DNA from: a virus
Reading direction: 5' to 3' (one strand)
Virus record (IMG/VR): IMGVR_UViG_3300030098_005409
Length of the DNA stretch: 64,000 bases
Part shown: positions 1-64,000 of the stretch, piece by piece
Layout: each line of letters starts with the position of its first letter
How positions within the stretch are numbered: the first letter of the stretch is position 1
The notes under the pieces: generated by a model
What the model saw: only the letters and a program-made list of their open reading frames with translations
What the model was told of the DNA's origin: nothing
The model's database searches: none
Translations under genes and position numbers: made by a program

Positions 1-1668
1 GGCTTCCTCAAAGTCCCACGCAAAGTTTTCTCTAACGTCGTCTAACACTCTCCCCCATGGGTGCTCAGCTTTCATCACCTGTTGCAAACTTTCTTTTGTC
101 AACTGTAGCTCCTTTGCTAGGAACGAGTTGTCATCCGATGCTTTAATATATTCCATCAACGAAAGATAGAAGTCCTTAAACGATATATCTAAGTGTGAAT
201 TTAAAAACCTAGACACAAATTGTAGATTACCAAGGTAATGAGCAAACATAAAAAACCAGCGATACACTGTACATTCCACGTATTCGTCCAGCGTCAGTGT
301 TTTGCTTCCTACTACCATGTGTTCTCTTTCGAAATCATTTTGATCATTAATGTCAACATGAGAAAAAGCAGGATATGTTTCAATAATATTTAGATCATAT
401 TTTTCAATATATTCTTTTTCCCCAAATGGAGTGTTTGGTAACGCTGTTAATGGGTAGATGCCAATATAGTTGTGTTGTCCCAATTCTATAACCTTAGAAA
501 TTCCGTCAATAAAACTCTGTAATGTTTCTTCGGGGAGGCCCATAATTAATTCAACATAACTTGGCAATTCTTCTTGACTATACATTTTAAAAAATTCAGA
601 CAGTTTGCCATTATCAACGTTTCTTCTACGTACAGCTTTGAGCGTTTCAGGATTCATAGACTGGAGTGCAATTGTGATACCTTTGTCCATATCTGCTTCG
701 TAAAACAATTTGGCCAACGTTATAACAGAGTCAGCTTTATTCTTAGCCCAATCGCACCGGTGCTTTTCTGGATATCCTGTCTCCTTTTTCTTTTTCACAA
801 AATATTTTGTAATTTCAAGATGATCTTTTAGCATTCCAAAGTTAGAGTCTGCGTTGTATACGAAAACAACCTTGTTATCTGACAGCCAATCAATCTCTTT
901 GTAAACCTTTTCAAGACTTTGTGATTTAATTTTCTGGTAGTATTTCGTGCTTATTTCACAAAAAGTGCACTGAAATGGGCAACCCCTTGTTGTTTCAATT
1001 GCGGCTTCAATCTCATAAGGACAGTCCTTAACAAGTTCATCGAATAAGCCATCCAAATATGGACTCGGCATTGAATTAAGGTCTTGAATTCTTTGTCTAG
1101 GGAGGTTGACGTGCGTTGCATAGTCACTATCGTCCGCTGATATTTCGTCAAGTAGCTTTAGCCCATGACTTATTCGCCGTAGGCGCCCTTTGTTTTCAGA
1201 ACTTACCAATCTCATAGGAATAGAGCATCCGTCAATACTTTCCCAATTGGGACTAACTTTAAGATTTTCAATTAAAATTTCTTTAAATGTAATCTCTCCC
1301 TCGCCATGCACAGCGATATCTACATAGGGATGCTCCTTAAAAAAGTTTTGATTTCTATCCGACATTGGAACCTGCCAGCCACCGTATACGATCAGGCACT
1401 CCGGATATTTTTCTTTAATTTTTTTTGCTAACTGATTGTTAAACTTCCAATTCCAAACAAAACAATTAAAGCCGATAATGGAGGGGTTTTCTATCTTATT
1501 GAGAATGTCATCTAAGTCTTCTCTGTAATAGAACCAGCCCCCTAAATTATAGTTACTTTCTATCTGCTTGTCCGTTATACAATAAGACCATATAACGCCC
1601 GTGCTATACGGAAGTTTAATCTGTCCTGTTAAGACATCATTAATTTCAAATAAATATACATTTTTCAT
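1..1668 (-). CDS. B12-binding radical SAM enzyme (runs off the window at position 1)
   Basis: Manual translation from ATG 1668 (ATGA overlap with the upstream gene): MKNVYLFEIN..., cobalamin-binding-type segment 'IVYGGWQV...HGEGE', radical SAM motif 'TTRGCPFQCTFC', 'ELIMGLPEET'. No stop before position 1, so it is absent from the ORF track. Confidence 0.9.
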   Translation of the reverse strand, partial: MKNVYLFEINDVLTGQIKLPYSTGVIWSYCITDKQIESNYNLGGWFYYREDLDDILNKIENPSIIGFNCFVWNWKFNNQLAKKIKEKYPECLIVYGGWQVPMSDRNQNFFKEHPYVDIAVHGEGEITFKEILIENLKVSPNWESIDGCSIPMRLVSSENKGRLRRISHGLKLLDEISADDSDYATHVNLPRQRIQDLNSMPSPYLDGLFDELVKDCPYEIEAAIETTRGCPFQCTFCEISTKYYQKIKSQSLEKVYKEIDWLSDNKVVFVYNADSNFGMLKDHLEITKYFVKKKKETGYPEKHRCDWAKNKADSVITLAKLFYEADMDKGITIALQSMNPETLKAVRRRNVDNGKLSEFFKMYSQEELPSYVELIMGLPEETLQSFIDGISKVIELGQHNYIGIYPLTALPNTPFGEKEYIEKYDLNIIETYPAFSHVDINDQNDFEREHMVVGSKTLTLDEYVECTVYRWFFMFAHYLGNLQFVSRFLNSHLDISFKDFYLSLMEYIKASDDNSFLAKELQLTKESLQQVMKAEHPWGRVLDDVRENFAWDFEEA

Positions 1669-2360
1669 TGTGTGTGAATCCAAACTTCCTCGGCGCCGCA
1701 GTGCATTGACTTTTCATACTTCATGCTTTCTAATAATTTGCTAATTGGACCAGAATGATCATAACCCGTGCCCCTGACTTCTACATATATTATCTTGGGG
1801 CGATGAGGACCCAGGCCCATAAGACACTGTAAAGCATGCCCTTCAACATCTATATGCATTAAATCTATGGACGCAATGCCCTGTTCCTCGCAAAACTTTT
1901 CTATAGTTATACTTGGAACTTTAACGGGAGTTCTTATTTCCAGGGGCAGGCCGTCTGCTCTATCTGTGGAGCATAGCTCTTTGTCAATTGCTCCGCATGG
2001 AGCATAATTATCATTCTCACTATCGTAAGTTTCATAAAAGCTAACCTCTCCAATAGTATCAGAGATAGCATAGTTAAAAACTTTTAAGCCATATTGATTC
2101 AGTCCTTTCAAGTTATGAAAACAAGCTGGGGATGCCTCAATTGAATAAACATCGGCTGTGGGGAAGTGGTGCTTATATCTGATTCCATCCCCTCCATCAT
2201 ACGAACCGAATTCTAATATTGTTTGAACTTTTTTACACTGCTGATTAACAATTTGTATATTGAAGTTTGAGTGCCACAAGTCTCTGTTATTCCACGGATT
2301 AGAATAATTCTCTATCTTAATCCTGTTCCCTGGTAAAAATTCAACCTTACTTTGGCTCAT
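1665..2360 (-). CDS. FkbM-family SAM-dependent methyltransferase
   Basis: 'ILEFGSYDG' SAM-binding loop, 'VYSIEAS', 'IDLMHIDVEG', typical of Methyltransf_21/FkbM. Confidence 0.85.
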   Translation of the reverse strand: MSQSKVEFLPGNRIKIENYSNPWNNRDLWHSNFNIQIVNQQCKKVQTILEFGSYDGGDGIRYKHHFPTADVYSIEASPACFHNLKGLNQYGLKVFNYAISDTIGEVSFYETYDSENDNYAPCGAIDKELCSTDRADGLPLEIRTPVKVPSITIEKFCEEQGIASIDLMHIDVEGHALQCLMGLGPHRPKIIYVEVRGTGYDHSGPISKLLESMKYEKSMHCGAEEVWIHTQ

Positions 2361-2368
2361 GATTAGTA

Positions 2369-3169
2369 TTACTCCAGAATATCATATAAACCATCCGACC
2401 GAAGGCGGACATATCCAAGATCTACTAACTCAGAGATGGTCTCGTCCTCCACCTTTACTCCATATGATGAGTCTCTATTCATTTTACTTGATAAACCTAC
2501 ACAAGCTAGGTCTGTTATATGTTGTCCAGTTCGGTAATGAACTCCATCCATATTAGTTATGGCCCAGTTTTTATTAGAAGAAATAACCTTAGAATCATGG
2601 TTTTTAGCTAAATTTGACAAATGAGCTTCCCAATGATACGAATGCACGCCGGTACCCGGCTGTTGATTAATATTTAGCAAGTATTCCCTATTCCATATGG
2701 AGGCGCGAACACAAATTTTTAATTCTGCATCCTGATCAGCACAAATAATATCATATTCCGGAGTTTGTTTTATTACCGAATGGGCTCGGCCTGATGTTCC
2801 TCTCGTTAAATCAACCCTAGCTAAATTAGGGTTGATATGTACATCATATTCATTCAATATTGCTTTGTTAACTGGTCTGATCAAAAATTCATTTTCTTCC
2901 AGCCAAATAAAATAATCATCGTGGATTACATCCGTTAGCATCTGTGTAACATCATCGCTTAGAACCCACGAACCCGGTGGGTTCTGTTTTCCGAGTGAAA
3001 TAAAATTAAAATTACTTGGTAGGTCGAATTCAGGGTGTCTGTCAAACCCTAAGACAGTTACTTCCTTTTCCGGTCCCCAGTGCTTGTTAAAGAGATACGA
3101 AAATATCTTTAATATGTGTACGTATTTATTTGAGGTTGTGACGTAAATTTTTAGTTCATCTGCTTTCAT
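2369..3169 (-). CDS. Putative glycosyltransferase-like protein
   Basis: GT-A-like N-terminus, 'FIWLEENEFL' at the usual DxD position; gene-cluster context. Confidence 0.45.
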   Translation of the reverse strand: MKADELKIYVTTSNKYVHILKIFSYLFNKHWGPEKEVTVLGFDRHPEFDLPSNFNFISLGKQNPPGSWVLSDDVTQMLTDVIHDDYFIWLEENEFLIRPVNKAILNEYDVHINPNLARVDLTRGTSGRAHSVIKQTPEYDIICADQDAELKICVRASIWNREYLLNINQQPGTGVHSYHWEAHLSNLAKNHDSKVISSNKNWAITNMDGVHYRTGQHITDLACVGLSSKMNRDSSYGVKVEDETISELVDLGYVRLRSDGLYDILE

Positions 3170-4074
3170 GAATACTCTCCTTCTTGGTTTTTATCAATAA
3201 TATCCTTTATAAAAGGCCAAATGTTATATTTCTCTAAAACTAAATTCCTTGCATGGTCGATTGCATCTATATTAATTTTTGTTATTGGTCTATCAATTAT
3301 ATCAGAAAACTCTCTAAGAGCTTCAGTCGGATTTTCAATGTTTATTGTATGATAAGATTCCGTAGGATAAAGCTCTTCTATGTTAGGGCACCCCCAATAA
3401 ATAGGCATTGTCCAACATAAAAACGGCTCCCATACTCTAGTACAAAAATTTTTTAACCTACCATTCTCTAGCGAAAGGGAATAATGATAAGGCTGTAATC
3501 CTTCATATTTACATCTTTTAGGGGGACCGGTAAGGGGCAGACCCCCCTTATAAGATGGCCCAAAATCCTCTGCTTTTAAAGTTTTGCCATAAAAATCAAT
3601 TCGATCAGAATGTTGAGCGGCCGCCATTTTAGCAAAATTTAATCTCAGAGACTGACCAAGGGTGAACCTCTTGTTGGTCAATATGCAACTGACACTGTTA
3701 TGCCCTTGGGTGGTGCGTATTTTTTCAGGATATTTCATGTTCTTTAGCTCCGAGAAAGTTTTTTTTACCCACCAGAGTGCATAAGTGTAGTGGTTGTCAT
3801 AAGTGTAGATATGCTTCGCGTACGCGGGGGGCGTATATCGACGGACATGTGTTGGCTCTCTTTGTAAAAAAAAGGTTTTATCTAAATTAAGCCAATTAGG
3901 ATTAAAGCCACTCGGGAGCCCATCTAGGACAAAGCAATACTCCGCGTCGTTAAGATTAGATACTGCTACTATATCTTCCCAGACATATCCCCCATCAGGA
4001 TTTTGGGACCTGCAGTGCTCCAAATACTGCGCTGGGGTTTCCCCCCAGTTGTTAAGAAGAAGGACTTTTTTCAA
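3166..4074 (-). CDS. GT10-like (fucosyltransferase-type) glycosyltransferase
   Basis: 'YHYSLSLENG...WEPFLCWTMPIYWGCPNI' matches the GT10 C-terminal motif. Confidence 0.75.
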   Translation of the reverse strand: MKKVLLLNNWGETPAQYLEHCRSQNPDGGYVWEDIVAVSNLNDAEYCFVLDGLPSGFNPNWLNLDKTFFLQREPTHVRRYTPPAYAKHIYTYDNHYTYALWWVKKTFSELKNMKYPEKIRTTQGHNSVSCILTNKRFTLGQSLRLNFAKMAAAQHSDRIDFYGKTLKAEDFGPSYKGGLPLTGPPKRCKYEGLQPYHYSLSLENGRLKNFCTRVWEPFLCWTMPIYWGCPNIEELYPTESYHTINIENPTEALREFSDIIDRPITKINIDAIDHARNLVLEKYNIWPFIKDIIDKNQEGEYS

Positions 4075-4729
4075 GATATAATCTCACATCCGCGCCATAT
4101 AGGTCATTAAACTTTTTTGATACTCTCTTATTATTTCTTGCCCAGAGAACCAGTTCCTTCTTATACATCTTCGCAAAACTATTCATGTTAGGCAATATAA
4201 AATGTTGTCCTCGGCGCGCACAAAATTTAGAAAAATCCTGTGTAATGGTCTCAAAAAATAAATAATTATCTATTTCTACTTCGTTACCGGCGTCATCTGT
4301 AACAAAATAAGCCTGGGGCTTTAAATGGCCATCAAAAAAGCCATACTCTGCGATTTCATCCAGTAAACACTCAAATCGATCCGGTTCGTTATTCAATAAT
4401 ATAAATTTTTTATCAGCTACAGTATTATAAATGTTCTCGGGTCGATGGCCTCTGAGTACTTCATAGTAAGCAGATACAATCCTCTCTAAAGGGTCTCTTA
4501 AAACAACAAATGTTTCATATTCGTGAAAATTGTCTAGCTTGCAGAGGTCTGAATATGATGTTCTGTATGATCCTTTCATAAGAGGAGACTTCCTGATTGC
4601 AGTGCTAGCGTTTTTCGGGATCACAAAAAATATAACTTTATTAGTATGACTAACCCAACAATAGTCTTTAAGCTTGTTTTCAATTCTTAATCTAAAATTT
4701 TCGTAATCTTTGTTCATTAAAGACTCCAC
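4052..4729 (-). CDS. Sulfotransferase (Sulfotransfer_2-like)
   Basis: 5'-PSB-like 'IPKNASTAIR', 3'-PB-like 'RDPLERIVSAY', 'HLKPQ'. Confidence 0.85.
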   Translation of the reverse strand: MESLMNKDYENFRLRIENKLKDYCWVSHTNKVIFFVIPKNASTAIRKSPLMKGSYRTSYSDLCKLDNFHEYETFVVLRDPLERIVSAYYEVLRGHRPENIYNTVADKKFILLNNEPDRFECLLDEIAEYGFFDGHLKPQAYFVTDDAGNEVEIDNYLFFETITQDFSKFCARRGQHFILPNMNSFAKMYKKELVLWARNNKRVSKKFNDLYGADVRLYLEKSPSS

Positions 4730-5586
4730 TTGTCCTTTTCTTCCCTAAAACGGCGGGCCCAATAACTCATAGTGGATTTATCCAAGCTAGACGTATTAAG
4801 TATTTTATCATACTGATCTATCAAAAAATCCTCTGTTATATCACTCAGATCATCATATACTAATATTGGTAAATCTAGGTAAAAATTAATATTTAGGTGT
4901 CTTGGTATTATAGGAATTGATCCTAAATAAATTGCTTGCCAGACGCGGCCGCAATCAACACCGTTGCCTAGTGGCGAAACCACGTATTTGTGATCATACA
5001 AGTTTTGATAGTACTCACCCATTTTGTTAAAATGGGATGAATTTTCATATTCACTTAAGGGTATATCACACGGCTTTTGTGTAACCCAGTCGTTGTCTTT
5101 AAAGTAATTATATACCTCTCTTCTGTGGCTTGGGTTTGTGTGTATGCCAAAATCTAGGTAAACTAAGTTTTTAAAGTTCTTCTCTACATTGTCTTCATCT
5201 ATAATAGTAAACTCTGGAGAGTCTTTAGCCTCAGCAAATTCTGACGTACCAATCCAAGTTGAGCTTGCTGATCCTAGTGGTATTGATTCTAGGATTGGAT
5301 GATCATAGGTTATATTAATACCGAACCACTTGACAATATTACTCGGTGCATTTCCAAATATTCTTTCATCAATTGGATAATCGCTATGATGTGTTACAAT
5401 TATATACTTGTTTTGCGTGTTTTTTCTGCACTCGTTAAGCAATCCAGCAACAAAATCTGTCTTACTAAACACAATATAGACTCCCGTTTGGTTTGGTAAA
5501 GCCTGTCCTGGTTTGTACACAATATCACATAATGTCTCAAATCTCTCGCCAACAATTCTATCTTGCTGCTCTACAGTACACTTCAT
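4717..5586 (-). CDS. Exostosin/GT47-like glycosyltransferase
   Basis: 'YVVSPLGNGVDCGRVWQAIYLGSIPI' matches the exostosin C-terminal motif. Confidence 0.75.
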   Translation of the reverse strand: MKCTVEQQDRIVGERFETLCDIVYKPGQALPNQTGVYIVFSKTDFVAGLLNECRKNTQNKYIIVTHHSDYPIDERIFGNAPSNIVKWFGINITYDHPILESIPLGSASSTWIGTSEFAEAKDSPEFTIIDEDNVEKNFKNLVYLDFGIHTNPSHRREVYNYFKDNDWVTQKPCDIPLSEYENSSHFNKMGEYYQNLYDHKYVVSPLGNGVDCGRVWQAIYLGSIPIIPRHLNINFYLDLPILVYDDLSDITEDFLIDQYDKILNTSSLDKSTMSYWARRFREEKDKWSL

Positions 5587-6866
5587 TATATTACTCCACT
5601 TAATAGCTGAACATCAACCAAATCTTTTGGCTCTGATCTGTTTTTCTTCATCTGTCGAATTACTTCGGGGCTGGCAAACTTAAGGCCATTATAATAAAAA
5701 TGATTATTTGGGTTAAAGATAATATCATCTTTGTGGTGCTTGTAGTATTTAAGTTCTTCGTTATGACAGTTAATCTCAGTTAGTCCTGTGTCGATGTTGT
5801 CGCCAGCATATAGGAAATCTAAGTCTCTACAGTCACGTAAGCCGTATGCCGCCAGAACTGCGCTCGCGTCAACGCAAAAGTCATCGCGATCGTGGACACT
5901 ATTATTATGCCAGTTCCTGTATTCTTGAAAATAAAATTCAAAGTTTTTAAAATATGTTGGCTTAAGTTGATTTAAAAAATTAATACTATTTTGGTTAAAG
6001 ACGGCGCTAGCGATTCTTATAGTTTCATGGTGATGGTCATTAATGTGAACTGAATGATTTCCAACGTTGTAGAGATCCCTCACGTTTTGCTTTAGGGCCC
6101 TCAGAGTGTCTGGGTCATCAGTCTGCACCAAAAAAACATAAGTCGGGCCCGCAGCATCGTAACACTGCTCAGCCTTAGAATTAACGCCTTGAAAGCCTAC
6201 TTGCCAATTACCTGCCCAGGGCTCCCCGTCGTAAAGTGTTCTAATAAAATTAAAGGGGCCGTATTTATCTAGTGGCACCGCCTTTTCGCACACCACATCA
6301 GTGCTATTTACAATTATTTCTCTTGCTTTCTCAAACTTACAGAGGGCAGTAGGAAACAACGTAATTATAAAAGTGTTATTTTTTAATTTAGCATAATTTA
6401 AAGCCATGGCATCTAAATAAGTTTGGTTTAGGCCGCCTTCCACATATACATCACGATTTTTAAAAAAGTAGTAGCTACAGTCTAATTGCCCAGAATCGGG
6501 AGGAGCCTCATAACATGCTACCATTTTATCATCAAGTATGCTTGATGCAATACGATGAGCACCGTTAAGAGGAGATTTTGTACTCTTATCAACTGGAACA
6601 ATGGATCTGTTCTCATCAAATCCATCTCGTTGAATCGATTCAATAATGTTGTTGAACTCATTAACAAACTTTTCTTTGCTTTGTTTATTAATATCGCCAA
6701 ATTCAGAAAAGTTATTCCAAACTTGCAAGTGCGATAGGTACAGGTCTAAAGGGAACTCACTTTTTACATCTTTATACTTAGCATAATAGTGCTTGGCCGC
6801 TATGTCAAAACGAAATGGTGTTAACAAACTAAGAGCATTGCGGTAGAAAGTATCGTTTTTATTCAT
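5586..6866 (-). CDS. Multidomain protein: ParB/Srx-like, NDK-like and nucleotidyltransferase-like segments
   Basis: 'PLNGAHRIAS'; 'KQNVRDLY...NHSVHIND'; 'DASAVLAAYGLRDCRDLD'. Confidence 0.5.
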   Translation of the reverse strand: MNKNDTFYRNALSLLTPFRFDIAAKHYYAKYKDVKSEFPLDLYLSHLQVWNNFSEFGDINKQSKEKFVNEFNNIIESIQRDGFDENRSIVPVDKSTKSPLNGAHRIASSILDDKMVACYEAPPDSGQLDCSYYFFKNRDVYVEGGLNQTYLDAMALNYAKLKNNTFIITLFPTALCKFEKAREIIVNSTDVVCEKAVPLDKYGPFNFIRTLYDGEPWAGNWQVGFQGVNSKAEQCYDAAGPTYVFLVQTDDPDTLRALKQNVRDLYNVGNHSVHINDHHHETIRIASAVFNQNSINFLNQLKPTYFKNFEFYFQEYRNWHNNSVHDRDDFCVDASAVLAAYGLRDCRDLDFLYAGDNIDTGLTEINCHNEELKYYKHHKDDIIFNPNNHFYYNGLKFASPEVIRQMKKNRSEPKDLVDVQLLSGVI

Positions 6867-6869
6867 TTT

Positions 6870-7631
6870 TTAAATCTCGCCAATCAAATCATATTGAGGT
6901 TTTGATCTAATCTGTCTGTCTAGAGCAAGTTGCAGTCTTGAGTTTACTTTAAAGTCGTTAATTGGATTGTCATTATTGTAAACATATAAGATATTAGATA
7001 TAAACTTATGCCGGTGGCCGGCCATTTCAAGCATGGGCATCATAAAGGCAACATCCCAAGCCATCCTATAAAAATTGCCCTCAGAATCTAGTAAGTCTTC
7101 TTTTTGTATCTTTTTCCACAAGCCATACTTAAATGTTCTAAGATGAGAGGAAATCCACTTTGGATAGCTTCTAAATGACCTATTTTCAACTACTTCTTCT
7201 GGAAAGTTGTGAGAGCCATTTGGAACAACTCTTCCGGCCACCAAGTCATTTAATTTGACATATTCGCCATAAGTTATATAACAATTTTCTTTATTGTAAA
7301 CAAAGTCAAGCGTATCTAATACTTTATCGTGGTATAGCCAATCATCCCCATCAACAGTCACTATAATGTCATGGTCATCCGGCTGAGACAACAGGATGCC
7401 TTCATAAATATTTTGTAGTGCAAATTTCTTTTCTGTATTTATATGCAGAATAAAACGATCATCATCCTTTATAAGCTCCTTGACTCTGCTTACTGTGTCA
7501 TCAGTTGAGATATCGTCTACTAGTATGCACTGAAAGTCTTCATACCCTTGGCTCTTAATGCTATTAATGTTCTTTTCTATCCATTGTTCTACGTTATACA
7601 TTGGAACAATGATCTTAAAATGGTTTTTCAT
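6870..7631 (-). CDS. GT2-family glycosyltransferase
   Basis: 'IIVPMYNVE', 'VDDISTD', 'VDGDDW'. Confidence 0.9.
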   Translation of the reverse strand: MKNHFKIIVPMYNVEQWIEKNINSIKSQGYEDFQCILVDDISTDDTVSRVKELIKDDDRFILHINTEKKFALQNIYEGILLSQPDDHDIIVTVDGDDWLYHDKVLDTLDFVYNKENCYITYGEYVKLNDLVAGRVVPNGSHNFPEEVVENRSFRSYPKWISSHLRTFKYGLWKKIQKEDLLDSEGNFYRMAWDVAFMMPMLEMAGHRHKFISNILYVYNNDNPINDFKVNSRLQLALDRQIRSKPQYDLIGEI

Positions 7632-7633
7632 TC

Positions 7634-8479
7634 TTAGTCCTTTATAAGTTCGACAAATTTTTCTTTGTACTCAATAAATTCTTCTACTTGATCAGGTGGG
7701 AAAACGCGAGACATAATTGTGACCGTGTCATCCCAAACTTTTCCTATGTACGGATCCCGATGCAAATGAACATCAATCGTTTTAGTGTTCATGCACTCAT
7801 TAAATGTTGGATCCCAAGCACCCCTATCAATACGCCCATTTCGAATCCCATACTTATTTCCGCCACGCTCAAACATCTGGCACCTATCTGGGTAGTAATC
7901 ACTTTGGAATACACTGCGAGTTAAAATCCACTCATCTAGATTCCATCCCGTGTCCCAATCAGCAGAGGGCGACAGATATTCCTCAAAACAAAGACGAACG
8001 TTTTCCTGAACTGATGTCTCTTGAATCCCTATCACCTTTTTCCATACTGACGCCTTCATGCCAATATTTCCAATCTTTAAACGGGTATAATTTAGCTCAT
8101 CCGGGTCATATATATGAATGTCTTTAGAGGCGCTTTGTTGGTTGAACCACATATAATCAATTACAAACTTATCCATATCGTCCGTAAGCAAGTAATCATC
8201 GTCTTTAAAGGCCGGATCTGCAGCTGCGTAAAGCCTACAGATCTGAGCTATATTGCAAGTACGATATCCCTCTATGGGGTTTAAGACATTTATCCGACCG
8301 CCAACTTTCTCTGTCGCCTCAAAAACCAGTTTTCTCAATTCTGGTGATATGCTGTCCTCCACCAAATAAACAACTGGTTGATAATCAATTTCTTTCCAGA
8401 ATGCACATGTCATTGGCACAAAAAAAAGATAGTCCGGATTTGAATCAACCGATAAAATGGAATGTTTATTATTTATCAT
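7634..8479 (-). CDS. Hypothetical protein, possibly glycosyltransferase-like
   Basis: 'LLTDDMD' acidic motif after a beta strand; cluster context. Confidence 0.4.
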   Translation of the reverse strand: MINNKHSILSVDSNPDYLFFVPMTCAFWKEIDYQPVVYLVEDSISPELRKLVFEATEKVGGRINVLNPIEGYRTCNIAQICRLYAAADPAFKDDDYLLTDDMDKFVIDYMWFNQQSASKDIHIYDPDELNYTRLKIGNIGMKASVWKKVIGIQETSVQENVRLCFEEYLSPSADWDTGWNLDEWILTRSVFQSDYYPDRCQMFERGGNKYGIRNGRIDRGAWDPTFNECMNTKTIDVHLHRDPYIGKVWDDTVTIMSRVFPPDQVEEFIEYKEKFVELIKD

Positions 8480-8480
8480 C

Positions 8481-10016
8481 TTATATTTTCTTAACCTCTA
8501 GAGGGCAATTTTGATTAGTCAAACACGCCCCAGATTTTAAATCAAATTCCCATCCATGTAATGAGCAAACAAGGTTTCCTGCTTCGTTGACATACCCTGA
8601 CTTTTTTAGATCCGCCAACATATGGGGGCAATATCGCTGAACCTTGTATTTTTGTTTATTATACTCTAATTCATACGTCTCATTAAGAAAATCTTTGCGT
8701 TCGGCATAAATTTTCTCCGAAATTAGTAATCGTTTTATATCAAAATTCTTTAACAATGTAAATAAAATTTCATTATATACATCGGGGTCGCGGTGACATT
8801 TAAAATTGGTACCAAGAAAAAACCTTTCAAAATCCACGTAACGCGATTTAAACAATTCACACATTGAATCGGGACATAAAGTAAACTCATAACTTATTTT
8901 TTGATTTTTAAGCGGCTCCACTATACCCTGAGAGAAGTCAACCACTATGTCTTCTACTTCATTAAAACTAAACAAAACATTAAAAGTCAATTGCGGCGCA
9001 TATACTTGAGATATTTTACAAATATTATTAACATGTTTAACAAATTTTTGCACCATTTTGGCATGCTCTACTTTAGTGTATGAGGGAATAGGGTATTCGT
9101 CTTGTACTTGACGCGCATATCTATCAATATATTGAGGTAGTTTATTATATACAGTGGTAAATTTTTTGCTATCAACAATGGTCTCTATTGTTTTAGCTAG
9201 TTTCACTTCATCACCGGGGCACAAGGTTTGCGCGTTAACACCTTGTGCATTCATTAAGCGCGATGCGTCATCTGATAAAATGAAAGGGTTTGACGCTTCC
9301 CTTCGGGTGTTATTCCAGTGATGCAAGGCACGATTACGGAAAAAGGGCGGGCCTGCATTAGGAACTGTCAGTTTTGCATTAACTGTCAAGGCATATTTTA
9401 TGGCTCGCTGGACAGCGTTATTCCTTTTTTGTATGCACTTATCTTTCAATTCTTGCTCATCGTAATCATACGTGCAGGGCCACCATATAGCGCTCGTTGC
9501 CTGCAATAACAACACATCCACATCTCCGATGTGTTCTTTAATTATACTATAGTCTAAATGGCAATCGTTGAGGTTGAGAATCTTGCGATTACCATCGTCC
9601 AAGAGTAAGCACGAGTCCTGATCCATGTAGCCATCGTCTTCCACAATTGTAATTTTCACATCCTTAAATATTTGAGTATCGTGCCTTGTCAGTTCTCTGA
9701 CGTCAGAAAAACCCATCTGTCCTAGAGTTGAGCGTAAAACAGGATCTTTAAACTTGGGTATTAAGATCGTTGTCGACCGGTCGGCTTGTTGCAAAACCCA
9801 TGGATCTAGATGATCCTCATGCGCATGGGAGATATAAATAAAATCCAAGTCTTCTAATAAATCTTTGTGCCACAGATCCCTATTTGATGGAAAGGGCAGC
9901 CATTGAGAAAAAAAAGCGCCGGATGGTCCAAACCACGGATCACAAATACAACGAAAGTCCGGGCCCTCAACTAACCAGCCGGCATGTCCAAGATATTTAA
10001 GATTATTTATCGGCAC
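8481..10016 (-). CDS. MBL-fold hydrolase with C-terminal Rieske [2Fe-2S] domain (CMP-Neu5Ac hydroxylase-like)
   Basis: 'YISHAHEDHLD' (HxHxDH), 'LNLNDC', Rieske ligands 'CPH...CSLHGWEF'. Confidence 0.85.
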   Translation of the reverse strand: MPINNLKYLGHAGWLVEGPDFRCICDPWFGPSGAFFSQWLPFPSNRDLWHKDLLEDLDFIYISHAHEDHLDPWVLQQADRSTTILIPKFKDPVLRSTLGQMGFSDVRELTRHDTQIFKDVKITIVEDDGYMDQDSCLLLDDGNRKILNLNDCHLDYSIIKEHIGDVDVLLLQATSAIWWPCTYDYDEQELKDKCIQKRNNAVQRAIKYALTVNAKLTVPNAGPPFFRNRALHHWNNTRREASNPFILSDDASRLMNAQGVNAQTLCPGDEVKLAKTIETIVDSKKFTTVYNKLPQYIDRYARQVQDEYPIPSYTKVEHAKMVQKFVKHVNNICKISQVYAPQLTFNVLFSFNEVEDIVVDFSQGIVEPLKNQKISYEFTLCPDSMCELFKSRYVDFERFFLGTNFKCHRDPDVYNEILFTLLKNFDIKRLLISEKIYAERKDFLNETYELEYNKQKYKVQRYCPHMLADLKKSGYVNEAGNLVCSLHGWEFDLKSGACLTNQNCPLEVKKI

Positions 10017-10800
10017 TTAAAAACCTAAACTTACCGAATTTAGATTCGCGAGGAGATAAAACAATTTTGTTTGGGTCGGGCTTAAAAGAATTATCAAACT
10101 CATAAATTGTTTGCCAATCCCCATATTTTAATGTCATTTCATGATCATAGAATTGATGTCTGTTAAATTTGTGGATTAAGACTGATAATACAGATTGATC
10201 TTGCCTGTGTTCCACACAGGGGCCATTGGGCCCATCTGGGTATCTTATGGTAGTGTCCGGTAGCGCTATACTAGGATTAAGCATATATTCATACATCTCT
10301 GTAACGAAGTCGATATTGTCGACTGTTTTTTTATACACTTGAAATCCTGCCCAGTATTGAGGCATAATTCCAGCCCCAGGGACATTCATCACTTTCAAAC
10401 ACTCTCTAGTTGTCCATCGTTCGTTAAGAAGGTTGGGGTGATTATAACACATGAACAGCGATTCATCAGTAAGATCCTGCTCTAAAGTATCAGTGGGATT
10501 CACGAAGCAGTTAGCAGAATCAGAGTAAATTATTTCTGATGAGTGGTTCATCAAACAATCGTTTATGGCGTATACCTTGTAGAAAAATACTCTTGGCTCT
10601 AGTGCGTGATCACAAACAGGCTCAACTTCTATGAGCCGAACCTGTCCAGGGAAAAGTTTTTCAAAAATAGTCAGATCGGATAAATCGGTGTTAAAATAAT
10701 AAAGATAGACCTTTTTATCAAAAGAGTTAAGTTTATAGCTTTGGATAAGATTGAGCGCCTGCGGTATGAAAGGCTTACTTATGACCGTACACAGATCCAT
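10003..10800 (-). CDS. Putative glycosyltransferase-like protein
   Basis: 'IIYSDSAN', 'EHRQDQSVLS' motif seen in GT-like proteins. Confidence 0.5.
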   Translation of the reverse strand: MDLCTVISKPFIPQALNLIQSYKLNSFDKKVYLYYFNTDLSDLTIFEKLFPGQVRLIEVEPVCDHALEPRVFFYKVYAINDCLMNHSSEIIYSDSANCFVNPTDTLEQDLTDESLFMCYNHPNLLNERWTTRECLKVMNVPGAGIMPQYWAGFQVYKKTVDNIDFVTEMYEYMLNPSIALPDTTIRYPDGPNGPCVEHRQDQSVLSVLIHKFNRHQFYDHEMTLKYGDWQTIYEFDNSFKPDPNKIVLSPRESKFGKFRFLSADK

Positions 10801-10806
10801 GAATTA

Positions 10807-12786
10807 TCAGCTGCTCGATTCTTGTTCTTGATACACGGCCAGATAGGTTTGGAATATCTCCCTTTCTTGCTTCTTTTTCCACGAGTTGTGTTCTACATTT
10901 GTAGAGACACCTTTAGGATTGAAATAATAAACTCCTAAAGTTTCAGGGTGCTTCTTGAATACGACACCTTCAAATGCACATCTCAGCCACATATCCCAGT
11001 CTGCAGCGCTGCGATATTTTTGATTAAAGTAGCCATACTTACTGTGCAGATCTTTCTTCCACATTGGGTTATTGTGTGGCAAATTACCTCTTAACATCGC
11101 TTCTTTAGAAAATTGTTCAAAATTATATTTCTGACTTGTGCTTTTATCTATATCTTCCCATTGCATATTGGGTTCATGAGTAATGTACGAATCATTATAC
11201 ACTAAGTCGACCCCGGGGCTAGAGAACAGAAGTTTTGCCTGTTTTTCTAGAGCGTCTGGGGCTCGACGGTCATCACAGTTAACATTAGTTACGTACTCCC
11301 CAGCCGACATCTTGATCGCCATATTCCAAGTTTCATAAAGGCCCGGGTCTTCTTCAAGCCTCTTGTATACAATATTGTTTGGATAACGCTCTACATACTT
11401 AAGAATAATTTCCTCTTCATCATCACCGGGTTCGTTTGCGTTCAAAATTATCCATTCGCACTTATCTTCAAACACAGTTTGTCTTGTAGTATCCTCAAGC
11501 AATTGTTCTATGTATTCGGATGCCTTATAGACAGAGGTTATTAAAGATATTTTTGGCAGATCCTCTGTATTAACGGCAACTATTTTTTCTCCATATACTA
11601 ACTCAGAAAACTGATGATACATATCTTTGTTTGTAAATTTGTTTAATATATGATCCTGTAAGACTCTTGCTTCCTTGCGGTAGTGAGTTTCTTTAGTCAG
11701 GACGTCTTTTAGGGCGTTCTTATACGACTTTTCTTTTGCAAAAGCCCACATAGAATCTTTTTGTATGACCCCATCCCACACGGCGCTGGGCTGTACTGTC
11801 TTAATATCGTAATCAACTTTCACGACGCGGGGGTAGTTTTTGCCCTTCTTGTTTGGCTTACAAATAAAATCCATCTGTCCGGACCAAGTTGTCGTAATTA
11901 ATGGCAATCCATGGTAGGCAGCTTCAAAAAGCGGGAGGCCATAACCTTCGCCGTGGCCAATATTAATCATTGCCTTCATTGTCGGATGTTTGTAGAGCCA
12001 CGCCAAGTTCCCAGGAGACACTTCACCATGAATTAGATATACAGAGCACTTACGATCCTTATAGGGGGCTAGAAGCGCCTCTAAGCGCGCCTGTGTATAC
12101 TCGCGGTCCATAACTGAATCAGACGCCGTGTTGGTTTTAACAACCAAGCCAACATTTTCCTCATCAATAAACGCCTCAACAAACCACTTAATAGTGTTAT
12201 CTAAATTCTTTCGCGGACCCCACTGGGCAACTGTAAGAAAATTTTTGCTGGTTTTGAAATCAACCTTCACCTCTTCGGATTCATGGAATCTAACAGGATA
12301 ATTAACCGTCGTGACGGGAACTTGTAGTCCCCAATTTTTATGTTCATTGCCACTATCATCTTTTATGTCATACTTTGTTTGTTCAAAGACTTTTTTTGAG
12401 TGATTTGAGACAACAATTATTTTATCAACCGTCTCGTTAGACTTAGCAATCCATTGTGGAGAGACCTTGGTTGTTTCAATTCCGGCCGTATACCCGATAT
12501 TCACGGGTGCAATTTTTTCAAACTCGTTTGGCACTGTGATCTGTAGTGAAACATCAAACTGACCTCCTTGTTGGATGTATTTTTGCGTCTTGAGTGTCGC
12601 TTCATGAATAAAGTTAGTTTCTTCATCATCGTTTGTAATTTGGCCTGTTCGACCCCACGGAATATTGATGATATATATATCAAAAAGATCCGGACGTGAT
12701 CGCAAAGATCTAAGAGCAAAACGAGATTGCTCTCCATAGCCCGATCGGGAAAGAACTGGACCTTTTATTAAAACTTTTTTTAACAT
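10807..12786 (-). CDS. Fused GT4 + GT2 glycosyltransferase
   Basis: GT4 'GEGYGLPLFEA' (Ex7E); C-terminal GT2 'SLITSVYKAS...NVNCDD...DWDMWLR'. Confidence 0.85.
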   Translation of the reverse strand: MLKKVLIKGPVLSRSGYGEQSRFALRSLRSRPDLFDIYIINIPWGRTGQITNDDEETNFIHEATLKTQKYIQQGGQFDVSLQITVPNEFEKIAPVNIGYTAGIETTKVSPQWIAKSNETVDKIIVVSNHSKKVFEQTKYDIKDDSGNEHKNWGLQVPVTTVNYPVRFHESEEVKVDFKTSKNFLTVAQWGPRKNLDNTIKWFVEAFIDEENVGLVVKTNTASDSVMDREYTQARLEALLAPYKDRKCSVYLIHGEVSPGNLAWLYKHPTMKAMINIGHGEGYGLPLFEAAYHGLPLITTTWSGQMDFICKPNKKGKNYPRVVKVDYDIKTVQPSAVWDGVIQKDSMWAFAKEKSYKNALKDVLTKETHYRKEARVLQDHILNKFTNKDMYHQFSELVYGEKIVAVNTEDLPKISLITSVYKASEYIEQLLEDTTRQTVFEDKCEWIILNANEPGDDEEEIILKYVERYPNNIVYKRLEEDPGLYETWNMAIKMSAGEYVTNVNCDDRRAPDALEKQAKLLFSSPGVDLVYNDSYITHEPNMQWEDIDKSTSQKYNFEQFSKEAMLRGNLPHNNPMWKKDLHSKYGYFNQKYRSAADWDMWLRCAFEGVVFKKHPETLGVYYFNPKGVSTNVEHNSWKKKQEREIFQTYLAVYQEQESSS

Positions 12787-14036
12787 TAAAACACCTTTAC
12801 TTCGTATGCATCATAGCCCTTGCGGGTTTCCCAAGAGCCTTTTTCTTCGTATATTGAGGTGAACAAATCATCCCATGTTTGAATAAACTTATCAAATCCA
12901 AATAAATCTTCTGACCATGCGCGGCCGGCGAGGCCAAGTTCTCGTCTGGCTTCAGGAGTCATTTCATAGAGTTCCACTAAAGCATTCACAAAGTCTTCTT
13001 TAGATAAACGATCTTCATAAATATATGGTACTTGTTGAGATCCGATTATTGCTTTTGATACCGGTTGTAGTCCAATCCCAAAGAACTTCTCACCATCAGT
13101 AACTTGATCCTGAAGGCCCCCAGTCATGTTAACTAGTATCGGTGTTCCACAGGATAAAGATTCCAATGTAGAAAGCCCAAATCCCTCGGCATCAGAAATA
13201 CACACAGTGAGATCTGCCATATTGTACATAGCAGCTAAATCTCCTGGTCCAACCTTATCTCGTGAAAATAAGACCTCTCCATTTGTCAGCCCTAATTCAT
13301 GAATTATAGCTTCCAAGTCTTGACCGTGCTGATCGTTGACATCGGTATGCATAATAAGACACGCTTTATCGTGTCCAACCTTATCTAAGAATTCCTTAAA
13401 CCACCAGATTAAGGTCCCTGATTGTTTCCGGCGCGCATTTCTGCTATTCCAAAAACAAACAAATTTATCATCTAAATTTTTAGAAGTTCTCCAGTTTTTT
13501 ACTTCTTGAGCAGCTGCCGGCTTGAATATATCCCCATCAACAGCGTGTGGGATGTAAGAGGAATCCACTTCCGGCGCCACGGTCGCGACTATATCATGCG
13601 TTACTTTTGAAATACAAGCAACGTGGTCGTTTGAAAGATAATACTTACGATTAAATTTCGGGTATGGGTAATTATCCCAAACGTGATAGTAGACCATTGG
13701 CACATGTGTTCTAACTTCGTTCTCAATCGCCCATAGCCACTCGTAAAACCTAGGGTCGGTCATAAACCACAAAATATCTGGCTTTTGCTGGTGAATCATC
13801 GCGCGAACCATATCATGGTTGCCATAGCCATCGACTGGCCATATAACCCAATCATCGCCCCACTGCTCAGTTCTCTGAGGGTTATGATTTGGATGTTTAA
13901 TCGCGCCTCCGAAGGAAACAAACTGGTACTTGCCAGTCTTAAGCATCCCTTCGATAATGTATTTTGTTTGAGTTCCCACACCACTTGGAGACAGTGGGTG
14001 ATCACTGATTGTGAATATCTTAATCTTATCTGACAT
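12786..14036 (-). CDS. GT4-family glycosyltransferase
   Basis: 'AEGFGLSTLESLSCGTP'. Confidence 0.9.
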   Translation of the reverse strand: MSDKIKIFTISDHPLSPSGVGTQTKYIIEGMLKTGKYQFVSFGGAIKHPNHNPQRTEQWGDDWVIWPVDGYGNHDMVRAMIHQQKPDILWFMTDPRFYEWLWAIENEVRTHVPMVYYHVWDNYPYPKFNRKYYLSNDHVACISKVTHDIVATVAPEVDSSYIPHAVDGDIFKPAAAQEVKNWRTSKNLDDKFVCFWNSRNARRKQSGTLIWWFKEFLDKVGHDKACLIMHTDVNDQHGQDLEAIIHELGLTNGEVLFSRDKVGPGDLAAMYNMADLTVCISDAEGFGLSTLESLSCGTPILVNMTGGLQDQVTDGEKFFGIGLQPVSKAIIGSQQVPYIYEDRLSKEDFVNALVELYEMTPEARRELGLAGRAWSEDLFGFDKFIQTWDDLFTSIYEEKGSWETRKGYDAYEVKVF

Positions 14037-14044
14037 TTAAGTTC

Positions 14045-14827
14045 CTATCTGCAGTGTTCAGTGTTGCGCAACGAACAAGGATACGGCTTTAAACAATGAA
14101 GTCGATTTTTAATTGAAAAGCCTTTTTGAATATTGTATATTGCTTGGTATAAAACTTTAAGGGCGTTCTCGGTTTTTTTGGCGCCACTTGTTACTCTAAA
14201 TATCTCGACTCTATTCTTTTTAGCCGTTCTTTTTAACAAAGCAAAGTGTGTCTCTACATCCTTAGGGTCTAGATTATGCTTCTGGCAAAAGAAATGCTTA
14301 TACAGGGTCAGTTGATAGGTAACCATCTTTTCAGCCTTCTTGCGGGAATCCCAGCCCCAGGAACAAGTCTTCCAATCAAAAAGATGGTACTTTTCTCCTA
14401 CTTTAACGACAGCGTCGACAAAACCTTTAAAGTGATACCCAAAGTTCTCTATCTCTTCGTACAGAAGCTCCTCGGAGGAATAAACGTCGTAGTCTCCAAA
14501 ATAGCTTTCAAGCGCGCCCTCAACTTCGGACAAAACCTCAGGGCCGGCCGTTCGCATTTGTTCAACATTCTTTTGATTTACTTCGATATTTTTTTCCGCA
14601 AGTTTTTCTAGTTCCTGATCAAAGCCGATCTGGAATATCTTTGCCTCGTCAATAACCTCGCGGAGAAGCTTCTTCTCGCACACATCGTGAACGGCAGTTC
14701 CGAATGCGGTGTATTCATTACCCTCAAATGAGGCAACCTTTTCAATCCAACTTTTTTTGTGGTAATGCGGGCAGTGGACCCAATCTTTTAGTTCGGAGTA
14801 TGATATATGTTTCTTAGTGGTCATCAT
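14045..14827 (-). CDS. PD-(D/E)XK nuclease, Cas4/RecB-like
   Basis: 'GTAVH', 'GFVDAV...DWKT', 'QLTLY'; one N-terminal and three C-terminal Cys. Confidence 0.8.
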   Translation of the reverse strand: MMTTKKHISYSELKDWVHCPHYHKKSWIEKVASFEGNEYTAFGTAVHDVCEKKLLREVIDEAKIFQIGFDQELEKLAEKNIEVNQKNVEQMRTAGPEVLSEVEGALESYFGDYDVYSSEELLYEEIENFGYHFKGFVDAVVKVGEKYHLFDWKTCSWGWDSRKKAEKMVTYQLTLYKHFFCQKHNLDPKDVETHFALLKRTAKKNRVEIFRVTSGAKKTENALKVLYQAIYNIQKGFSIKNRLHCLKPYPCSLRNTEHCR

Positions 14828-15443
14828 TCAGAGCATCTACTACTTTCTGGTACAGTACCGGACTAATTCTTTTAACATACTCTGGGCTTTCTGTAAAGTA
14901 CTTTTCAAAGCCATTAGCAAAATATTCTTCGATAGAGGTGGCGCCATACGGTGAGCAAAACAGACCCATCGTTATTGCCTGAAGCGTAGGATAACCAACC
15001 ACGTTGGCTAGAAAGTCATCAAACGCCTTATTATATTCCAGCATCTCATAACGAATACGGGGCATCTGATCGAAACCCTCGGCATTTAACAAGAAATACA
15101 ACTTTCTTCTTTTGCCCAAAAACTCAGTCAGCATCCTATCATCGTAGATAGCATGCGGATTTCCGACTTCAACAGCGTGAGCCACTTCGTGCACAAAGTT
15201 TTCAATCATATCCTCGTTTGTAGGCTCGTCTAGCTTCATGTAAATGGCGCCGTGGTTGTAAGCAGCGTTACGACCATCAAGAGCCGGATTTTCTGAGATG
15301 TAACAAACATCAACATTTTGTAACACAGACTTTGGCAACATCCGCTCTATCTGATAGCAAAATAAAGGAATGTCTACGGCCGGTTCTGTTTCACCGTAGA
15401 CAAACACCGGAATACTGTGGATGTAATACTCTCTGCTATACAT
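14814..15443 (-). CDS. Zincin-like metallopeptidase
   Basis: 'FVHEVAHA' and downstream 'EEYFA'; start moved to ATG 15443. Confidence 0.7.
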   Translation of the reverse strand: MYSREYYIHSIPVFVYGETEPAVDIPLFCYQIERMLPKSVLQNVDVCYISENPALDGRNAAYNHGAIYMKLDEPTNEDMIENFVHEVAHAVEVGNPHAIYDDRMLTEFLGKRRKLYFLLNAEGFDQMPRIRYEMLEYNKAFDDFLANVVGYPTLQAITMGLFCSPYGATSIEEYFANGFEKYFTESPEYVKRISPVLYQKVVDALNDDH

Positions 15444-15672
15444 TTTGCTTTTCCATCGTTTCAACGTCGGCTAGTGCCTGTTCGTATCCACGAAGAAAAT
15501 TCTCTTCTGCAACTGCTAGCAGAAATTCTGGGAATTCGGCTGCAAAGACCTCAACTGCCATATCAACAGTTACATCTTCAGACCGAGCTAACCTCTCGCC
15601 AATATAATTAACGACCAGTTCTTTGAGTCCCGTCTCAGAACTCACAGTTTCATTTAAATCTATATTTTCCAT
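15436..15672 (-). CDS. Hypothetical protein
   Basis: Compact ORF coupled to its neighbours; start at MENIDL. Confidence 0.6.
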   Translation of the reverse strand: MENIDLNETVSSETGLKELVVNYIGERLARSEDVTVDMAVEVFAAEFPEFLLAVAEENFLRGYEQALADVETMEKQNV

Positions 15673-15679
15673 TTTAACC

Positions 15680-16999
15680 TCACAAATTTTGTGCGGCGAA
15701 TGTAGCAACTCTTGAACGCTCGCCCTTTAGAAGAGTTACGTGAGCAGCCAACTCAAAGTCTTTAAATTTCTCAACAGCATGAGTCAAGCCGTTCGTAGTA
15801 GCATCTATGTAAACGTTATCAATCTGTTCTACATCGCCCGTCAGCACAATCTTGGTTCCTTCACCAACTCTTGTTATTATAGTCTTTAATTCGTGAGTTG
15901 TCAAGTTTTGTGCCTCATCAATGATAATAAAAGCCTTTCCAATAGAACGACCGCGGATATAAGTGATCGCTTCAATCTCAATCGTGCCCTTCTCCAAGTA
16001 CATGTCAAGCGTAACCTTGTCATTGCCCATTAGAGTCTGAAGATTATCCTGAATCGGCATCAACCAGGGAGACATTTTTTCTTCCATCGTACCCGGTAAG
16101 AAGCCAATGTCCTTTCCTAGCGGCTGTACGGGTCTAGAAACGATTACACGGGTGTAGGTGGATGTTCTCTCGTCTAAGGTCTGTTCAAGGGCCGCAGCGA
16201 TCGCACAGAGCGTCTTACCGCTACCTGCTTTACCAATGGCTGTGATAACCTCAATGTCTGGGTCCATAAGGGCGTCTATCAAAAACGACTGCTCTTTGTT
16301 TCTCGGCTTGATGCCCCACACGCCCCTCTTTTCTTTTCGCAGCTGCCGTACGGGCGTATGTTCATTGATAAATCTTCCCAACGCAGTCTTTTTTTCATTT
16401 GCATTAGAAATAAGCATTACATACTCATTTGTTTTAAGATTAGTGTCTTCGAGATAAACGTCTTTTTTATCATAAAACTGATCTATTATTCCATCATCTA
16501 CTAAAACCTCTGAAAACCCAGTGTATATACTATCGCTATCATCGACAATCTGTTGATTTTGGAAATCCTCACACGGCAGCCCAATAGCATCTGCGGTAAC
16601 TCGCATGTTAATGTCGCGAGAAACAAGAATAACTTTTCTTTCAGATTCTCTTGCGACTGCTCTCGCAGTCGCGATAATAAGATGATCAGGGATCTTAATA
16701 TCTAAATCTTGTGGCAGATCATCTCTGTCTATATCTGCGGCAGATACTGATTTAACAATCCCCAGTCCTTGGCGAATGCGGACACCTTTTTTAAGGTTAC
16801 CCTTAGAGCGAAGTTCGTCCCAAATGCGTATAATCTTCCGCGCCTGGACTCCTACAAGGTCCTGACGCTTCTTGTGTTTGTCAATTTCCTCAAATACTTT
16901 TAAAGGGACATATACATCATTGTTTTTAAAAGCGTATATTGCGTCTGCGTTCGTTAAATAAACACTAGTATCTAACACATAAATCTTCTTACGGCTCAT
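15680..16999 (-). CDS. phoH: PhoH-family protein with N-terminal PIN domain
   Basis: PIN 'YVLDTSV...EEID...DHLI...SRDIN'; Walker A 'GKAGSGKT'; 'RGRS', 'IIDEAQN', 'GDVEQID'. Confidence 0.95.
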   Translation of the reverse strand: MSRKKIYVLDTSVYLTNADAIYAFKNNDVYVPLKVFEEIDKHKKRQDLVGVQARKIIRIWDELRSKGNLKKGVRIRQGLGIVKSVSAADIDRDDLPQDLDIKIPDHLIIATARAVARESERKVILVSRDINMRVTADAIGLPCEDFQNQQIVDDSDSIYTGFSEVLVDDGIIDQFYDKKDVYLEDTNLKTNEYVMLISNANEKKTALGRFINEHTPVRQLRKEKRGVWGIKPRNKEQSFLIDALMDPDIEVITAIGKAGSGKTLCAIAAALEQTLDERTSTYTRVIVSRPVQPLGKDIGFLPGTMEEKMSPWLMPIQDNLQTLMGNDKVTLDMYLEKGTIEIEAITYIRGRSIGKAFIIIDEAQNLTTHELKTIITRVGEGTKIVLTGDVEQIDNVYIDATTNGLTHAVEKFKDFELAAHVTLLKGERSRVATFAAQNL

Positions 17000-17033
17000 T
17001 ACAACCCTATTCTAAACTAAATAGACACCTCTT

Positions 17034-17531
17034 TTAATAGTTTCCAACTTTTGCTATATCGCCGGATGCTAAAACCTCGACTTTTGATGGCTTTAGATCA
17101 TCCTCGGACAAAGGTGGTGGCTCCATCCCTGCATCTGATACGAGTGTTGAGGAGCTTTGAATCTTACCGCCGCCTACACCCCAAAGCATCTCAATACCTA
17201 ACTCTTCGCATACATTCATCTCTGGTGTGTTGTTCGTCTTCCGATCGCCGCCGTTAGCAAAATAATCTGGTTTAATCCTCCGGAGAGCCTCACACACGGT
17301 ACCATCCCTATCATCAACGTTGGTTGTTTCTCCGGTTCCAGTGAAGCCTTCCAGAATTTCACATCGCTCATCAAATGGCATAAAAATATAGCCTTTCTTT
17401 CGCATCAGCCAATCATCCGAGTTAACAACAACCACTACGTGACCATATCGAGATGCCTCCTGAATCATCCTTAGGTGTCCAATATGAACCGGATCAAAAC
17501 CTCCGGACACACAAATAGTTTTCTTACTCAT
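17034..17531 (-). CDS. Cytidylyltransferase-like (HIGH) nucleotidyltransferase, RfaE-II/TagD type
   Basis: 'GGFDPVHIGH', 'NGGDR', 'SSST'; start moved to MSKKTICV. Confidence 0.85.
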   Translation of the reverse strand: MSKKTICVSGGFDPVHIGHLRMIQEASRYGHVVVVVNSDDWLMRKKGYIFMPFDERCEILEGFTGTGETTNVDDRDGTVCEALRRIKPDYFANGGDRKTNNTPEMNVCEELGIEMLWGVGGGKIQSSSTLVSDAGMEPPPLSEDDLKPSKVEVLASGDIAKVGNY

Positions 17532-17763
17532 CTTCATCTGTCTCCGTCCGTGAAAGGAAGTTTCTTTCAATAGCACCGATTGCTTCTTCGGCATATGCCA
17601 GATTTCCAATTGCTGTGGCTATTTCATTTACAACACTTGGGTGCTTAGCAACTCCGATAGGGTTGTTCAAATATAACTCAATAACCGCGATTGCCTCTTG
17701 TCTATCTGCTTCAAAGCGAGCAAGGGTTGCTCGCACTAATTGTTCAGCCATCATATTACTCAT
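17524..17763 (-). CDS. Hypothetical protein
   Basis: GGAG SD upstream of ATG 17763. The ORF-track extension lies inside tRNA-Pro and was discarded. Confidence 0.7.
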   Translation of the reverse strand: MSNMMAEQLVRATLARFEADRQEAIAVIELYLNNPIGVAKHPSVVNEIATAIGNLAYAEEAIGAIERNFLSRTETDEDE

Positions 17764-17782
17764 TTTTTCTCCTATTATAAAA

Positions 17783-17860
17783 TGGTCGGGGCGGTAGGAT
17801 TCGAACCTACGACCCCCTGCTCCCAAAGCAGGTGCGCTAACCAGACTGCGCTACGCCCCG
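17783..17860 (-). tRNA. tRNA-Pro(UGG)
   Basis: CGGGGCG acceptor, anticodon loop TTTGGGA, GGTTCGAATCC, encoded CCA. Confidence 0.95.
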
Positions 17861-18292
17861 AATAATCTCCCATGTTTGATCTGGCAATAACTCAACCTCA
17901 GCCAAGAACTTGCCGGGATCTATTTTAATCCATTGATTGTCAGCTATTAAGGATAAAAAGTAAGTACCATCTTTTCTTTCATATAGAAAGTACTTATTTC
18001 CTATTACCGGCTGGATATTGAAATCTGCTTCGTAAATAATTTTAGACACATCCACTCGTTCTTTTACTTCTTTTACTTGTTCCATAATTAATTCAGCTTG
18101 CTTTCTTAGTTTATCTATTTCTTTTTCAGCATACCTCTCGGCTGCTGAGATGGCACGTCCCTTGATTGAGGACATGTCATTTGGTCTAATCGCGGGCGCT
18201 GCGGTATTCGTTCCATATGGCTTAATATTAGCATCAAATTCTTCTGTTTCATAGTTGTATACAACGTTGTCAGGAAATTTTTCTTTTGACAT
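17837..18292 (-). CDS. Conserved hypothetical protein (DUF2452-like); stop codon lies inside tRNA-Pro
   Basis: 'PVIGNKYFLYE...FLSLI...W'; ends IRGVAQSG*, encoded by tRNA nt 1-24. Confidence 0.7.
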   Translation of the reverse strand: MSKEKFPDNVVYNYETEEFDANIKPYGTNTAAPAIRPNDMSSIKGRAISAAERYAEKEIDKLRKQAELIMEQVKEVKERVDVSKIIYEADFNIQPVIGNKYFLYERKDGTYFLSLIADNQWIKIDPGKFLAEVELLPDQTWEIIRGVAQSG

Positions 18293-18296
18293 TCTC

Positions 18297-18704
18297 TTAC
18301 CATCGATGGTCTTTACCAGACCAGTCCTTAAACTCTTCTTTGCCTCCTCTTACACTCCAATCGGAATCTATTGTTAGTTTTGATGATAGTCCGCCTCTGG
18401 GATTGAAGTCCATTTCTATTCGAAGCCTGTTAGGGTCATAAACACTAATCAAGTCGTCATATACAACATTTATTAATCTTTCGTATGAAAGAAGTCGGTT
18501 TCGAAAATCTTGAAAATATTTTTTCAAAGACTTTAATTCAATAATGGTGTCTTTTGGATAAAAGACAATCCAGGCGGTTGCAAAATCGGGCTGATCTTTA
18601 ACTCCAATAAACGTAATTTCTGGATTTTTAATATTAATCTCATATCCATCCCCTGACGGATTTGGTAGAGTTTTTAGAATTGTTTTATCACTCCACTGTC
18701 TCAT
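18297..18704 (-). CDS. queF: QueF (type II, T-fold) homologue lacking the catalytic Cys
   Basis: 'LPNP', 'PEITF', 'QPDFA', 'IELKSLKKY', 'FRN', 'PRGG'. Confidence 0.8.
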   Translation of the reverse strand: MRQWSDKTILKTLPNPSGDGYEINIKNPEITFIGVKDQPDFATAWIVFYPKDTIIELKSLKKYFQDFRNRLLSYERLINVVYDDLISVYDPNRLRIEMDFNPRGGLSSKLTIDSDWSVRGGKEEFKDWSGKDHRW

Positions 18705-18729
18705 ACTACTAATGCCTCAATATATCTCA

Positions 18730-18805
18730 TGGTGGAGATGACAGGATTCGAACCTGCGACCTGATGCGTGCAAGGCAACTGCTCTCCCAACTGAGCTACA
18801 TCCCC
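18730..18805 (-). tRNA. tRNA-Ala(UGC)
   Basis: Cloverleaf, G3:U70, anticodon TGC, CCA. Confidence 0.95.
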
Positions 18806-18810
18806 ATATA

Positions 18811-18886
<76 letters not shown>

Positions 18887-18899
18887 AAACTATTTGTAT

Positions 18900-18928
18900 A
18901 TTATACAAGATTCACCTTCATAATTCAA
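18900..18928 (-). promoter_or_regulatory. sigma70-like promoter for the tRNA-Thr/Ala unit
   Basis: TTGAAT-17-TATAAT, 13 nt upstream of tRNA-Thr. Confidence 0.6.
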
Positions 18929-18958
18929 TACTATTTTGATAAATAAGTTCTAAGATAT

Positions 18959-19228
18959 CTACTCTGGATCATAAAGATCTTCGTCTTCATATTCGAAGTG
19001 CTCTGGCTCTTCCGTGTAAAGAACAATTGTGTAGAGTCCATTCCAATCAGTTGGAATTAATCTTCTTAAGATTCTTGAATCTTCTCGGGTGTCGGCATGA
19101 ACATACAAAGCCATACCGAGAGTGCTTTGACTGACATCATAAATACCTCTGTCGCCAAATTGAGTAATGGCTTTGAGAATTAGTTCTCGCTTTTCTGCTT
19201 TTGAGAAACGACTCTTTTTACTAGACAC
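18959..19228 (-). CDS. Hypothetical protein
   Basis: ORF track; coupled with its neighbour. Confidence 0.6.
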   Translation of the reverse strand: MSSKKSRFSKAEKRELILKAITQFGDRGIYDVSQSTLGMALYVHADTREDSRILRRLIPTDWNGLYTIVLYTEEPEHFEYEDEDLYDPE

Positions 19229-19416
19229 TAGTTTTTCTTTCTTCTAGTCTTTTTGTGAAGCTTTTCAAATAAAAGCTTTTTCCAAAGTGTTCCCTCTATT
19301 TCTTCTTCAGACATATTCAAAGAATACAAGCCAGCAAGAATCAAACGAATTTCACGATTTGATAGATATACTGTTTTTAAGAACGCTGGAATCTTTTTAT
19401 TGTTCTGGTCTGCCAT
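19228..19416 (-). CDS. Hypothetical protein
   Basis: ORF track; ACTATTTA motif upstream. Confidence 0.6.
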   Translation of the reverse strand: MADQNNKKIPAFLKTVYLSNREIRLILAGLYSLNMSEEEIEGTLWKKLLFEKLHKKTRRKKN

Positions 19417-19471
19417 ATGTGTTTTCTCTGTTTGTTTCTAGTGTAAATAGTTCCTGCAATGGCAAAAACTA

Positions 19472-20086
19472 CTAATCGTTGCTGGCGCGTAATCCCTCTG
19501 AATCCCAGCCGCCTTGCTCCCATTTTTCATTCATTATGTGATTAATCTTATTAAAGTGCATAAATCCCAAAGCGTGCCCGAGTTCGTGTTCGAGCACTGT
19601 TTCTCTTATATCTCGACGCATATAGATTTTAGCATACTGAATTTTATTTGTTAGGTTATCAACGTAAAAATGTGTCTGGGCTAAAGCCTTGTCTTCCATC
19701 GGAACTCCTGACGTTACTAAATGAATGACAACATATCCCACCGGCTCGTCCATCATGCACTTGTTTAAGGGGTCGTGCTTGTACTGGGTTGAAAAGAACC
19801 TATATCCCAAGCGCTTCCAGAAGTTTACAGCCTTAACAATCTGCCTTTGACTTATTGGGGCATGTTCACAAACTATAATCGTTGGCGTAAGACTCCACGT
19901 GGCTACTTGTGATGGGCTGTTATGAACAAGCGGTACCCGCTTATGATTACTATCAAAATCACTTGCTGCTGCAGTTGTGAACAGAAATAGAGAACCGATC
20001 CACAGTGCTATGACAAGCACTATAAACAAACCGGTCCAGTCTAGATGAGAGTGGTTCTTCATACAATATTTAGTTGAAAAAACCAA
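19472..20086 (-). CDS. Matrixin-like (metzincin) peptidase with N-terminal membrane/signal segment
   Basis: 'HELGHALGFMH' (HExxHxxGxxH) followed by Met-turn 'HIM'. Confidence 0.85.
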   Translation of the reverse strand: MVFSTKYCMKNHSHLDWTGLFIVLVIALWIGSLFLFTTAAASDFDSNHKRVPLVHNSPSQVATWSLTPTIIVCEHAPISQRQIVKAVNFWKRLGYRFFSTQYKHDPLNKCMMDEPVGYVVIHLVTSGVPMEDKALAQTHFYVDNLTNKIQYAKIYMRRDIRETVLEHELGHALGFMHFNKINHIMNEKWEQGGWDSEGLRASND

Positions 20087-20588
20087 TTTTATGATAAACG
20101 GTTCCCAAAACTCTTATTGAATTTCCTTCGGGATCTGGCACATACAGAGTCAGCGCTTGATGAGCATCATTAGGTGGGCGCCATATTATCTGCAACGCAT
20201 TAACCTCTGGTTCCCATATAGAGTCAAATTCGTTGCCTATATTATTTTCATAGTGATTGTAACAATTATAATTATTATTAGTAAGACTAGAAATTAAAGT
20301 ATCATGTAAATTATAACCTGAATTAAGAATAATGTCTCTGCCACAGATTGAAAAGAACTGTTTTTCTTCTGTATCTCTTTCAATAGCCAGACTGACAAAT
20401 CCAGAGATAAGATCTGTGTCTAGATTTTTATCGCACCAGAAGAGTAGAGTGTTTGGTCCTTGATTTCTACTCCACCAGCAGTCCATGGTTGCATATTGTT
20501 CTCCATATTCCTCTATTCTAGTATCTTCTTCACCTATATTAGAACAAGAACAAAGCAGAAACAATAAACAAATTACAATCTTATTCAC
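20070..20588 (-). CDS. Putative lipoprotein
   Basis: Signal peptide with lipobox-like 'LLCSC'. Confidence 0.5.
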   Translation of the reverse strand: MNKIVICLLFLLCSCSNIGEEDTRIEEYGEQYATMDCWWSRNQGPNTLLFWCDKNLDTDLISGFVSLAIERDTEEKQFFSICGRDIILNSGYNLHDTLISSLTNNNYNCYNHYENNIGNEFDSIWEPEVNALQIIWRPPNDAHQALTLYVPDPEGNSIRVLGTVYHKIGFFN

Positions 20589-20647
20589 CTTATATTAATT
20601 ATTATTATATTAATATTAATTGTATATTGCAAGCAAAATTTATATTT

Positions 20648-20960
20648 TGGTGGAGGTGGTGGGAATCGAACCCACGTCCAAAGCATATCCAACTTCAAGT
20701 CATTCACAGGTATAGTTTGTTTCTCTAAACAAACAAAGTATCAAATTCGATTCAATCCGCTCAAAAAAGCAAAAGCGTTTTTTTGGTTGTGTTCTTCTTG
20801 GACACCCGGCGAAGAACAACCGGGGATTAAGCAGCTAGTGCTAAACCGTAATCTGCGTCGTTTGCAGTTATATGTTTCTAACTAAAGTTTTATGTGATTG
20901 AGTTAGCTGTCACAACCTGCACTATCCATCTTCCTTACCCTGTCGAAACCTGTCACCCCC
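20648..20960 (-). ncRNA. ssrA: tmRNA, tag ANDADYGLALAA
   Basis: 5' GGGGGTGACAGGTTTCGAC, 3' GGGTTCGATTCCCACCACCTCCACCA with Ala-type G3:U70; resume context ATAACT-GCA; tag codons 20865-20830, then TAA. Confidence 0.95.
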
Positions 20961-20992
20961 TATTTTTATCTTGACAAGCTCAGAGAAATCCT

Positions 20993-21331
20993 TTACTCTT
21001 TGTCTATGCCAAATTTCCTCTTTATATCTATCCACGAACTTGGATTAACGCCCAATATTCTTCTTATCTCTGCATTAGTGTCAGCAACACTAATAACTGC
21101 ATTATACAGAGCTTCCTTAGAAATATCAACTATTTTCGACCAAAGATTAAAGCCGTACAGCTTACCATTAGTAAGCTTTATGGAACACTCTAACTTTAAT
21201 CCTATAACTTCTTCAAGAGTTAAAGCAGATAACATTATTTCAAACGCCTCAGAGGACTTACCTTCCTTGCGTAATGTATTTGATAGTGATTTGTTTCTAC
21301 TAAAACCCTTTTCTATATTAGGGTTTGTCAT
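20993..21331 (-). CDS. Hypothetical protein, possible C-terminal HTH
   Basis: 'NAEIRRILGVNPSSW'. Confidence 0.55.
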   Translation of the reverse strand: MTNPNIEKGFSRNKSLSNTLRKEGKSSEAFEIMLSALTLEEVIGLKLECSIKLTNGKLYGFNLWSKIVDISKEALYNAVISVADTNAEIRRILGVNPSSWIDIKRKFGIDKE

Positions 21332-21334
21332 ATT

Positions 21335-22171
21335 CTACTGTTCTAAAAGTTTGTCTACTAAACTTTCTAAATTAATTTCCATTCCTTCTTCCAACTCAAA
21401 ATCAGGAATGTCTGTCTCAGGTTCGCCTTCTTCTGGTGCAGCCACCGGCTCATCTGGCTGCGCATCTTGTGCTGCTTGTGGCTCCTCTGGGCTCGTCGCC
21501 AACTCTCCTTCAAACTTATCAAAATATAGCGCAAGGTTCTTCAGAAGGTATTCTTCAAACATTTTAATATCATTGGGGTTATCAAGATTATCGTATGCTA
21601 CTAGGATGTTTTTCTCGATATCTTGGAAGTCGTCATATGCCCTGTTACGACCGGTCTTATCTTCACCCTCAATACCAAACTCTTCTCTTTCATCGGGCTC
21701 TTCTGCTGGCTCTTCTACTTTATCTTCAACGTCAATAAACGCTGGATCATCCTCAGGCTTGTCGGAAATAGTTATATCGACATCCTCTTCCACAGCCTCA
21801 ATCTCTTCGTCTTCGCCGGCTTCCTTACGGGACTCTTCAGGTGCAAGAGACATCTCAACAGCATTGAGGATATGGGCTCTATATGAATCTCTCTGTTGCT
21901 TGTCGGTGGTAAGAGACTTATATCCTGTTTCAATAACAGATAATAAGTTAGAGTTCTTAAGAAGATCTTCTAAGGTATTAATGCCTGTACTTTCATGTTT
22001 CGCCACGGACGCAACATTACTCTTCTCGGATAGTAAAGTTCGAATGACAGAACGAAGCTCATTTTCTTCGTTTAATCTTTTTGTTTCTCTTCTACCTAAA
22101 ACGTGGCGAATGGCTTTGCGCACATTCTCACGGAGCATTAGCTCTTCTGCAAATTCTTTACGATCAATCAT
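21335..22171 (-). CDS. Acidic hypothetical protein, probable head-internal protein
   Basis: 'LRENVRKAIR', 'ELRSVIRTLLSE' tag-like helices; very Glu/Asp-rich. Confidence 0.6.
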   Translation of the reverse strand: MIDRKEFAEELMLRENVRKAIRHVLGRRETKRLNEENELRSVIRTLLSEKSNVASVAKHESTGINTLEDLLKNSNLLSVIETGYKSLTTDKQQRDSYRAHILNAVEMSLAPEESRKEAGEDEEIEAVEEDVDITISDKPEDDPAFIDVEDKVEEPAEEPDEREEFGIEGEDKTGRNRAYDDFQDIEKNILVAYDNLDNPNDIKMFEEYLLKNLALYFDKFEGELATSPEEPQAAQDAQPDEPVAAPEEGEPETDIPDFELEEGMEINLESLVDKLLEQ

Positions 22172-22173
22172 TT

Positions 22174-24333
22174 TTAGCCCACCGATATTCCTAGTAAATA
22201 GTCCATTACTTCAGTAACTAGCTCTTCATCTTCTTTAATGAAGTTCTTGGGATGCCTCTTCTTTTTCTTCTCAGAACCGGCCACTTTCGGCGCGCGCATC
22301 CCAAGGGGTAGAGAATAACCAGCGACGTTGCCACCGGCCATTGAAGACATTTCCTCAAGCTTTCCTTGGAGTATATCATATATTTCCTGATTATAAAATC
22401 CCATAATAGCTTCAAAATCTTCTTGAGAGGCACCCTTGAGAGCCTTTCTTAAAGTAGTTCCTGACATCTCACCAAATCCTGGGACATCAATCTCAACGTG
22501 CGGAGCTACTGCGATGTAACCATGCTTGTCAAGCCCCACAAGTTCTTCTCCGGGCCTGTATGTCTTGTAGTAAGCAGGAGTGCCTCTTTTGGTCATGCCG
22601 TCTAGATTGGCAAACCTGGGACTATCACGCATATCTTTGCCGCCAACAGCGAAAACAACAGCCGTTGATTCTGGGTCGAAGTTCTGAGTAAGTTCCACCG
22701 CCTGATATGGGTTCCTGCTCATCACAATCTTATCAGCAGGCACGCCGTGGGCGACCATAATCTTTTTCTTTTCTTCAAAGTCTAGGGGAGACTTAGGACC
22801 CATCTTATTGGAAGTTACGATAAAAGTATTCTCGTCGCCAAATTGATCAGCAAGCGCTTTATAAGTTGCATAATGGTGACGACCCATAGGCTGGAATCGT
22901 CCGGGATAAATGGCGATAACTTTCTTCTGATCTTGTTCATTCAGAGCCCAATTGACTGCCTCAGCCAAAGCAATCTTTACTTGACTTGCCTCACGAACCA
23001 AAGAAGTGATAGGAGCACCGCCAAGAAGGTTTTCATAAAGATCTTGATTCTTATTTATAACAGAGGGGAGATTACGAGACCACTCCAAAAGAGGCTTGGT
23101 CACAGAGAAACCATCAGATCCCCAGTATACAGTAAGACTTTCGGTTTGCTGGAACTTGGCGCCCTTATCAACAGCAAAGTTTGCCTTGCTGAATTCTAGA
23201 CGATCAACAAATTTGACACCGTTACCGATGTGATCAACAGCAACATAACCCTCTGGATTACTTGCGACAAGATCGCCTGAGCCATCGTCAATAAAATGCT
23301 TTGTGTTATACACAGCGTTGTTATACTTGGCGATGAATATATTTTTTGCCTCGAATAGAAGCCGCGAGACTTTGAAAAGGTTGAGGATATCTTCTTGCTT
23401 GCTATCGAAGGCTGCAAGCATTTCTTGACCTTTTTGGGTTGCTCGCATTTTTCCTTTTTCAGACTTTAGCTTATCAATTCTTTTTTCTAGACGACCTGAA
23501 TACCAACGCTTGAAACCTAAGAAAGATTTAGCTGGATCCTCAAGGAATTGACCACCCTTGATTTCAGAGTTAATGTAGATGTTAAGAAGATCCATCGGCA
23601 GACCTTCATAGTCAATCTTTTCATTGACCTGATCCGCGGCTGAAACTAATTCCTTCACCTTTGCTTCTTCATCTTCAGTTAAAGTAACAGTTCCAGTATC
23701 GTCTGTAAAATAAGCATCATCAACCCATACACCGGGAACCTTATTTAGACCACTTACATCAGCGCCGAAAGAAGCGCCACCGTCCAAACTATCATAAGTT
23801 GTATGAAAAACAATACCGAACTTTGATTCAGCGATCTCTTGTCCAAGCTTGGATTCAACTGGTGCGGCATAAGTAATAGTATTTGGCTTGAAAGCATAAT
23901 GAGGCTCGCCATCAACGTCGATGGTGCTAATCATCTCATCGTCAAACATAAAGTCTCCCTGGAGAATCTTTTGGATTCCTAGGGGAGGCAAGTATTGAAG
24001 TGCTTTTGTAAGCTTATCGACCAAACCCGGAGCGTGTCCGTGATTTCTCCGAACATCTTCGGGGGTATAGTTTATCTTTGGTTCTTTATTGAAGATAGAT
24101 TTGGTTCCAACAAAGAACTTACCATTTTCTGGATTAATACCAGCAAAAATAGCCGGCGCGCCATCCCACTTGACAGAGGTCTTTACTCTTGAATCAACAT
24201 TACCTTTTAACTCTTCTAACAACTCAAGCAGAAAAGCCCGAGCCATATCATATCCCTTTGGACCCTGTGTTAAAACAAGCTCTTCCAGGTGAGTTAAGTG
24301 TGTGTTTGCTTTGCCTTCATCCAGAAGAGACAT
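22174..24333 (-). CDS. Ligase-like nucleotidyltransferase domain (DUF6267-type) fused to a cytidylyltransferase-like domain
   Basis: 'VKWDG', 'LQGD', 'PEGYV', 'VKFVD'; then 'YPGRFQPMGRHH' and 'MSGTTLR'. Confidence 0.7.
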   Translation of the reverse strand: MSLLDEGKANTHLTHLEELVLTQGPKGYDMARAFLLELLEELKGNVDSRVKTSVKWDGAPAIFAGINPENGKFFVGTKSIFNKEPKINYTPEDVRRNHGHAPGLVDKLTKALQYLPPLGIQKILQGDFMFDDEMISTIDVDGEPHYAFKPNTITYAAPVESKLGQEIAESKFGIVFHTTYDSLDGGASFGADVSGLNKVPGVWVDDAYFTDDTGTVTLTEDEEAKVKELVSAADQVNEKIDYEGLPMDLLNIYINSEIKGGQFLEDPAKSFLGFKRWYSGRLEKRIDKLKSEKGKMRATQKGQEMLAAFDSKQEDILNLFKVSRLLFEAKNIFIAKYNNAVYNTKHFIDDGSGDLVASNPEGYVAVDHIGNGVKFVDRLEFSKANFAVDKGAKFQQTESLTVYWGSDGFSVTKPLLEWSRNLPSVINKNQDLYENLLGGAPITSLVREASQVKIALAEAVNWALNEQDQKKVIAIYPGRFQPMGRHHYATYKALADQFGDENTFIVTSNKMGPKSPLDFEEKKKIMVAHGVPADKIVMSRNPYQAVELTQNFDPESTAVVFAVGGKDMRDSPRFANLDGMTKRGTPAYYKTYRPGEELVGLDKHGYIAVAPHVEIDVPGFGEMSGTTLRKALKGASQEDFEAIMGFYNQEIYDILQGKLEEMSSMAGGNVAGYSLPLGMRAPKVAGSEKKKKRHPKNFIKEDEELVTEVMDYLLGISVG

Positions 24334-24336
24334 TGT

Positions 24337-24585
24337 TTACTTATCCTTGTTTTCTTCTAATATAGTAACCTGCTCTTCAAGAATGCTAACGCGCTCTTGA
24401 AGACGGCGCATGTGTCGTCTCACTTCTTTAAGACTTTGCCTAGCCATCTCAATCCGTCGCTCGTCAGTGCGGCTACGTGGAGATATATTCTGGAGAACCT
24501 CAGAGATAGACTGAAGATAGCTAGACACACTTGGTCCTTTGCCTTCATTTTGAATAAACTGGCGCGTTAGACGACGAAAGTCCAC
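24337..24585 (-). CDS. Small coiled-coil protein
   Basis: C-terminal heptad pattern. Confidence 0.6.
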   Translation of the reverse strand: MDFRRLTRQFIQNEGKGPSVSSYLQSISEVLQNISPRSRTDERRIEMARQSLKEVRRHMRRLQERVSILEEQVTILEENKDK

Positions 24586-24588
24586 GGC

Positions 24589-24828
24589 CTATTCCTTAGC
24601 GACTTTAGGTGTCGATGCTCTCTTTTTAGCGGCAGTCTTCTTTGTAGCAGGCTTGACAGTCCTCTTTATGGCTGGCTTGACAGCCTCTTCTACGACGGGT
24701 GCTGGTTCTGGCTCAACAACCGGTGCTGGTGCTTTCTTTGCTGCTGCCTCTTTTGCTGCTGCCTCTGCGGCTGCTTTCTTTGCCGCGGCCTCTGCTCTTC
24801 TTCTGCGTTTTATGTGTGGTGCTACCAT
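24589..24828 (-). CDS. Lys/Ala/Pro-rich histone-H1-like small protein
   Basis: 'AAAKKAAAEAAAKEAAAKKAP', 'KPATKKTAAKK'. Confidence 0.55.
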   Translation of the reverse strand: MVAPHIKRRRRAEAAAKKAAAEAAAKEAAAKKAPAPVVEPEPAPVVEEAVKPAIKRTVKPATKKTAAKKRASTPKVAKE

Positions 24829-24829
24829 T

Positions 24830-25633
24830 TTACTTAGACTCCTTTCTAACTCTTTCTAAGATTCTGCGGGTGATTTGCTTTGCCTCGTGGACAGAGATCA
24901 TCTTTGGTGCTGCTGTTTCCTCAACAGCCTCCTCGATCTCATCCTCAGCGCGACCGCAATGGGCTTCATCAAGATCCATATCTTTTGCCATTGAGGGGCG
25001 ATTTCCTTCTTCATCGCCGTGCTCCTTAGCATCTTTTGCGGCCTGCTTCATTGGCTCTTCTTTATCGCCATCCTTGTCTAGATCTAGGAAGTCTGGCTTG
25101 GCGGCTTCATTAAGAAGTCCCCACTTTTTCATCAACTTAGTGTTGATTTCGTTGTTTTTCCACTCTTTAAGTGACATTTTTGGTTCTCCTGTTTTTGAAA
25201 AATCAATCTCCACATTAATTTTTCCTGTTTTAATTAGGTCTTCAAAGTCCCTAAATATTAAATTTCCTTTTTCATATGCCTCTCGCTCCATTTCTCTAAG
25301 GTGCGGATCTTTCTGGGCATATCCTTCATAAGTAGGATTGTCCCTTGTAAAATCACCTCGGCAGTTCTGTGCGTGATGAACTAACTCGTGAGATAAAGAC
25401 CTTAAGATATCTTTTGGGTGTCTGCCGTCCGTGTAAAGAACAATCTGATAGTTCTCGGGGTCGTAATAAGCAGTTTTGCCCAGCATTCTACCAGCGTTAT
25501 CTTGATCGCTTTGAAAAACAATCGTTGCGCCCTTATCAAAACCTAGCTGTTTTTGCGAATAAGGAAAAAAGTTATCCACCATCTGCTCAAGATGATAGAC
25601 ATTTGCTGGTGTGTTGTTGATGCTTTTATGCAT
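24830..25633 (-). CDS. Zinc metallopeptidase with C-terminal acidic/EF-hand-like region
   Basis: 'SLSHELVHHAQ', 'EREAY', 'DLDKDGDKEE'. Confidence 0.7.
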   Translation of the reverse strand: MHKSINNTPANVYHLEQMVDNFFPYSQKQLGFDKGATIVFQSDQDNAGRMLGKTAYYDPENYQIVLYTDGRHPKDILRSLSHELVHHAQNCRGDFTRDNPTYEGYAQKDPHLREMEREAYEKGNLIFRDFEDLIKTGKINVEIDFSKTGEPKMSLKEWKNNEINTKLMKKWGLLNEAAKPDFLDLDKDGDKEEPMKQAAKDAKEHGDEEGNRPSMAKDMDLDEAHCGRAEDEIEEAVEETAAPKMISVHEAKQITRRILERVRKESK

Positions 25634-25636
25634 TGT

Positions 25637-25957
25637 CTAATAAATAGTTGAAAAAAGAAGAAAAAGAGCGCCCGATAAATGGTAAGCAAATACAAGAAGA
25701 TAGATTATATTCAACCCCAAAAGAATATTGAAGATCATTTTTTGAAATTTTATTCTGAAAAAATAAAGAATGTAAATTCCAACGATACTGAGCCCTAATT
25801 TAGCAAAGACAAATAGTGCCGGGGAACACTGTAAAAAGTAATTCATAATTGGGTTGGCTTCGGTAGCCAATCCAGTCTGCACCCAGAGTAAAGTTGCGAG
25901 GAGATCAAAAAGAATCAAAATAGTCAGTGAGTGAATCAGTCTAACTATTTTTTGCAA
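25637..25957 (-). CDS. Small membrane protein (DUF5658-like)
   Basis: 'LFDLLATL...EANPIM...FAKL'; three hydrophobic helices. Confidence 0.7.
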   Translation of the reverse strand: MQKIVRLIHSLTILILFDLLATLLWVQTGLATEANPIMNYFLQCSPALFVFAKLGLSIVGIYILYFFRIKFQKMIFNILLGLNIIYLLVFAYHLSGALFLLFSTIY

Positions 25958-25960
25958 TTT

Positions 25961-26155
25961 CTATCTCTTCAGTGCTTTGTCCAAAGCGTCTCTAACACCC
26001 TCAGCAGCCAGCCATTTAGGCTGTTGCCAAAACGGCACCAGCATGTGTCCAAGCATTCCTAATCCTGCTAAAAGCAACAAACCAGATAATCTTGATGAAC
26101 GCTTAAGGTGCGCCAACCAGCCTTCGTCTTTAAAATGTGCCCAATCCCAACTCAT
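25961..26155 (-). CDS. Small membrane protein
   Basis: Hydrophobic segment, 'HMLVPF'. Confidence 0.55.
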   Translation of the reverse strand: MSWDWAHFKDEGWLAHLKRSSRLSGLLLLAGLGMLGHMLVPFWQQPKWLAAEGVRDALDKALKR

Positions 26156-26478
26156 TATAATTTACCTTTCCCTGGACCTTTTTCGTATGAAATACTCTTG
26201 AATGCTTTTTCAAGATAATCTGCTGCTTTGGTGATCTTTGATTGAACCCAAGGCTCAAGGTTTTCGTCATCATGGAGCATATCGTGAAGTTGCTGTGCTT
26301 GCGCAGCCATATGGTAAAGTGACCGCTTGGCCATGTTGCCTTCGTATCCGTCTGGATCCTTCTCGTAGTTGTTGGAGGCTGGATCCAGCGTATTCATCTG
26401 TGGCATTTCAAGCAAAACAGAAGAGCCGTTCAACTCTTCAGCAATCATCTTTTTAAGTTCGTTTTTTGAGATTTTCAT
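26155..26478 (-). CDS. Tagged probable head-internal protein
   Basis: 'MKISKNELKKMIAEEL'; 'LEPWVQSKITKAADYL'. Confidence 0.65.
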   Translation of the reverse strand: MKISKNELKKMIAEELNGSSVLLEMPQMNTLDPASNNYEKDPDGYEGNMAKRSLYHMAAQAQQLHDMLHDDENLEPWVQSKITKAADYLEKAFKSISYEKGPGKGKL

Positions 26479-27185
26479 TATTTCTGTTCCTGTTGTTTAG
26501 CAGAGACTTTCAAAAGGTTTTTAAGAACAGCCTGCAGTGCGTTACGATATCTTATAAGGTCATCTTTTTCAGCTATATCAGTTAAGATCTTTTCAATCTG
26601 CACCAACATACCTCTTTCTTTATCATCAACCCCTCCTAAAGCATCGCCTTTTGCAATTGCTTTGGATTTTTCCAGTTCGCCTTTCGCTTGTGTTTGTTGA
26701 GTAACAATTCCGCTCCCAAAACCTTTAAGGGCATCATCTTGCTCCTCAAGCCCAACACCGCCACCAAAATCAGCATAACCCATGCTGTAGTAATTCATAG
26801 CTCCGGATCCACCGGTGCCATATGGCTGCTGACTCTTGGCAGGAGCCACGACTCTTTGGTCAGGCATTGGATGAGCGCCAGCATCTTCTAGGTCGTTCAG
26901 AGCCTTTCTAAGGCACGCAGACGCCTTGAAAGCGTGCTCATAGGCGCCGTCATAGATCGGCTCATCAAGAGCCTCTACGAGCTTCTCAGTAGCCTCTCTA
27001 GCCACGAGAGCGAGATCATATAAGTTGTTTGCCTCTGGATCTCCTTTGTCCTGCTCCGGAGTCTCTGTATCGGCAGCAGGCATTCTGTGTGGAACGCCTT
27101 CAGGAGCAGATGGCTCGTTAATTCCGCCGCCTGTAAACATAGCTTCTTTTACAAGCGCTTGAAGTTGTTTATAATCAATAGTCAT
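26478..27185 (-). CDS. Tagged probable head-internal protein
   Basis: 'MTIDYKQLQALVKEAM'. Confidence 0.55.
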   Translation of the reverse strand: MTIDYKQLQALVKEAMFTGGGINEPSAPEGVPHRMPAADTETPEQDKGDPEANNLYDLALVAREATEKLVEALDEPIYDGAYEHAFKASACLRKALNDLEDAGAHPMPDQRVVAPAKSQQPYGTGGSGAMNYYSMGYADFGGGVGLEEQDDALKGFGSGIVTQQTQAKGELEKSKAIAKGDALGGVDDKERGMLVQIEKILTDIAEKDDLIRYRNALQAVLKNLLKVSAKQQEQK

Positions 27186-27186
27186 T

Positions 27187-28344
27187 TTATCCCTTTACCA
27201 AGAAGCGATCAAATGTGCCCTTAAGATCGGCTAACTTATTTTCCTCTAGATTTCTCATCTTATCTTTTGCGACCGCCGCACGACCGCGACCCTGAGCAAG
27301 ATCTTTGGTTTTTTCAAGCTCTTGTGCCGCAGACCGGTCCGCACTTAGCTCCTCACCGGCTGCAAGCTGCAATTTGTCGTGGTGCTTCTCTGAGGGTAAA
27401 CCAGCCTTCTCGAACTTTTTAAGCATTCTGCGTAGGAGAACAAGATCGTCAAGTGCTGTCAGCGGACCAAGGAATTCAAGACCCATAAAAGTCCCGGCAT
27501 CAACAGGAGAAACGAAATTAAGAATAGCAAAAGCAGCTAAGAGTCGAAGTTTTGTTGGCGTGTCACGGTCGACGCTGGCCATAAACATGGCAGCCAAGTC
27601 GCGCCCACCGGGAAGATTTAGAAGCGCTTTCAAAACTGGGTTGCCTTTAGCTTCCTGTAGATCGCCGGTACCTAGCTTGTCGAGTAGTACATTTAAAACC
27701 TTGTCCTGCTCATCTTCTGGCATTGCTTCAATCGCATCTTCGGCAGTCTCAACTGGGTCTTTTGCCTCATCTAAGTCTTCCTTCTTAGAATCTTCTTTAG
27801 CGGCTTTTCTTGCTTTTTTGTTGGCGGCTTTCTTTTCGTCCTTGGTGGCATCTGGTGGTGTTTTTGCAACCTTAGAAGCTCTACCCATTGCCTCTTGTAG
27901 AGCTTCCTGAAGTTCTGTGTTAGACGACAATATAGACAAAAACTGCTCTCTAACGGCATCAACAATTAGGGCTGCAACCTCATCCGCTTGGTCTTTAATG
28001 ATTTTAGCAAATGCTCTTTGCATGAGTCCTTCAATTACATCTCCGTCAAATGGGATATCTGGCACAATCTTGGAGGCAATATCGTCTGCGTTCTCAATAA
28101 GGTGCGATTCTATCTGACGCGCAGCAATTCGTAAGAACAAACCAGCTGCAGCGTCCAGTACTGCTCCAGCGCTAGTGTTCTTAAAGGTTTCACTAGCAGC
28201 ATACCTCAGTGGCTCTTTAAAGTCCCCTATGTTTTTTAGTACGCCCTTTGCAGTAGCGGTTAAACTATTTTCGTTTTTCAACTCTTCCGAGACCATTTGT
28301 GCTATTTGGTCGATTATTCTTTTGTCCATGGTGGATTCTCCCAT
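27187..28344 (-). CDS. Tagged multidomain protein with a YkvA/DUF1232-like hydrophobic segment
   Basis: 'IIDQIAQMVSEEL'; 'AILNFVSPVDA...LDDLVLL'; repeated L-x-E sites. Confidence 0.55.
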   Translation of the reverse strand: MGESTMDKRIIDQIAQMVSEELKNENSLTATAKGVLKNIGDFKEPLRYAASETFKNTSAGAVLDAAAGLFLRIAARQIESHLIENADDIASKIVPDIPFDGDVIEGLMQRAFAKIIKDQADEVAALIVDAVREQFLSILSSNTELQEALQEAMGRASKVAKTPPDATKDEKKAANKKARKAAKEDSKKEDLDEAKDPVETAEDAIEAMPEDEQDKVLNVLLDKLGTGDLQEAKGNPVLKALLNLPGGRDLAAMFMASVDRDTPTKLRLLAAFAILNFVSPVDAGTFMGLEFLGPLTALDDLVLLRRMLKKFEKAGLPSEKHHDKLQLAAGEELSADRSAAQELEKTKDLAQGRGRAAVAKDKMRNLEENKLADLKGTFDRFLVKG

Positions 28345-28351
28345 ATGTTAA

Positions 28352-29335
28352 TTAGTCTTTTTTCTTTTGTAATCGTTTAGTTTTTTCTTTTGATGCTTCT
28401 TTTCTTTTCTCAGCGTGATCAAGAACTTTCTTCAATCTGGCTTTGGTCTTAGGGTCCTTAGCATTCTGATAGGCAGCCCGTACACGCTGATGGATAAGAT
28501 TAATAATCTGTGACTGACGCTTGTGAGACTTTGATTTGAAGGATTTCTTTGATAAGGTATCCTTTACATCTTGAACTGTTCGGAACTTTACTGACACTGT
28601 ATCACTTGGATCCTCGTCGGTGTAAAGTCTGCGTCCTGAACCTTTTGGTTTCTTGCCAGTTCCAGTCTTAGGATCCTTACCTTCTTCGGCCTTGATACAA
28701 TTTCTGTACGTCTTGCCGTACATCTTCTTAGTTTTGCGTTTGGGGTGAGTTTTATAACCCTTCTGGCAACGTTCTTGCAGTCCATCAGGCTCCATATATG
28801 GATGATCTTTAAGATACTTTTTCATCTTAGGTGCTGGTTCAATCCCAGCTTCTTGAAGTTTATTCGCCCACATAGACAGCATTGTCTCACGTATTTCCTC
28901 ATCTCCCCGGACAAAGTTTGCTTTTATGCCTGCTTCTTTGGCCGCCGCAATCTCTTCTTCGTCATCATCCCAATGTTCGATAACACCAAGAGATAAAAGA
29001 GTTTCAGCTTTCAAATCTCCATTTGTGTAGTGGATAGACTTGACGGGAAGATTCATACCGGCAACCAACTCTTCTGGCTCTGGTGCTGTATCCCATGGAT
29101 ACTTGTCTCCTGTGCGTTTCGATCGGGAAGTAACAATATAAACAGTTTCACCGGCAGCTGCGAGTTCTCTTAGTTTGGCGATGTTCTCTTCGTGGGGCTT
29201 GTCGTATATGGTGCTGAATTCAGGATCTTCAGGATCTGTCTTATACTTGATAAGTGTCTCGTCATAATCAAACGAGTAAGCGCCTTTCTTTTCTTCGTTT
29301 AGGAAGTTCTTCCAGTTTTCAAGTAGGAGTTTCAT
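28352..29335 (-). CDS. Tagged protein: HAD-like phosphatase domain plus basic C-terminal domains
   Basis: 'MKLLLENWKNFLNE'; HAD motifs 'FDYDETL', 'IVTSR', 'K', 'HWDDD'. Confidence 0.7.
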   Translation of the reverse strand: MKLLLENWKNFLNEEKKGAYSFDYDETLIKYKTDPEDPEFSTIYDKPHEENIAKLRELAAAGETVYIVTSRSKRTGDKYPWDTAPEPEELVAGMNLPVKSIHYTNGDLKAETLLSLGVIEHWDDDEEEIAAAKEAGIKANFVRGDEEIRETMLSMWANKLQEAGIEPAPKMKKYLKDHPYMEPDGLQERCQKGYKTHPKRKTKKMYGKTYRNCIKAEEGKDPKTGTGKKPKGSGRRLYTDEDPSDTVSVKFRTVQDVKDTLSKKSFKSKSHKRQSQIINLIHQRVRAAYQNAKDPKTKARLKKVLDHAEKRKEASKEKTKRLQKKKD

Positions 29336-29742
29336 TTCTTAGATACCTTCCAGCCGCCCATCATACCTCCAGGCATATCATATTCTTCAACATTTACAGA
29401 ATCATCCTGCTGCAGTCTTGTCCAGATTTTGGTGCCAGCCGGCGATTGCGATGGATCACTATATAGCACCCCCACATGATCGAGAAGCCACTTATAGAAA
29501 TCAGTCATATAGAAAGCAGCGTCTGATTCTTTTTTTGCATATTTGACTCTCACGCCATCTTCGTGAGGAACTACGTCCAACGTAGCTTTTGTTTTCCCCT
29601 CGGGATCCATTACAGAATAAACTATAACGTCGCCGCCGAAAGGACTAGATTCGCTAGACTGCAACACCTGATGTTTTCCAAAAGAACCCACTTCCTGGTT
29701 TTCTACCAAATACTTCCGCCAGTTTTCAAGGATTAGTTTCAT
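29332..29742 (-). CDS. Tagged protein, possible GNAT-like fold
   Basis: 'MKLILENWRKYLVE'; 'LYSDPSQSPAGTKIWTRL'. Confidence 0.5.
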   Translation of the reverse strand: MKLILENWRKYLVENQEVGSFGKHQVLQSSESSPFGGDVIVYSVMDPEGKTKATLDVVPHEDGVRVKYAKKESDAAFYMTDFYKWLLDHVGVLYSDPSQSPAGTKIWTRLQQDDSVNVEEYDMPGGMMGGWKVSKK

Positions 29743-29744
29743 GA

Positions 29745-30182
29745 CTAGTCCTTCCCGATATTACTTCTGTCCTGCCATTCGTGAGATGTTTCATCTGTAT
29801 CAATAGGGCCACCCGCAGCCCATGTATAGCACGTGCGCGCGCTGTGGCATTTAAAATGATGCATCCAGCAATAACCTAGCCGACCTTCTTCATCTTCAAT
29901 GGGCCCTGGAAAGCATTCGTCCATTCTTGGCGAGATATCAAACGCCGCGCAATTATTGCACATTGATTGTTTTGCAACCTCAACGGTTGTGTTCCAGTGC
30001 TCTGCCAGTCTATCATAGTATGCTTCATCAGCAAGATTAAGGGGTCCGTATTGAATGTGCTCTGCTTTGATGGCAGAATCACGGTTCTTTGTGTTTAATT
30101 CTAAATCCTGTGTGGCAGGGGGGCAAATGTATTTCTTTGCCTCTGTCAAAAACCTTTTCCAGTTTTCAAGTAGGAGTTTCAC
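29745..30182 (-). CDS. Tagged Cys/His-rich metal-binding protein
   Basis: GTG start 'MKLLLENWKRFLTE'; 'CNNC...GYCWMHHFKCHSARTC'. Confidence 0.65.
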   Translation of the reverse strand: MKLLLENWKRFLTEAKKYICPPATQDLELNTKNRDSAIKAEHIQYGPLNLADEAYYDRLAEHWNTTVEVAKQSMCNNCAAFDISPRMDECFPGPIEDEEGRLGYCWMHHFKCHSARTCYTWAAGGPIDTDETSHEWQDRSNIGKD

Positions 30183-30565
30183 TCTACTCCTCCAAACATT
30201 TTCTTAAACTTCTCGGGTGTCTCAGCTTCCTCGGAGACATCAAGGATCTTTGCCTTTATTGTTTCAACCTCTTGATTGATTGCTTTTTGTAGCCGATGGT
30301 TGCCATCCAAAACATACTTGAGCTGCCCATCTTTCTTGATGACTATAATAGGAAACTCTAAGCTCGCTGCTGCTACTCGCTCCTCACCTCTGGTTGGAAG
30401 AGGGGGTATTTGTTTGGAAAGTTCTAAAACATTAATGTCAATAGTTTTGTCTCCCAAGAAATCATCTATCTCTCCAAGTGTAACCTTTCCCTCATCATTT
30501 TCCCACGATGTATCGCGCCAACTTTCTGTAAGATACTGCCGCCAGTTTTCAAGGATAAGTTTCAT
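30179..30565 (-). CDS. Tagged ParB/Sulfiredoxin-like protein
   Basis: 'MKLILENWRQYLTE'; 'PIIV...VLDGNHRL'. Confidence 0.75.
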   Translation of the reverse strand: MKLILENWRQYLTESWRDTSWENDEGKVTLGEIDDFLGDKTIDINVLELSKQIPPLPTRGEERVAAASLEFPIIVIKKDGQLKYVLDGNHRLQKAINQEVETIKAKILDVSEEAETPEKFKKMFGGVE

Positions 30566-30570
30566 TTGTT

Positions 30571-31485
30571 TTACCACTTCTTACAGGACCAGTAGCGTGC
30601 CTTTGTTTTGGGTCCTGGGTTATCACAGTTGTGTCGAGCCCGGAAAGACTTGCGTCTCTTTGGATTAGACTTCTTGATTCTCATCTTCTTATCACCGAAA
30701 TTAACCTTCTTTACATTTCCGGTTTTCGGATCTTTGACATAAACTTTGAATTTTTTAACATCTCCACGCGTGGGTTTGTTGAGAGTAACCTTGCGACCCT
30801 GGTATTCTGCCTCGTAGACAAGATCAGGGCAGCCACAGGTAGCTGTATCTAGTTGTTCTACCAAGCAAGCAACACACGCTGGGGTACCGTCATCAAGGAA
30901 AGCTTCTGTTAAGTAAGGAAGAATATCGTTCTCCAAAAGATGACGATTAACCTCTTCTGCGATAATGCCATACAATTCGTCTCTGTTCATATCAAGATTC
31001 TCCTTCTTGGCGCCTTTCTTGCCCCAAGACTTGCCTTTTCCTTTTTCCTTACAAGCCCCCGGAGTTGGGCGGCAAGCAGGGTACTTAGAGCGCTTCTCGC
31101 CCTTCTCGCGGCCACAAGACTTATAGCCACCCTTGCCGTCTGGGGCATTACAATCAACCCAGCCACTCTTCTTTCCCTTGGCGCCTTTGCGTCCAAACCA
31201 ATCTCGGAGGCTACTTTCTTTACTAGATTCAGTTCCGGCTTTTTTCTTTTTGGCTTCTTCAAGAAGGTCTTCATACTCTGTGTTCTCTGCAAGATCGGCA
31301 TCTTCGATCTCCTCTTTGACACCCTTCCAGATTTTACCGGCTCGACAGCGCACAACGGCGCCGGAAGCATATGCTGAGGGCCATACATCATATTTACGTT
31401 TAGCGATTCTTGTGCAACGATCATCTTTTTCTTCGATGATGTCTTCTTCTAGATAAGAACTCCAGCTTTCAAATAAGTACTTCAT
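30571..31485 (-). CDS. Tagged multidomain basic, Cys-containing protein
   Basis: 'MKYLFESWSSYLEE'; internal 'ELYGIIAEEV'; 'WPSAYASGAVVRCR', 'RRKSFRARHNC...ARYWSCKKW'. Confidence 0.65.
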   Translation of the reverse strand: MKYLFESWSSYLEEDIIEEKDDRCTRIAKRKYDVWPSAYASGAVVRCRAGKIWKGVKEEIEDADLAENTEYEDLLEEAKKKKAGTESSKESSLRDWFGRKGAKGKKSGWVDCNAPDGKGGYKSCGREKGEKRSKYPACRPTPGACKEKGKGKSWGKKGAKKENLDMNRDELYGIIAEEVNRHLLENDILPYLTEAFLDDGTPACVACLVEQLDTATCGCPDLVYEAEYQGRKVTLNKPTRGDVKKFKVYVKDPKTGNVKKVNFGDKKMRIKKSNPKRRKSFRARHNCDNPGPKTKARYWSCKKW

Positions 31486-31486
31486 T

Positions 31487-31771
31487 CTATTCTTTACCCT
31501 TCCCTTGCATCCTAAGTAGTCTATCTTCGGCGTATTTTGCCCTCATATCGCCCAAGCCACGGTCAATTTTTTCAAGAGCTTGGGCTAACATCTTTTCTTG
31601 GGTGGTTAATTTAGAGACAATCATCTCTTGATGATACTGCCGTGCTTCTTTAGCAGCCTTGTCTTCTTCCTTCTTGTCCTTGCGCTGTTGCCAGTTCATA
31701 AACAGCAAAGAAGCAGTCCATAATCCGAGGACTCCATACTGCGCTAACCCTTTTATTATCTCAAGTTCCAC
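31487..31771 (-). CDS. Single-pass membrane protein with coiled coil (holin-like candidate)
   Basis: N-terminal hydrophobic helix; close to the amidase. Confidence 0.4.
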   Translation of the reverse strand: MELEIIKGLAQYGVLGLWTASLLFMNWQQRKDKKEEDKAAKEARQYHQEMIVSKLTTQEKMLAQALEKIDRGLGDMRAKYAEDRLLRMQGKGKE

Positions 31772-31790
31772 TCAATAATTAGTGACCTTC

Positions 31791-32108
31791 TTAGAGGAGA
31801 TGTTTTTTGTCTTTAATATTTTTATACTTTTCTGCTTCTGGATGAGGGTCTATAGAATACTCAATTTCCGGGGCAGTCCGGGAAAGCCTCTCGTTAATCT
31901 GTATAAATTCTACTTGGTCAGCCGGAATTTCAAAGTCCCCATATATTGCATCCACAGGACACATTGGTTCACAGGCATCACAATTTATGCAAATCTCAGG
32001 ATCAATAACCAGCATATCCGGAGCTTCTCTAAAAGCGTACACAGGACATGCATCGACACAATCAGTATATTTGCATTTAATGCAAGCCTCAGTTACAACG
32101 TAAGCCAT
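31791..32108 (-). CDS. fdxA: Ferredoxin, FdxA/7Fe type
   Basis: 'CIKCKYTDCVDACPV...CINCDACEPMCPV'. Confidence 0.9.
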   Translation of the reverse strand: MAYVVTEACIKCKYTDCVDACPVYAFREAPDMLVIDPEICINCDACEPMCPVDAIYGDFEIPADQVEFIQINERLSRTAPEIEYSIDPHPEAEKYKNIKDKKHLL

Positions 32109-32510
32109 TTAGGTAAAGTCCTTCGGATCTCTATACTTCTGGCGTACTTTTTCAGAGATAGGGATCGCCTCGCCATCACCATCAATACGAACGAAGGTCA
32201 TCTGGGTACTGACGACTGCTTTCTGTGTGCCGTTATACACGGAGTGCCTTCTGGCCTCCATATTCAGCGTTAGAGAGGTTTTACCCACCTTGGCCACCTC
32301 TCCATATATCTTGATGATTTGCCCGGGCCTAGCGGGCTTCTGAAAGGTCATAGAAGCGATGTGCTTCGTGACCATTCTAGGCGTGTCGGCAACTTGAGCA
32401 GCAAATGCTGCTGCAGCTTCGTCAAGCCATGCCATCATAATGCCTCCAAAGAGGTTGTCGTGATAGCCTACGTCATTCTTCTTCACGAAGTGCGTTGATA
32501 TGAGTTGCAT
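32109..32510 (-). CDS. Acyl-CoA thioesterase (hotdog fold, YciA-like)
   Basis: 'NLFGGIMMAWLDEAAA', 'GKTSL', 'MTFVRID'. Confidence 0.9.
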   Translation of the reverse strand: MQLISTHFVKKNDVGYHDNLFGGIMMAWLDEAAAAFAAQVADTPRMVTKHIASMTFQKPARPGQIIKIYGEVAKVGKTSLTLNMEARRHSVYNGTQKAVVSTQMTFVRIDGDGEAIPISEKVRQKYRDPKDFT

Positions 32511-32691
32511 TTAAAATACTATCTTTCTTTCTTAAAATTTGTTGGTTAATCTTCTTAATCTGATCGCAGCTACCAGTTTCTTTACAAAGGCTATCAAGTT
32601 TTGACTTAAGCCTCTCAACCTTAACCAGTAATTCGTTAACAGCAGAGCTTATCTCATTTATCTCTTCTTGTTTAGAGTCCATTCTCTTCAA
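32473..32691 (-). CDS. Small coiled-coil protein
   Basis: ORF track; heptad pattern. Confidence 0.45.
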   Translation of the reverse strand: MKRMDSKQEEINEISSAVNELLVKVERLKSKLDSLCKETGSCDQIKKINQQILRKKDSILNATHINALREEE

Positions 32692-33361
32692 TCTCCAGCA
32701 TCATATTATAATGTGCGTTTGCAATTGCCTGCCTAACATTAGGGTCCATCAAATTAACAGCATCATCAAAGTTTGTCATAAATCCGTTTTCAGATAAGAC
32801 TGCAGGCATATGCGTCTTTCTTAGAACATAGAAGTTTGCCCAAGTTTCATTTGCTCGGATACCTCGATCACGGAAAGGAGTTAATTCAGCAAGCCACTTT
32901 TGAAGGGATTTAGCCAACACCTCACCAGTCGCGCTGCGATAATGGTAAAAAGTACAGGTCCCCCTTGCACTATTAAAGTCCTTCCCATTGCCAAAAGCAT
33001 TGGAGTGAACAGAAACATAAATACAGTTTTGTTTTTCTTGGTGGATTTTGTTTGCTATTGTAACACGCTGCCGAAGTGATATATCTTCCTCTGTGTCGAC
33101 AACGTTCACGGCATCTAAAGCAAACCGAAGCCAATGCTTTGGTCTTTTAAGAGGTGGCTTGCCTTTCATAAGGTAATGACCTTTTTCTCCCCATTTGCCA
33201 GAACATAAATCCATTATTCTAGCCACAACATCTCTGTTGAACTCGCCTTCGTATAAGCGAGACCCATCCGGAAACTCTGGAGATCTTTTTCCGGCAGTTT
33301 GATAAACTCCGTCAATAAAGCCTCCGTGACCCGGGTCCAATAACCATGTATAGCGTGACAT
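32672..33361 (-). CDS. N-acetylmuramoyl-L-alanine amidase (Amidase_3), probable endolysin
   Basis: 'LDPGH', 'YEGE', 'SVHSNA', 'VLSENGF'. Confidence 0.9.
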   Translation of the reverse strand: MSRYTWLLDPGHGGFIDGVYQTAGKRSPEFPDGSRLYEGEFNRDVVARIMDLCSGKWGEKGHYLMKGKPPLKRPKHWLRFALDAVNVVDTEEDISLRQRVTIANKIHQEKQNCIYVSVHSNAFGNGKDFNSARGTCTFYHYRSATGEVLAKSLQKWLAELTPFRDRGIRANETWANFYVLRKTHMPAVLSENGFMTNFDDAVNLMDPNVRQAIANAHYNMMLEIEENGL

Positions 33362-33379
33362 TCTCTAAAAAACTCCCAC

Positions 33380-33880
33380 TTATAAATACTCTTTCCATTT
33401 GGAATTGGCATTTCCAATCTTTTTCTTAATTATAGAGTGATAGGATGGTGCCTTTGGAGGTCTTAAAAGCTTGACGGGAGCATCTTCGGGCATATGATTG
33501 CCTTTTAGTTGATTACATCCTCTACAAGCAGCTACAACGTTGTCCCACGTCGTTTGTCCGCCTTTGGAACAAGGAATTACATGATCTATCGTCAATTCGC
33601 TTTCTTTGAAGCGATTTCCGCAATATTGGCAATGAAAATTGTCACGAAGAAGAATATTTTTCCTCACACAAGCTACATCAAAGAATTTTTCGTCAATATA
33701 GCGAAATAAAACGATCACGGAGGGTATCTGGAAGGCTTCTTTGGCTGAATGAACCCATTTATCAGTCCATTCAGCAGCCCAAGCCTTTTTGAGCCACGTA
33801 AGGACAACAGCTTCTTGCCAGGAGATAACTCCTATTGGTTTGAATGAAGAATCTAATTTTAGAACGGTCACATTGTCCAT
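33380..33880 (-). CDS. HNH endonuclease
   Basis: 'CQYCG...TIDHVIP.SKGG...NVVAACRGCN..K'. Confidence 0.9.
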   Translation of the reverse strand: MDNVTVLKLDSSFKPIGVISWQEAVVLTWLKKAWAAEWTDKWVHSAKEAFQIPSVIVLFRYIDEKFFDVACVRKNILLRDNFHCQYCGNRFKESELTIDHVIPCSKGGQTTWDNVVAACRGCNQLKGNHMPEDAPVKLLRPPKAPSYHSIIKKKIGNANSKWKEYL

Positions 33881-33938
33881 AAATTACAGAATTGGCTTGT
33901 TCACAAAGTAAATAGAGAATCGTAAGCCAAAATAAAAC

Positions 33939-33967
33939 TTGAAGTCTGATGATTTTTCGATTATACT
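33939..33967 (+). promoter_or_regulatory. sigma70-like promoter for yeaH-spoVR-prkA
   Basis: TTGAAG-17-TATACT; AGTATTTA also lies 4 nt before the yeaH ATG. Confidence 0.5.
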
Positions 33968-34022
33968 AGGAAGAAGAGCCAAACTAAAATGTTTTTAGGC
34001 AGTGTAAGAAAGTATTTAATGT

Positions 34023-35261
34023 ATGAGCGTATTTCGCAAGCATGAATCAATTGTCGACCGGTCAGCTAGCGACCGAACCCGACACAAAAAGAAGATCGAA
34101 AAAGCAATCAAAGAATCTATCAAAGATGTGGTTGCAGACGAGTCAATTATCGGGCAAAATGGCAAGAAAAAGATTCGAATTCCTGTTAGAGGACTCAAAG
34201 AGTATCGTTTTGTCTATGGATCTGGCAAGAAAAACAAGACTGTTGGATCTGGCGGCGATCATAAGCTTAAAAGAGGTCAAAAGATTGGTAAACAACGTGC
34301 GAAGAAGGGGTCTGGACAGGGAACTGGCAAGGCAAGCAATAAAAAAGGCGATCAATACTACGATGTGGAGGTTACTCTTGAGGAATTGGCTGAATATCTC
34401 TTCGCTGACCTCGAACTCCCAGATTTAGAGAAGAAACAGTTCCGCTTCATCACCCAGGAGACCGTAAAGCGCAAAGGATATCGCTTCCAGGGCATCCGAC
34501 CGAGACTTTCAAAGAAGGAAACTCTAAAAAGAAAGATTCGACGCCAAAAAATGGCTGAAAAGACCGGCGCTTACGACCCTGAGTCCGATGAGCGCTTCCC
34601 TTTTCACAAAGATGACATGAAATATCATCACATCAAGCCCAAGGCAAAGGAAAACTCATCAGCAGTCATCTTTTTCTTGATGGATGTGTCCGGATCGATG
34701 TCTCAGGACCGCAAATATCTTGCAAGATCCTTCTTTTTCCTTCTTTATCAGTTTTTGAACCACCGATACGAGCGAGTTGAGGTCGTTTTTATCTCCCACT
34801 CCACTCATGCCGAGCGAGTAAACGAAGATGACTTCTTTAAAGTCGGCACATACGGCGGAACTATCATCTCTTCGGCACTTAATCGACAAATGGAGATTGT
34901 TGAGAAAGAATTTCACCCAAATGCTTGGAATATTTATACATTTTACTGTGGCGATGGTGAAAATTGGGCATCTGACAACGAAAAGTGCATTGATTTGTTT
35001 AAAGAAATCAAAGAAGTCAGTCAATTAACGGCTTATTGTGAAATAAATGAGCACTATAAGGGCTTGGATGATGAATCCCTACAAGATGATAGGTTTAAAA
35101 CCAGCCCCTGGGCCAATTTTTCAGCGTGGAAAAACGAAGAAATGGATAATTTGTGGTCCAAATTGAAACCAATTACTGATAATAAGTTTAAGAGAGTAAT
35201 GATTGGACAAACAGAACATATTTGGTTGGCATTTAAAACACTTTTCGGCGGGAGTAAGTAA
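34023..35261 (+). CDS. yeaH: YeaH/YhbH (DUF444) vWA-domain protein
   Basis: 'RHKKKI', 'RIPV', 'EYRF'; MIDAS 'MDVSGSM', 'GGTIISS', 'GDGEN'. Confidence 0.92.
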   Translation: MSVFRKHESIVDRSASDRTRHKKKIEKAIKESIKDVVADESIIGQNGKKKIRIPVRGLKEYRFVYGSGKKNKTVGSGGDHKLKRGQKIGKQRAKKGSGQGTGKASNKKGDQYYDVEVTLEELAEYLFADLELPDLEKKQFRFITQETVKRKGYRFQGIRPRLSKKETLKRKIRRQKMAEKTGAYDPESDERFPFHKDDMKYHHIKPKAKENSSAVIFFLMDVSGSMSQDRKYLARSFFFLLYQFLNHRYERVEVVFISHSTHAERVNEDDFFKVGTYGGTIISSALNRQMEIVEKEFHPNAWNIYTFYCGDGENWASDNEKCIDLFKEIKEVSQLTAYCEINEHYKGLDDESLQDDRFKTSPWANFSAWKNEEMDNLWSKLKPITDNKFKRVMIGQTEHIWLAFKTLFGGSK

Positions 35262-35262
35262 A

Positions 35263-36570
35263 ATGAGTGACTGGACAGTTGCAGATTTGCAAAAATGGGA
35301 TGACAAAATCTGTCGCGTTGGCGAAGATTTTGGTTTAGACTGGTTCCCGATTGATTATGAGATCATTGATTACGCTGAAATGCTTGGAGCGATGGCTTAT
35401 ACGGGACTTCCAACCCATTATCGCCACTGGTCGTACGGAAAAGAGTACGAAAGAACCCACACACTTTACAATATGGGCCAGACCGGACTACCTTATGAGA
35501 TGATTATTAACTCAAATCCGTCTATCGCATACTTGATGAGAGAAAACGCTCTCTACATTCACATTTTGACGATGGCGCACTGTGTTGGTCACTCGGATTT
35601 CTTCAAACAGAACCGTATGTTCGCGCATACAGACCCAGCTAACATCATTGTGAGCTTTAAATCAGCCGCCAAATACGTACGTCAGCTAATTGAGGATCCT
35701 TCAATCGGGATTGATAGAGTTGAGAAGATTTTGGACGCAGCGCATTCAATCAAGTATCAGGTTCCAAGATATCCAGGAATCAAATATAAGACCCGTGAGG
35801 AGGTTCTTGAGATTGAAAAAGACAAAATGGCTGAGAATATTAACTACAAACCGGACTTATCCAAGGTTCCTTTGCGCCCAGAGTACAACCTATTACGGTT
35901 TATTGCCGAGAACAGCAAACATTTGGAAGAATGGGAAAGAAATCTTATCCTTATTGTTGAGGAATCGTCCAAATACTTCATTCCTCAGGCTCTGACCAAG
36001 GTTATGAACGAAGGATGGGCTTGTACGATCCACCAAAAGATTATTAACGAGTTGAATTTGCCTGATAGTTTGTATCTTCCCTTTATTAAGCTACACAATC
36101 AGGTTATTCGACCGCACTTGGGGCAACTCAACCCTTACCACCTGGGTTATAAGTTGTTCCAGAAGATCATTGAAGAGAAAGGCTTTGAGGAAGCAATGAC
36201 AATCCGAGAAGTCCACAATGATATAACGTTTCTTCGTTTCTACATGGATGAAGAGTTTATGAAAGAGAACAACTATTTCTCATACTCTTTTGATAAAAAG
36301 AAGCAGTCGTCTGTTGTAGACGACATATCTGACGGAGAAGGCTGGGAAAATGTTAGAGATGCCATGATTGGAAATGTTGGTCTCAACAGATTACCCGTCG
36401 TCTTTGTCGACGAGGTAGAGAAAGATAACACCCTTTGTCTTGTTCATGAACATGACGGTAGGGATATAGAGTTGAATTATGCCCGAAAGGTTTTCGAATT
36501 TATTGAAACTCTTTGGGGAGATAGTGTAAAATTAATCACAATAGTGGAAGATGAAATATGGGAGTTTTAG
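35263..36570 (+). CDS. spoVR: SpoVR/YcgB family protein
   Basis: 'HYRHWSYGK', 'YEMIINSNP', 'AHCVGHSDFFK', 'MNEGWA', 'NPYHLG'; start at ATG 35263. Confidence 0.92.
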   Translation: MSDWTVADLQKWDDKICRVGEDFGLDWFPIDYEIIDYAEMLGAMAYTGLPTHYRHWSYGKEYERTHTLYNMGQTGLPYEMIINSNPSIAYLMRENALYIHILTMAHCVGHSDFFKQNRMFAHTDPANIIVSFKSAAKYVRQLIEDPSIGIDRVEKILDAAHSIKYQVPRYPGIKYKTREEVLEIEKDKMAENINYKPDLSKVPLRPEYNLLRFIAENSKHLEEWERNLILIVEESSKYFIPQALTKVMNEGWACTIHQKIINELNLPDSLYLPFIKLHNQVIRPHLGQLNPYHLGYKLFQKIIEEKGFEEAMTIREVHNDITFLRFYMDEEFMKENNYFSYSFDKKKQSSVVDDISDGEGWENVRDAMIGNVGLNRLPVVFVDEVEKDNTLCLVHEHDGRDIELNYARKVFEFIETLWGDSVKLITIVEDEIWEF

Positions 36571-36571
36571 C

Positions 36572-38506
36572 ATGACCACAACAAAGAAATTCCTCGAATC
36601 GGTTAGGGAACACCGTGAGAGTAAGAAGAGAGAAAAGTTCTCCGGGGTATTGGAAGACTACCTAAAACTAATTGAGGAAGACCGAGATATTCCGGTGCTT
36701 GCTCACAAAAGACTTTACGAAAAGATTATTGGAGAAGGGGTCACTGTCTTGGATGAGACTGATGCTCGTTGTAATAAGCTTTTCAATGGCGAGACCGTAA
36801 AGACATACGATTATTTCTCCGGTCAGTTCTTCGGAATGGAGCGCCCACTAGAAAAGGTCGTGCGCTTCCTTCACTCTGCCGCGATGAAGGGCGAGGAGAG
36901 TCGTCAGGTTCTTCTTCTCTTGGGTCCGGTAGGTGCCGGTAAGTCTGCTCTTGTAGAACACATTAAGGGAGCGCTTGAAGAGTGCGACCCAATTTTTACT
37001 TTGGATGGCTGCCCAATCCGCGAGGAGCCACTTCACCTTATCCCACGTTCATTACGCGCCGAATTTGCCGACACGTACAACATCAAGATCGAAGGTGACC
37101 TTTGTCCCGTATGTCGTCACAGGCTTATTAATGAGTTTGGCGGCGATTTCACTAAGTTCCCAATCACTGAGTCCTCTTTTTCTGTCCGCGGCCGCAAGGG
37201 TGTCGGCGTTGTTCCCCCAATGGATCCCAACACACAGGACACCAGCCTTCTTATCGGCTCTGAGGATATTTCAAAGCTGGACTTGTACCCAGAAGACGAC
37301 CCGAGAGTTCTTTCGCTCAACGGAGCGTTCAACGTTGGTAACCGAGGCATTGTTGAATTCGTTGAGGTCTTCAAGAACGAGATTGAGTTCCTTCACACAA
37401 TGATTACCGCAACCCAGGAAAAGTCAGTTCCCTCTCCTGGTAAGCAGGCAATGATTTACTTTGATGGCGTCATTCTTGCTCACTGCAACGAAGCTGAATG
37501 GAACAAATTCAAGGCTGAGCACACAAACGAAGCTATCCTTGATCGTATTGTCCGTGTCAATGTTCCTTACTGCCTTGAAGTAGATCAGGAGATAAAGATT
37601 TATGAGAAGCTTATCGGTCGTTCGGACTTCGATAGTCATATCGCACCACACACACTTCAGGTGGCTGCAATGTTCTCCGTTCTTTCTCGCCTCAAGCCTT
37701 CCAACAAGGTTGATGCTCTCACCAAGATGAAGATTTACAACGGTCAAGAGATTGTCGAGAAGGGCCTTATCAAAAAGGTTGATATCAGAGACCTTCGCGA
37801 AGAAGTTGAGGATGAGGGTATGACTGGCATCTCAACTCGTTTCATTATGAAGGCGATTGATGCTGCTCTTGCTGACTCCACAAAGAATATGATTACACCA
37901 ATCTCTATTCGCGAGTCTCTCATCAAGCAGGTTAAGGAGCAGATTGTTAATCCAGACGAGCGTAAGCGCTGCCTAGAGTTCCTACAGAAGGTTCTTCACG
38001 AAGAGTATCTTTCCATTCTTGAGAAGGAAATTACAAAGGCATTTGTCACTGCTTATGAAGAGCAGGCTGAGTCTCTCTTCAACAACTATCTTGATCACGC
38101 TGAAGCTTACGTTAACAACACGAAGGTCAAGGATCGTGTGACCAATGAAGAAATGGACGCTGACGAGAAATTCTTGGCCTCAATTGAGGAGCAGATTGGT
38201 ATCAAGGGCTCAGCTAAGAACAACTTCCGTGCTGATATTACTTCTTACATGTTTGCCAAGCTTCGCAGAGGTGAGGTTATTGACTGGCGTTCTTACGGTC
38301 CTCTCCGCGAGGCTATTGAAGCTAAGTTGGTTGCCTCGGTAAGAGACATCTCTCGTATTGTCACCAAGTCTAAGTCTCGTGATGTTAAACAACAGAAGAA
38401 GTTTAACGCCATGGTTCAGACCTTAATTGACAACTACGGTTATAACGAGGACTCAGCCGAAGAAGTAATTAAGTTTGCTTCGAATAATTTATGGCGCGAT
38501 TCATAA
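36572..38506 (+). CDS. prkA: PrkA/YeaG AAA+ protein (annotated as serine protein kinase)
   Basis: 'FFGME', Walker A 'GPVGAGKS', 'GCPIREEPL', 'GSEDISKL', 'NRGIVEFVE', 'NEAILDR'; start at ATG 36572. Confidence 0.93.
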   Translation: MTTTKKFLESVREHRESKKREKFSGVLEDYLKLIEEDRDIPVLAHKRLYEKIIGEGVTVLDETDARCNKLFNGETVKTYDYFSGQFFGMERPLEKVVRFLHSAAMKGEESRQVLLLLGPVGAGKSALVEHIKGALEECDPIFTLDGCPIREEPLHLIPRSLRAEFADTYNIKIEGDLCPVCRHRLINEFGGDFTKFPITESSFSVRGRKGVGVVPPMDPNTQDTSLLIGSEDISKLDLYPEDDPRVLSLNGAFNVGNRGIVEFVEVFKNEIEFLHTMITATQEKSVPSPGKQAMIYFDGVILAHCNEAEWNKFKAEHTNEAILDRIVRVNVPYCLEVDQEIKIYEKLIGRSDFDSHIAPHTLQVAAMFSVLSRLKPSNKVDALTKMKIYNGQEIVEKGLIKKVDIRDLREEVEDEGMTGISTRFIMKAIDAALADSTKNMITPISIRESLIKQVKEQIVNPDERKRCLEFLQKVLHEEYLSILEKEITKAFVTAYEEQAESLFNNYLDHAEAYVNNTKVKDRVTNEEMDADEKFLASIEEQIGIKGSAKNNFRADITSYMFAKLRRGEVIDWRSYGPLREAIEAKLVASVRDISRIVTKSKSRDVKQQKKFNAMVQTLIDNYGYNEDSAEEVIKFASNNLWRDS

Positions 38507-38532
38507 ACTCCCACTTCCACTATTAGAAGCGC

Positions 38533-38733
38533 CTAAGAGGAGGGGTCGGTTTCGGCCCCTTCTTTTTTTATTACCCTTAAACTTGATTGCTTACACCATT
38601 GAAAAGTTTGTAATTCGCCTTTTTGAAAGACAACACGAATCCAAGGATCAACAGGGTCCAAATCTCCAAAGATATCGATGACAATACCTATTTGACTTGT
38701 TTTGGACCACCGAACTAAATCGCCTACTTTCAT
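38533..38733 (-). CDS. Small SH3/KOW-like protein (MKVGDLV family)
   Basis: 'MKVGDLVRW...GIVI...RVVF'. Confidence 0.65.
   Translation of the reverse strand: MKVGDLVRWSKTSQIGIVIDIFGDLDPVDPWIRVVFQKGELQTFQWCKQSSLRVIKKEGAETDPSS
38538..38569 (+). terminator. Intrinsic terminator after prkA
   Basis: AGGGGTCG-GTTT-CGGCCCCT hairpin followed by a T run. Confidence 0.8.
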
Positions 38734-39242
38734 TAATGATAAGTCTCATCGTCACCCGGGTCTCCAAAGTTATAGAATGAGACATCGCCCTCCAAATCGT
38801 GCTTAGTGGATAAAACCATTTCTTGTGTTGCGGTATCAACATAGACAGAGACATATCCATCTTCGTCTATCGGACCCATATCATCCATTCCTAAACGCAT
38901 ATCGCCGTACTTCATAACCACGGCGGTCAGGATGGTAGCCAACATCGCGGGGTCACTCAGCATATCGACGTCACCAGGGGCCCCAGCCGGCCGCGTGGGG
39001 TAAGACATATCGGCTTGCATCGCCGCCATTGCCATAGAAACTTGTTTCTTGGCTTCCGCGACTAATTTTTCATTTTTGGTAATATGAACTTGAACATCTT
39101 CAGCCAGCGCAATCGCAGAATTACGCAGTGCAACGTTGAATTGTTTTTCTAATTGATTGTCTTTCCATGCCCGCCATATAAAAAAAGAGATAACCAGATA
39201 GCAGACAATCATTGTGCTATGGGCAATTACAAATAAAGTCAT
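38733..39242 (-). CDS. Membrane-anchored hypothetical protein
   Basis: GGAGG SD; N-terminal transmembrane helix. Confidence 0.6.
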   Translation of the reverse strand: MTLFVIAHSTMIVCYLVISFFIWRAWKDNQLEKQFNVALRNSAIALAEDVQVHITKNEKLVAEAKKQVSMAMAAMQADMSYPTRPAGAPGDVDMLSDPAMLATILTAVVMKYGDMRLGMDDMGPIDEDGYVSVYVDTATQEMVLSTKHDLEGDVSFYNFGDPGDDETYH

Positions 39243-39278
39243 AAACAACTCCTATCAGTAAGTAGTTGCTCAGAGGCT

Positions 39279-39542
39279 TCATAATAAATTTTTAAGACGC
39301 ACCCCGACCATCAGCTCTCTGCCGAACAAACAAACGCTTAGATAAACGCTACGGGCTTGACAGGTGCTACCTCCCCATTGGAGCGAGACCCCAACAATGT
39401 ACCCGTAGGATCGGATGAGTTCAATAAAAGGTATAGGTAGCATTTAGGTGTTCATCAAAATCGAGATAACCGAACCAATGATTGTGCCCAAGCATATCCA
39501 GAACACAGCCTTGGTGATATCGTCATTGGAATCGGAGAACAT
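39279..39542 (-). CDS. Two coupled small ORFs (39444-39542, 32 aa; 39279-39443, 54 aa)
   Basis: Manual translation; TAAATG junction; ACTACTTA upstream. Confidence 0.4.
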
Positions 39543-39568
39543 AACGAACTTAAGTAGTTCGTTAAAAG

Positions 39569-40327
39569 TTAATAGTCCTCGTCCCCGCCGTAATCTAGGT
39601 TAAAGATTGAGGAATCAATAATTTTGAAGTTACCCTCGCTATCATGTCCAATATTGCCTCTGCCAATCTCATACTTGTCAATATTAAACTCGTGCATGGC
39701 TTTACTTAGCTCTTGGTACGCAGGGCCTGCTACGCGGGACAGCAGGAGCCCCAGTTCCTGAGCAATCCCAGCGCTTTTAGATTTGTCATCGTCTGGATGT
39801 TTGGTTCGGTCATACCGAAAGGATCCCATGATCATCTTCAAGATGTGAAAAGGGTCGGCAGGATTGAGATCCGCGTCTTGTCGCGACTTTAATATGGCTT
39901 CTTTCTCTGCGGGGAAAGACTTATCAAGCACTTTGTCCAGATCCTCCGTATAGTAGATCTGGGGGATATGCTCCATTACAACCCACGAGAAGTCATCAGC
40001 GTGTGCGTACGCGCGGGGGAAGATAAGAGGATACCGCTTGGCGGTGTTGAAGTCGTCTTCATTCATCTGCGCCTTATAGTCGTCAGGTTCGTGAATCATT
40101 TTGATAACATGATCCGGGTCATCAACGGGCCGATACACGGCTCGAAAAGAACCGGTACCAAGTTTTTTGAAACGGTCAGACTCTAGGATGGTTTGTATTT
40201 CATTAAAGTCGTCGGTGGCTTGAATTTCTTTGAGCCAAGGGAAATATCCTGCTTCTCCCTTGGCTTCCTTAAGGACTTGAAGGTGATTCTTCCACCTCCA
40301 GTGCCATACTGTGTTAGTAACTTTCAT
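39569..40327 (-). CDS. Protein kinase-like protein with atypical catalytic loop
   Basis: 'LGTGSFRAVY', 'HVIK', 'VVME', 'YEIGRGNI', 'KIIDS'. Confidence 0.7.
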   Translation of the reverse strand: MKVTNTVWHWRWKNHLQVLKEAKGEAGYFPWLKEIQATDDFNEIQTILESDRFKKLGTGSFRAVYRPVDDPDHVIKMIHEPDDYKAQMNEDDFNTAKRYPLIFPRAYAHADDFSWVVMEHIPQIYYTEDLDKVLDKSFPAEKEAILKSRQDADLNPADPFHILKMIMGSFRYDRTKHPDDDKSKSAGIAQELGLLLSRVAGPAYQELSKAMHEFNIDKYEIGRGNIGHDSEGNFKIIDSSIFNLDYGGDEDY

Positions 40328-40371
40328 ATATGCTCCGTATATAACTAGTTTCTAAAGTCCTCAAAATTTTC

Positions 40372-40566
40372 CTAGGAATTTTTTTGGGCCCTTCGTTTAT
40401 CCGCGCGCTTTTTCGTACGCTCTAATTTGGCTCTAAGGTCGTTTTCTTTGGGTTTCGCCTTAGGGGAGATAGCGCGCGTTGTTCTCCAAGCAAAATATAC
40501 CAACAATCCACCTGGAATTACCACTGCAGCCATGAATGCTATAAGATGTATCATTGGATTGCTCAC
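40372..40566 (-). CDS. Small membrane protein
   Basis: Transmembrane helix plus basic tail. Confidence 0.5.
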   Translation of the reverse strand: MSNPMIHLIAFMAAVVIPGGLLVYFAWRTTRAISPKAKPKENDLRAKLERTKKRADKRRAQKNS

Positions 40567-40581
40567 TTGTTGGCCTCTTTA

Positions 40582-40731
40582 CTATCGTCCTTGACCTCTG
40601 TACTTCTTCTTATATCGCTTATTCTGTCCCTGAGGTCCTGGCCGACCTGTTTTGGTGTATGGGCTGGATCCGATTGATGTCTTCTTCTTTCTTTTTTCAA
40701 GCTTTGTCGTGCTTAAGCTTCTACGTGCCAT
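40582..40731 (-). CDS. 49-aa highly basic protein
   Basis: MARRSLSTTKLEKRKKKTSIG...NKRYKKKYRGQGR*; 17 K/R residues. Confidence 0.7.
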   Translation of the reverse strand: MARRSLSTTKLEKRKKKTSIGSSPYTKTGRPGPQGQNKRYKKKYRGQGR

Positions 40732-40892
40732 GTGCTTATCCCCCGATTAGTGCGCTAGCGTTCTAAGCTAAATATGCTTATCTCGTTATTATCTCTCTCA
40801 GGCTATCGAAAAGTCTCAGAAAATTGGCTGCGCGTTGAAAACGTACTAAGGCGCTTGTATTGGGTCCAATGTTGCCCTAGCACATACCCCGG

Positions 40893-41060
40893 GCGCCCCC
40901 TATGGGGGGTGGGGGGGTGTGTTAGTTTGTTTTTTTGTGAGTTTATTTTGTGAGGATTTGTGAGCTTTGTGAGTTACTTGTGTAGCGCAAACAACTCACG
41001 CGCATACAAAAAAACCCGGGACAATGCCCGGGCTCTAATGTTGCGCCCCCATTATGGGGG
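40893..41060. repeat. TTGTGAG short repeats flanked by two GCGCCCCC(AT)TATGGGGG elements
   Basis: TTGTGAG at 40935, 40948, 40958, 40967 (variant at 40978); flanking elements at 40893 and 41043. Confidence 0.7.
41008..41033 (-). terminator. Intrinsic terminator
   Basis: CCCGGG-CATTGT-CCCGGG followed by a T run on the minus strand. Confidence 0.75.
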
Positions 41061-41067
41061 AAGTCTG

Positions 41068-41496
41068 TTAGGACTTGCGCGCGGTCTTGCGCCGCTTGTG
41101 CAGGACCAATTCACGGACCTCAATTTCGAGGCTATCGTCGGTCGTAACAGACGCCATAGCAGCCGCTAGCGACTCTCGAAGCTCCCCAACCTTTGCAACG
41201 TTGTTCGGGTCAATACCCAACGCAGCACAAGCCTTCACCGCGCCGTCAATCTTGCTCTGAATGGAAGCAACGGCGTCGGCACCTTCGCCCGCGACGGTGA
41301 AAGTACCGCGCGACGTGTTAGCAAAGTGCGCTTTTACAACCTTATTGGAAGCCGGGACACCGCCGAGCATAAGGGTAGCACCTTCCGGCGCAAGGTCGGC
41401 GGACAGGTCGCGCACATATGCCAGCATTGCATCGGCGCTGGAGAATGCAAGGGTGGAGGAAGTACGGTTGTCGGAGACGGTGAAGATGGTAGCCAT
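41068..41496 (-). CDS. Hypothetical early protein (isolated transcription unit)
   Basis: AAGGA SD before ATG 41496; own promoter (41671-41698) and terminator. Confidence 0.65.
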   Translation of the reverse strand: MATIFTVSDNRTSSTLAFSSADAMLAYVRDLSADLAPEGATLMLGGVPASNKVVKAHFANTSRGTFTVAGEGADAVASIQSKIDGAVKACAALGIDPNNVAKVGELRESLAAAMASVTTDDSLEIEVRELVLHKRRKTARKS

Positions 41497-41819
41497 GTTA
41501 GTGTGTCCTTTCGAGACGCGGGCGTCATTGCCCTCAACTGTTTTAATAATACCAGAGAATCCGGTATCTGTATCGGGCATTCTCGTGCCCGGTCGAAGAG
41601 TCCGGAGCGCGCACGGGTCCGCGGTCATTCGCGGGTTGTCCTTGTGTCCGTTCCTCATCCTCATACAAGTATTATAGCAGGATTCTCAGAAATAGCAACC
41701 CCTTTGGGCTATGTAGTCAAAAAAAAACATTCCCCTAAGTGCCCGGAATCATTGGGGTTTCATTAACCTCGCGCTTAAAGGAGGTAGCCCGAATTCCTCA
41801 AGTGAGTCAAGCACTTACA

Positions 41820-41935
41820 AAACTTGCATCATAAAACTAAAAAGCCTGGACATGCTTGCAACACGCAAGGAGCCTGGACATACTTGCATGGTGCATGCAA
41901 CTCACGCACATATGCTTGCATGCCGCAAGGACTCA
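41820..41935. repeat. Imperfect direct repeats of the GCCTGGACAT[AG]CTTGCA / CGCAAGGA type
   Basis: AGCCTGGACATGCTTGCA, AGCCTGGACATACTTGCA, CATATGCTTGCA; CGCAAGGA twice. Confidence 0.65.
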
Positions 41936-42032
41936 CAGATACGGGGGTTTTGCGCCTGTACTAAGTCGGACAATAGGCACACCCTAACAAATAACCATTA
42001 TCACCTCGCAACCATTCATCATAACCTTATGC

Positions 42033-42860
42033 TTACGCCTTTACCCAATTGACCTTCCTAGAAACCACCTTAAACCGATTCCACGAAAGAGAATGCTTGT
42101 AACGATGCTCTACAGCATACTTTGGTAGTTCCCATTCCTCCAGGGAAGAAGCATTAGCAGTCCATTGAACTCTAGTGGTACCATAAGCATCAGAATGCAC
42201 AGAAGCAACAATACCTAGAATCTTTCCACTATAATCATTGGCAATGGTATTATCCTTTGTACACTCCTCAACTGTAACCAAGTCTCCTGGCTGAAGATTT
42301 ATCGTCCATTTTTCTTGAAGTTTTTGTCGCTTTTTTTGAACGGTTTTTCTCTGAAGATTTCTCGGAGACTTTTTCTGTGAAGATTTTTGTGCCTTAATCT
42401 TCGGAGGATTTTTCTGTGGCTTTTTCTGAGTAGTTTTCTTTTTGTTGCCCGACCAATTCGTCCAACACGCATTCGCACAAACCACGTTGCCACTTTTTGC
42501 TGTAAACTTTTTTGCCTTACAATGCTTGCAAGTTTTTACAAACTTTTCTGCTGCTTCTTGTGCTCGGATTGTCTTGACAAGTCCTGTGTTTGTCGTGAAA
42601 ACTTCTGTGGTAATCTCGCGCCATTGCTTTTGTCGATTGATAAAGCATAGCTTCACACCAACCTTGCCGATGACTTTTCCTGTCTTGCTGTCAATGCCGG
42701 AATCCACAACAACGCGCACGAACTTTGCGCTGGGATGCTTGCGGCTATAAATAATGCTTGTGCCTTTGCCGTTCTTCTTGTGGGGAAAGAAACCTTCGGC
42801 TTTCAACATTGCTTTTCGTTGTACTACTGACATTTTCTCTTTCCTGAGTTCTGTCGCCAA
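42033..42860 (-). CDS. Lys-rich hypothetical protein with C-terminal SH3/KOW-like domain
   Basis: CxxC segment, K/Q-rich linker, 'LQPGDLVTV...LGIV'. Confidence 0.6.
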   Translation of the reverse strand: MATELRKEKMSVVQRKAMLKAEGFFPHKKNGKGTSIIYSRKHPSAKFVRVVVDSGIDSKTGKVIGKVGVKLCFINRQKQWREITTEVFTTNTGLVKTIRAQEAAEKFVKTCKHCKAKKFTAKSGNVVCANACWTNWSGNKKKTTQKKPQKNPPKIKAQKSSQKKSPRNLQRKTVQKKRQKLQEKWTINLQPGDLVTVEECTKDNTIANDYSGKILGIVASVHSDAYGTTRVQWTANASSLEEWELPKYAVEHRYKHSLSWNRFKVVSRKVNWVKA

Positions 42861-43096
42861 ACATTATCGGCAAATTCCTTAACGGACTTCAATGACGCGA
42901 TACCTTCACGGTTTTTCGGGCTTCCCGGTGCTATCTTTTCCCACTCGCGAAGAAGTTTGATAAACTGAATCTTTCCAAACTCTCGATGGCTGCCACGGTA
43001 CCTTTCATCGTAATCGTTCACCAACTTTCGCATAATCGCGATTGAGTTTTGGTGATCCTCAACATTGTCGGTATCGTATACAAGCACCATCTTCAT
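42824..43096 (-). CDS. Hypothetical protein
   Basis: ORF track. Confidence 0.55.
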   Translation of the reverse strand: MKMVLVYDTDNVEDHQNSIAIMRKLVNDYDERYRGSHREFGKIQFIKLLREWEKIAPGSPKNREGIASLKSVKEFADNVWRQNSGKRKCQ

Positions 43097-43101
43097 TTAT
43101 C

Positions 43102-43545
43102 TTATCCTCGGAGCGCGGACAAATCGGCTTCGGTTAGCCCGAGAGAATCAAGCATCTTTTGACGGTCCGACTTCTTTGGCTTTGAAACCTTTGCCTTTGG
43201 CTGAACAACCGTTGAAGTAACCTTCTTCTCTTTCTCCCATTGGGCGAAAAGAATTGCGTTTCCGGGGTGCGAAGGTGCCTTGTTGCGAGCACGGAAACGA
43301 GCGATTCTTGCTCGTCGTTCCGCACCCGGTATGCCATTGGCAAACTTTTCATCTTTTGCGTTGGCGCGAGCAATGTTGTTGACTCCACCGTGGCTTTCAC
43401 AATACCACACTTTGCCCATTCGAACATTCGGGTCATACTCATTGCAACTTGAGTGATTACAAGAAACACCATGCGTAAGATTAGAAGCCTCGCGAGAATT
43501 GCTGGCGATGATGAAGGCATTTCGGACATTGTTGCGCTTACCCAT
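43102..43545 (-). CDS. Hypothetical protein with Cys/His cluster
   Basis: GGAG SD before ATG 43545; 'CNHSSC...YCESH'. Confidence 0.6.
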   Translation of the reverse strand: MGKRNNVRNAFIIASNSREASNLTHGVSCNHSSCNEYDPNVRMGKVWYCESHGGVNNIARANAKDEKFANGIPGAERRARIARFRARNKAPSHPGNAILFAQWEKEKKVTSTVVQPKAKVSKPKKSDRQKMLDSLGLTEADLSALRG

Positions 43546-43636
43546 TTCGTATGATACTCCTTTGGTGAAAGACTGAATGCCTTTCCTCACTGTGCTTATA
43601 TAATACCACAACGAGGCGCGTCTGTCAAGAGAAAAA

Positions 43637-44263
43637 TTACCGCGAAGTTGCGCCTTCGCGCTTTGTGATCTCCGCGGCCTTCATCAATGCCTTATGCTTG
43701 ACCCTCTCCCAACGGTCGCTTCCCCATCGTACCTGATTCTCTGGAATCTTCATCGTGGAAATTCGTAGAGCGAGTTCAAGCGAGCAATTTGGATGTTGCA
43801 CGAACCTCTCAATCGCGTAATACTCCGGGTCGCGGGTTTCGTCTGTAACAACGTCGTTATAGATTTCTTCAAGTAGAGCGGCTGGAGTATTTGATATTTT
43901 GGGATTCCTGTACCAATGATAGCCGCCTAGAAAAGCCTGAACCATTCGCCAGGAGCGACGATGAAGCCTACGCTTGAAAACATCCCGATAGAATGCGGTA
44001 TACTCTTCGTCTGAAAGTTCCATATTGCCATTCATAAGAAGGCAACACTTGAGAACGTAACCCTTTCTCTCCCAAAGGATTTTGGCAGCTTTGGGTGAAA
44101 CATCGGGGTTTTCCGCAAGGTATTGCCTTCCGAGAGCATAATAATGCTTCGCAATCGCAATTTGTGTCTCTTCGTCAGTAAAACGATTCTTCGCGAGGGA
44201 AACAACCTCGGCATTGTACATCTTGCCAATGTTGGCAGCATAAGGGGACTTGTATTCACTCAT
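43637..44263 (-). CDS. Hypothetical protein with LRV-like helical repeats
   Basis: 'LAENPDVS', 'FVQHPNCS'. Confidence 0.5.
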   Translation of the reverse strand: MSEYKSPYAANIGKMYNAEVVSLAKNRFTDEETQIAIAKHYYALGRQYLAENPDVSPKAAKILWERKGYVLKCCLLMNGNMELSDEEYTAFYRDVFKRRLHRRSWRMVQAFLGGYHWYRNPKISNTPAALLEEIYNDVVTDETRDPEYYAIERFVQHPNCSLELALRISTMKIPENQVRWGSDRWERVKHKALMKAAEITKREGATSR

Positions 44264-44266
44264 TCT

Positions 44267-44530
44267 CTAAAACTCCATCCCGCTGAAATCAAACGGGTCA
44301 ACATTAGCTTGTTCGCCTTCGCCCACCGCATCGGCAACGGACGTATTGAATTGGTGTAGTTTATCCCACACACTCCTGCTCAGGTTATTTACTGTGTCAA
44401 TCCTCGCAAGGATTGATGCCTCGTTTTCCACAAACGCAGACTTGTATTGTGCATACAACTCGTCTTCAAGCCTATTGAGAGCATCCACAATCGTCTCAAC
44501 TTGTTCGGGAGTTAGTTCAAACTTAATCAT
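44267..44530 (-). CDS. Hypothetical protein
   Basis: ORF track; ATGA coupling. Confidence 0.55.
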   Translation of the reverse strand: MIKFELTPEQVETIVDALNRLEDELYAQYKSAFVENEASILARIDTVNNLSRSVWDKLHQFNTSVADAVGEGEQANVDPFDFSGMEF

Positions 44531-44808
44531 TCTGGGAACTCCGAATTTTGGAAAACGACGGGATGCATAACGTGGTCAGCCCTCCATCGCGCCTTTCCAA
44601 TATGGCAGGAAGTCGTCATAGACATAAACGAACCACCAGGGGAAGTGAAATCGCCCAACACCGTTGAGCCCGACTTAGCACGATAACCAATCCGAAGATT
44701 GTAGGAATACAGGTTCACACCATCTGTGCGAAGTGCGCCAGTGTGGGAATCAGCCTTTACGCCGCGTGTCCAGGCATCAATAACTTCTTCGTTTCGCATT
44801 CTACTCAT
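44527..44808 (-). CDS. Hypothetical protein
   Basis: GGAG SD; start MSRMRNE. Confidence 0.55.
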   Translation of the reverse strand: MSRMRNEEVIDAWTRGVKADSHTGALRTDGVNLYSYNLRIGYRAKSGSTVLGDFTSPGGSFMSMTTSCHIGKARWRADHVMHPVVFQNSEFPE

Positions 44809-44980
44809 TTTCTTCTTCCTCATCTCCGAATTCAATGTCGTCGTATTCAACGTCAAAACCGTATCGCAAAGAATTGCAAACGTCCCAAATGTTATCTTCT
44901 TCCATTTCAGTGCAGGCTCCATTCAACGCCAACGGCAATAAATCCAATACACATAATCAGTTGCATAGCAAGTTCAAGCA

Positions 44981-45124
44981 TTAGTCTCTCTTTCTGTTTT
45001 TGTGTTTAGTCTTGCGGGAGCGTCCCTTTGAAACGTCCCGGCTTCTGTTGTGATGTTTACCGGCACCACCTCTTTGAAAGGCTGCAACGGCAATCCAATT
45101 TCGAGTTTTAATCTTCCCAGACAT
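44981..45124 (-). CDS. 47-aa basic protein
   Basis: MSGKIKTRNWIAVAAFQRGGAGKH...RKTKHKNRKRD*; directly after promoter 45155-45183 and GGAGG. Confidence 0.6.
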   Translation of the reverse strand: MSGKIKTRNWIAVAAFQRGGAGKHHNRSRDVSKGRSRKTKHKNRKRD

Positions 45125-45194
45125 TCGGGGCACCCCTTCCTCCACTGTCTTTATAGTATACCAGAAGGGGCACCCGTTGTCAAGAGGAAAATGA

Positions 45195-46481
45195 TTACCT
45201 TTCGGTAGGAACGATAATCATTCGTTCGGGCTTCGGGTTGAAATAAGGACGCTGCCCGTTGTACTCATCGGTAATCCAGAGACGCTGAACATTGCAGCGA
45301 ACCGGCTTCGGTGCCTCCATATCGGTGCAAATGATAAGACCGTCGAATCCGCCCTTCTCATTCACGAAGTTCGTGGGAGCGTTGAAGCAAGTTCCACCGT
45401 GCATTACACGTTCACGCTTGCGCTGCATTCCCTTCTTCCAAACATAGTTCAGACTCTCATCGACACGAGTATCGAAAGGAATGACAGTGAACTCAGCAAT
45501 CTTTGCGAGCGAGTTGAGTTCCGCGAAGAAAGCAGCAAGCATCGAATCCGAAACAGAGCCCGACTGGTCAATGGCAATAGCAATCTTTGCGGTTCGCGTA
45601 GACTTCTTGCCGGGATGCTGGTAAGGATACCGCTTGTTAATCTTACGAACAGTGCTTCGCTTGTTTGCCTTTTGGCTTTGCTTCACGAAGTATCGCAGGA
45701 CCTTGCGCCAGTCAACCTTAGTGGAAATACCATCCATGATTTCCTTGCGACAACTGGCAGGAACTGAACCCCATCCACGGGAAGAAGAGTTTGCCTCTTC
45801 AACCGCATCCTTGATAAACTCCTTTACACGCTCCTCAGCAATCTGCTTTGCCTGTTCATCGGCTTCGCCCCATCCACCGTGGTCATCAAAAGAATCCATA
45901 TCATCCAGGGGACTTCCGCCACCTCCACCGGGCTGGCCTTCACCGTCACCGCCTTGACCTTCGCCATTACCTTCACCTTCCGGCTGCTCTTTCTGCATCT
46001 TGCGAAGCTCAGACAAGTACCATTCGGCAGACTTGCCAGCAGGCAAATGTTCAAACGGACCCTTACCAGGGAAACAGGCCATATCAGGAAGATTCGGAAG
46101 ATGACCGTTGATAGAAAGGTCCATCGCTACATTGTGCAACTTCCTTTCTTGCGGGCTCATATCGCGGAATGCTGCGAATCGCCCACCAGTAACATGCTGA
46201 TAAACAATGTGATAGAATTCGTGCTTTAGCACATCCTTCTTTGCTGCATCCTCCAGTCCCGCGAAGAACTTAGGATTGTAAATCATCTCCAACTTACCTT
46301 CCTCAGTCACCATCACACCGGCAGTTGGAATAGCAGCCGAAGGCTTCTTATCCATCCGACGCGAAAGTGCCGCAAAGAAAGGTTCATCCATTAGAAGACG
46401 ATGGATGTGCAAACCAAGGTCAAAGGCAATAACCCCTGATTCCTCAGTTTGTTCAGTTTCAGTTTTCATCGGCTCAGTCAT
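45195..46481 (-). CDS. DUF2201-type metallopeptidase + vWA-like domain protein
   Basis: 'LKHEFYH', G/E-rich linker, MIDAS 'IDQSGS', 'GGT', 'TD'. Confidence 0.85.
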   Translation of the reverse strand: MTEPMKTETEQTEESGVIAFDLGLHIHRLLMDEPFFAALSRRMDKKPSAAIPTAGVMVTEEGKLEMIYNPKFFAGLEDAAKKDVLKHEFYHIVYQHVTGGRFAAFRDMSPQERKLHNVAMDLSINGHLPNLPDMACFPGKGPFEHLPAGKSAEWYLSELRKMQKEQPEGEGNGEGQGGDGEGQPGGGGGSPLDDMDSFDDHGGWGEADEQAKQIAEERVKEFIKDAVEEANSSSRGWGSVPASCRKEIMDGISTKVDWRKVLRYFVKQSQKANKRSTVRKINKRYPYQHPGKKSTRTAKIAIAIDQSGSVSDSMLAAFFAELNSLAKIAEFTVIPFDTRVDESLNYVWKKGMQRKRERVMHGGTCFNAPTNFVNEKGGFDGLIICTDMEAPKPVRCNVQRLWITDEYNGQRPYFNPKPERMIIVPTER

Positions 46482-46554
46482 TCGCTGCTCTCCCCACTGT
46501 CTCTATATAATAGCAGATTTGAAATCCCCTGTCAAGGGGAATCTTCATCCCTTA

Positions 46555-47616
46555 CTATACCGAGTCGCCGGTCAGAATTTCAACAAGGTAGGAACCAACC
46601 TTACGACCGCTCGCATCTTCCGCCGAGTGCAGAGAGATAGCATTGTCCTGGCAAGCGTTGCCGACAACGGTCCAAAGCTTCATCGCAGGTTCCGAAGGAA
46701 GCGAAGTGAAGTAAGTCGCGAGGTTGGTAATCTCGCCTTCATTCAGCGCATTCGCAAGACGCTCGGAGGCACCCAGCTTATCAATCAAAGCGCAGTGCGC
46801 GTTAAGGTCAATATCCGGGGTCTGTCCCTTATCGAGAATGTCGGAGACAGTCACGACCTTGCTGTAGTTCGCAACGAAATCGTTGAAAGCAACCGCAGCC
46901 TCAAAGCCGAGATAAGCAGAAGCAAGCGAGAAAACAACCGGATTCGATTGTCCAGCTTCCAGCATTCCACCGCGACCCACCGTATCGGAGAATCGAGCCC
47001 ACGAACGACGCGAAGGATAAACCTTGTTAGGCTCCGGGTCATCGTTGTGCTCAAGATGCTCGACGTTGTTACGAATGAAGTCCGTCACCAGAGCATCGCA
47101 GTTGGACTGTGCCCAGGAAAGCCAATCATCCACCGAAGGCTCAACATCGAAAACCGTGTAACGGTCAAGCTCGGCAGGGTCCATCTCGCCAACCTGATAA
47201 GAAGCCGCACCCGCATGAGTGCCACCGTTGACAGCCGCGAAAATCAGCGTATCCGGGTGGAGAGCGTGACCGGCGAGCTTGCGAGAATCACAAAGCTCAA
47301 AGATGCCCTGTCGAACTTCCAGGGTTGCACGGTCTACCTCATCGAGGAAGAGAACCACGCCGGTATCGCAAGCAGTCGCAAACCAGTCGGGAGGACAAAA
47401 GGAAGTCACACCCTCATCCACGGTGGGAAGACCCAAAAGGTCGCCCTCGGTCATCTGCGAAGCACGACGCTCCACAATCGGCATACCGAGAGATTCGGCA
47501 TACTGATAAACCACAGAGGACTTACCAATACCGTGACGTCCACGAAGAAGTACAGGATGCCCCGCGTCAGTAACGAGGGGAAGGACGGTCAGAAGATTCT
47601 TGAAGTCGATTGCCAT
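46555..47616 (-). CDS. MoxR/dynein-like AAA+ ATPase
   Basis: Walker A 'GRHGIGKS', Walker B 'LFLDEV', 'MDPAELDR', 'PSRRSW'; start MAIDFK. Confidence 0.88.
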   Translation of the reverse strand: MAIDFKNLLTVLPLVTDAGHPVLLRGRHGIGKSSVVYQYAESLGMPIVERRASQMTEGDLLGLPTVDEGVTSFCPPDWFATACDTGVVLFLDEVDRATLEVRQGIFELCDSRKLAGHALHPDTLIFAAVNGGTHAGAASYQVGEMDPAELDRYTVFDVEPSVDDWLSWAQSNCDALVTDFIRNNVEHLEHNDDPEPNKVYPSRRSWARFSDTVGRGGMLEAGQSNPVVFSLASAYLGFEAAVAFNDFVANYSKVVTVSDILDKGQTPDIDLNAHCALIDKLGASERLANALNEGEITNLATYFTSLPSEPAMKLWTVVGNACQDNAISLHSAEDASGRKVGSYLVEILTGDSV

Positions 47617-47726
47617 GTTTTTCTTTCTTTCTTTTCCAGTTGACTGAGCGTTGTCGCTCCGTCCAGTGTCTATATAGTACCACACCAGGGGCTCGCTGTC
47701 AAGCCCCAAATTCATCTCTTTCTTAA

Positions 47727-48599
47727 CTAACTATCATCGCCAGGAAGTTCCGGGTCATCCATTTCCGAAAGTTGAATTTCACCGTTGACATACCGTTGAA
47801 GTTGGTCAAGCTGAAAATCGGTAAAGTGCTTGAACCCATGAGCCTGTTCGGCAGTCTTGCCGCCTCTGAAGTGTTCCTTTGTAACCTTCGCGAGGGTCTT
47901 TGCACCAACCCACTCGGAACTAAAATCCTTGACGGCAGGCGAAACGGTTTCCCACTCTCCCTCGGCACCGACATACTCATTCCTGTCATAATTATTATAT
48001 TGATCATAGTACGACTTCACCCTTCCGTGGCGCGGCACAATGCCAGGAATAGAGGGAATGGCAAGAGTAAGTGACTTGCCATAATAGCCAGGGTCCTTGA
48101 TTCCCATAACATCAAACGATGCGAAAGGAACATTGTTATTTGACCACGCGTTAGTCGCAGGGATACCAACATAATGGGTCATAAATTGCCCCGGAGTATC
48201 GTGCATAACCATTCCAACAGGAGGGACGTAATTGTCATCCGAGGGATACAAGTATTGTCCGTCTCTTCGATAAGAAATCTTACCAGCGCGAACCATCGCA
48301 CCAATACCAAAGCCGGTATCCTTTGCCCACTTGAGGACAGCACGACGCCACAAACTCAGTTCAAACTGAAACTGCGACTTGTGTCGCTTCATAATCGCAC
48401 AACCGGCGCGGGTGTGACCTTCTTCGCCACAATAACTACAAATCCTTGGCTTTGCCTTGCGGTCAAGAATTGCCTGCCACTGGCGACCATAATAACTGTT
48501 AGGGTCCTTTTCCCATTCCTTCTTCAATTCAGGACAACTGGTTTTGTTGTGTCCTGATTGGTAACAATGGCTACAACGTACTGTGCCAGTATAACTCAT
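47727..48599 (-). CDS. Protein with two CCHC zinc knuckles
   Basis: 'CSHCYQSGHNKTSC' and 'CSYCGEEGHTRAGC'. Confidence 0.75.
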   Translation of the reverse strand: MSYTGTVRCSHCYQSGHNKTSCPELKKEWEKDPNSYYGRQWQAILDRKAKPRICSYCGEEGHTRAGCAIMKRHKSQFQFELSLWRRAVLKWAKDTGFGIGAMVRAGKISYRRDGQYLYPSDDNYVPPVGMVMHDTPGQFMTHYVGIPATNAWSNNNVPFASFDVMGIKDPGYYGKSLTLAIPSIPGIVPRHGRVKSYYDQYNNYDRNEYVGAEGEWETVSPAVKDFSSEWVGAKTLAKVTKEHFRGGKTAEQAHGFKHFTDFQLDQLQRYVNGEIQLSEMDDPELPGDDS

Positions 48600-48835
48600 A
48601 TTTTCTCTCCCGATTGCGGGGGGGTTAATCTCTAACTTCTACCTGTATTATACCAGCCTCAAAGGTGGCTGTCAACCTTTTTATTGTAAGGATGGGGGGC
48701 AACATCTTTTCGGGTGTTGCTGCCTAGACAACTTTTAACTTATTTTGTGTTGCCCCACACATATGGGCGGCGAACACTGGGATTCAAGATTGTCATTGAA
48801 GCCCAAATTTATATAATTTTCACCCCAATTCTATG

Positions 48836-49489
48836 TCACTTACGCTTCTTTGCCTTCTTTAGATAACGCTCTTCCGTCCAAATGGGTTCGGCAGACCCGA
48901 TTGGCAATACCTGTACTGGCTTTGCGCCCTTTGCATGGGACTTAACGTCGTTCGCATCCCCATACTTCAAAATAATGACTGGCTTGTTTGCGAATCGGCG
49001 GGTTCCGCTGGCGGCTCGGAAGCAAGCAGTCGAACCTACTACAAATTTAGGTTCGCTCAGGAAGTTGCGAATGACACCCGCAGCGTACTTGTTTTCTACG
49101 ATCTTGTTGTATTCCCCCATTGTGGGAGTACCGCCGGAACGGACACCTGTGAGTCCATCTTTACTCTTCTCATATTTAAGATACTTCCCAGTAATATTGC
49201 CGTAATAGCCGGTTCGATCGTAATAATTAAGGGCGATGCAAAACTTCTGTTCCTTTTCGTCGTCCCAATTTTTGACCCAATCCGCGCGAGCTTTAAGAGC
49301 TTCGTCAGACCAGCGACCCTTAATTTGCTGAAATGCTCGTTCCTGCGGATAGGAAAGAGTCCTCCCACTAGCCAAGTGCTTAGTGATAGACTCTAGGAAC
49401 CCATAATCCCAGGAGTTTTCCTCCCCGGCAATAAGGATTCTTCCCATGAAATCATTTACTTGTTCAAGCATCGTAGTTCCTTCGCTCAT
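48836..49489 (-). CDS. Hypothetical early protein
   Basis: Directly after promoter 49499-49527. Confidence 0.7.
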   Translation of the reverse strand: MSEGTTMLEQVNDFMGRILIAGEENSWDYGFLESITKHLASGRTLSYPQERAFQQIKGRWSDEALKARADWVKNWDDEKEQKFCIALNYYDRTGYYGNITGKYLKYEKSKDGLTGVRSGGTPTMGEYNKIVENKYAAGVIRNFLSEPKFVVGSTACFRAASGTRRFANKPVIILKYGDANDVKSHAKGAKPVQVLPIGSAEPIWTEERYLKKAKKRK

Positions 49490-49523
49490 CGTGTATATAT
49501 ACTACCACAGACCGGCGCGGCTG

Positions 49524-49943
49524 TCAAGCAGAAAGTAAAGTTTGCAGATTAGTGATGTGCTTGCACTTTCCACGAAACTGAAACCCTGAACATTCACACT
49601 TCCACTTGTTGCCTTGCTTCGTGACTTTGTAAGTATTGCCCTTTGAGCCCTTTACTTCAATTACCTTTTCAGGTTCGTCTGAATAGTTCGGATCCCAATA
49701 CTTGCGAGCTTCCGCACCCCAACAAAACAACTCCTTCACATCTTCCAAAGTTGTATCGTCAGGAACCTCAATCCATACACCACCAGAGACAGCGTAATAC
49801 TTACCTTCCCTGCCCTGCATGATAGCCGGATGGAATAAAACTACATGTCGTCCATCAGGCGTCAATTTGCGAAGCATACTCGGCAGCCAATCGCTTGTAG
49901 GTTTGAGCCTGAAAAGTATCAATGTTGAAGTATTCCTCTTCAA
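49524..49943 (-). CDS. SWIM zinc-finger protein
   Basis: 'WKCECSGFQFRGKCKH'; start uncertain. Confidence 0.7.
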   Translation of the reverse strand: MKRNTSTLILFRLKPTSDWLPSMLRKLTPDGRHVVLFHPAIMQGREGKYYAVSGGVWIEVPDDTTLEDVKELFCWGAEARKYWDPNYSDEPEKVIEVKGSKGNTYKVTKQGNKWKCECSGFQFRGKCKHITNLQTLLSA

Positions 49944-50076
49944 TCATATCCCAATACACACCTACAGCATTTAGCATTTCTTCAACATCTTCGCCTAGCG
50001 GACCGGACTGACGCCTGTCTTCCGTTAGTCGCTCCAAAGCCTTACCTTGAAGGTCAGTAAAGTTATCCAAAGTCAT
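49855..50076 (-). CDS. Hypothetical protein
   Basis: ORF track. Confidence 0.4.
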   Translation of the reverse strand: MTLDNFTDLQGKALERLTEDRRQSGPLGEDVEEMLNAVGVYWDMIEEEYFNIDTFQAQTYKRLAAEYASQIDA

Positions 50077-50423
50077 TACTTTTTTCCCTTGTGATTAGAG
50101 TTACCAAAGTTTTCGCCAACCTGACGAAACTTCATTCCAGTCATTGCGGTATTGGCACCGGACAATGCTGCAACCTTGCCTTTGTGCATTCCAATGTTGT
50201 TGTTCCAAGCCTTGCGGTACTTCTCGCGGTCAGCATTGGACTCAAACGCAAGAATAGAAACACCGCCCATCTTACCGTCAGCGGAAGCGCACCCGAGATA
50301 CTTTACAGCAGTCTCAGTTCCCAATTCTTCAACACAGTCGGCGCACTCATTAATACGGCCACCAACTCTACGCTTTCTTTGGGACTTAGGATTAAAATCA
50401 ACTTCGCAGTGAATACAGTTCAT
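50076..50423 (-). CDS. Hypothetical Zn-ribbon protein
   Basis: 'CIHC...ECADC'; GGAGG SD and promoter. Confidence 0.65.
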   Translation of the reverse strand: MNCIHCEVDFNPKSQRKRRVGGRINECADCVEELGTETAVKYLGCASADGKMGGVSILAFESNADREKYRKAWNNNIGMHKGKVAALSGANTAMTGMKFRQVGENFGNSNHKGKK

Positions 50424-51095
50424 CTGACCTCCAGTGTCTATATACTACCACACGACGACACGATTGTCAAGTCATCTTCGTCTAACCAGCATCCGTCACC
50501 GGGTCCAAAATGAACCCAATAGGAAGGGACATATAGACGCTTCCAGCTTTCCAGTATAATTCCAACTTTGCCAGCCAAGTTCTTACCACTAATCGCGGAG
50601 GCACCCAAAGTTTCCTTATTGACTTTTACCATATCGCCAACTTCATACACGGCTTATATCCATTCTTTAAGTGGGGCTGAACTCCCTCATCATATGTATA
50701 CTATAGCACGCGCGTGGGCTCCTGTCAAGGTTTTTAATCGTCTGATTCTACGCTCCCGATAATTTCAATTTCGTCGTGGTCCACATAAAACTTACCATAC
50801 TGAGGATGGTGTAGAAGGTAATCCCACTTACTCGGAACGCCCGATTCTGGGTCATACCAAAGAGGAAAAACTTCCATAACCACAGCAACGTCGCCTGTTT
50901 GAATATCGCGAACCAAATCACCGACTTTCATTGCTACTCGCCACCCTCAAGCATGCTTCACTCCACCAACCTTCGTTATTTGCAGTGTGCCATACGATAT
51001 AATATCCGGCGTGCGAGCGGGACAAATCCATTCGGACTATTGTTCCAAGTTGGCGCTCTTTCGTGAGGATCTGACCCCCTACGTATTCCACCAAA

Positions 51096-51254
51096 TCACC
51101 GACTTTCATTTTCTTCCGTCTCTTCGACAGTTAGGACCTCAACAAACTCTGGCTCTGCCGAGTAATCACTGTTTTCAAACTTAGTCCGAGCTTCATCTTC
51201 TGATTCGGCATCGACATAAATTTCCATACGATAACAAAGGCGATAAACTTTCAT
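51096..51254 (-). CDS. Small acidic protein (copy 2 at 54095-54244)
   Basis: MKVYRLCYRMEIYVDAESEDEAR... in both copies. Confidence 0.7.
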   Translation of the reverse strand: MKVYRLCYRMEIYVDAESEDEARTKFENSDYSAEPEFVEVLTVEETEENESR

Positions 51255-51461
51255 TCTCTGATAATCTCCAATTGGTCTTGCCACATTGATTCTTCAATAT
51301 CTTCCCAATCAAAAAAGTTATTTCTTTTACAGACAGACCACCATATATTAATTCCGTGTTCTTCTTCTCTAGTTACAATCCCAATGTCGTCAACATCTTG
51401 ATCATTGTCGGTTACATCGGCACCCCACCAGCGCACTAATGAGCCAATCTTCAAGCCATCA
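51096..51461. repeat. About 365-bp two-gene duplication, copy 1 (copy 2 at 54085-54451)
   Basis: Hand alignment of 51121-51460 vs 54111-54450: 36 mismatches in 340 nt (about 89% identity). Confidence 0.95.
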
Positions 51462-51845
51462 TAATCAATTTTTGCCACGGCTGATTATCTCCAACTTGTC
51501 GCGACGGTGGTAAACATCCCATGACTCTCCCTTAGCCGCAGTATCAAAGTAGCGCACCCAAACATGTATGCCTTCGGTTGCTATAATATATCCCGCTCCG
51601 TCGTCCGCCCACTCTCCGCGAGCCTTCACAACATCACCAACTTTAGGCTTCGTTCGCACGATGCACCGTTATTCCGTTGTCCGCTTCCCAGCGTCTCATT
51701 TCGCCAAAGTAATAGTGGTATATCATCTCATGGCAATCCACAAATTTAACGTGGACGCCGAAGTCATCAAACATACCATCTCGCTGAACCCGTACAACGA
51801 TTCCTATTTCTTTACCACTTCGCTCGTGAAATTCAATCAAATCAC

Positions 51846-51909
51846 CGGGGTTGTATTCGCTCATAATGGCAGACAATCTTTCTCGGAGTGCGGGGTTGTA
51901 TTCGCTCAT
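51846..51909. repeat. 19-bp direct repeat CGGGGTTGTATTCGCTCAT
   Basis: Exact copies at 51846-51864 and 51891-51909. Confidence 0.95.
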
Positions 51910-52691
51910 CGTGCTTATAGCATACCACGACAGGTTCAGTCTGTCAAGTCTTTATTGACTACCTGCAAATCATCGGGGACCTCCCAATCGTGCTTTCCAT
52001 CCATAGTGTAAACTCTGTATTGTTCCACGCCAGTTGTGAGCAGATGTCGGCTGTCCGTAATAACACCGAGAGTGTCAGTGTATCTCCACTCGCCACCACC
52101 ATCGAACACATACTGAGCCTTTTTCAGTATTACCGCATCACCGATTTCCATTTACCCGCTCCAAAGCAAACTCTAATTCATGTTGAGGAGGATAATCAGG
52201 CCACTTAACAATGACAACTCCCTCTTCATCTGCTTCTTTAAGAATAATGCCAAGCTCTGTATACAATGTTTCGTCTCGCATGATCGTATGATACTTAACC
52301 AAGTCACCGACTTGCACTGATTACCTCCACATCCCAATCGTTAGGATGGAACTCCCGGCGTTTTCCGTCACGGTTACACACAACGGAAAACCAGAAACGG
52401 TTCACGCCGTCGTTAGGGATAACAAGTATGCCGAAATAACGGTCATCGTCACCGCCCCTAATCTCTTTGTGTGTAACCACTACCAAATCACCGATTTGCA
52501 TTACTTACCCCAACGAAAGGATTTCAAAGTCTTCCAAAGGACGCCACATTGTGGGTCCATCACCAGCGAATTGAATGTATTCGCCCTTTCCATCACACTT
52601 ATACGCTGCGACAATCTTCATAATCATCGAACAATCGCGCACAAGCGCACCAATCATAGGCATACCGCGACTTAAAGTCATTTTACTGTCC

Positions 52692-53072
52692 TTAGTATTG
52701 AATGGAGGTTACGGGAGTAATATCCCAATAGCCGGAACCACGAACAACTACGTCACCATAATCCTCGCCAACTCTCGCAAAGCGGAAAAGCTCTTCTGAA
52801 TGTACTTCTTCGCCATCGTCGTTGGTTATTTCCCATTCCCCCGACTCTGCATCATCCATAAACTTCTCAATCGCATCAATGTCGGCATAGCCTTCATACC
52901 ACTTGATTGAATCCCACACGAGAAGCCACGACTTATCGTTTTCGTAGTTTCGCTCAAGATTGCCGTACTTAAACACCAATTCTTCCGCCTCTTTGTTCTT
53001 AGAAGTAGCCAGCAGAAGAAAAGGAATTAGTTCCTTGCTGATAGCCATTACAACTTGCGAGCGATAACCCAT
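52692..53072 (-). CDS. Hypothetical protein
   Basis: GGAGG SD; 'MGYRSQV...WDSIKWY...RVGEDYGD'. Confidence 0.7.
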   Translation of the reverse strand: MGYRSQVVMAISKELIPFLLLATSKNKEAEELVFKYGNLERNYENDKSWLLVWDSIKWYEGYADIDAIEKFMDDAESGEWEITNDDGEEVHSEELFRFARVGEDYGDVVVRGSGYWDITPVTSIQY

Positions 53073-53082
53073 TCCATACCTC

Positions 53083-53319
53083 CTAGTTCAGGCGTTGTGC
53101 TAGTGCAGCGAGTTCGCCATAATTGACAGCTCGGGCCGGCAAATACTTTAGGTCAACGTCATTTCTCTCCAAATGACTCATTACCCCGTAGAGTGAAGAG
53201 GGAGAAGTAGAGTGATCCCATTCTGTGTTCTTACTCAGGCGGCGGCTCACCTCGTGAACAGATGCCGAGGTTTGCCATGTTTCTATGAACAATTTGTAAT
53301 CTTCGTGGCGTCGTGCCAT
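53083..53319 (-). CDS. Hypothetical protein, possible HTH
   Basis: After promoter 53343-53371; 'SVHEVSRRL'. Confidence 0.55.
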   Translation of the reverse strand: MARRHEDYKLFIETWQTSASVHEVSRRLSKNTEWDHSTSPSSLYGVMSHLERNDVDLKYLPARAVNYGELAALAQRLN

Positions 53320-54084
53320 GTGTGTACCTCCATTGTGCTTACAGCATACCACGGGATGCGGCTGCTGTCAACCCCTAATCGTTAATCGTGAAATCGTAGG
53401 GCTCGTGCGGAATGATAGAAAGCGCCTCGCGTCTTTCCCACGAATCACGGTGCGGGGCCAACTCGTCTTCCCACTGCACACACAACTGCTGGAATGGTGT
53501 CTCCACCTCATAGCTGCTGTCGATTACGGTTCCCACCGAACCAGTTCCAAAATGCTGTACCTTATCCCCAATATCCATTTCTAGTTTCCTTTCTTTACTA
53601 CCTTCACATAATTTCCCATGATGAAACCCGTTCTGTTGGGCCATGCGACAATTGGATTCTTTCCGAAAGTATCCCCCACGCGGAAATCAACAATAATGCC
53701 CAACTCGCCGCTGTTGATATTTCTTACCAAGTCACCGACTTTCACTTACCATCTCCAAAGCAAACTCTAGGTCATACTCAGGGTCCTTGTCGGGCCACTT
53801 AACCAGAACAGTACCGTCAGTATCCATTTCAATAACAATCCCAAGCTGTAGTGTTTCGCCTTCGGTGTGCAACAAACCAGGGTGATACTTAACTAAATCA
53901 CCTACTTGCACTGACTACCTCCAAGTCTCTCCGCCTTACCCAGCTAACATCCTTGCCGCCATCATCGAACCACCGAACACGTAGTTCCTTGATACCGCGG
54001 ACAGGGAGGTCGTGAATGAATTCCTCTACAACTATTCCCACGCAATCAGCCTGAAAACCCTGCGACCGACTGAGCTTTACTAGA

Positions 54085-54451
54085 TCGCCGACCTTCATTC
54101 TCTCTCCGTCTCTTCGACAGTTAGAACCTCAACAAACTCTGGCTCTGCCGAGTATTCACTATTCTCAAACTTAGTCCGTGCTTCATCCTCTGATTCGGCA
54201 TCGACATAAATTTCCATACGATAACACAGGCGATAAACTTTCATTCTCTGATAATCTCCAATTGGTCCTGCCACATTGATTCTTCAACCTCGGACCATTC
54301 AAAAAAGTTGTCTCTGTTGCAAACAGACCACCAAATAGTAACTCCGTTTTTTTCTTCTCTAGTTACGATTCCAACGTCGTCAACGTCTTGATCGTTGTCA
54401 GTTACATCGGCACCCCACCAACGAACCAAAGTGCCAATCTTCAAGTCATCA
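54085..54451. repeat. About 365-bp two-gene duplication, copy 2
   Basis: See copy 1. Confidence 0.95.
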
Positions 54452-55918
54452 CTTATCATGACTGATTGCCTCCACATACTCTTCACCTACAATGAAGTTT
54501 TCCCCATCAGCGTGAAGTTCTATGCGCCGTCGTCGCCCTGGACGCCGGGAGTTGATAATACGAACAACCACACCAGCCAAATCACCAGCGGCAGGTGCAC
54601 TGCTCCACTCTGAGGCCCAGTGTGACCAAACTGCCAAATCACCGCGTTTCATTTTTACTCACAACTTTCCAATGTCCAGGGTCGGCCATTTCAGGGCGGT
54701 CGCTACCAACGAATTGAATCTGTATCCGGTTGAACCATGATATACACTCGGTGCTTATCACAATAGCAAGTGGAGCGCCGGGATGATGCTTTGGTGTAAC
54801 CAAATCCCCAACCTGAAACGAGCTAAGAAATGTGCTCTTTTCCATCAATCTTCCTCCACTGTCTATAGTATATCAGGTGGAGCCAGAGTTGTCAAGTCGT
54901 AATCGTCAATCCACGATTCCGAGCCGTCCATGAAAAGGACGAGCCATGTGAGGGCGTGTTGTCTCCTCCACAGTTGAGTAATAATCCCAACTTTTCCCCC
55001 CAGAGCATGGCTGGAAGGATGAGCTTGATGCTCTGACTTCACTTTTACAATATCACCGATGCCCATTTAAGCCTCCGGGGGAGCTGGTGGTGGTGGAACT
55101 ACGGGCTCCAAGTCTGCCGACCTGAGTCCCATTAAAAGAGTTATTCCCTCGCATTCGCTTCGACGTATACTATAGATGGTTTCCGGGCCATCTAGCGAGA
55201 CATGAGTAATGACGCAAATTCCCCAGCTAGGGTAAGCAGTAAGAGTGACCTCATCGCCTACGCCCACGGTGTTTCCTCGTGTAAGAATCGAATTCGTATA
55301 TGGCTAGAATTACAAGTGCCAAACCAATGAGGCCAACTTCTTTGGCTACCCTTTTAGCGCGGGATTTCCACTTGTCTTTCATGGCGCGGCTTCCCTCATG
55401 ATGCCTAGAGCATACCACGGTTATACCTCTAGGTCAAGTACTTTCTCAGATTGTTCAAATAGCTCGTAAAACTCTTCTCTCACAAGTACCGGGCCACGTT
55501 CTCCCTGGGGCCAGATTTCCACCCAACCCTCCAATTGCAACGCCGTCACTATGCTCACCGGCACGAGGACCCCCATTTCTCGGGAAAGAATGGGAACCAC
55601 CTTGTCTCCTATGCGAAACTTGAAACTCATACTGCCTCCACATGCCGCCACGCATCCGGCCACATCCAACACACGGTTCCCTCAATAGAAACTTCCCGTA
55701 CATTGAAGAAGCCTCCATAGTAACTCGGGTCTGTCATTTTTTTCTGCCCTAAATAAATCATTAGAGGTTGCCCAAGTTGAACCCATTTTAGAGTTTGGTT
55801 TTTATGAGGCACGCTGATGTCGAGCCAGTGATCGTCTCCGCTGTCGCGTAAATACTTATAAATTCGGGGCTCCTTGAATCTGAGGAGCATTCCTGGTTTT
55901 AGTTCTGAAACTTTCATA

Positions 55919-56362
55919 TCACCACACCACCCATTCGGCGGCGGGGTGGTCCGCATAATCATATGCCCTAAAAAGGAAATCATAGCTGTTCGCACAGTGA
56001 TAAGAATTTTCAGGGGAGCCGATATTGTCAAAAGACACGCGCCACTCATCCTGCGCAACAGGGGCTAGAGAAAAAACTGTGTTATAACTATACAATTCGC
56101 TTCCTTCGATGGAGGCATATACGTCCTCTATTTCATCGGGGCCATAAGTGGTGTCAGGGTTGGCTACCAGCGTCCAGTGCGAGATTTGGTCGCCCACGCT
56201 ATATTCACAATAGACGGCAGCGTCATTAAACCAAACGTCATATCCCCCAGGGAAATGGGTGTAGTGAGAGCGGCGCTCTGACGGGTGCTCGACTAGCACC
56301 AGACACCCTCCCACAAGGGCTGTAATTCCCCCTATGGCTGCGACCTTAATCAGGCTTTTCAT
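55919..56362 (-). CDS. Putative lipoprotein
   Basis: MKSLIKVAAIGGITALVGGC lipobox; follows promoter 56430-56458. Confidence 0.6.
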   Translation of the reverse strand: MKSLIKVAAIGGITALVGGCLVLVEHPSERRSHYTHFPGGYDVWFNDAAVYCEYSVGDQISHWTLVANPDTTYGPDEIEDVYASIEGSELYSYNTVFSLAPVAQDEWRVSFDNIGSPENSYHCANSYDFLFRAYDYADHPAAEWVVW

Positions 56363-56678
56363 CATAACATCCTTCCGCATATGTTGTATCATAGAGAGAC
56401 GTTACCTCTCTCTTTAGGCTACTCTCTACAGTATGCCACAACCCAAGGGCCATGTCAAGGGTTTTTTTGTCTACTTTTCCCTGCGTGGCTAATTCAAGGA
56501 TATTCTCGATTCCTACGCGAAACTTATGCCGCTGCTGCTGTATCTCTAGTATCTCAACGAAATAAGAATAGCACTTACTCATCTGTTCCTCTTGAGCTTG
56601 CAGAGTGGATATACCCACACATAGCACAGAGAGCAAGCAAAGCAAAAATAAACAACATCGTTGTAAGCCCTCTTTCAC
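56346..56678 (-). CDS. Putative secreted protein
   Basis: Signal-like N-terminus; ACTATTTA 4 nt before the GTG. Confidence 0.5.
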   Translation of the reverse strand: MKEGLQRCCLFLLCLLSVLCVGISTLQAQEEQMSKCYSYFVEILEIQQQRHKFRVGIENILELATQGKVDKKTLDMALGLWHTVESSLKREVTSLYDTTYAEGCYDEKPD

Positions 56679-56900
56679 TCACTAAATAGTTTTTTGAGGA
56701 ATCTTCTGCCAATAATCCTGATTGGTGTATCGTTTCTCGCCCACAGTTTCGGGATAAGATTTGTCGTAAACTATCACCAATTCGCACACCTCGGCTCCTG
56801 AACTCGTCACATCTACGTTTAGGACAATTGCCAGGCGACCGGAGTCCTGTCTATATTGTACCAAGTCTCCCGAAGCCAAGCGCATGTCCTAAATAGTAGC

Positions 56901-56967
<67 letters not shown>

Positions 56968-56977
<10 letters not shown>

Positions 56978-57279
56978 GCGGGGGGTGCAATCACACCCGG
57001 AGGAACTTCTCCTTCCACGAGGCCGCCATGCTTTACAATAACATTAGTAACAATATCAACAGGGACATATCCATAGACTGTGCGTGTAGGTTCCGCCGGA
57101 GATTCCGCCCAGGGCATAAGAAGCGGCTCTTCCTCAGACGGGAACCCAACCTCGACAAGATTATATTTCTTTTGCTCATTCAGTCGAGGCTCGCAATATG
57201 CGTTTTCGTTCGCCTGAACCGACATTTCAAAACCGTCGGCGCACAGGACTTGCTCGTTCAATTTTCTTCTTCCTAACAT
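56968..57279 (-). CDS. Conserved hypothetical phage protein; stop codon lies inside tRNA-Arg
   Basis: 'CADGFEMSVQA...YCEPR...VEVGFPS...TVYGYVP'. Confidence 0.7.
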
Positions 57280-57305
57280 TTTATTCTTCTTTCAATTTGG
57301 GTAAA

Positions 57306-57382
57306 TGGCTGGGGCGGTTGGATTCGAACCAACAACCTCCGGGGTAACAACCCGGCGTCCTTGCCAATAGGACCTCGCCCCA
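57306..57382 (-). tRNA. tRNA-Asn(GUU), non-canonical body
   Basis: TGGGGCG/CGCCCCA acceptor, G73, anticodon loop TTGTTAC, A8/U14, CCA. Confidence 0.85.
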
Positions 57383-57383
57383 A

Positions 57384-57460
57384 TGGTGGGATAGGCGGGA
57401 CTTGAACCCGCGACCGGCGCTTTATAAGAACGCTACTCTGACCTACTGAGTTACTATCCC
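57384..57460 (-). tRNA. tRNA-Ile(UAU)
   Basis: GGGATAG acceptor, anticodon loop CTTATAA, A73, CCA. Confidence 0.9.
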
Positions 57461-57515
57461 AGCTTTGGGGTCCGTAGGTCATTTGAGAGCATACACTTAG
57501 GTTCGTAAGCGTGGG

Positions 57516-57707
57516 CTAACTCTTCTTATCTCCTTGTAAAACCATGAGAAGCCACTGCTTAAATTGCTTAGGTGCCCATCGTTTAAGGTTATGTTCCAGC
57601 TTAAACCATTTTACAAAGTCATCGGACATGTCAATAGTGAGGACATTCTCCTCCTCGTTTTTCAACTCAACCTTTAGCATTGTAATATGGGGTTTGTAAT
57701 CTTTCAT
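57516..57707 (-). CDS. Hypothetical protein
   Basis: Starts 7 nt after the -10 of promoter 57715-57743 (possibly leaderless). Confidence 0.55.
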   Translation of the reverse strand: MKDYKPHITMLKVELKNEEENVLTIDMSDDFVKWFKLEHNLKRWAPKQFKQWLLMVLQGDKKS

Positions 57708-57751
57708 TATGAATATATTACCACGCTGGAGCGTGTTTGTCAAGCGTTTTT

Positions 57752-57826
57752 TGGCTCCGGTGGCTGGACTCGAACCAACAACCATCCGATTAACAGTCGG
57801 ATGCTCTACCATTGAGCTACACCGGA
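57752..57826 (-). tRNA. tRNA-Asn(GUU), canonical
   Basis: TCC...GGAGCCA, anticodon loop CTGTTAA. Confidence 0.95.
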
Positions 57827-57946
57827 ATAATATCAGTCTTCGTCGTAGTAGTCAAGACCTTTCTGAATTTCTCTTATCGTTAGAAGCGCAAGCATAATAA
57901 TAATTATAAAGACTGCAAGTGGGTTCATCTTCTTTTCCTCATGTTT

Positions 57947-58032
57947 TGGTAGCGCGGGCGGGACTCGAACCCGCAAGGTCTAAGACCGGCAGATTTTAAG
58001 TCTGCTGTGTATACCGATTCCACCACCGCGCC
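57947..58032 (-). tRNA. tRNA-Leu(UAA)
   Basis: Long variable arm, anticodon loop CTTAAAA, A73, CCA. Confidence 0.92.
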
Positions 58033-58117
58033 ATATCATTACTTAAGTTGTTGTTGATAATAAAGGTAAGCTCCCCCGATAACAACACACGCCGCTATAC
58101 CCATCAGTTCTAGGAAC

Positions 58118-58675
58118 TCAATCATGCCACGTTTCCATCGTGCGAAACCATGACGGGACAGAGGCTACTGTTCCGCCCTCGGTGTGAATCCAGTACAAGT
58201 CTTGTTCTCCCTTTTTTCCCGCATGTTGGCGAAATTCGTCCCGACCAAAAATGTGCTGTTCAAGATCGCCCTTAGTACACCACCATGCCTGAGCGCCGGA
58301 AGCGTTGAGTCCCAAAAAGACCACTCGTTCATATTTCTGCTTCGAACGAAGCTGTTGCCATACAAACTTATTATCCGTGGCCTCCCAGGCGCTTGAGGTT
58401 TTTACCTCTGTAGGAAGGTTGTCGGGAAAAATATCAAAATCCGTCCCGGAGCCTTTGGGTTTGGTCGGCTTGCCCGCGGGGTCACGAGGAACAACGCTTC
58501 CGTTTCCTTCCAGAATATCCGCCACCATCCGTTCGCCGGTGGCCCCCTTTGAGCGCGACGCAAGGCGACGAAACCACTCAAAAGGACTTCCCTTCCAGTA
58601 TTTATCGGCTTTGGTTTGCTGTTGTCCCTGTTGGCAAGTTTGCCCCGCTATCAAAAGTTTAGTTATATCAGTCAC
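58118..58675 (-). CDS. PD-(D/E)XK restriction-endonuclease-like protein
   Basis: 'KGATGERMV', 'FDI...TEVKTS', 'WQQLR'. Confidence 0.6.
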   Translation of the reverse strand: MTDITKLLIAGQTCQQGQQQTKADKYWKGSPFEWFRRLASRSKGATGERMVADILEGNGSVVPRDPAGKPTKPKGSGTDFDIFPDNLPTEVKTSSAWEATDNKFVWQQLRSKQKYERVVFLGLNASGAQAWWCTKGDLEQHIFGRDEFRQHAGKKGEQDLYWIHTEGGTVASVPSWFRTMETWHD

Positions 58676-58693
58676 TTATAAATCCTTCTTAGA

Positions 58694-58769
58694 TGGTGAA
58701 CCCCCTGGGACTCGAACCCAGAACCAATGGATTAAAAGTCCAGTGCTCTACCTGTTGAGCTAGGGGTCC
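58694..58769 (-). tRNA. tRNA-Lys(UUU)
   Basis: Anticodon loop CTTTTAA, CCA; own promoter upstream. Confidence 0.93.
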
Positions 58770-58812
58770 TTCTCACATCGTGCTTGTAGCTTACCACGCA
58801 GGGGGGCGGTTG

Positions 58813-59055
58813 TCAACTTCTTTTCTTAATTGAGTGAAAAAGCCACACCGGCCCCCACACCAATAAAAAGAATAGCATAATGATACCCAAGCCTGTCTCG
58901 TAAGTAATGTAGGTATCGAGTCTCAGCTCATTGAGTACGTTTGTGACAATAATACTGTTTATGATGAAATAGGCGCCCAAAGCCCCTAAGATGACAAGTG
59001 CCAGTACCACGTCAATACAGGTATATAAAAATTTCTTCATTCTGTCGTACATCAT
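58813..59055 (-). CDS. Small two-helix membrane protein
   Basis: Hydrophobic segments; GGAG SD. Confidence 0.6.
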   Translation of the reverse strand: MMYDRMKKFLYTCIDVVLALVILGALGAYFIINSIIVTNVLNELRLDTYITYETGLGIIMLFFLLVWGPVWLFHSIKKRS

Positions 59056-59064
59056 TTTTTTCTC

Positions 59065-59451
59065 CTATAGTGGATTCTCTATCAGATCGTAGTGAGTAGG
59101 CGTGGGAAAACCCACTCGCTTACCTTTCGCATTAGTGTGAACGCTATACCATTCTCCATTAAAAATAATCAACTTACCAAGGTGTTCTGACTTTGGATCA
59201 GTGATCATCCACACGCTCCTGCCAGCCATAGCACTGGGCTTGCTGATGCAAGTAAGCATAGTTCCCGTAATTTTCTCTCTGGTGGTCCGATCCGGGTGAG
59301 TATGGTAGTTTATGCTCTCACTAGTTTTTTCCGCTAGTCGTGCGTAGGCACAATCAATATCTTCTTTCCGAAAGAATAAAATAGCGCCGGGCTTCCACGA
59401 TCTATTTGTGAAGTAAGCTGTTGTGCCTACTTTGGTATTGTAAATTTTCAT
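59065..59451 (-). CDS. Hypothetical protein
   Basis: GGAG SD; ORF track. Confidence 0.65.
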   Translation of the reverse strand: MKIYNTKVGTTAYFTNRSWKPGAILFFRKEDIDCAYARLAEKTSESINYHTHPDRTTREKITGTMLTCISKPSAMAGRSVWMITDPKSEHLGKLIIFNGEWYSVHTNAKGKRVGFPTPTHYDLIENPL

Positions 59452-59460
59452 TTTCTCTCC

Positions 59461-59835
59461 TCACATCTCTCGCGTATAGTGCGTTCGTAGGAAGCGCGCA
59501 ATGGCGGCAACCGTATAGTCGATTACAACGTCATCGTCCTGATGGTCCATAAGGTGCTCCTGAGCTTCCTCAATCACATGAATCTGTGGTAGCGGTAGCG
59601 CCATGTCTAAGCGGTGGGCATCGTCGTGCACGGCAAACTTCATATACTCGTCGCCCTTTCTGCGAACGTAACGATCGTGGTTCTGCCACTCCCATTTATA
59701 GCCTAGTCGCCATAGGGAATGCCAGATTTGTTCCCAATCCTGAATTGCTGCGGTGGTCCACGTAAAGTTCCGTAGCCCGGTGCGGTTGGGGTTCTCTACG
59801 AGGTCCACCCCACATTCCTCATATATTCGTGTCAT
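59461..59835 (-). CDS. Hypothetical protein
   Basis: ATGA coupling; ORF track. Confidence 0.65.
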   Translation of the reverse strand: MTRIYEECGVDLVENPNRTGLRNFTWTTAAIQDWEQIWHSLWRLGYKWEWQNHDRYVRRKGDEYMKFAVHDDAHRLDMALPLPQIHVIEEAQEHLMDHQDDDVVIDYTVAAIARFLRTHYTREM

Positions 59836-60092
59836 TTTTTCCTCACAAGTCTAAGTTGGTTCTTTGTCATTTGCACCTGTCCTTTGCCTAGACGCATATA
59901 ATACGAATCTACATTTCCTGGCTTTTCAAACCAGTGCACCACGAACCAGGGCTGCGGTTTCTCTAAGTCCCGGTAGCGCCCCTGCGCCTTCGTATCCATT
60001 GTAGGTCCTCGGACAATAATGCCGAACCCCTTTCCATATGTGCTGTTCCGAGCCTCTACAAGAGCACCGGGAATGTATCTAGCTCTTGCCAC
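59832..60092 (-). CDS. SH3/KOW-like small protein
   Basis: 'PGALV...FGIIV...VVHW'; promoter 60115-60143. Confidence 0.6.
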   Translation of the reverse strand: MARARYIPGALVEARNSTYGKGFGIIVRGPTMDTKAQGRYRDLEKPQPWFVVHWFEKPGNVDSYYMRLGKGQVQMTKNQLRLVRKK

Positions 60093-60309
60093 TATATGCC
60101 TCCATCGTAGCTACAGTATACCCTCCCAGAGCCACGTTGTCAAGGTTTACTTTTCTTTCTTTCATTTCGTTCTCCAGGCGCAACTCCCGAATCCGTCGAG
60201 CGGTATACCTCTCGATAAAAGGGTCGGGCCGCGTGACCGGATCTGTTTCACCGCGCAGCTCCCGCATTCGGTGCCGCGTGTACTTCTCAATCTTTTGATA
60301 CTCGTTCAA
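60079..60309 (-). CDS. Hypothetical protein with internal 'ERYT.RR.RELR' repeat
   Basis: 'IEKYTRHRMRELR' and 'IERYTARRIRELR'. Confidence 0.45.
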   Translation of the reverse strand: MNEYQKIEKYTRHRMRELRGETDPVTRPDPFIERYTARRIRELRLENEMKERKVNLDNVALGGYTVATMEAYSGKS

Positions 60310-60487
60310 GATAATCTCCGTGAAATGTTATTGTTTTTCCAAACTTAGTAAAATAAACAGCATACTTATTTCCGTGGTCAGTTCCCAACTTTGCCGGGAC
60401 GTCTTCCAGGACAACACCGATTCCATAGCTGTTATCGACTTGATTTAGTGTATCGCGAACTAGGTCGCCTACCTTTAGTTCTTTCAT
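60287..60487 (-). CDS. SH3/KOW-like small protein
   Basis: 'LKVGDLVRD...IGVV'. Confidence 0.65.
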   Translation of the reverse strand: MKELKVGDLVRDTLNQVDNSYGIGVVLEDVPAKLGTDHGNKYAVYFTKFGKTITFHGDYLERVSKD

Positions 60488-60957
60488 TAGCGTTTTACTA
60501 CCATCACATCAGGCGCTCTGCGCGGCTTTCTGCTACGTTTTGTCGCCTTCTGCTTCCTGCTCCCTTCTGCCTGACGCAAACAGCGCCCACAGGCAATGTG
60601 GCCCCTTAGAGAGCCTTTCCCTTGTCTAAGGAATGCTGGCGTGTACGCACAGTATTCACAGGTCAGTCGCGACTGCTCCCTCGCAGTCGTAATGATATCT
60701 TGGATGGGCGGCGTAAGATTGCGCGTCGCAACATGTAAGGTCCCGTCTTCGTTTCTAGAAACTTCCGTAATCGCACAGTCGTGCGCACTGCCCGACGAGA
60801 GCTTCTCAATCTTTTTAGACATTTCATAAATTATTTTATACCAGCCATTCTCGCATTGAAACCCCCATGCCATACTGGAGCTTTCCAGGGGTGCGTTTCT
60901 CTCTCTATATAAGTGGGCAAACCTTTCGTAAAGGTTGTTGGTCTTATGACTATCCAT
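60487..60957 (-). CDS. Hypothetical protein with C-terminal CxxC...CxxC
   Basis: GGAGG SD and promoter before ATG 60957; 'GFQCENGWY', 'TCEYC...ACGRC'. Confidence 0.65.
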   Translation of the reverse strand: MDSHKTNNLYERFAHLYRERNAPLESSSMAWGFQCENGWYKIIYEMSKKIEKLSSGSAHDCAITEVSRNEDGTLHVATRNLTPPIQDIITTAREQSRLTCEYCAYTPAFLRQGKGSLRGHIACGRCLRQAEGSRKQKATKRSRKPRRAPDVMVVKR

Positions 60958-61021
60958 AACATAGCCTCCTACTCTTATACTGTAGCATAGGAATCCGAGG
61001 CTGTCAAGATTTATTATTGTT

Positions 61022-61267
61022 TTAGCGAGTAAGGCGCGCTCGCACCGCTGAATAAAATCCATTCTTCTGTGCGGCTTCTTCATTCGCAAAGCACAGTTCG
61101 GCCTGTGTGCGATGGTAGAACGGGCTATCCGGGGTGTGATATAAGTATGAATTAGCATTACCCTTGATAGGGAAGTCTGCTGGGCAGCTTCCATCCGTGG
61201 GCGCGAACCTTATATGGGCACACCCAGTCATCAATAATGCACACACAATAATTAAAATCTTTTTCAT
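61022..61267 (-). CDS. Putative lipoprotein with Ada-like/sunset metal-binding domain
   Basis: Lipobox 'LMTGC'; 'IKGN...YHTP...Y...CFANEEAAQKNGF'. Confidence 0.65.
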   Translation of the reverse strand: MKKILIIVCALLMTGCAHIRFAPTDGSCPADFPIKGNANSYLYHTPDSPFYHRTQAELCFANEEAAQKNGFYSAVRARLTR

Positions 61268-61488
61268 CTCTCTTGTCTTTCTGTTCTGCTCACCAGCTCA
61301 TAACTCTTCTCATGGAATGTAAACTCGCGACCCTGAGACATCATAGTAACCGTTGTGAACTTTTGGTCTGTCTGATCGTGGACCAGCTCCCGGATCTCTG
61401 TTACAAGGCCCACGGGATGCCCCAGCCACTCACTTTCTATAAGTCTCACTAAATCGCCAATTCTTATGTCTACTGGGTACTCCATCAC
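61264..61488 (-). CDS. SH3/KOW-like small protein
   Basis: 'IRIGDLVRL...VGLV'; promoter 61504-61532. Confidence 0.6.
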   Translation of the reverse strand: MMEYPVDIRIGDLVRLIESEWLGHPVGLVTEIRELVHDQTDQKFTTVTMMSQGREFTFHEKSYELVSRTERQER

Positions 61489-61541
61489 TCAACCTTCAAC
61501 GACATAGTAGCACGCTAGGCGGGCGGTGTCAAGGGTTGTTC

Positions 61542-63002
61542 TCAAATAAGGCCAGCGAGGCGCTGAAACCTTTCCACAATGTGACCTGCATAGCCTCGAC
61601 TGCCTTGGGGTCCGAATAAAAACAGCCCCACGTCGGCCACGACCAAATCACCATTTGAGCGTTGCATGAGATTGTGGGCGTGTACATCACCATACTGAGT
61701 GTCATATTTTTCCAGCTTTTTAAGCCGGTTGTAGAAGTTTTTAGCCACTTGTGATTTTATCTCGGAGGGCGGCACCATAGATGCGGCCAGGGCCGATGAT
61801 CTCCCGATAGTTTCTGGGTCATATTGAGATAAGCGCATATTGGCATCCAACTGCTTCCCCAGTATTTCCGGGCTGGCCATAATATTGAGAGTGCGCAGAG
61901 CTTCCGGGTCTGTGATATATTTCTCGAAAGCATCTTTTACATATGTTGAAATGTGGCGCTTCATGTCGTGAATGGCAAAGTAATCATTCTCAGGGTCAGA
62001 CCGCAAGTAAGCCCTCTTGAGATCCGCCAGTTTCTTCTCTATCTCTCGAAATATAGGGAAGGCTCTCTCGTCCTTGATCGGCAAAGCTTGTTCTGTTACG
62101 GGACCCGGATCTGTTCCGCGGCGCATGGAGGCGCTTTCCGGAGACTCCAAAGTGCTAAATATTTTTTCTAATCTGTCTTCTCCTATCAACTTTTCCAATG
62201 CTGAATAGATATTATCAATGGCTAGATAGTTGTCAACAAATCGCTTTCGTACTTCAGGCTCTGGTTTCCCCAGAGGGTCGGCGCCAAAAACATCCACTCG
62301 CGTTGCAGGATCAAGGCTATCCAACAATTCCATCTGCACAACAAAGACTTTATATTTCTGTCCACCTTCTTTCTCGATGAACTTCCCTCGGCGAATGGTT
62401 CCCTCAGGGTCAACAGGAGGGGACGGCAACACACTAATGTCTAGTATCTCCGGGAGGACGTTGGCGGCCTGCGGGTCTCGCGTTTCTAAGCCGTCCTTAA
62501 GTTTTTTGATGTTGCGATAGGCGTTTATTTCCTGGCCGGATAAGGTCATCTTTACCGCAACAGGACCCCAAGCGGGATTCTCGCCCCGGTAAACAATGCC
62601 AAACTCTCCCGAGCCGAGCGGCTCAGGGTCGATGGTGATTCCCTCTTTGTTGGAGTAGGCTAGTAAGAGCTTGTCCTGCACATCCTTCGCAAAATCGGTG
62701 ATAGTAAATCGCTCGGGATCTCGCAGCGGTCTCTCTGGCGCCTGTATAACTTCCCGCTCCTTGTCTAAAGCGGCCTGTCGGGCCGGGCTGAGTTTTACTG
62801 TTTTGTCGGGGTCTCCCGCGGCGCTCGGGGCATCAGGCATCTGGGTGGTGTCGGGCTCCTCCAGATCTCTGGTGCCAAAAAACTTTTTCAGAGCCTCACG
62901 CTCTTTGGCGCGCTTTTTGCGGCGCCTAAGGTCGTGGACATAAACGGTCGGATCCAACTCTTCCCTAATTATTCGGCGCAGACTCGATTTGGATATCTTC
63001 AT
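61542..63002 (-). CDS. Tagged Ser/Thr-kinase-like protein with a large insertion
   Basis: 'MKISKSSLRRIIREEL'; 'LGSGEFG', 'VAVK', 'MELL', 'GDVHAHN', 'ADVG'. Confidence 0.8.
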   Translation of the reverse strand: MKISKSSLRRIIREELDPTVYVHDLRRRKKRAKEREALKKFFGTRDLEEPDTTQMPDAPSAAGDPDKTVKLSPARQAALDKEREVIQAPERPLRDPERFTITDFAKDVQDKLLLAYSNKEGITIDPEPLGSGEFGIVYRGENPAWGPVAVKMTLSGQEINAYRNIKKLKDGLETRDPQAANVLPEILDISVLPSPPVDPEGTIRRGKFIEKEGGQKYKVFVVQMELLDSLDPATRVDVFGADPLGKPEPEVRKRFVDNYLAIDNIYSALEKLIGEDRLEKIFSTLESPESASMRRGTDPGPVTEQALPIKDERAFPIFREIEKKLADLKRAYLRSDPENDYFAIHDMKRHISTYVKDAFEKYITDPEALRTLNIMASPEILGKQLDANMRLSQYDPETIGRSSALAASMVPPSEIKSQVAKNFYNRLKKLEKYDTQYGDVHAHNLMQRSNGDLVVADVGLFLFGPQGSRGYAGHIVERFQRLAGLI

Positions 63003-63366
63003 CAGGAGACTTTTCCTCTTCTATAAATAGTCCGAAACGCTCTTGTTCCCCATCATCGTAGGTAATGATAGTGCGGTTTCCGGGATGCGGCTTGATATGA
63101 ACAGTAATGAAATCATTCATTGAATCAAAAATAGCAATAGATCCTTTTGGCCGTGGATACAACCAATGTGCGATGCACTGCCCTGTTGCTAACACAACGC
63201 CCTCGATCACCACACCCTCGCCTGAAACTCCTGTCTCATCGTTTTGTCGTGCGACTGTGAACGTCTGAATGCCGCGTGGGCATAAGCGCGATGGCTTTTT
63301 CGGTATCAGTTCCTCCGCCGGGGATTGCTCCTCTTCAGTGGTGGTATCATTTATTTCTTCAGTCAT
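62965..63366 (-). CDS. Hypothetical protein
   Basis: 'DETGVSGEGVVIEGV...HWL'. Confidence 0.65.
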   Translation of the reverse strand: MTEEINDTTTEEEQSPAEELIPKKPSRLCPRGIQTFTVARQNDETGVSGEGVVIEGVVLATGQCIAHWLYPRPKGSIAIFDSMNDFITVHIKPHPGNRTIITYDDGEQERFGLFIEEEKSPDEDIQIESAPNN

Positions 63367-63758
63367 AGTTTTATTGCTCGCCTAAAAATTGCCCCGATGT
63401 TGGGGGTAGTATCATACTCGCCCAACTCATCTAGACTCACCCAAACATGATCATCATGCTCAAAGTCTAACTTTACATCCCCCTCATAAGTGGGGGCATA
63501 AAATATGTCTACAGCTGGGGTGCTCAATTCTGTCAAGGGAATAAGACCCCGGACTTGAAGGGTGGTCTCTTCCTCAGTCTCTCGTTGAGCGCACTTGATC
63601 GGGGTTTCGTCCGCCTCAACCTTTCCTCCGGGGAGTCCCCACTTCCCCGGCATCCAATGTGCTTTCATGCTGCGCTTCAGCAGCAATAGACGATCAGAAT
63701 CGTCCAGTATGGCTACAGCTGTGCCCTTCATCTTTCCTCCAATTCTAATACGAATCAT
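63363..63758 (-). CDS. NUDIX hydrolase
   Basis: Nudix box 'GGKVEADETPIKCAQRETEEET'. Confidence 0.9.
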   Translation of the reverse strand: MIRIRIGGKMKGTAVAILDDSDRLLLLKRSMKAHWMPGKWGLPGGKVEADETPIKCAQRETEEETTLQVRGLIPLTELSTPAVDIFYAPTYEGDVKLDFEHDDHVWVSLDELGEYDTTPNIGAIFRRAIKL

Positions 63759-64000
63759 TGCTCAATACTATAAAGCTTATCATAGGCCCGCGTATAGATG
63801 GCAAATAGCTGCTCTATATCTCCCGAGCGGCGTAACATTTTAAATGCTAGATTTTCCGGAGAATAAATGCCCGAACTCTCCAGCCCGGCTTGTCGCATCC
63901 GTTTCAGCTTATCTCGGAGTCGCTGCGCCATTTCAAAAGCCTCATCATATCTCCCATTATCATACACAGAACTCAGTTTGTCAACCTCTCGCGCCATTTG
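63755..64000 (-). CDS. 3' end of a gene entering from the right, possibly nucleotidyltransferase-associated
   Basis: 'RQAGLESSGIYSPENLAFKMLRR'; frame open to the window edge. Confidence 0.4.
   Translation of the reverse strand, partial: QMAREVDKLSSVYDNGRYDEAFEMAQRLRDKLKRMRQAGLESSGIYSPENLAFKMLRRSGDIEQLFAIYTRAYDKLYSIEQ

Follow-up and report, generated by a model that had tools for sequence, protein, structure and literature searches.

The stretch of DNA analysed here (the window, 64,000 nt) comes from an uncultured marine T4-like phage, and the genes described below lie on its minus strand in a hyperplastic, early-type region. Small genes are grouped there in operons of about 6–8 genes, each headed by a sigma70-type promoter. 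We detected promoter-like sites (TTGACA-17-TAxxxT with TG) at 54895, 53371, 51947, and 50728; these were confined to the gaps between runs of genes, with none at the 14-nt joints described below, and no terminator-like site was found at any joint. The upper operon (53375–54848), downstream of the promoter-like site at 54895–54867, contains 54639–54848, 54449–54652, A (54241–54486), and B (54095–54244), followed by C2 (53898–54098), D2 (53732–53911), E (53581–53745), and F (53375–53578). Behind the site at 53371–53343, the middle operon (51936–53352) contains 53083–53352, 52692–53072, 52505–52681, C1 (52304–52501), D1 (52138–52317), and Z (51936–52151). The lower operon (50734–51909), behind the site at 51947–51919, contains 51643–51909, 51465–51659, A' (51251–51478), B' (51096–51254), X (50918–51109), and Y (50734–50931). 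Its A'-B' unit (51096–51478) is a copy, about 90% identical, of the two-gene unit A-B (54095–54486), and the homology between the two stops just past the motif of the next gene.

Seven pairs of consecutive genes in these operons overlap by 14 nt. Six of these overlaps had been named in the initial annotation, which also proposed that the start region of each gene supplies the stop of the gene before it, and all six were recovered on the minus strand from ORF coordinates and translations. The origin of the stop can be read straight from the sequence: a TGA inside the next gene's GGTGA (Gly-Asp codons) ends the upstream ORF, producing the 14-nt overlap. The joint is a dual-coding block of ~34 nt in which the stop of one gene is combined with the Shine–Dalgarno (SD) sequence and start of the gene that follows. 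Within the upstream 'LEVIS' codons TTG GAG GTA ATC lies GGAGG, the SD sequence of the next gene, whose start codon, often GTG, comes 6–7 nt later, and the upstream TGA lies at +12 to +14 relative to the downstream start, provided by the codons GGT GAY.

At the X/Y junction (50910–50944; repeat family D2), Y has an ATG start at 50931 and X ends in SSNESR at a TGA at 50918–50920, while at the B'/X junction (51088–51122) B', which is not a member of the array family, ends in EENESR within the motif of X, whose start is at 51109; ORFs 50918–51109 and 51096–51284 both have NESR at the C-terminal end. SASR closes ORFs 52304–52501 and 53898–54098, at the C1/D1 junction (52296–52330; consensus GGAGGTAATCAGTGCAAGTCGGTGA, GTG start) and the C2/D2 junction (53890–53924; GTG start at 53911), respectively. 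ORF 52138–52317 ends in NGNR at the D1/Z junction (52130–52164), which carries the variant ATGGAAATCGGTGA (M-E-I-G-D), and ORF 53732–53911 ends in SESR at the D2/E junction (53724–53758; GTG start at 53745). The seventh overlap, absent from the earlier list, is at 54639/54652 in the junction 54631–54665 (ATGAAACGCGGTGA), where ORF 54639–54848 ends in NETR within the start of 54449–54652. At the variant B/C2 junction (54077–54111; start at 54098), B overlaps C2 by 4 nt and has its stop in ATGA; the Gly codon of C2 is GGC, so no TGA is available there. The C1 start at 52501 (52480–52514) also bears the motif but has no overlap: the TAA of the upstream gene, in frame with the ATG of C1, ends 3 nt ahead of it.

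The joint recurs well beyond these examples. Within the window, the pattern RTGMAAGTCGGTGA with up to two mismatches matched 11 times, on the minus strand only, against a mean of 1.04 matches in shuffled controls, none of which (0/100) attained 11. Across related marine phage contigs we found 188 distinct joints of the 14-nt type, in which positions −12 to +21 form a conserved block. In 13 other viral contigs (14 loci) the 31-mer joint was the sole DNA match, and many of them carry it in multiple copies. Codon choices at the joints are forced by the double use of the sequence. Glycine is encoded by GGT in 183/183 joints compared with 28% in gene bodies, GAG is used in 96% compared with 37%, and codon 3 has C or A at its wobble position in 172 of the 188 joints, which places Arg before the upstream stop. 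Stops in the other frames are also present at most joints. The idea that Leu6 = TTA or Val7 = GTA-A serves as a compensating frame +1 stop in Gln-type joints was unsupported, GTAA being commoner in Lys-type than in Gln-type joints (57% vs 27%).

The array genes belong to a hypervariable, fast-diverging family of proteins of 55–70 residues, with 22 members detected in the window by HMM. Their ends are conserved (N-terminus M-[KQ]-V-G-D-L-V, C-terminus L-E-V-[IV]-S), with a body identity of about 36%, and it is these two ends that overlap in a chain to form the single ~34-nt dual-coding joint. The family is predicted to consist of SH3/KOW/Tudor-like barrel proteins. An AF2 model (pLDDT 84.8) has five strands, at residues 6–9, 20–28, 37–43, 51–55, and 59–63, and Foldseek placed it at TM 0.64–0.69 to PWWP, Tudor, KOW, HspQ, and YorP barrels, with E-values above 0.04. 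The likeness to such SH3-like barrels (KOW, Tudor/PWWP, HspQ/YccV, SPbeta YorP) lies in the predicted five-stranded barrel, and the N-terminal x-V-G-D-x-V strand of the family resembles a KOW motif, but at sequence level nothing in Pfam or PHROG matches the family significantly. Profile searching against PDB sequences gave weak KOW/L24/NusG matches (best E 0.035). When ten array proteins were scanned against Pfam and PHROG, no family was assigned at the thresholds used, the sole matches being a sub-threshold one to RpoY, from B', which lies outside the family, and a weak one to phrog_2827 (54863–55066). Neighbours of the family in the ESM Atlas were viral 'hypothetical protein' entries throughout, and a blastn search of INPHARED phages with the array returned no match.

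The layout of the joint suggests that it may plausibly act as a translational coupler. This reading is favoured by the SD core (GGAG, GAGG, or AGGA) found at −16 to −5 in 146 of the 188 joints, by the enrichment of GTG starts (97/188 at joints vs 20/150 at other family starts, p 6e-14), and by the restriction of promoter-like sites to the gaps. In operons and phages, coupled genes of this kind have ATGA or TGATG stop-start overlaps, with the SD sequence embedded in the upstream coding sequence. The joints described here are similar in that the upstream stop coincides with or closely follows the next start, a few nucleotides away, and the SD sequence sits within the upstream ORF. They differ in that the overlap is 14 nt long, is standardised in sequence across about 190 distinct joints, and is specified by the conserved ends of a single family of proteins, and in the further stops that most joints hold in the other frames. 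Ribosomes ending at the TGA could resume translation from the start codon that they have just passed, which would make each run a translationally coupled chain. Seven joints folded as 75-nt RNAs showed no structure (z −0.42 to +0.91 vs shuffles), and coupling through hairpin unmasking was therefore rejected.

The initial annotation named conserved synteny among relatives as the observation that would count against cassette shuffling, and we instead found that order differs among close relatives. The window has the order C1/D1/Z...A'-B'/X/Y, L015 has C1/r3/X/Z, L028 and L030 (from a common accession series) have C1/D1/X/Z, L026 and L086 have A':X/Y with B' missing, and L033 and L035 have A':Y:Z. 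Orthogroup X, present at 26 loci, was adjoined by 11 different neighbours on its right and 10 on its left, and strains identical over 4 kb differed in the cassette content next door. The proposal that cassettes could be shuffled in any order is an overstatement, since not all of them have both halves of the joint. Such variation might arise if metagenome assemblers mis-joined strains at the ~30-nt repeat, and the joint does reach 31 exact bases. Many motif-to-motif 'joints' with short sides also occur in contigs: a search of assembled contigs of public runs returned 15, whose shorter sides of 19–36 nt match the motif length and indicate cross-mapping from other cassettes or phages, and we rejected them as evidence of excision or circles. 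An origin of the variant orders in mis-assembly is nevertheless extremely improbable, as the repeat is short (about 31–35 nt), each variant order occurs in two contigs, with three pairs (L026/L086, L033/L035, and L039/L040) from different data sets, and the order of the window was found again in L024, with separate Logan contigs spanning the junctions at 50931 and 51109.

Two indels between close relatives were placed at nucleotide level, and each is bounded by the motif as a direct repeat. The B' indel has AATGAAAGT on both flanks and the X1 indel has ATGRAAATCGGTGAY on both flanks, although the exact X1 crossover is not fixable because the relative used for comparison is only about 83% identical. 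Identity was 95–100% through the motif and then dropped to about 20%. Together with the unconserved gene order, these repeats support a role for recombination. A 1-nt indel also shifts the stop of B from ATGA to GGTGA, which closes both off-frames. The motif had been proposed as a microhomology for recombination, and breakpoint mapping across relatives, the check suggested for it, bore this out in part: homology breakpoints do fall at motif joints, but their excess there is slight, at 2.9 per motif joint compared with 2.2 per other gene boundary. BLAST blocks extend through any shared motif, so a crossover cannot be placed inside it, and selection leaves only intact arrangements, which biases surviving breakpoints toward gene boundaries. 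Exchange takes place at gene boundaries in general, including those of the promoter type. As joints differ from one another by about 9–10 of 35 nt (about 27%), the usable exact homology is short, about 8–20 nt.

These figures bear on whether the joint is simply a by-product of tandem duplication, in which an ancestral unit running 14 nt into the next copy was multiplied, the motif has no recombination role, the joint is kept by protein-level and translation-initiation constraints, and ordinary rearrangements are filtered to boundaries by selection. Breakpoints nearly as common at non-motif boundaries agree with this, as do the amino-acid conservation of both protein ends and the position-specific nature of the constraints, which fit SD, start, and dual-coding needs while the Asp wobble stays near background (GAT in 120/183 joints vs 58%, p 0.054). 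Homogenisation of joints inside genomes is likewise weak (9.1 vs 10.0 differences); concerted evolution of joints within a genome amounts to an effect of only 10%, for which lineage composition could account, and we did not count it as support. We consider this origin unlikely, however, because motif direct repeats bound the indels even in the case of B', a gene outside the family that has only ATGAAAGT in common with the motif, and because 84% of family-to-family junctions (54/64, in 12 viral loci) keep the exact 14-nt overlap despite the low body identity and scrambled order. Moreover, among canonical family starts that no upstream family gene overlaps by 14 nt, 70% keep GGTGA, a figure to be read against the 28% of GGT in gene bodies.

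The array had also been described as integron-like without an integrase, which we find a fair analogy. Searches for tyrosine and serine recombinases (PF00589, PF00239) found none in two relatives, G001 (82% complete) and G002 (100% complete), and both of these have gp23 and RecA/UvsX matches. A dedicated but unrecognised site-specific recombinase acting on the joint, which would make this a true integron-like system, might account for nucleotide conservation that at some sites goes beyond amino-acid needs, with Leu6 being TTR in 91% and Val7 being GTA in 64% of joints. We regard this as very unlikely given the negative search for tyrosine and serine recombinases in the two relatives, the UvsX-type recombinase that they carry, the divergence among joints, and the absence of a hairpin or inverted repeat at the joint. 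Like integrons, the array consists of small, mostly promoterless genes behind an upstream promoter, with a recurring boundary sequence and variable content. It differs in that an IntI-type integrase was not found in G001 or G002, in that the joint has no attC-like folded site, and in that the boundary is a coding overlap at which exchange is presumably driven by homology.

We favour, at a probability of roughly 70%, a reading in which barrel genes form chains through a standard dual-coding joint that would couple their translation and allow short-homology exchange of whole genes. The repeated joint could offer short homology to the general recombination of the phage, for which the UvsX-type recombinase of relatives is a candidate, and unequal or inter-phage exchange at the joint would add, delete, or move whole genes while leaving both neighbours intact and expressed. 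With the conserved ends of the protein family also serving as ribosome site, start, and stop, and probably as homology for recombination, whole genes could be gained, lost, or moved within an operon and remain expressed. That the joint was itself selected as a plug-and-play module for cassette exchange, packing SD sequence, start, and three-frame stops into about 34 nt, is possible, but we lean against it. If the joint is such a selected module, any cassette swapped between co-infecting phages through short-homology recombination would at once be terminated, re-initiated, and expressed, and marine T4-like phages may draw on a rapidly reshuffled common repertoire of small host-targeting barrel proteins. 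In T4-like phages most unknown genes reside in hyperplastic regions, and how the content of these regions turns over without broken expression is poorly understood. The findings suggest that the small early proteins of these phages include a large family not yet catalogued, and the abundance of the system in marine viromes makes it a natural setting for studies of gene-repertoire turnover, dual-coding constraint, and coupling.

The integron-like cassette concept is itself not new, as it has already been proposed for the promoter-early stem-loops (PeSLs) of T4-type phages. Shuffling by PeSLs was proposed by Arbiol et al. 2010 (PMC2839356), and the integron comparison was drawn by the PeSL authors themselves (PMC2839356; Comeau et al. 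2014, PMC4122927). As far as we searched, the junction and family described here are undescribed in the literature beyond the PeSL papers. Both systems occur in T4-like phages and consist of short conserved repeats that flank small ORFan genes within an early region of high plasticity. When close relatives are compared, indels or replacements stop at the repeats, as we observed for the B' and X1 indels, and in both systems the exchange is attributed to general recombination, with no integrase. PeSLs are intergenic and regulatory, consisting of a sigma70 promoter and a terminator stem-loop (PMC2839356, PMC4122927), whereas the joint described here is itself coding, serves two reading frames, and belongs to a single protein family; it has neither promoter nor stem-loop and would link genes translationally in one transcript. 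An attC- or PeSL-like fold at the joint was ruled out by the same seven unstructured joints. Mini-circles have been shown for PeSLs (PMC2839356, PMC4122927). PeSL-mediated modular shuffling is the nearest system known, and the joint is a coding, promoterless variant of it; the array, if the joint is a selected module, would be a coding-sequence counterpart of integrons and PeSLs. Boundaries of the promoter type also occur between runs in the window.

Array genes in 50400-57000 of the window all lie on the minus strand, and the start of one repeatedly contains the stop of the one before it. The six ORF endings with 14-nt overlaps listed in the initial annotation were all found, with C-termini NESR (50918-51109 and 51096-51284), SASR (52304-52501 and 53898-54098), NGNR (52138-52317) and SESR (53732-53911), and with each stop inside the next gene's start region. 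In all six the stop read from the sequence is the TGA inside GGTGA of the next gene's Gly-Asp codons, 14 nt past its start, which bears out the claim that the joint itself provides the upstream stop codon. A seventh overlap, absent from that list, joins 54639-54848 (minus strand; C-terminus NETR) to the gene starting at 54652. The pattern is broken at two starts that bear the motif: the one at 54098 encodes Gly with GGC, its upstream neighbour terminating in ATGA with a 4-nt overlap, and the one at 52501 is preceded by an in-frame TAA whose end lies 3 nt ahead of the start codon. The pattern RTGMAAGTCGGTGA, allowing <=2 mismatches, occurs 11 times, on the minus strand only, against a shuffle mean of 1.04; the 14-nt overlap pattern is real and chance is excluded.

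We detected 22 members of one protein family in the window with an HMM built from its own copies. These proteins have 55-70 residues, begin with M-[KQ]-V-G-D-L-V, end with L-E-V-[IV]-S and share a central G-I-V strand and frequent Trp; their gene bodies show ~36% amino-acid identity, within as well as between genomes. A Pfam search of the array proteins assigned no family, the sole PHROG match among family proteins was a weak one to 54863-55066, and ESM Atlas neighbours were viral 'hypothetical proteins'. The AlphaFold model (29-sequence alignment, pLDDT 85) has five strands, Foldseek placed it among SH3-like barrels (PWWP, Tudor, KOW, HspQ, PetP, YorP; TM 0.64-0.69, E >0.04), and a profile search of PDB sequences gave weak matches to KOW/L24/NusG, making an SH3-like barrel a reasonably secure predicted fold class.

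The 14-nt overlap was present in 54 of 64 family-to-family junctions from 12 non-redundant viral loci, where random frames would give one third. For 188 distinct joints of this type, drawn from 80 metagenome loci and 12 viral ones, conservation extends from -12 to +21, with the consensus TGGAGGT-AT-A / RTG MAA GTC GGT GAT TTG GTA A, read as L-E-V-I-[SN]-[AE]-S-R-stop upstream and M-[KQ]-V-G-D-L-V downstream. Codon usage here is strongly unlike that of gene bodies: the upstream Glu is GAG, which makes the Shine-Dalgarno sequence (SD), in 96% of joints versus 37% in gene bodies; Gly4 is GGT in 183/183 versus 28%; Val3 is GTC or GTA, so that the upstream protein ends in Arg, in 116/125 Val codons versus 37%; Leu6 is TTR in 91% versus 38%; and Val7 is GTA in 64% versus 20%. 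Asp5 is GAT in 120/183 joints versus 58%, a wobble position near background (p 0.054). Because the departures are limited to certain positions, the constraint is position-specific and not uniform homogenisation. Codon 3 ends in C or A in 172/188 joints, a frame-0 stop lies <=12 nt upstream in 159/188, Lys-type starts add a TGA in frame +1, and 105/188 carry stops in all three frames. The two copies of B, the non-family gene in the units A-B (54095-54486) and A'-B' (51096-51478), differ by a single-nucleotide indel close to the 3' end that changes the stop from ATGA (upper copy) to GGTGA (lower copy). B and B' (54095-54244 and 51096-51254; MKVYRLCYRMEIYVD..., 49-52 aa) open with ATGAAAGT, as does the family motif, and match RpoY, the RNA polymerase epsilon subunit family, below threshold (17.7 bits against a cut-off of 25, E 0.004).

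GTG starts were found at 97/188 joints versus 20/150 other canonical family starts (p 6e-14), an SD core lay in the expected position in 146/188, and no RNA structure at joints exceeded shuffles. The GTG excess, SD placement and unstructured joints fit termination-reinitiation coupling, which is plausible.

The window shares no DNA similarity with 13 other viral contigs (14 loci) except the ~35-nt joint, which many of them carry in several copies. In the window and the identical L024, the order is C1/D1/Z ~ w5:w6 ~ A'-B'/X/Y ~ w11 (slashes denote motif joints; in the window C1 is 52304-52501, D1 52138-52317, Z 51936-52151, A' 51251-51478, B' 51096-51254, X 50918-51109 and Y 50734-50931). Related loci carry C1/r3/X/Z followed by four different cassettes ahead of w11 (L015), C1/D1/X/Z (L028, L030), A':X/Y without B' (L026, L086), A':Y:Z (L033, L035), or C1/n8 ~ Z with w11 in 2-3 tandem copies (L039, L040). 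Every variant order is supported by two contigs, which for L026/L086, L033/L035 and L039/L040 stem from separate data sets, and this speaks against assembly chimeras. Orthogroup X (26 loci) has 11 different right and 10 different left neighbours. Gene order thus differs among relatives, as the proposed shuffling would have it, and synteny is not conserved. Family member 50438-50650 (start MYEVGDMV), which immediately precedes the anchor gene, is present in two or three tandem copies in the related metagenome contigs L038, L039 and L040. Contigs of four marine runs (two studies) match 52677-56895 with zero mismatches; coverage of 51102-52169 is close to nil in three of the runs and ~6x versus ~30x in the fourth. 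Near-identical strains therefore differ in cassette content. Motif-to-motif 'joints' in contigs from marine runs were rejected as excision products, as their sides of 19-36 nt reflect cross-mapping.

Across compared junctions, identity is 95-100% through the motif and ~20% directly after GATTTRGT. Two cassette indels resolved to the nucleotide both end at motif repeats: B' is a 175-nt gene between direct repeats AATGAAAGT, replaced in L026 and L086 by the single joint GAGAATGAAAGTCGGTGAT, and the X1 cassette of L028 is bounded by ATGGAAATCGGTGAT and ATGAAAATCGGTGAC, where the window has one copy with Z directly after. Neither of the two outcomes that the initial annotation named as counting against its reading, synteny kept among relatives or breakpoints lacking any relation to the motif, was thus observed. 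Homology-block ends are enriched at gene boundaries generally (2.9 per motif joint versus 2.2 per other boundary), and some agreement between breakpoints and joints is to be expected, since BLAST blocks continue across every shared motif and broken arrangements are lost to selection. Comparative breakpoints support recombination at the joint, as the initial annotation proposed, though not as a property specific to the motif, and its combined stop, coupler and recombination interpretation is partly supported. Joints differ mutually at 9-10/35 nt, with weak within-genome homogenisation; they offer only short usable homology, for which 'microhomology' is the right term.

Sigma70-like promoters with an extended -10 were found at 54895, 53371, 51947 and 50728, only in gaps between runs, which places the motif joints inside operons of ~6-8 genes. 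A ~29-nt repeat heads operons at 50682-50710, 51901-51929, 53325-53353 and 55391-55419, with three of the four overlapping a sigma70-like -10 hexamer. Such repeats are promoter-type cassette boundaries and resemble PeSLs (promoter-early stem-loops) in their promoter part; the motif is one of two boundary types showing exchange, the other being these PeSL-like units.

In T4-type phages, ORFan cassettes are shuffled when PeSLs, short promoter and stem-loop repeats, recombine with one another; PeSL mini-circles have been detected, and the integron analogy and missing integrase were remarked on by the same authors (Arbiol et al. 2010, PMC2839356; Comeau et al. 2014, PMC4122927). The joint's evolutionary behaviour is PeSL-like, but it lacks two defining features, promoter and stem-loop, and is instead coding in two frames, tied to one protein family and likely to link genes translationally. 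Phage-type genes in the window are PhoH, DUF6267/phrog_455, a PrkA-SpoVR module and MoxR/VWA; its closest relative, a 148-kb IMG/VR contig, and a second family-bearing genome, a 190-kb contig (100% complete) with 12 motif copies on one strand over about 10 kb, both have genes for a capsid protein of T4 gp23 type and a recombinase of RecA/UvsX type. No tyrosine or serine recombinase was found in either relative, IntI included, and the joint has no attC-like fold. The joint is not an integron; it is a variant of PeSL-type cassette shuffling, itself already known in T4-type phages. The mini-gene array of the close relative L028 contains, at 5285-6202, a gene for a UvdE UV-damage endonuclease (PF03851, E 1e-59) that is absent from the equivalent position in the window. 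Adjoining the window's array, 47727-48599 encodes a 290-aa protein that has zinc knuckles of the CCHC/C2H2 type close to the N-terminus (Pfam zf-C2H2_10, E 2e-6).

Follow-up and report, generated by a model that had tools for sequence, protein, structure and literature searches.

Known departures from the U8-A14 pair

Guy et al. (2014; PMC4117946) describe the U8-A14 pair as virtually universal among tRNAs. Among the substitutions at positions 8 and 14 scored in the yeast suppressor SUP4oc, A8-G14 was the sole functional replacement of U8-A14, eight others being non-functional (PMC4117946). In the tRNA-Sec of Aquifex aeolicus, a G14:C21:U8 triple takes the place of U8:A14 (PMC3711452). The modified residue s4U8 is both a near-UV sensor and a stability mark, and has been found on a phage tRNA with U8 (PMC8829951, PMC4041423, PMC13191261).

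The tRNA considered here is a phage tRNA-Asn(GUU) in which A8 replaces U8; in the literature, no paper describing this variant tRNA-Asn family was found, nor anything for "A8-U14". The variant resembles SUP4oc A8-G14, where U8 can give way to A8 with function kept if position 14 is also changed (PMC4117946), but that molecule is an engineered suppressor in which 14 is unpaired with 21 and no 14:21 pair was added. With tRNA-Sec the variant shares a Watson-Crick 14:21 pair that extends the D stem, and the docking of residue 8, solved in tRNA-Sec, would be expected here as well. The D stem of tRNA-Sec, however, is 6 bp long and its loop 4 nt, and the molecule is further marked by 8/5 acceptor/T geometry, a long extra arm, a triple of 15:20a:48, the UCA anticodon and U8. 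In the variant, the predicted D stem has 5 bp and its loop 7 nt, the geometry is 7/5, the variable loop is 5 nt long, and the corresponding elements are A15-U48, A8 and GUU. The marks by which a tRNA-Sec is recognized (8/5 or 9/4 geometry, 6-bp D stem with 4-nt loop, long arm, UCA) are thus absent from the variant. The U8-A14 reverse-Hoogsteen pair with A21 is absent too, the bases being A8, U14 and A21 and position 14 covarying with 21.

The variant tRNA-Asn gene and its neighbours

The window, that is, the whole 64,000-nucleotide stretch analysed, is phage DNA. Its PHROG matches include PhoH-like, PrkA-like and other phage families, mostly of unknown function, and the protein identity to its closest cultured relatives is at most 34%. 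Ten RNA genes were detected by ARAGORN, including one minus-strand tRNA cluster; the tRNA array reads A/U-ending codons, and a tmRNA is also encoded. The phage tmRNA lies at 20648-20960 on the minus strand and specifies the tag peptide ANDADYGLALAA. The surroundings of the variant gene are as follows, the tRNA genes being ARAGORN assignments.

58694-58769, minus strand: tRNA-Lys(UUU)
57947-58032, minus strand: tRNA-Leu(UAA)
57752-57826, minus strand: canonical tRNA-Asn(GUU) with U8, A14, A21 and the anticodon loop CUGUUAA; Rfam 74 bits
57715..57743, minus strand: promoter-like site TTGACA-17-TAATAT with TG, from a consensus scan only; upstream of a small ORF and the Ile-Asn pair
57384-57460, minus strand: tRNA-Ile(UAU), one base upstream of the variant tRNA-Asn; the pair of Ile and variant Asn is intact in the relative G001
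57306..57382, minus strand: variant tRNA-Asn(GUU), 77 nt with the encoded CCA (57306-57308); ARAGORN, Rfam, and a cloverleaf as minimum-energy fold
56968-57279, minus strand: small ORF found in 12 viral contigs (37-69% identity), unassigned to any family in Pfam or PHROG; its 3' end extends into the 5'-terminal bases of tRNA-Arg
56901-56977, minus strand: tRNA-Arg(UCU)

The promoter consensus scan gave 8 sites in the region against 2.6 expected, and the window ORFs neighbouring the variant tRNA had no Pfam match. The copy at 57752-57826 bears out the first-pass annotation, which had placed a canonical tRNA-Asn 370 bp away; the variant is a second tRNA-Asn and, as had been stated, is not needed for supply.

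ARAGORN assigned 57306-57382 (minus strand) to tRNA-Asn(GTT), and Rfam RF00005 matched it over its full length (model positions 1-71) with 61.2 bits against a cut-off of 29. Read 5' to 3', the molecule is UGGGGCG A8 G9 GUCC U14 AUUGGCA A GGAC G CCGGG UUGUUAC CCCGG AGGUU GUUGG UUCGAAU CCAAC CGCCCCA G73 CCA. The bases reported earlier (anticodon GUU, U1-A72, G2-C71, G3-C70, G73, A8, U14, A15 and U48) were all read in the reverse complement. The minimum-energy fold of the window's own variant is a cloverleaf with a five-pair D stem, and its parts are assigned as follows.

57375, minus strand: A8, replacing the near-universal U8 (from the sequence); G9 is next, at 57374
57369..57373, minus strand: predicted 5' strand of the D stem, G10 U11 C12 C13 U14 (U14 at 57369); RNAalifold and minimum-energy fold
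57362..57368, minus strand: predicted 7-nt D loop AUUGGCA with A15, G18, G19, C20 and the invariant A20a; conservation in relatives
57357..57361, minus strand: predicted 3' strand of the D stem, A21 G22 G23 A24 C25 (A21 at 57361, pairing with U14); 14:21 covariation
57339..57355, minus strand: anticodon arm CCGGG-UUGUUAC-CCCGG, with the anticodon GUU at 57346-57348; sequence and Rfam
57317..57333, minus strand: canonical T arm GUUGG-UUCGAAU-CCAAC; Rfam and alignment of relatives
57309, minus strand: discriminator G73

The elbow set (G18, G19, U54, U55, C56, A58 and G53-C61) is complete in the variant and invariant in 92 relatives. In the anticodon loop the variant has U32 and C38, and the window's canonical copy C32 and A38.

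Relatives and distribution

A search of IMG/VR with the downstream ORF (56968-57279) gave 12 related loci. In the two closest by this flanking gene, L001 and L003, the variant tRNA is missing, and tRNA-Ile is followed either directly by the ORF or by a 75-nt insert. The insert, at 2904-2981 of L001 (the closest full-length relative), sits exactly at the place of the variant tRNA, with "CTACCAATTT" repeated on its flanks; it was rejected as a tRNA-like element, having no Rfam match and a fold z-score of -0.4. Because the variant is missing from the closest flanking-gene relatives, it is dispensable or mobile. The tRNA-Ile (57384-57460, anticodon UAU), which would read AUA without lysidine, adjoins the same ORF in both L001 and L003.

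In another viral record, IMGVR_UViG_3300030109_004085, the same tRNA-Ile is followed after one base by a variant tRNA-Asn, with a canonical tRNA-Asn upstream and different genes downstream; this variant carries a single C6-to-U change that preserves the pair. An anticodon-arm pattern scan added 8 more contigs. Pattern scanning further yielded contigs from marine metagenomes, at least 119 in number and belonging to TARA, JGI and ENA "marine metagenome" records; among these the invariance of A8 is partly by construction, A8 being in the pattern. With position 8 or the anticodon arm unconstrained, 37 and 59 viral contigs, respectively, were recovered. The 92 distinct A8 relatives come from more than 150 viral and marine metagenome contigs; as the patterns used to gather the family fixed parts of the molecule, the invariance of acceptor positions 1-5 is likewise partly by construction.

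Among GenBank phages, neither the window tRNA nor the commonest family member had a full-length BLAST match, and the only partial ones were to actinophage tRNA-Asn. BLAST against E. coli genomes gave no match to the variant, and an exact 44-mer of it is absent from IMG/VR. In 185,579 species genomes scanned, a single 10-kb contig carried the variant tRNA, within a Marinimicrobia MAG; it was rejected as a host copy, its gene order being the same as that of the phage contigs. Since there is no full-length match in cultured phages or E. coli and the sole MAG contig has phage gene order, the variant tRNA-Asn family is viral, marine and uncultured.

In the window and at about 23 other places (29 loci, several of which overlap on the same contig), the variant has a canonical tRNA-Asn no more than about 2 kb away, so that two Asn tRNAs are repeatedly kept together. 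The tRNAs of other isotypes that accompany the variant at the family loci had U8/A14 in all but three mis-parsed entries of a first survey.

Two near-identical phage contigs carry a form with another anticodon (L198:750-824 and L216:9010-9084, both minus strand). Their tRNAs have the scaffold of A8 and a five-pair D stem, differ from each other only at position 36, so that one anticodon is GUG (His) and the other GUA (Tyr), and share U38 and the 3' end CGCCCC-GCCA, in which A72 is lost. They represent either rapid anticodon switching within a G34-U35 tRNA group or a decaying side branch. A separate tRNA-like gene of 94 nt, with a UGGGGGG acceptor and a long extra arm, is present at L035/L036 (G004, i.e. 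IMGVR_UViG_3300025096_000001, about 80558-80651); its anticodon loop is CUGUUUC (GUU, but with U37), ARAGORN calls it Asn, and it scores 42.7 bits in Rfam.

A rebuilt tRNA core

In the alignment of the 92 distinct A8 sequences (A3), standard pairs occupy 99.4% of the cloverleaf cells, two-sided changes occur in ten pairs, and compensation is seen in all four stems. The observed covariation was reached by 0 of 500 shuffles, and no slid register comes near it. Where the anticodon stem was left free, compensatory forms such as UCGGG/CCCGA, CCCGG/CCGGG and CCAGG/CCUGG appeared. Across the 92 sequences, G53-C61, U54, U55, C56 and A58 are invariant, with covariation at 50:64 and 51:63 of the T stem; where the D arm was unconstrained, no variation was seen in G18, G19 and the final A of the loop.

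A decaying pseudogene or tRNA-like remnant, which the first-pass annotation would have recognized by the absence of the variant from relatives, might account for the lack of the gene in the nearest flanking-gene relatives and for the small clade of L198 and L216, with its changed 3' end and its anticodons GUG and GUA. Against the 99.4% pairing in 92 distinct sequences, the compensatory changes and the invariant tertiary-interaction bases, decay is extremely unlikely.

The departure from U8-A14 noticed earlier is real, A8 being present in 92 distinct relatives, but its proposed nature has to be revised. It had been described as an inverted reverse-Hoogsteen pair, U8-A14 having become A8-U14, with A15-U48 as compensation, and the window sequence alone, with A at 8 and U at 14, would fit this description. 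Among the relatives, however, A8 is invariant and position 14 is occupied by C (72 sequences), U (18) or G (2), covarying not with 8 but with 21. In scans that left positions 14 and 21 unconstrained, the 14:21 combination was C-G in 72, U-A in 13, G-C in 2 and U.U in 5 distinct sequences, without any one-sided change, and the five U.U exceptions all have C15. A15-U48 is common to the A8 and the U8/A14 members of the family, and is therefore not compensatory for the change at 8 and 14. These observations leave the inverted pair very improbable.

The pairing of 14 with 21 is seen in several contexts. Watson-Crick switches of 14:21 occurred in at least three sequence backgrounds, namely U-A in the window's GUCC/GGAC group, G-C nested inside it, and U-A again in the GCGC/GCGC group, and about 8 changes of 14:21 were counted on a weak tree, versus 19 with shuffled labels. 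RNAalifold, unprompted, paired columns 10-14 with 22-26, giving a five-pair D stem. The covariation of 14 with 21 under a fixed A8 argues for a D stem of five pairs closing a 7-nt loop, in which U14 of the window is predicted to pair with A21, not with A8.

When position 8 was left free in the pattern scans, A8 was found only with a paired 14:21 and a 9-nt D region, and U8 only with A14/A21. As the U8 members of the family have A14, A21 and a D region one base shorter, the change came as a package of A8, a position 14 paired to 21, and one added base. The core is thus rebuilt in three linked ways: U8 replaced by A8, A14 replaced by a base in Watson-Crick pairing with 21, and an invariant A20a added. 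Other parts stay standard, namely the 7/5 acceptor/T geometry, G18 and G19, the T loop, the Levitt pair A15-U48 and the variable loop of 5 nt. A8 probably docks on the 14:21 pair, in its groove; since A8 stays constant while 14:21 changes, any such contact is not base-specific. By analogy with bacterial tRNA-Sec, A8 may form a base triple there and fill the layer otherwise occupied by U8-A14-A21.

Compensation in all stems, together with canonical T and D loops, argues strongly that the gene encodes a tRNA-Asn of the ribosome type, under selection and with five pairs in its D stem, and we consider this assignment likely. Such a molecule would be a functional phage elongator tRNA, belonging to a large uncultured marine phage family and reading AAC/AAU as asparagine.

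Amino acid identity and charging

Of 87 distinct sequences gathered with the anticodon unconstrained, 85 retain GUU, and all 85 have C38. In E. coli, the AsnRS identity set consists of G34, U35 and U36 plus the discriminator G73. The variant has the anticodon G34 U35 U36 together with G73, which we take to be the complete set of AsnRS identity elements. Much of the remaining molecule is also that of canonical bacterial and phage tRNA-Asn(GUU), the shared features being the 7-bp acceptor, U1-A72, G73, GUU, U33, A37, G46, the 5-nt variable loop, G18 and G19, and the T arm; the variant differs from the canonical form in A8, Watson-Crick 14:21, the extra D-region base, U32/C38 and G2-G5.

A likeness to tRNA-Gln had been pointed out in the first-pass annotation, which raises the alternative of a recruited tRNA-Gln with a changed anticodon that is seen by the Gln machinery and puts Gln or Glu at Asn codons. 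The likeness is partly real. The UGGGGY. acceptor, ACCGG at 26-31 and U32 match E. coli tRNA-Gln, and with glnV and glnU the variant shares U1-A72, G2-C71, G3-C70, G73, G10, the anticodon stem CCGG., U32 and a 7-nt D loop. However, U1-A72 and G73 also occur in the window's canonical tRNA-Asn and in E. coli asnT, so that, compared with E. coli tRNA-Gln, only G2-G5 and the 26-32 stretch (ACCGG at 26-31, and U32) remain as Gln-like parts of the variant, and canonical-core phage tRNA-Asn elsewhere also start with UGGGG. The D-loop stretch GGCAAGG, taken earlier as a tRNA-Gln feature, is GGUAAGG in E. coli tRNA-Gln and varies within the family itself (GGCAGGU, GGAAAGG, GGCACGG). E. coli tRNA-Gln further has a YUG anticodon, U8 and three D-stem pairs with an A13.A22 mismatch, whereas the variant has GUU, A8 and five predicted pairs, and the two T arms are unrelated.

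Recognition by GlnRS involves G36 as an identity element. The anticodons of E. coli tRNA-Gln end in this base, whereas the variant has U36, and its GUU anticodon does not fit the YUG (U35, G36) of tRNA-Gln. Over the whole molecule, identity to Gln tRNAs is 0.69-0.74; in a comparison with about 500 tRNAs, those for Asn, Met or Pro score no lower, so that Gln is not set apart and the origin proposed earlier gains no support. With the AsnRS set also entirely present, a recruited tRNA-Gln is highly unlikely.

The redundancy with a canonical tRNA-Asn in many phages would also suit a non-ribosomal aminoacyl carrier, charged with Asn or Asp and handing the residue to a phage enzyme; Mom or Fem enzymes, for example, use Gly-tRNA. 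Non-proteogenic tRNAs are recognized by a degenerate T loop or weak T stem and by a linked gene for a tRNA-dependent transferase. In the variant, T stem and T loop are fully canonical with an invariant G53-C61, and GUU is maintained although the anticodon stem changes. The conserved neighbours with a family match are PIN-PhoH, cytidylyltransferase-like, HNH, PD-(D/E)XK nuclease and a weak enoyl-CoA-hydratase-like PHROG match; no aminoacyl-transferase-like gene is among them, and four further neighbours had no match at all. A carrier role is therefore improbable. The canonical T arm also speaks against the decoy function considered in the first-pass annotation.

Judged from its sequence, this tRNA-Asn might be charged directly by AsnRS, through G34 U35 U36 and G73, or indirectly by ND-AspRS and GatCAB, through U1-A72. 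Substrates of GatCAB in the indirect Asn pathway have U1-A72 and no supernumerary 20A base, and an extra base at 20A cuts the efficiency of GatCAB about 7-fold (PMC1635274). The variant has U1-A72 and also one extra base between G19 and G22 (A20a), the predicted 14:21 pairing leaving a 7-nt loop. Because an extra 20A base lowers GatCAB efficiency, the indirect route may be disfavoured instead of used.

A8 in other phage tRNAs

The first-pass annotation had suggested a search of phage tRNAs for A8/U14, and A8 with a paired 14:21 does occur sporadically elsewhere, including in the cultured mycobacteriophage Tonenili. A generic A8 scan found the combination in unrelated phage tRNAs for Thr(UGU), Met(CAU) (several), Arg(CCU) and Arg(GCG), and in a second lineage of tRNA-Asn, whose UCC acceptor is ordinary; exceptions have A8 alongside A14 and A21 or C21. 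One array of 34 tRNAs (L231, IMGVR_UViG_3300037714_000266, 1338-5986) has A8 in eight of them (Asn, Asp, two Arg, three Thr and Gly), some with a paired 14:21.

In four cultured phages, U8 was present in 53 of 62 tRNAs. Mycobacterium phage Tonenili (L250, NC_031080.1, about 17700-24400) has A8 in three annotated tRNAs. The one for Ile(GAU) combines it with C14:G21 and a D loop of 5 nt, the one for Trp(CCA) has the acceptor UGGGGUG, and the third is Tyr(GUA). In Klebsiella phage FBKp34, a single tRNA has G8, together with U14:A21. As A8 or G8 tRNAs are found in unrelated phage arrays, the lack of U8 recurs in the tRNA arrays of phages, though as a minor trait.

In 428 non-family phage tRNAs, a sample partly enriched in A8 by the scan itself, 14:21 was Watson-Crick in 6 of 20 A8 cases (plus 4 with U.G) versus 31 of 403 U8 cases (Fisher p = 0.005). 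An absolute rule that A8 requires a paired 14:21 was rejected, with just 6 of the 20 non-family A8 cases being Watson-Crick. The tendency of non-U8 to occur with a paired 14:21 may nevertheless serve as an annotation rule, by which odd phage tRNAs would be taken as functional and not as pseudogenes.

Possible reasons for a second tRNA-Asn

Phage T5 and its relatives encode counter-defence tRNAs, which are duplicates of host tRNA species with altered anticodon loops, carried beside the ordinary supply. Whereas these T5-type tRNAs are changed in the anticodon loop, the marine variant is changed in the core as well; we know of no cognate nuclease for it. The variant may be kept beside a canonical tRNA-Asn if its body escapes something that acts on ordinary tRNA-Asn, which is proposed because no s4U8 is possible in it, the D region has an extra base, and positions 32 and 38 of the anticodon loop are changed. 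Its retention may reasonably be explained by escape from some host or phage factor, but this is much less certain than its assignment as a selected, ribosome-type tRNA-Asn.

Put more specifically, A8 with a Watson-Crick 14:21 could be an alternative, phage-favoured core, in which a layer of 8, 14 and 21 like that of tRNA-Sec is set into an elongator tRNA of otherwise ordinary build. It would be kept because the tRNA neither depends on, nor is seen by, some host factor recognizing U8/s4U8 or the D region; this is a tentative and rather doubtful suggestion. Candidate factors would be ThiI-dependent quality control, near-UV cross-linking of s4U8 to C13 in sunlit water, GatCAB, a defence nuclease directed at tRNA-Asn, or the phage's own PIN-PhoH RNase. 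If the suggestion holds, each of the two Asn tRNAs would have a role of its own in infection.

Whatever the reason for its retention, the family is a natural and abundant one that replaces U8-A14 in a defined, covarying way, and the same solution recurs in other phage tRNAs. It may thus provide a natural test set for the tolerance of the tRNA core to the loss of U8, and hence of s4U8. Canonical and variant tRNA-Asn in one phage would also be a concrete pair on which ideas of counter-defence, UV sensing and direct versus indirect Asn charging could be examined.

In 71 of 157 loci, the variant tRNA-Asn is followed, about 1.1 kb further downstream, by a gene for PIN-PhoH, a PhoH2-like RNA helicase/RNase (PF13638 and PF02562; e.g., L079:1676-3010, minus strand). 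This proximity may be plain synteny of one abundant lineage. The window's copy, of the same PHROG family, lies at 15680-16999 (minus strand), about 0.8 kb from tRNA-Pro (17783-17860). Another ORF of the window, at 28352-29335 (minus strand), matches polynucleotide kinase weakly in PHROG (E = 1e-8) and nothing in Pfam; with its unannotated neighbour at 27187-28344, it could form a candidate RNA-repair pair.
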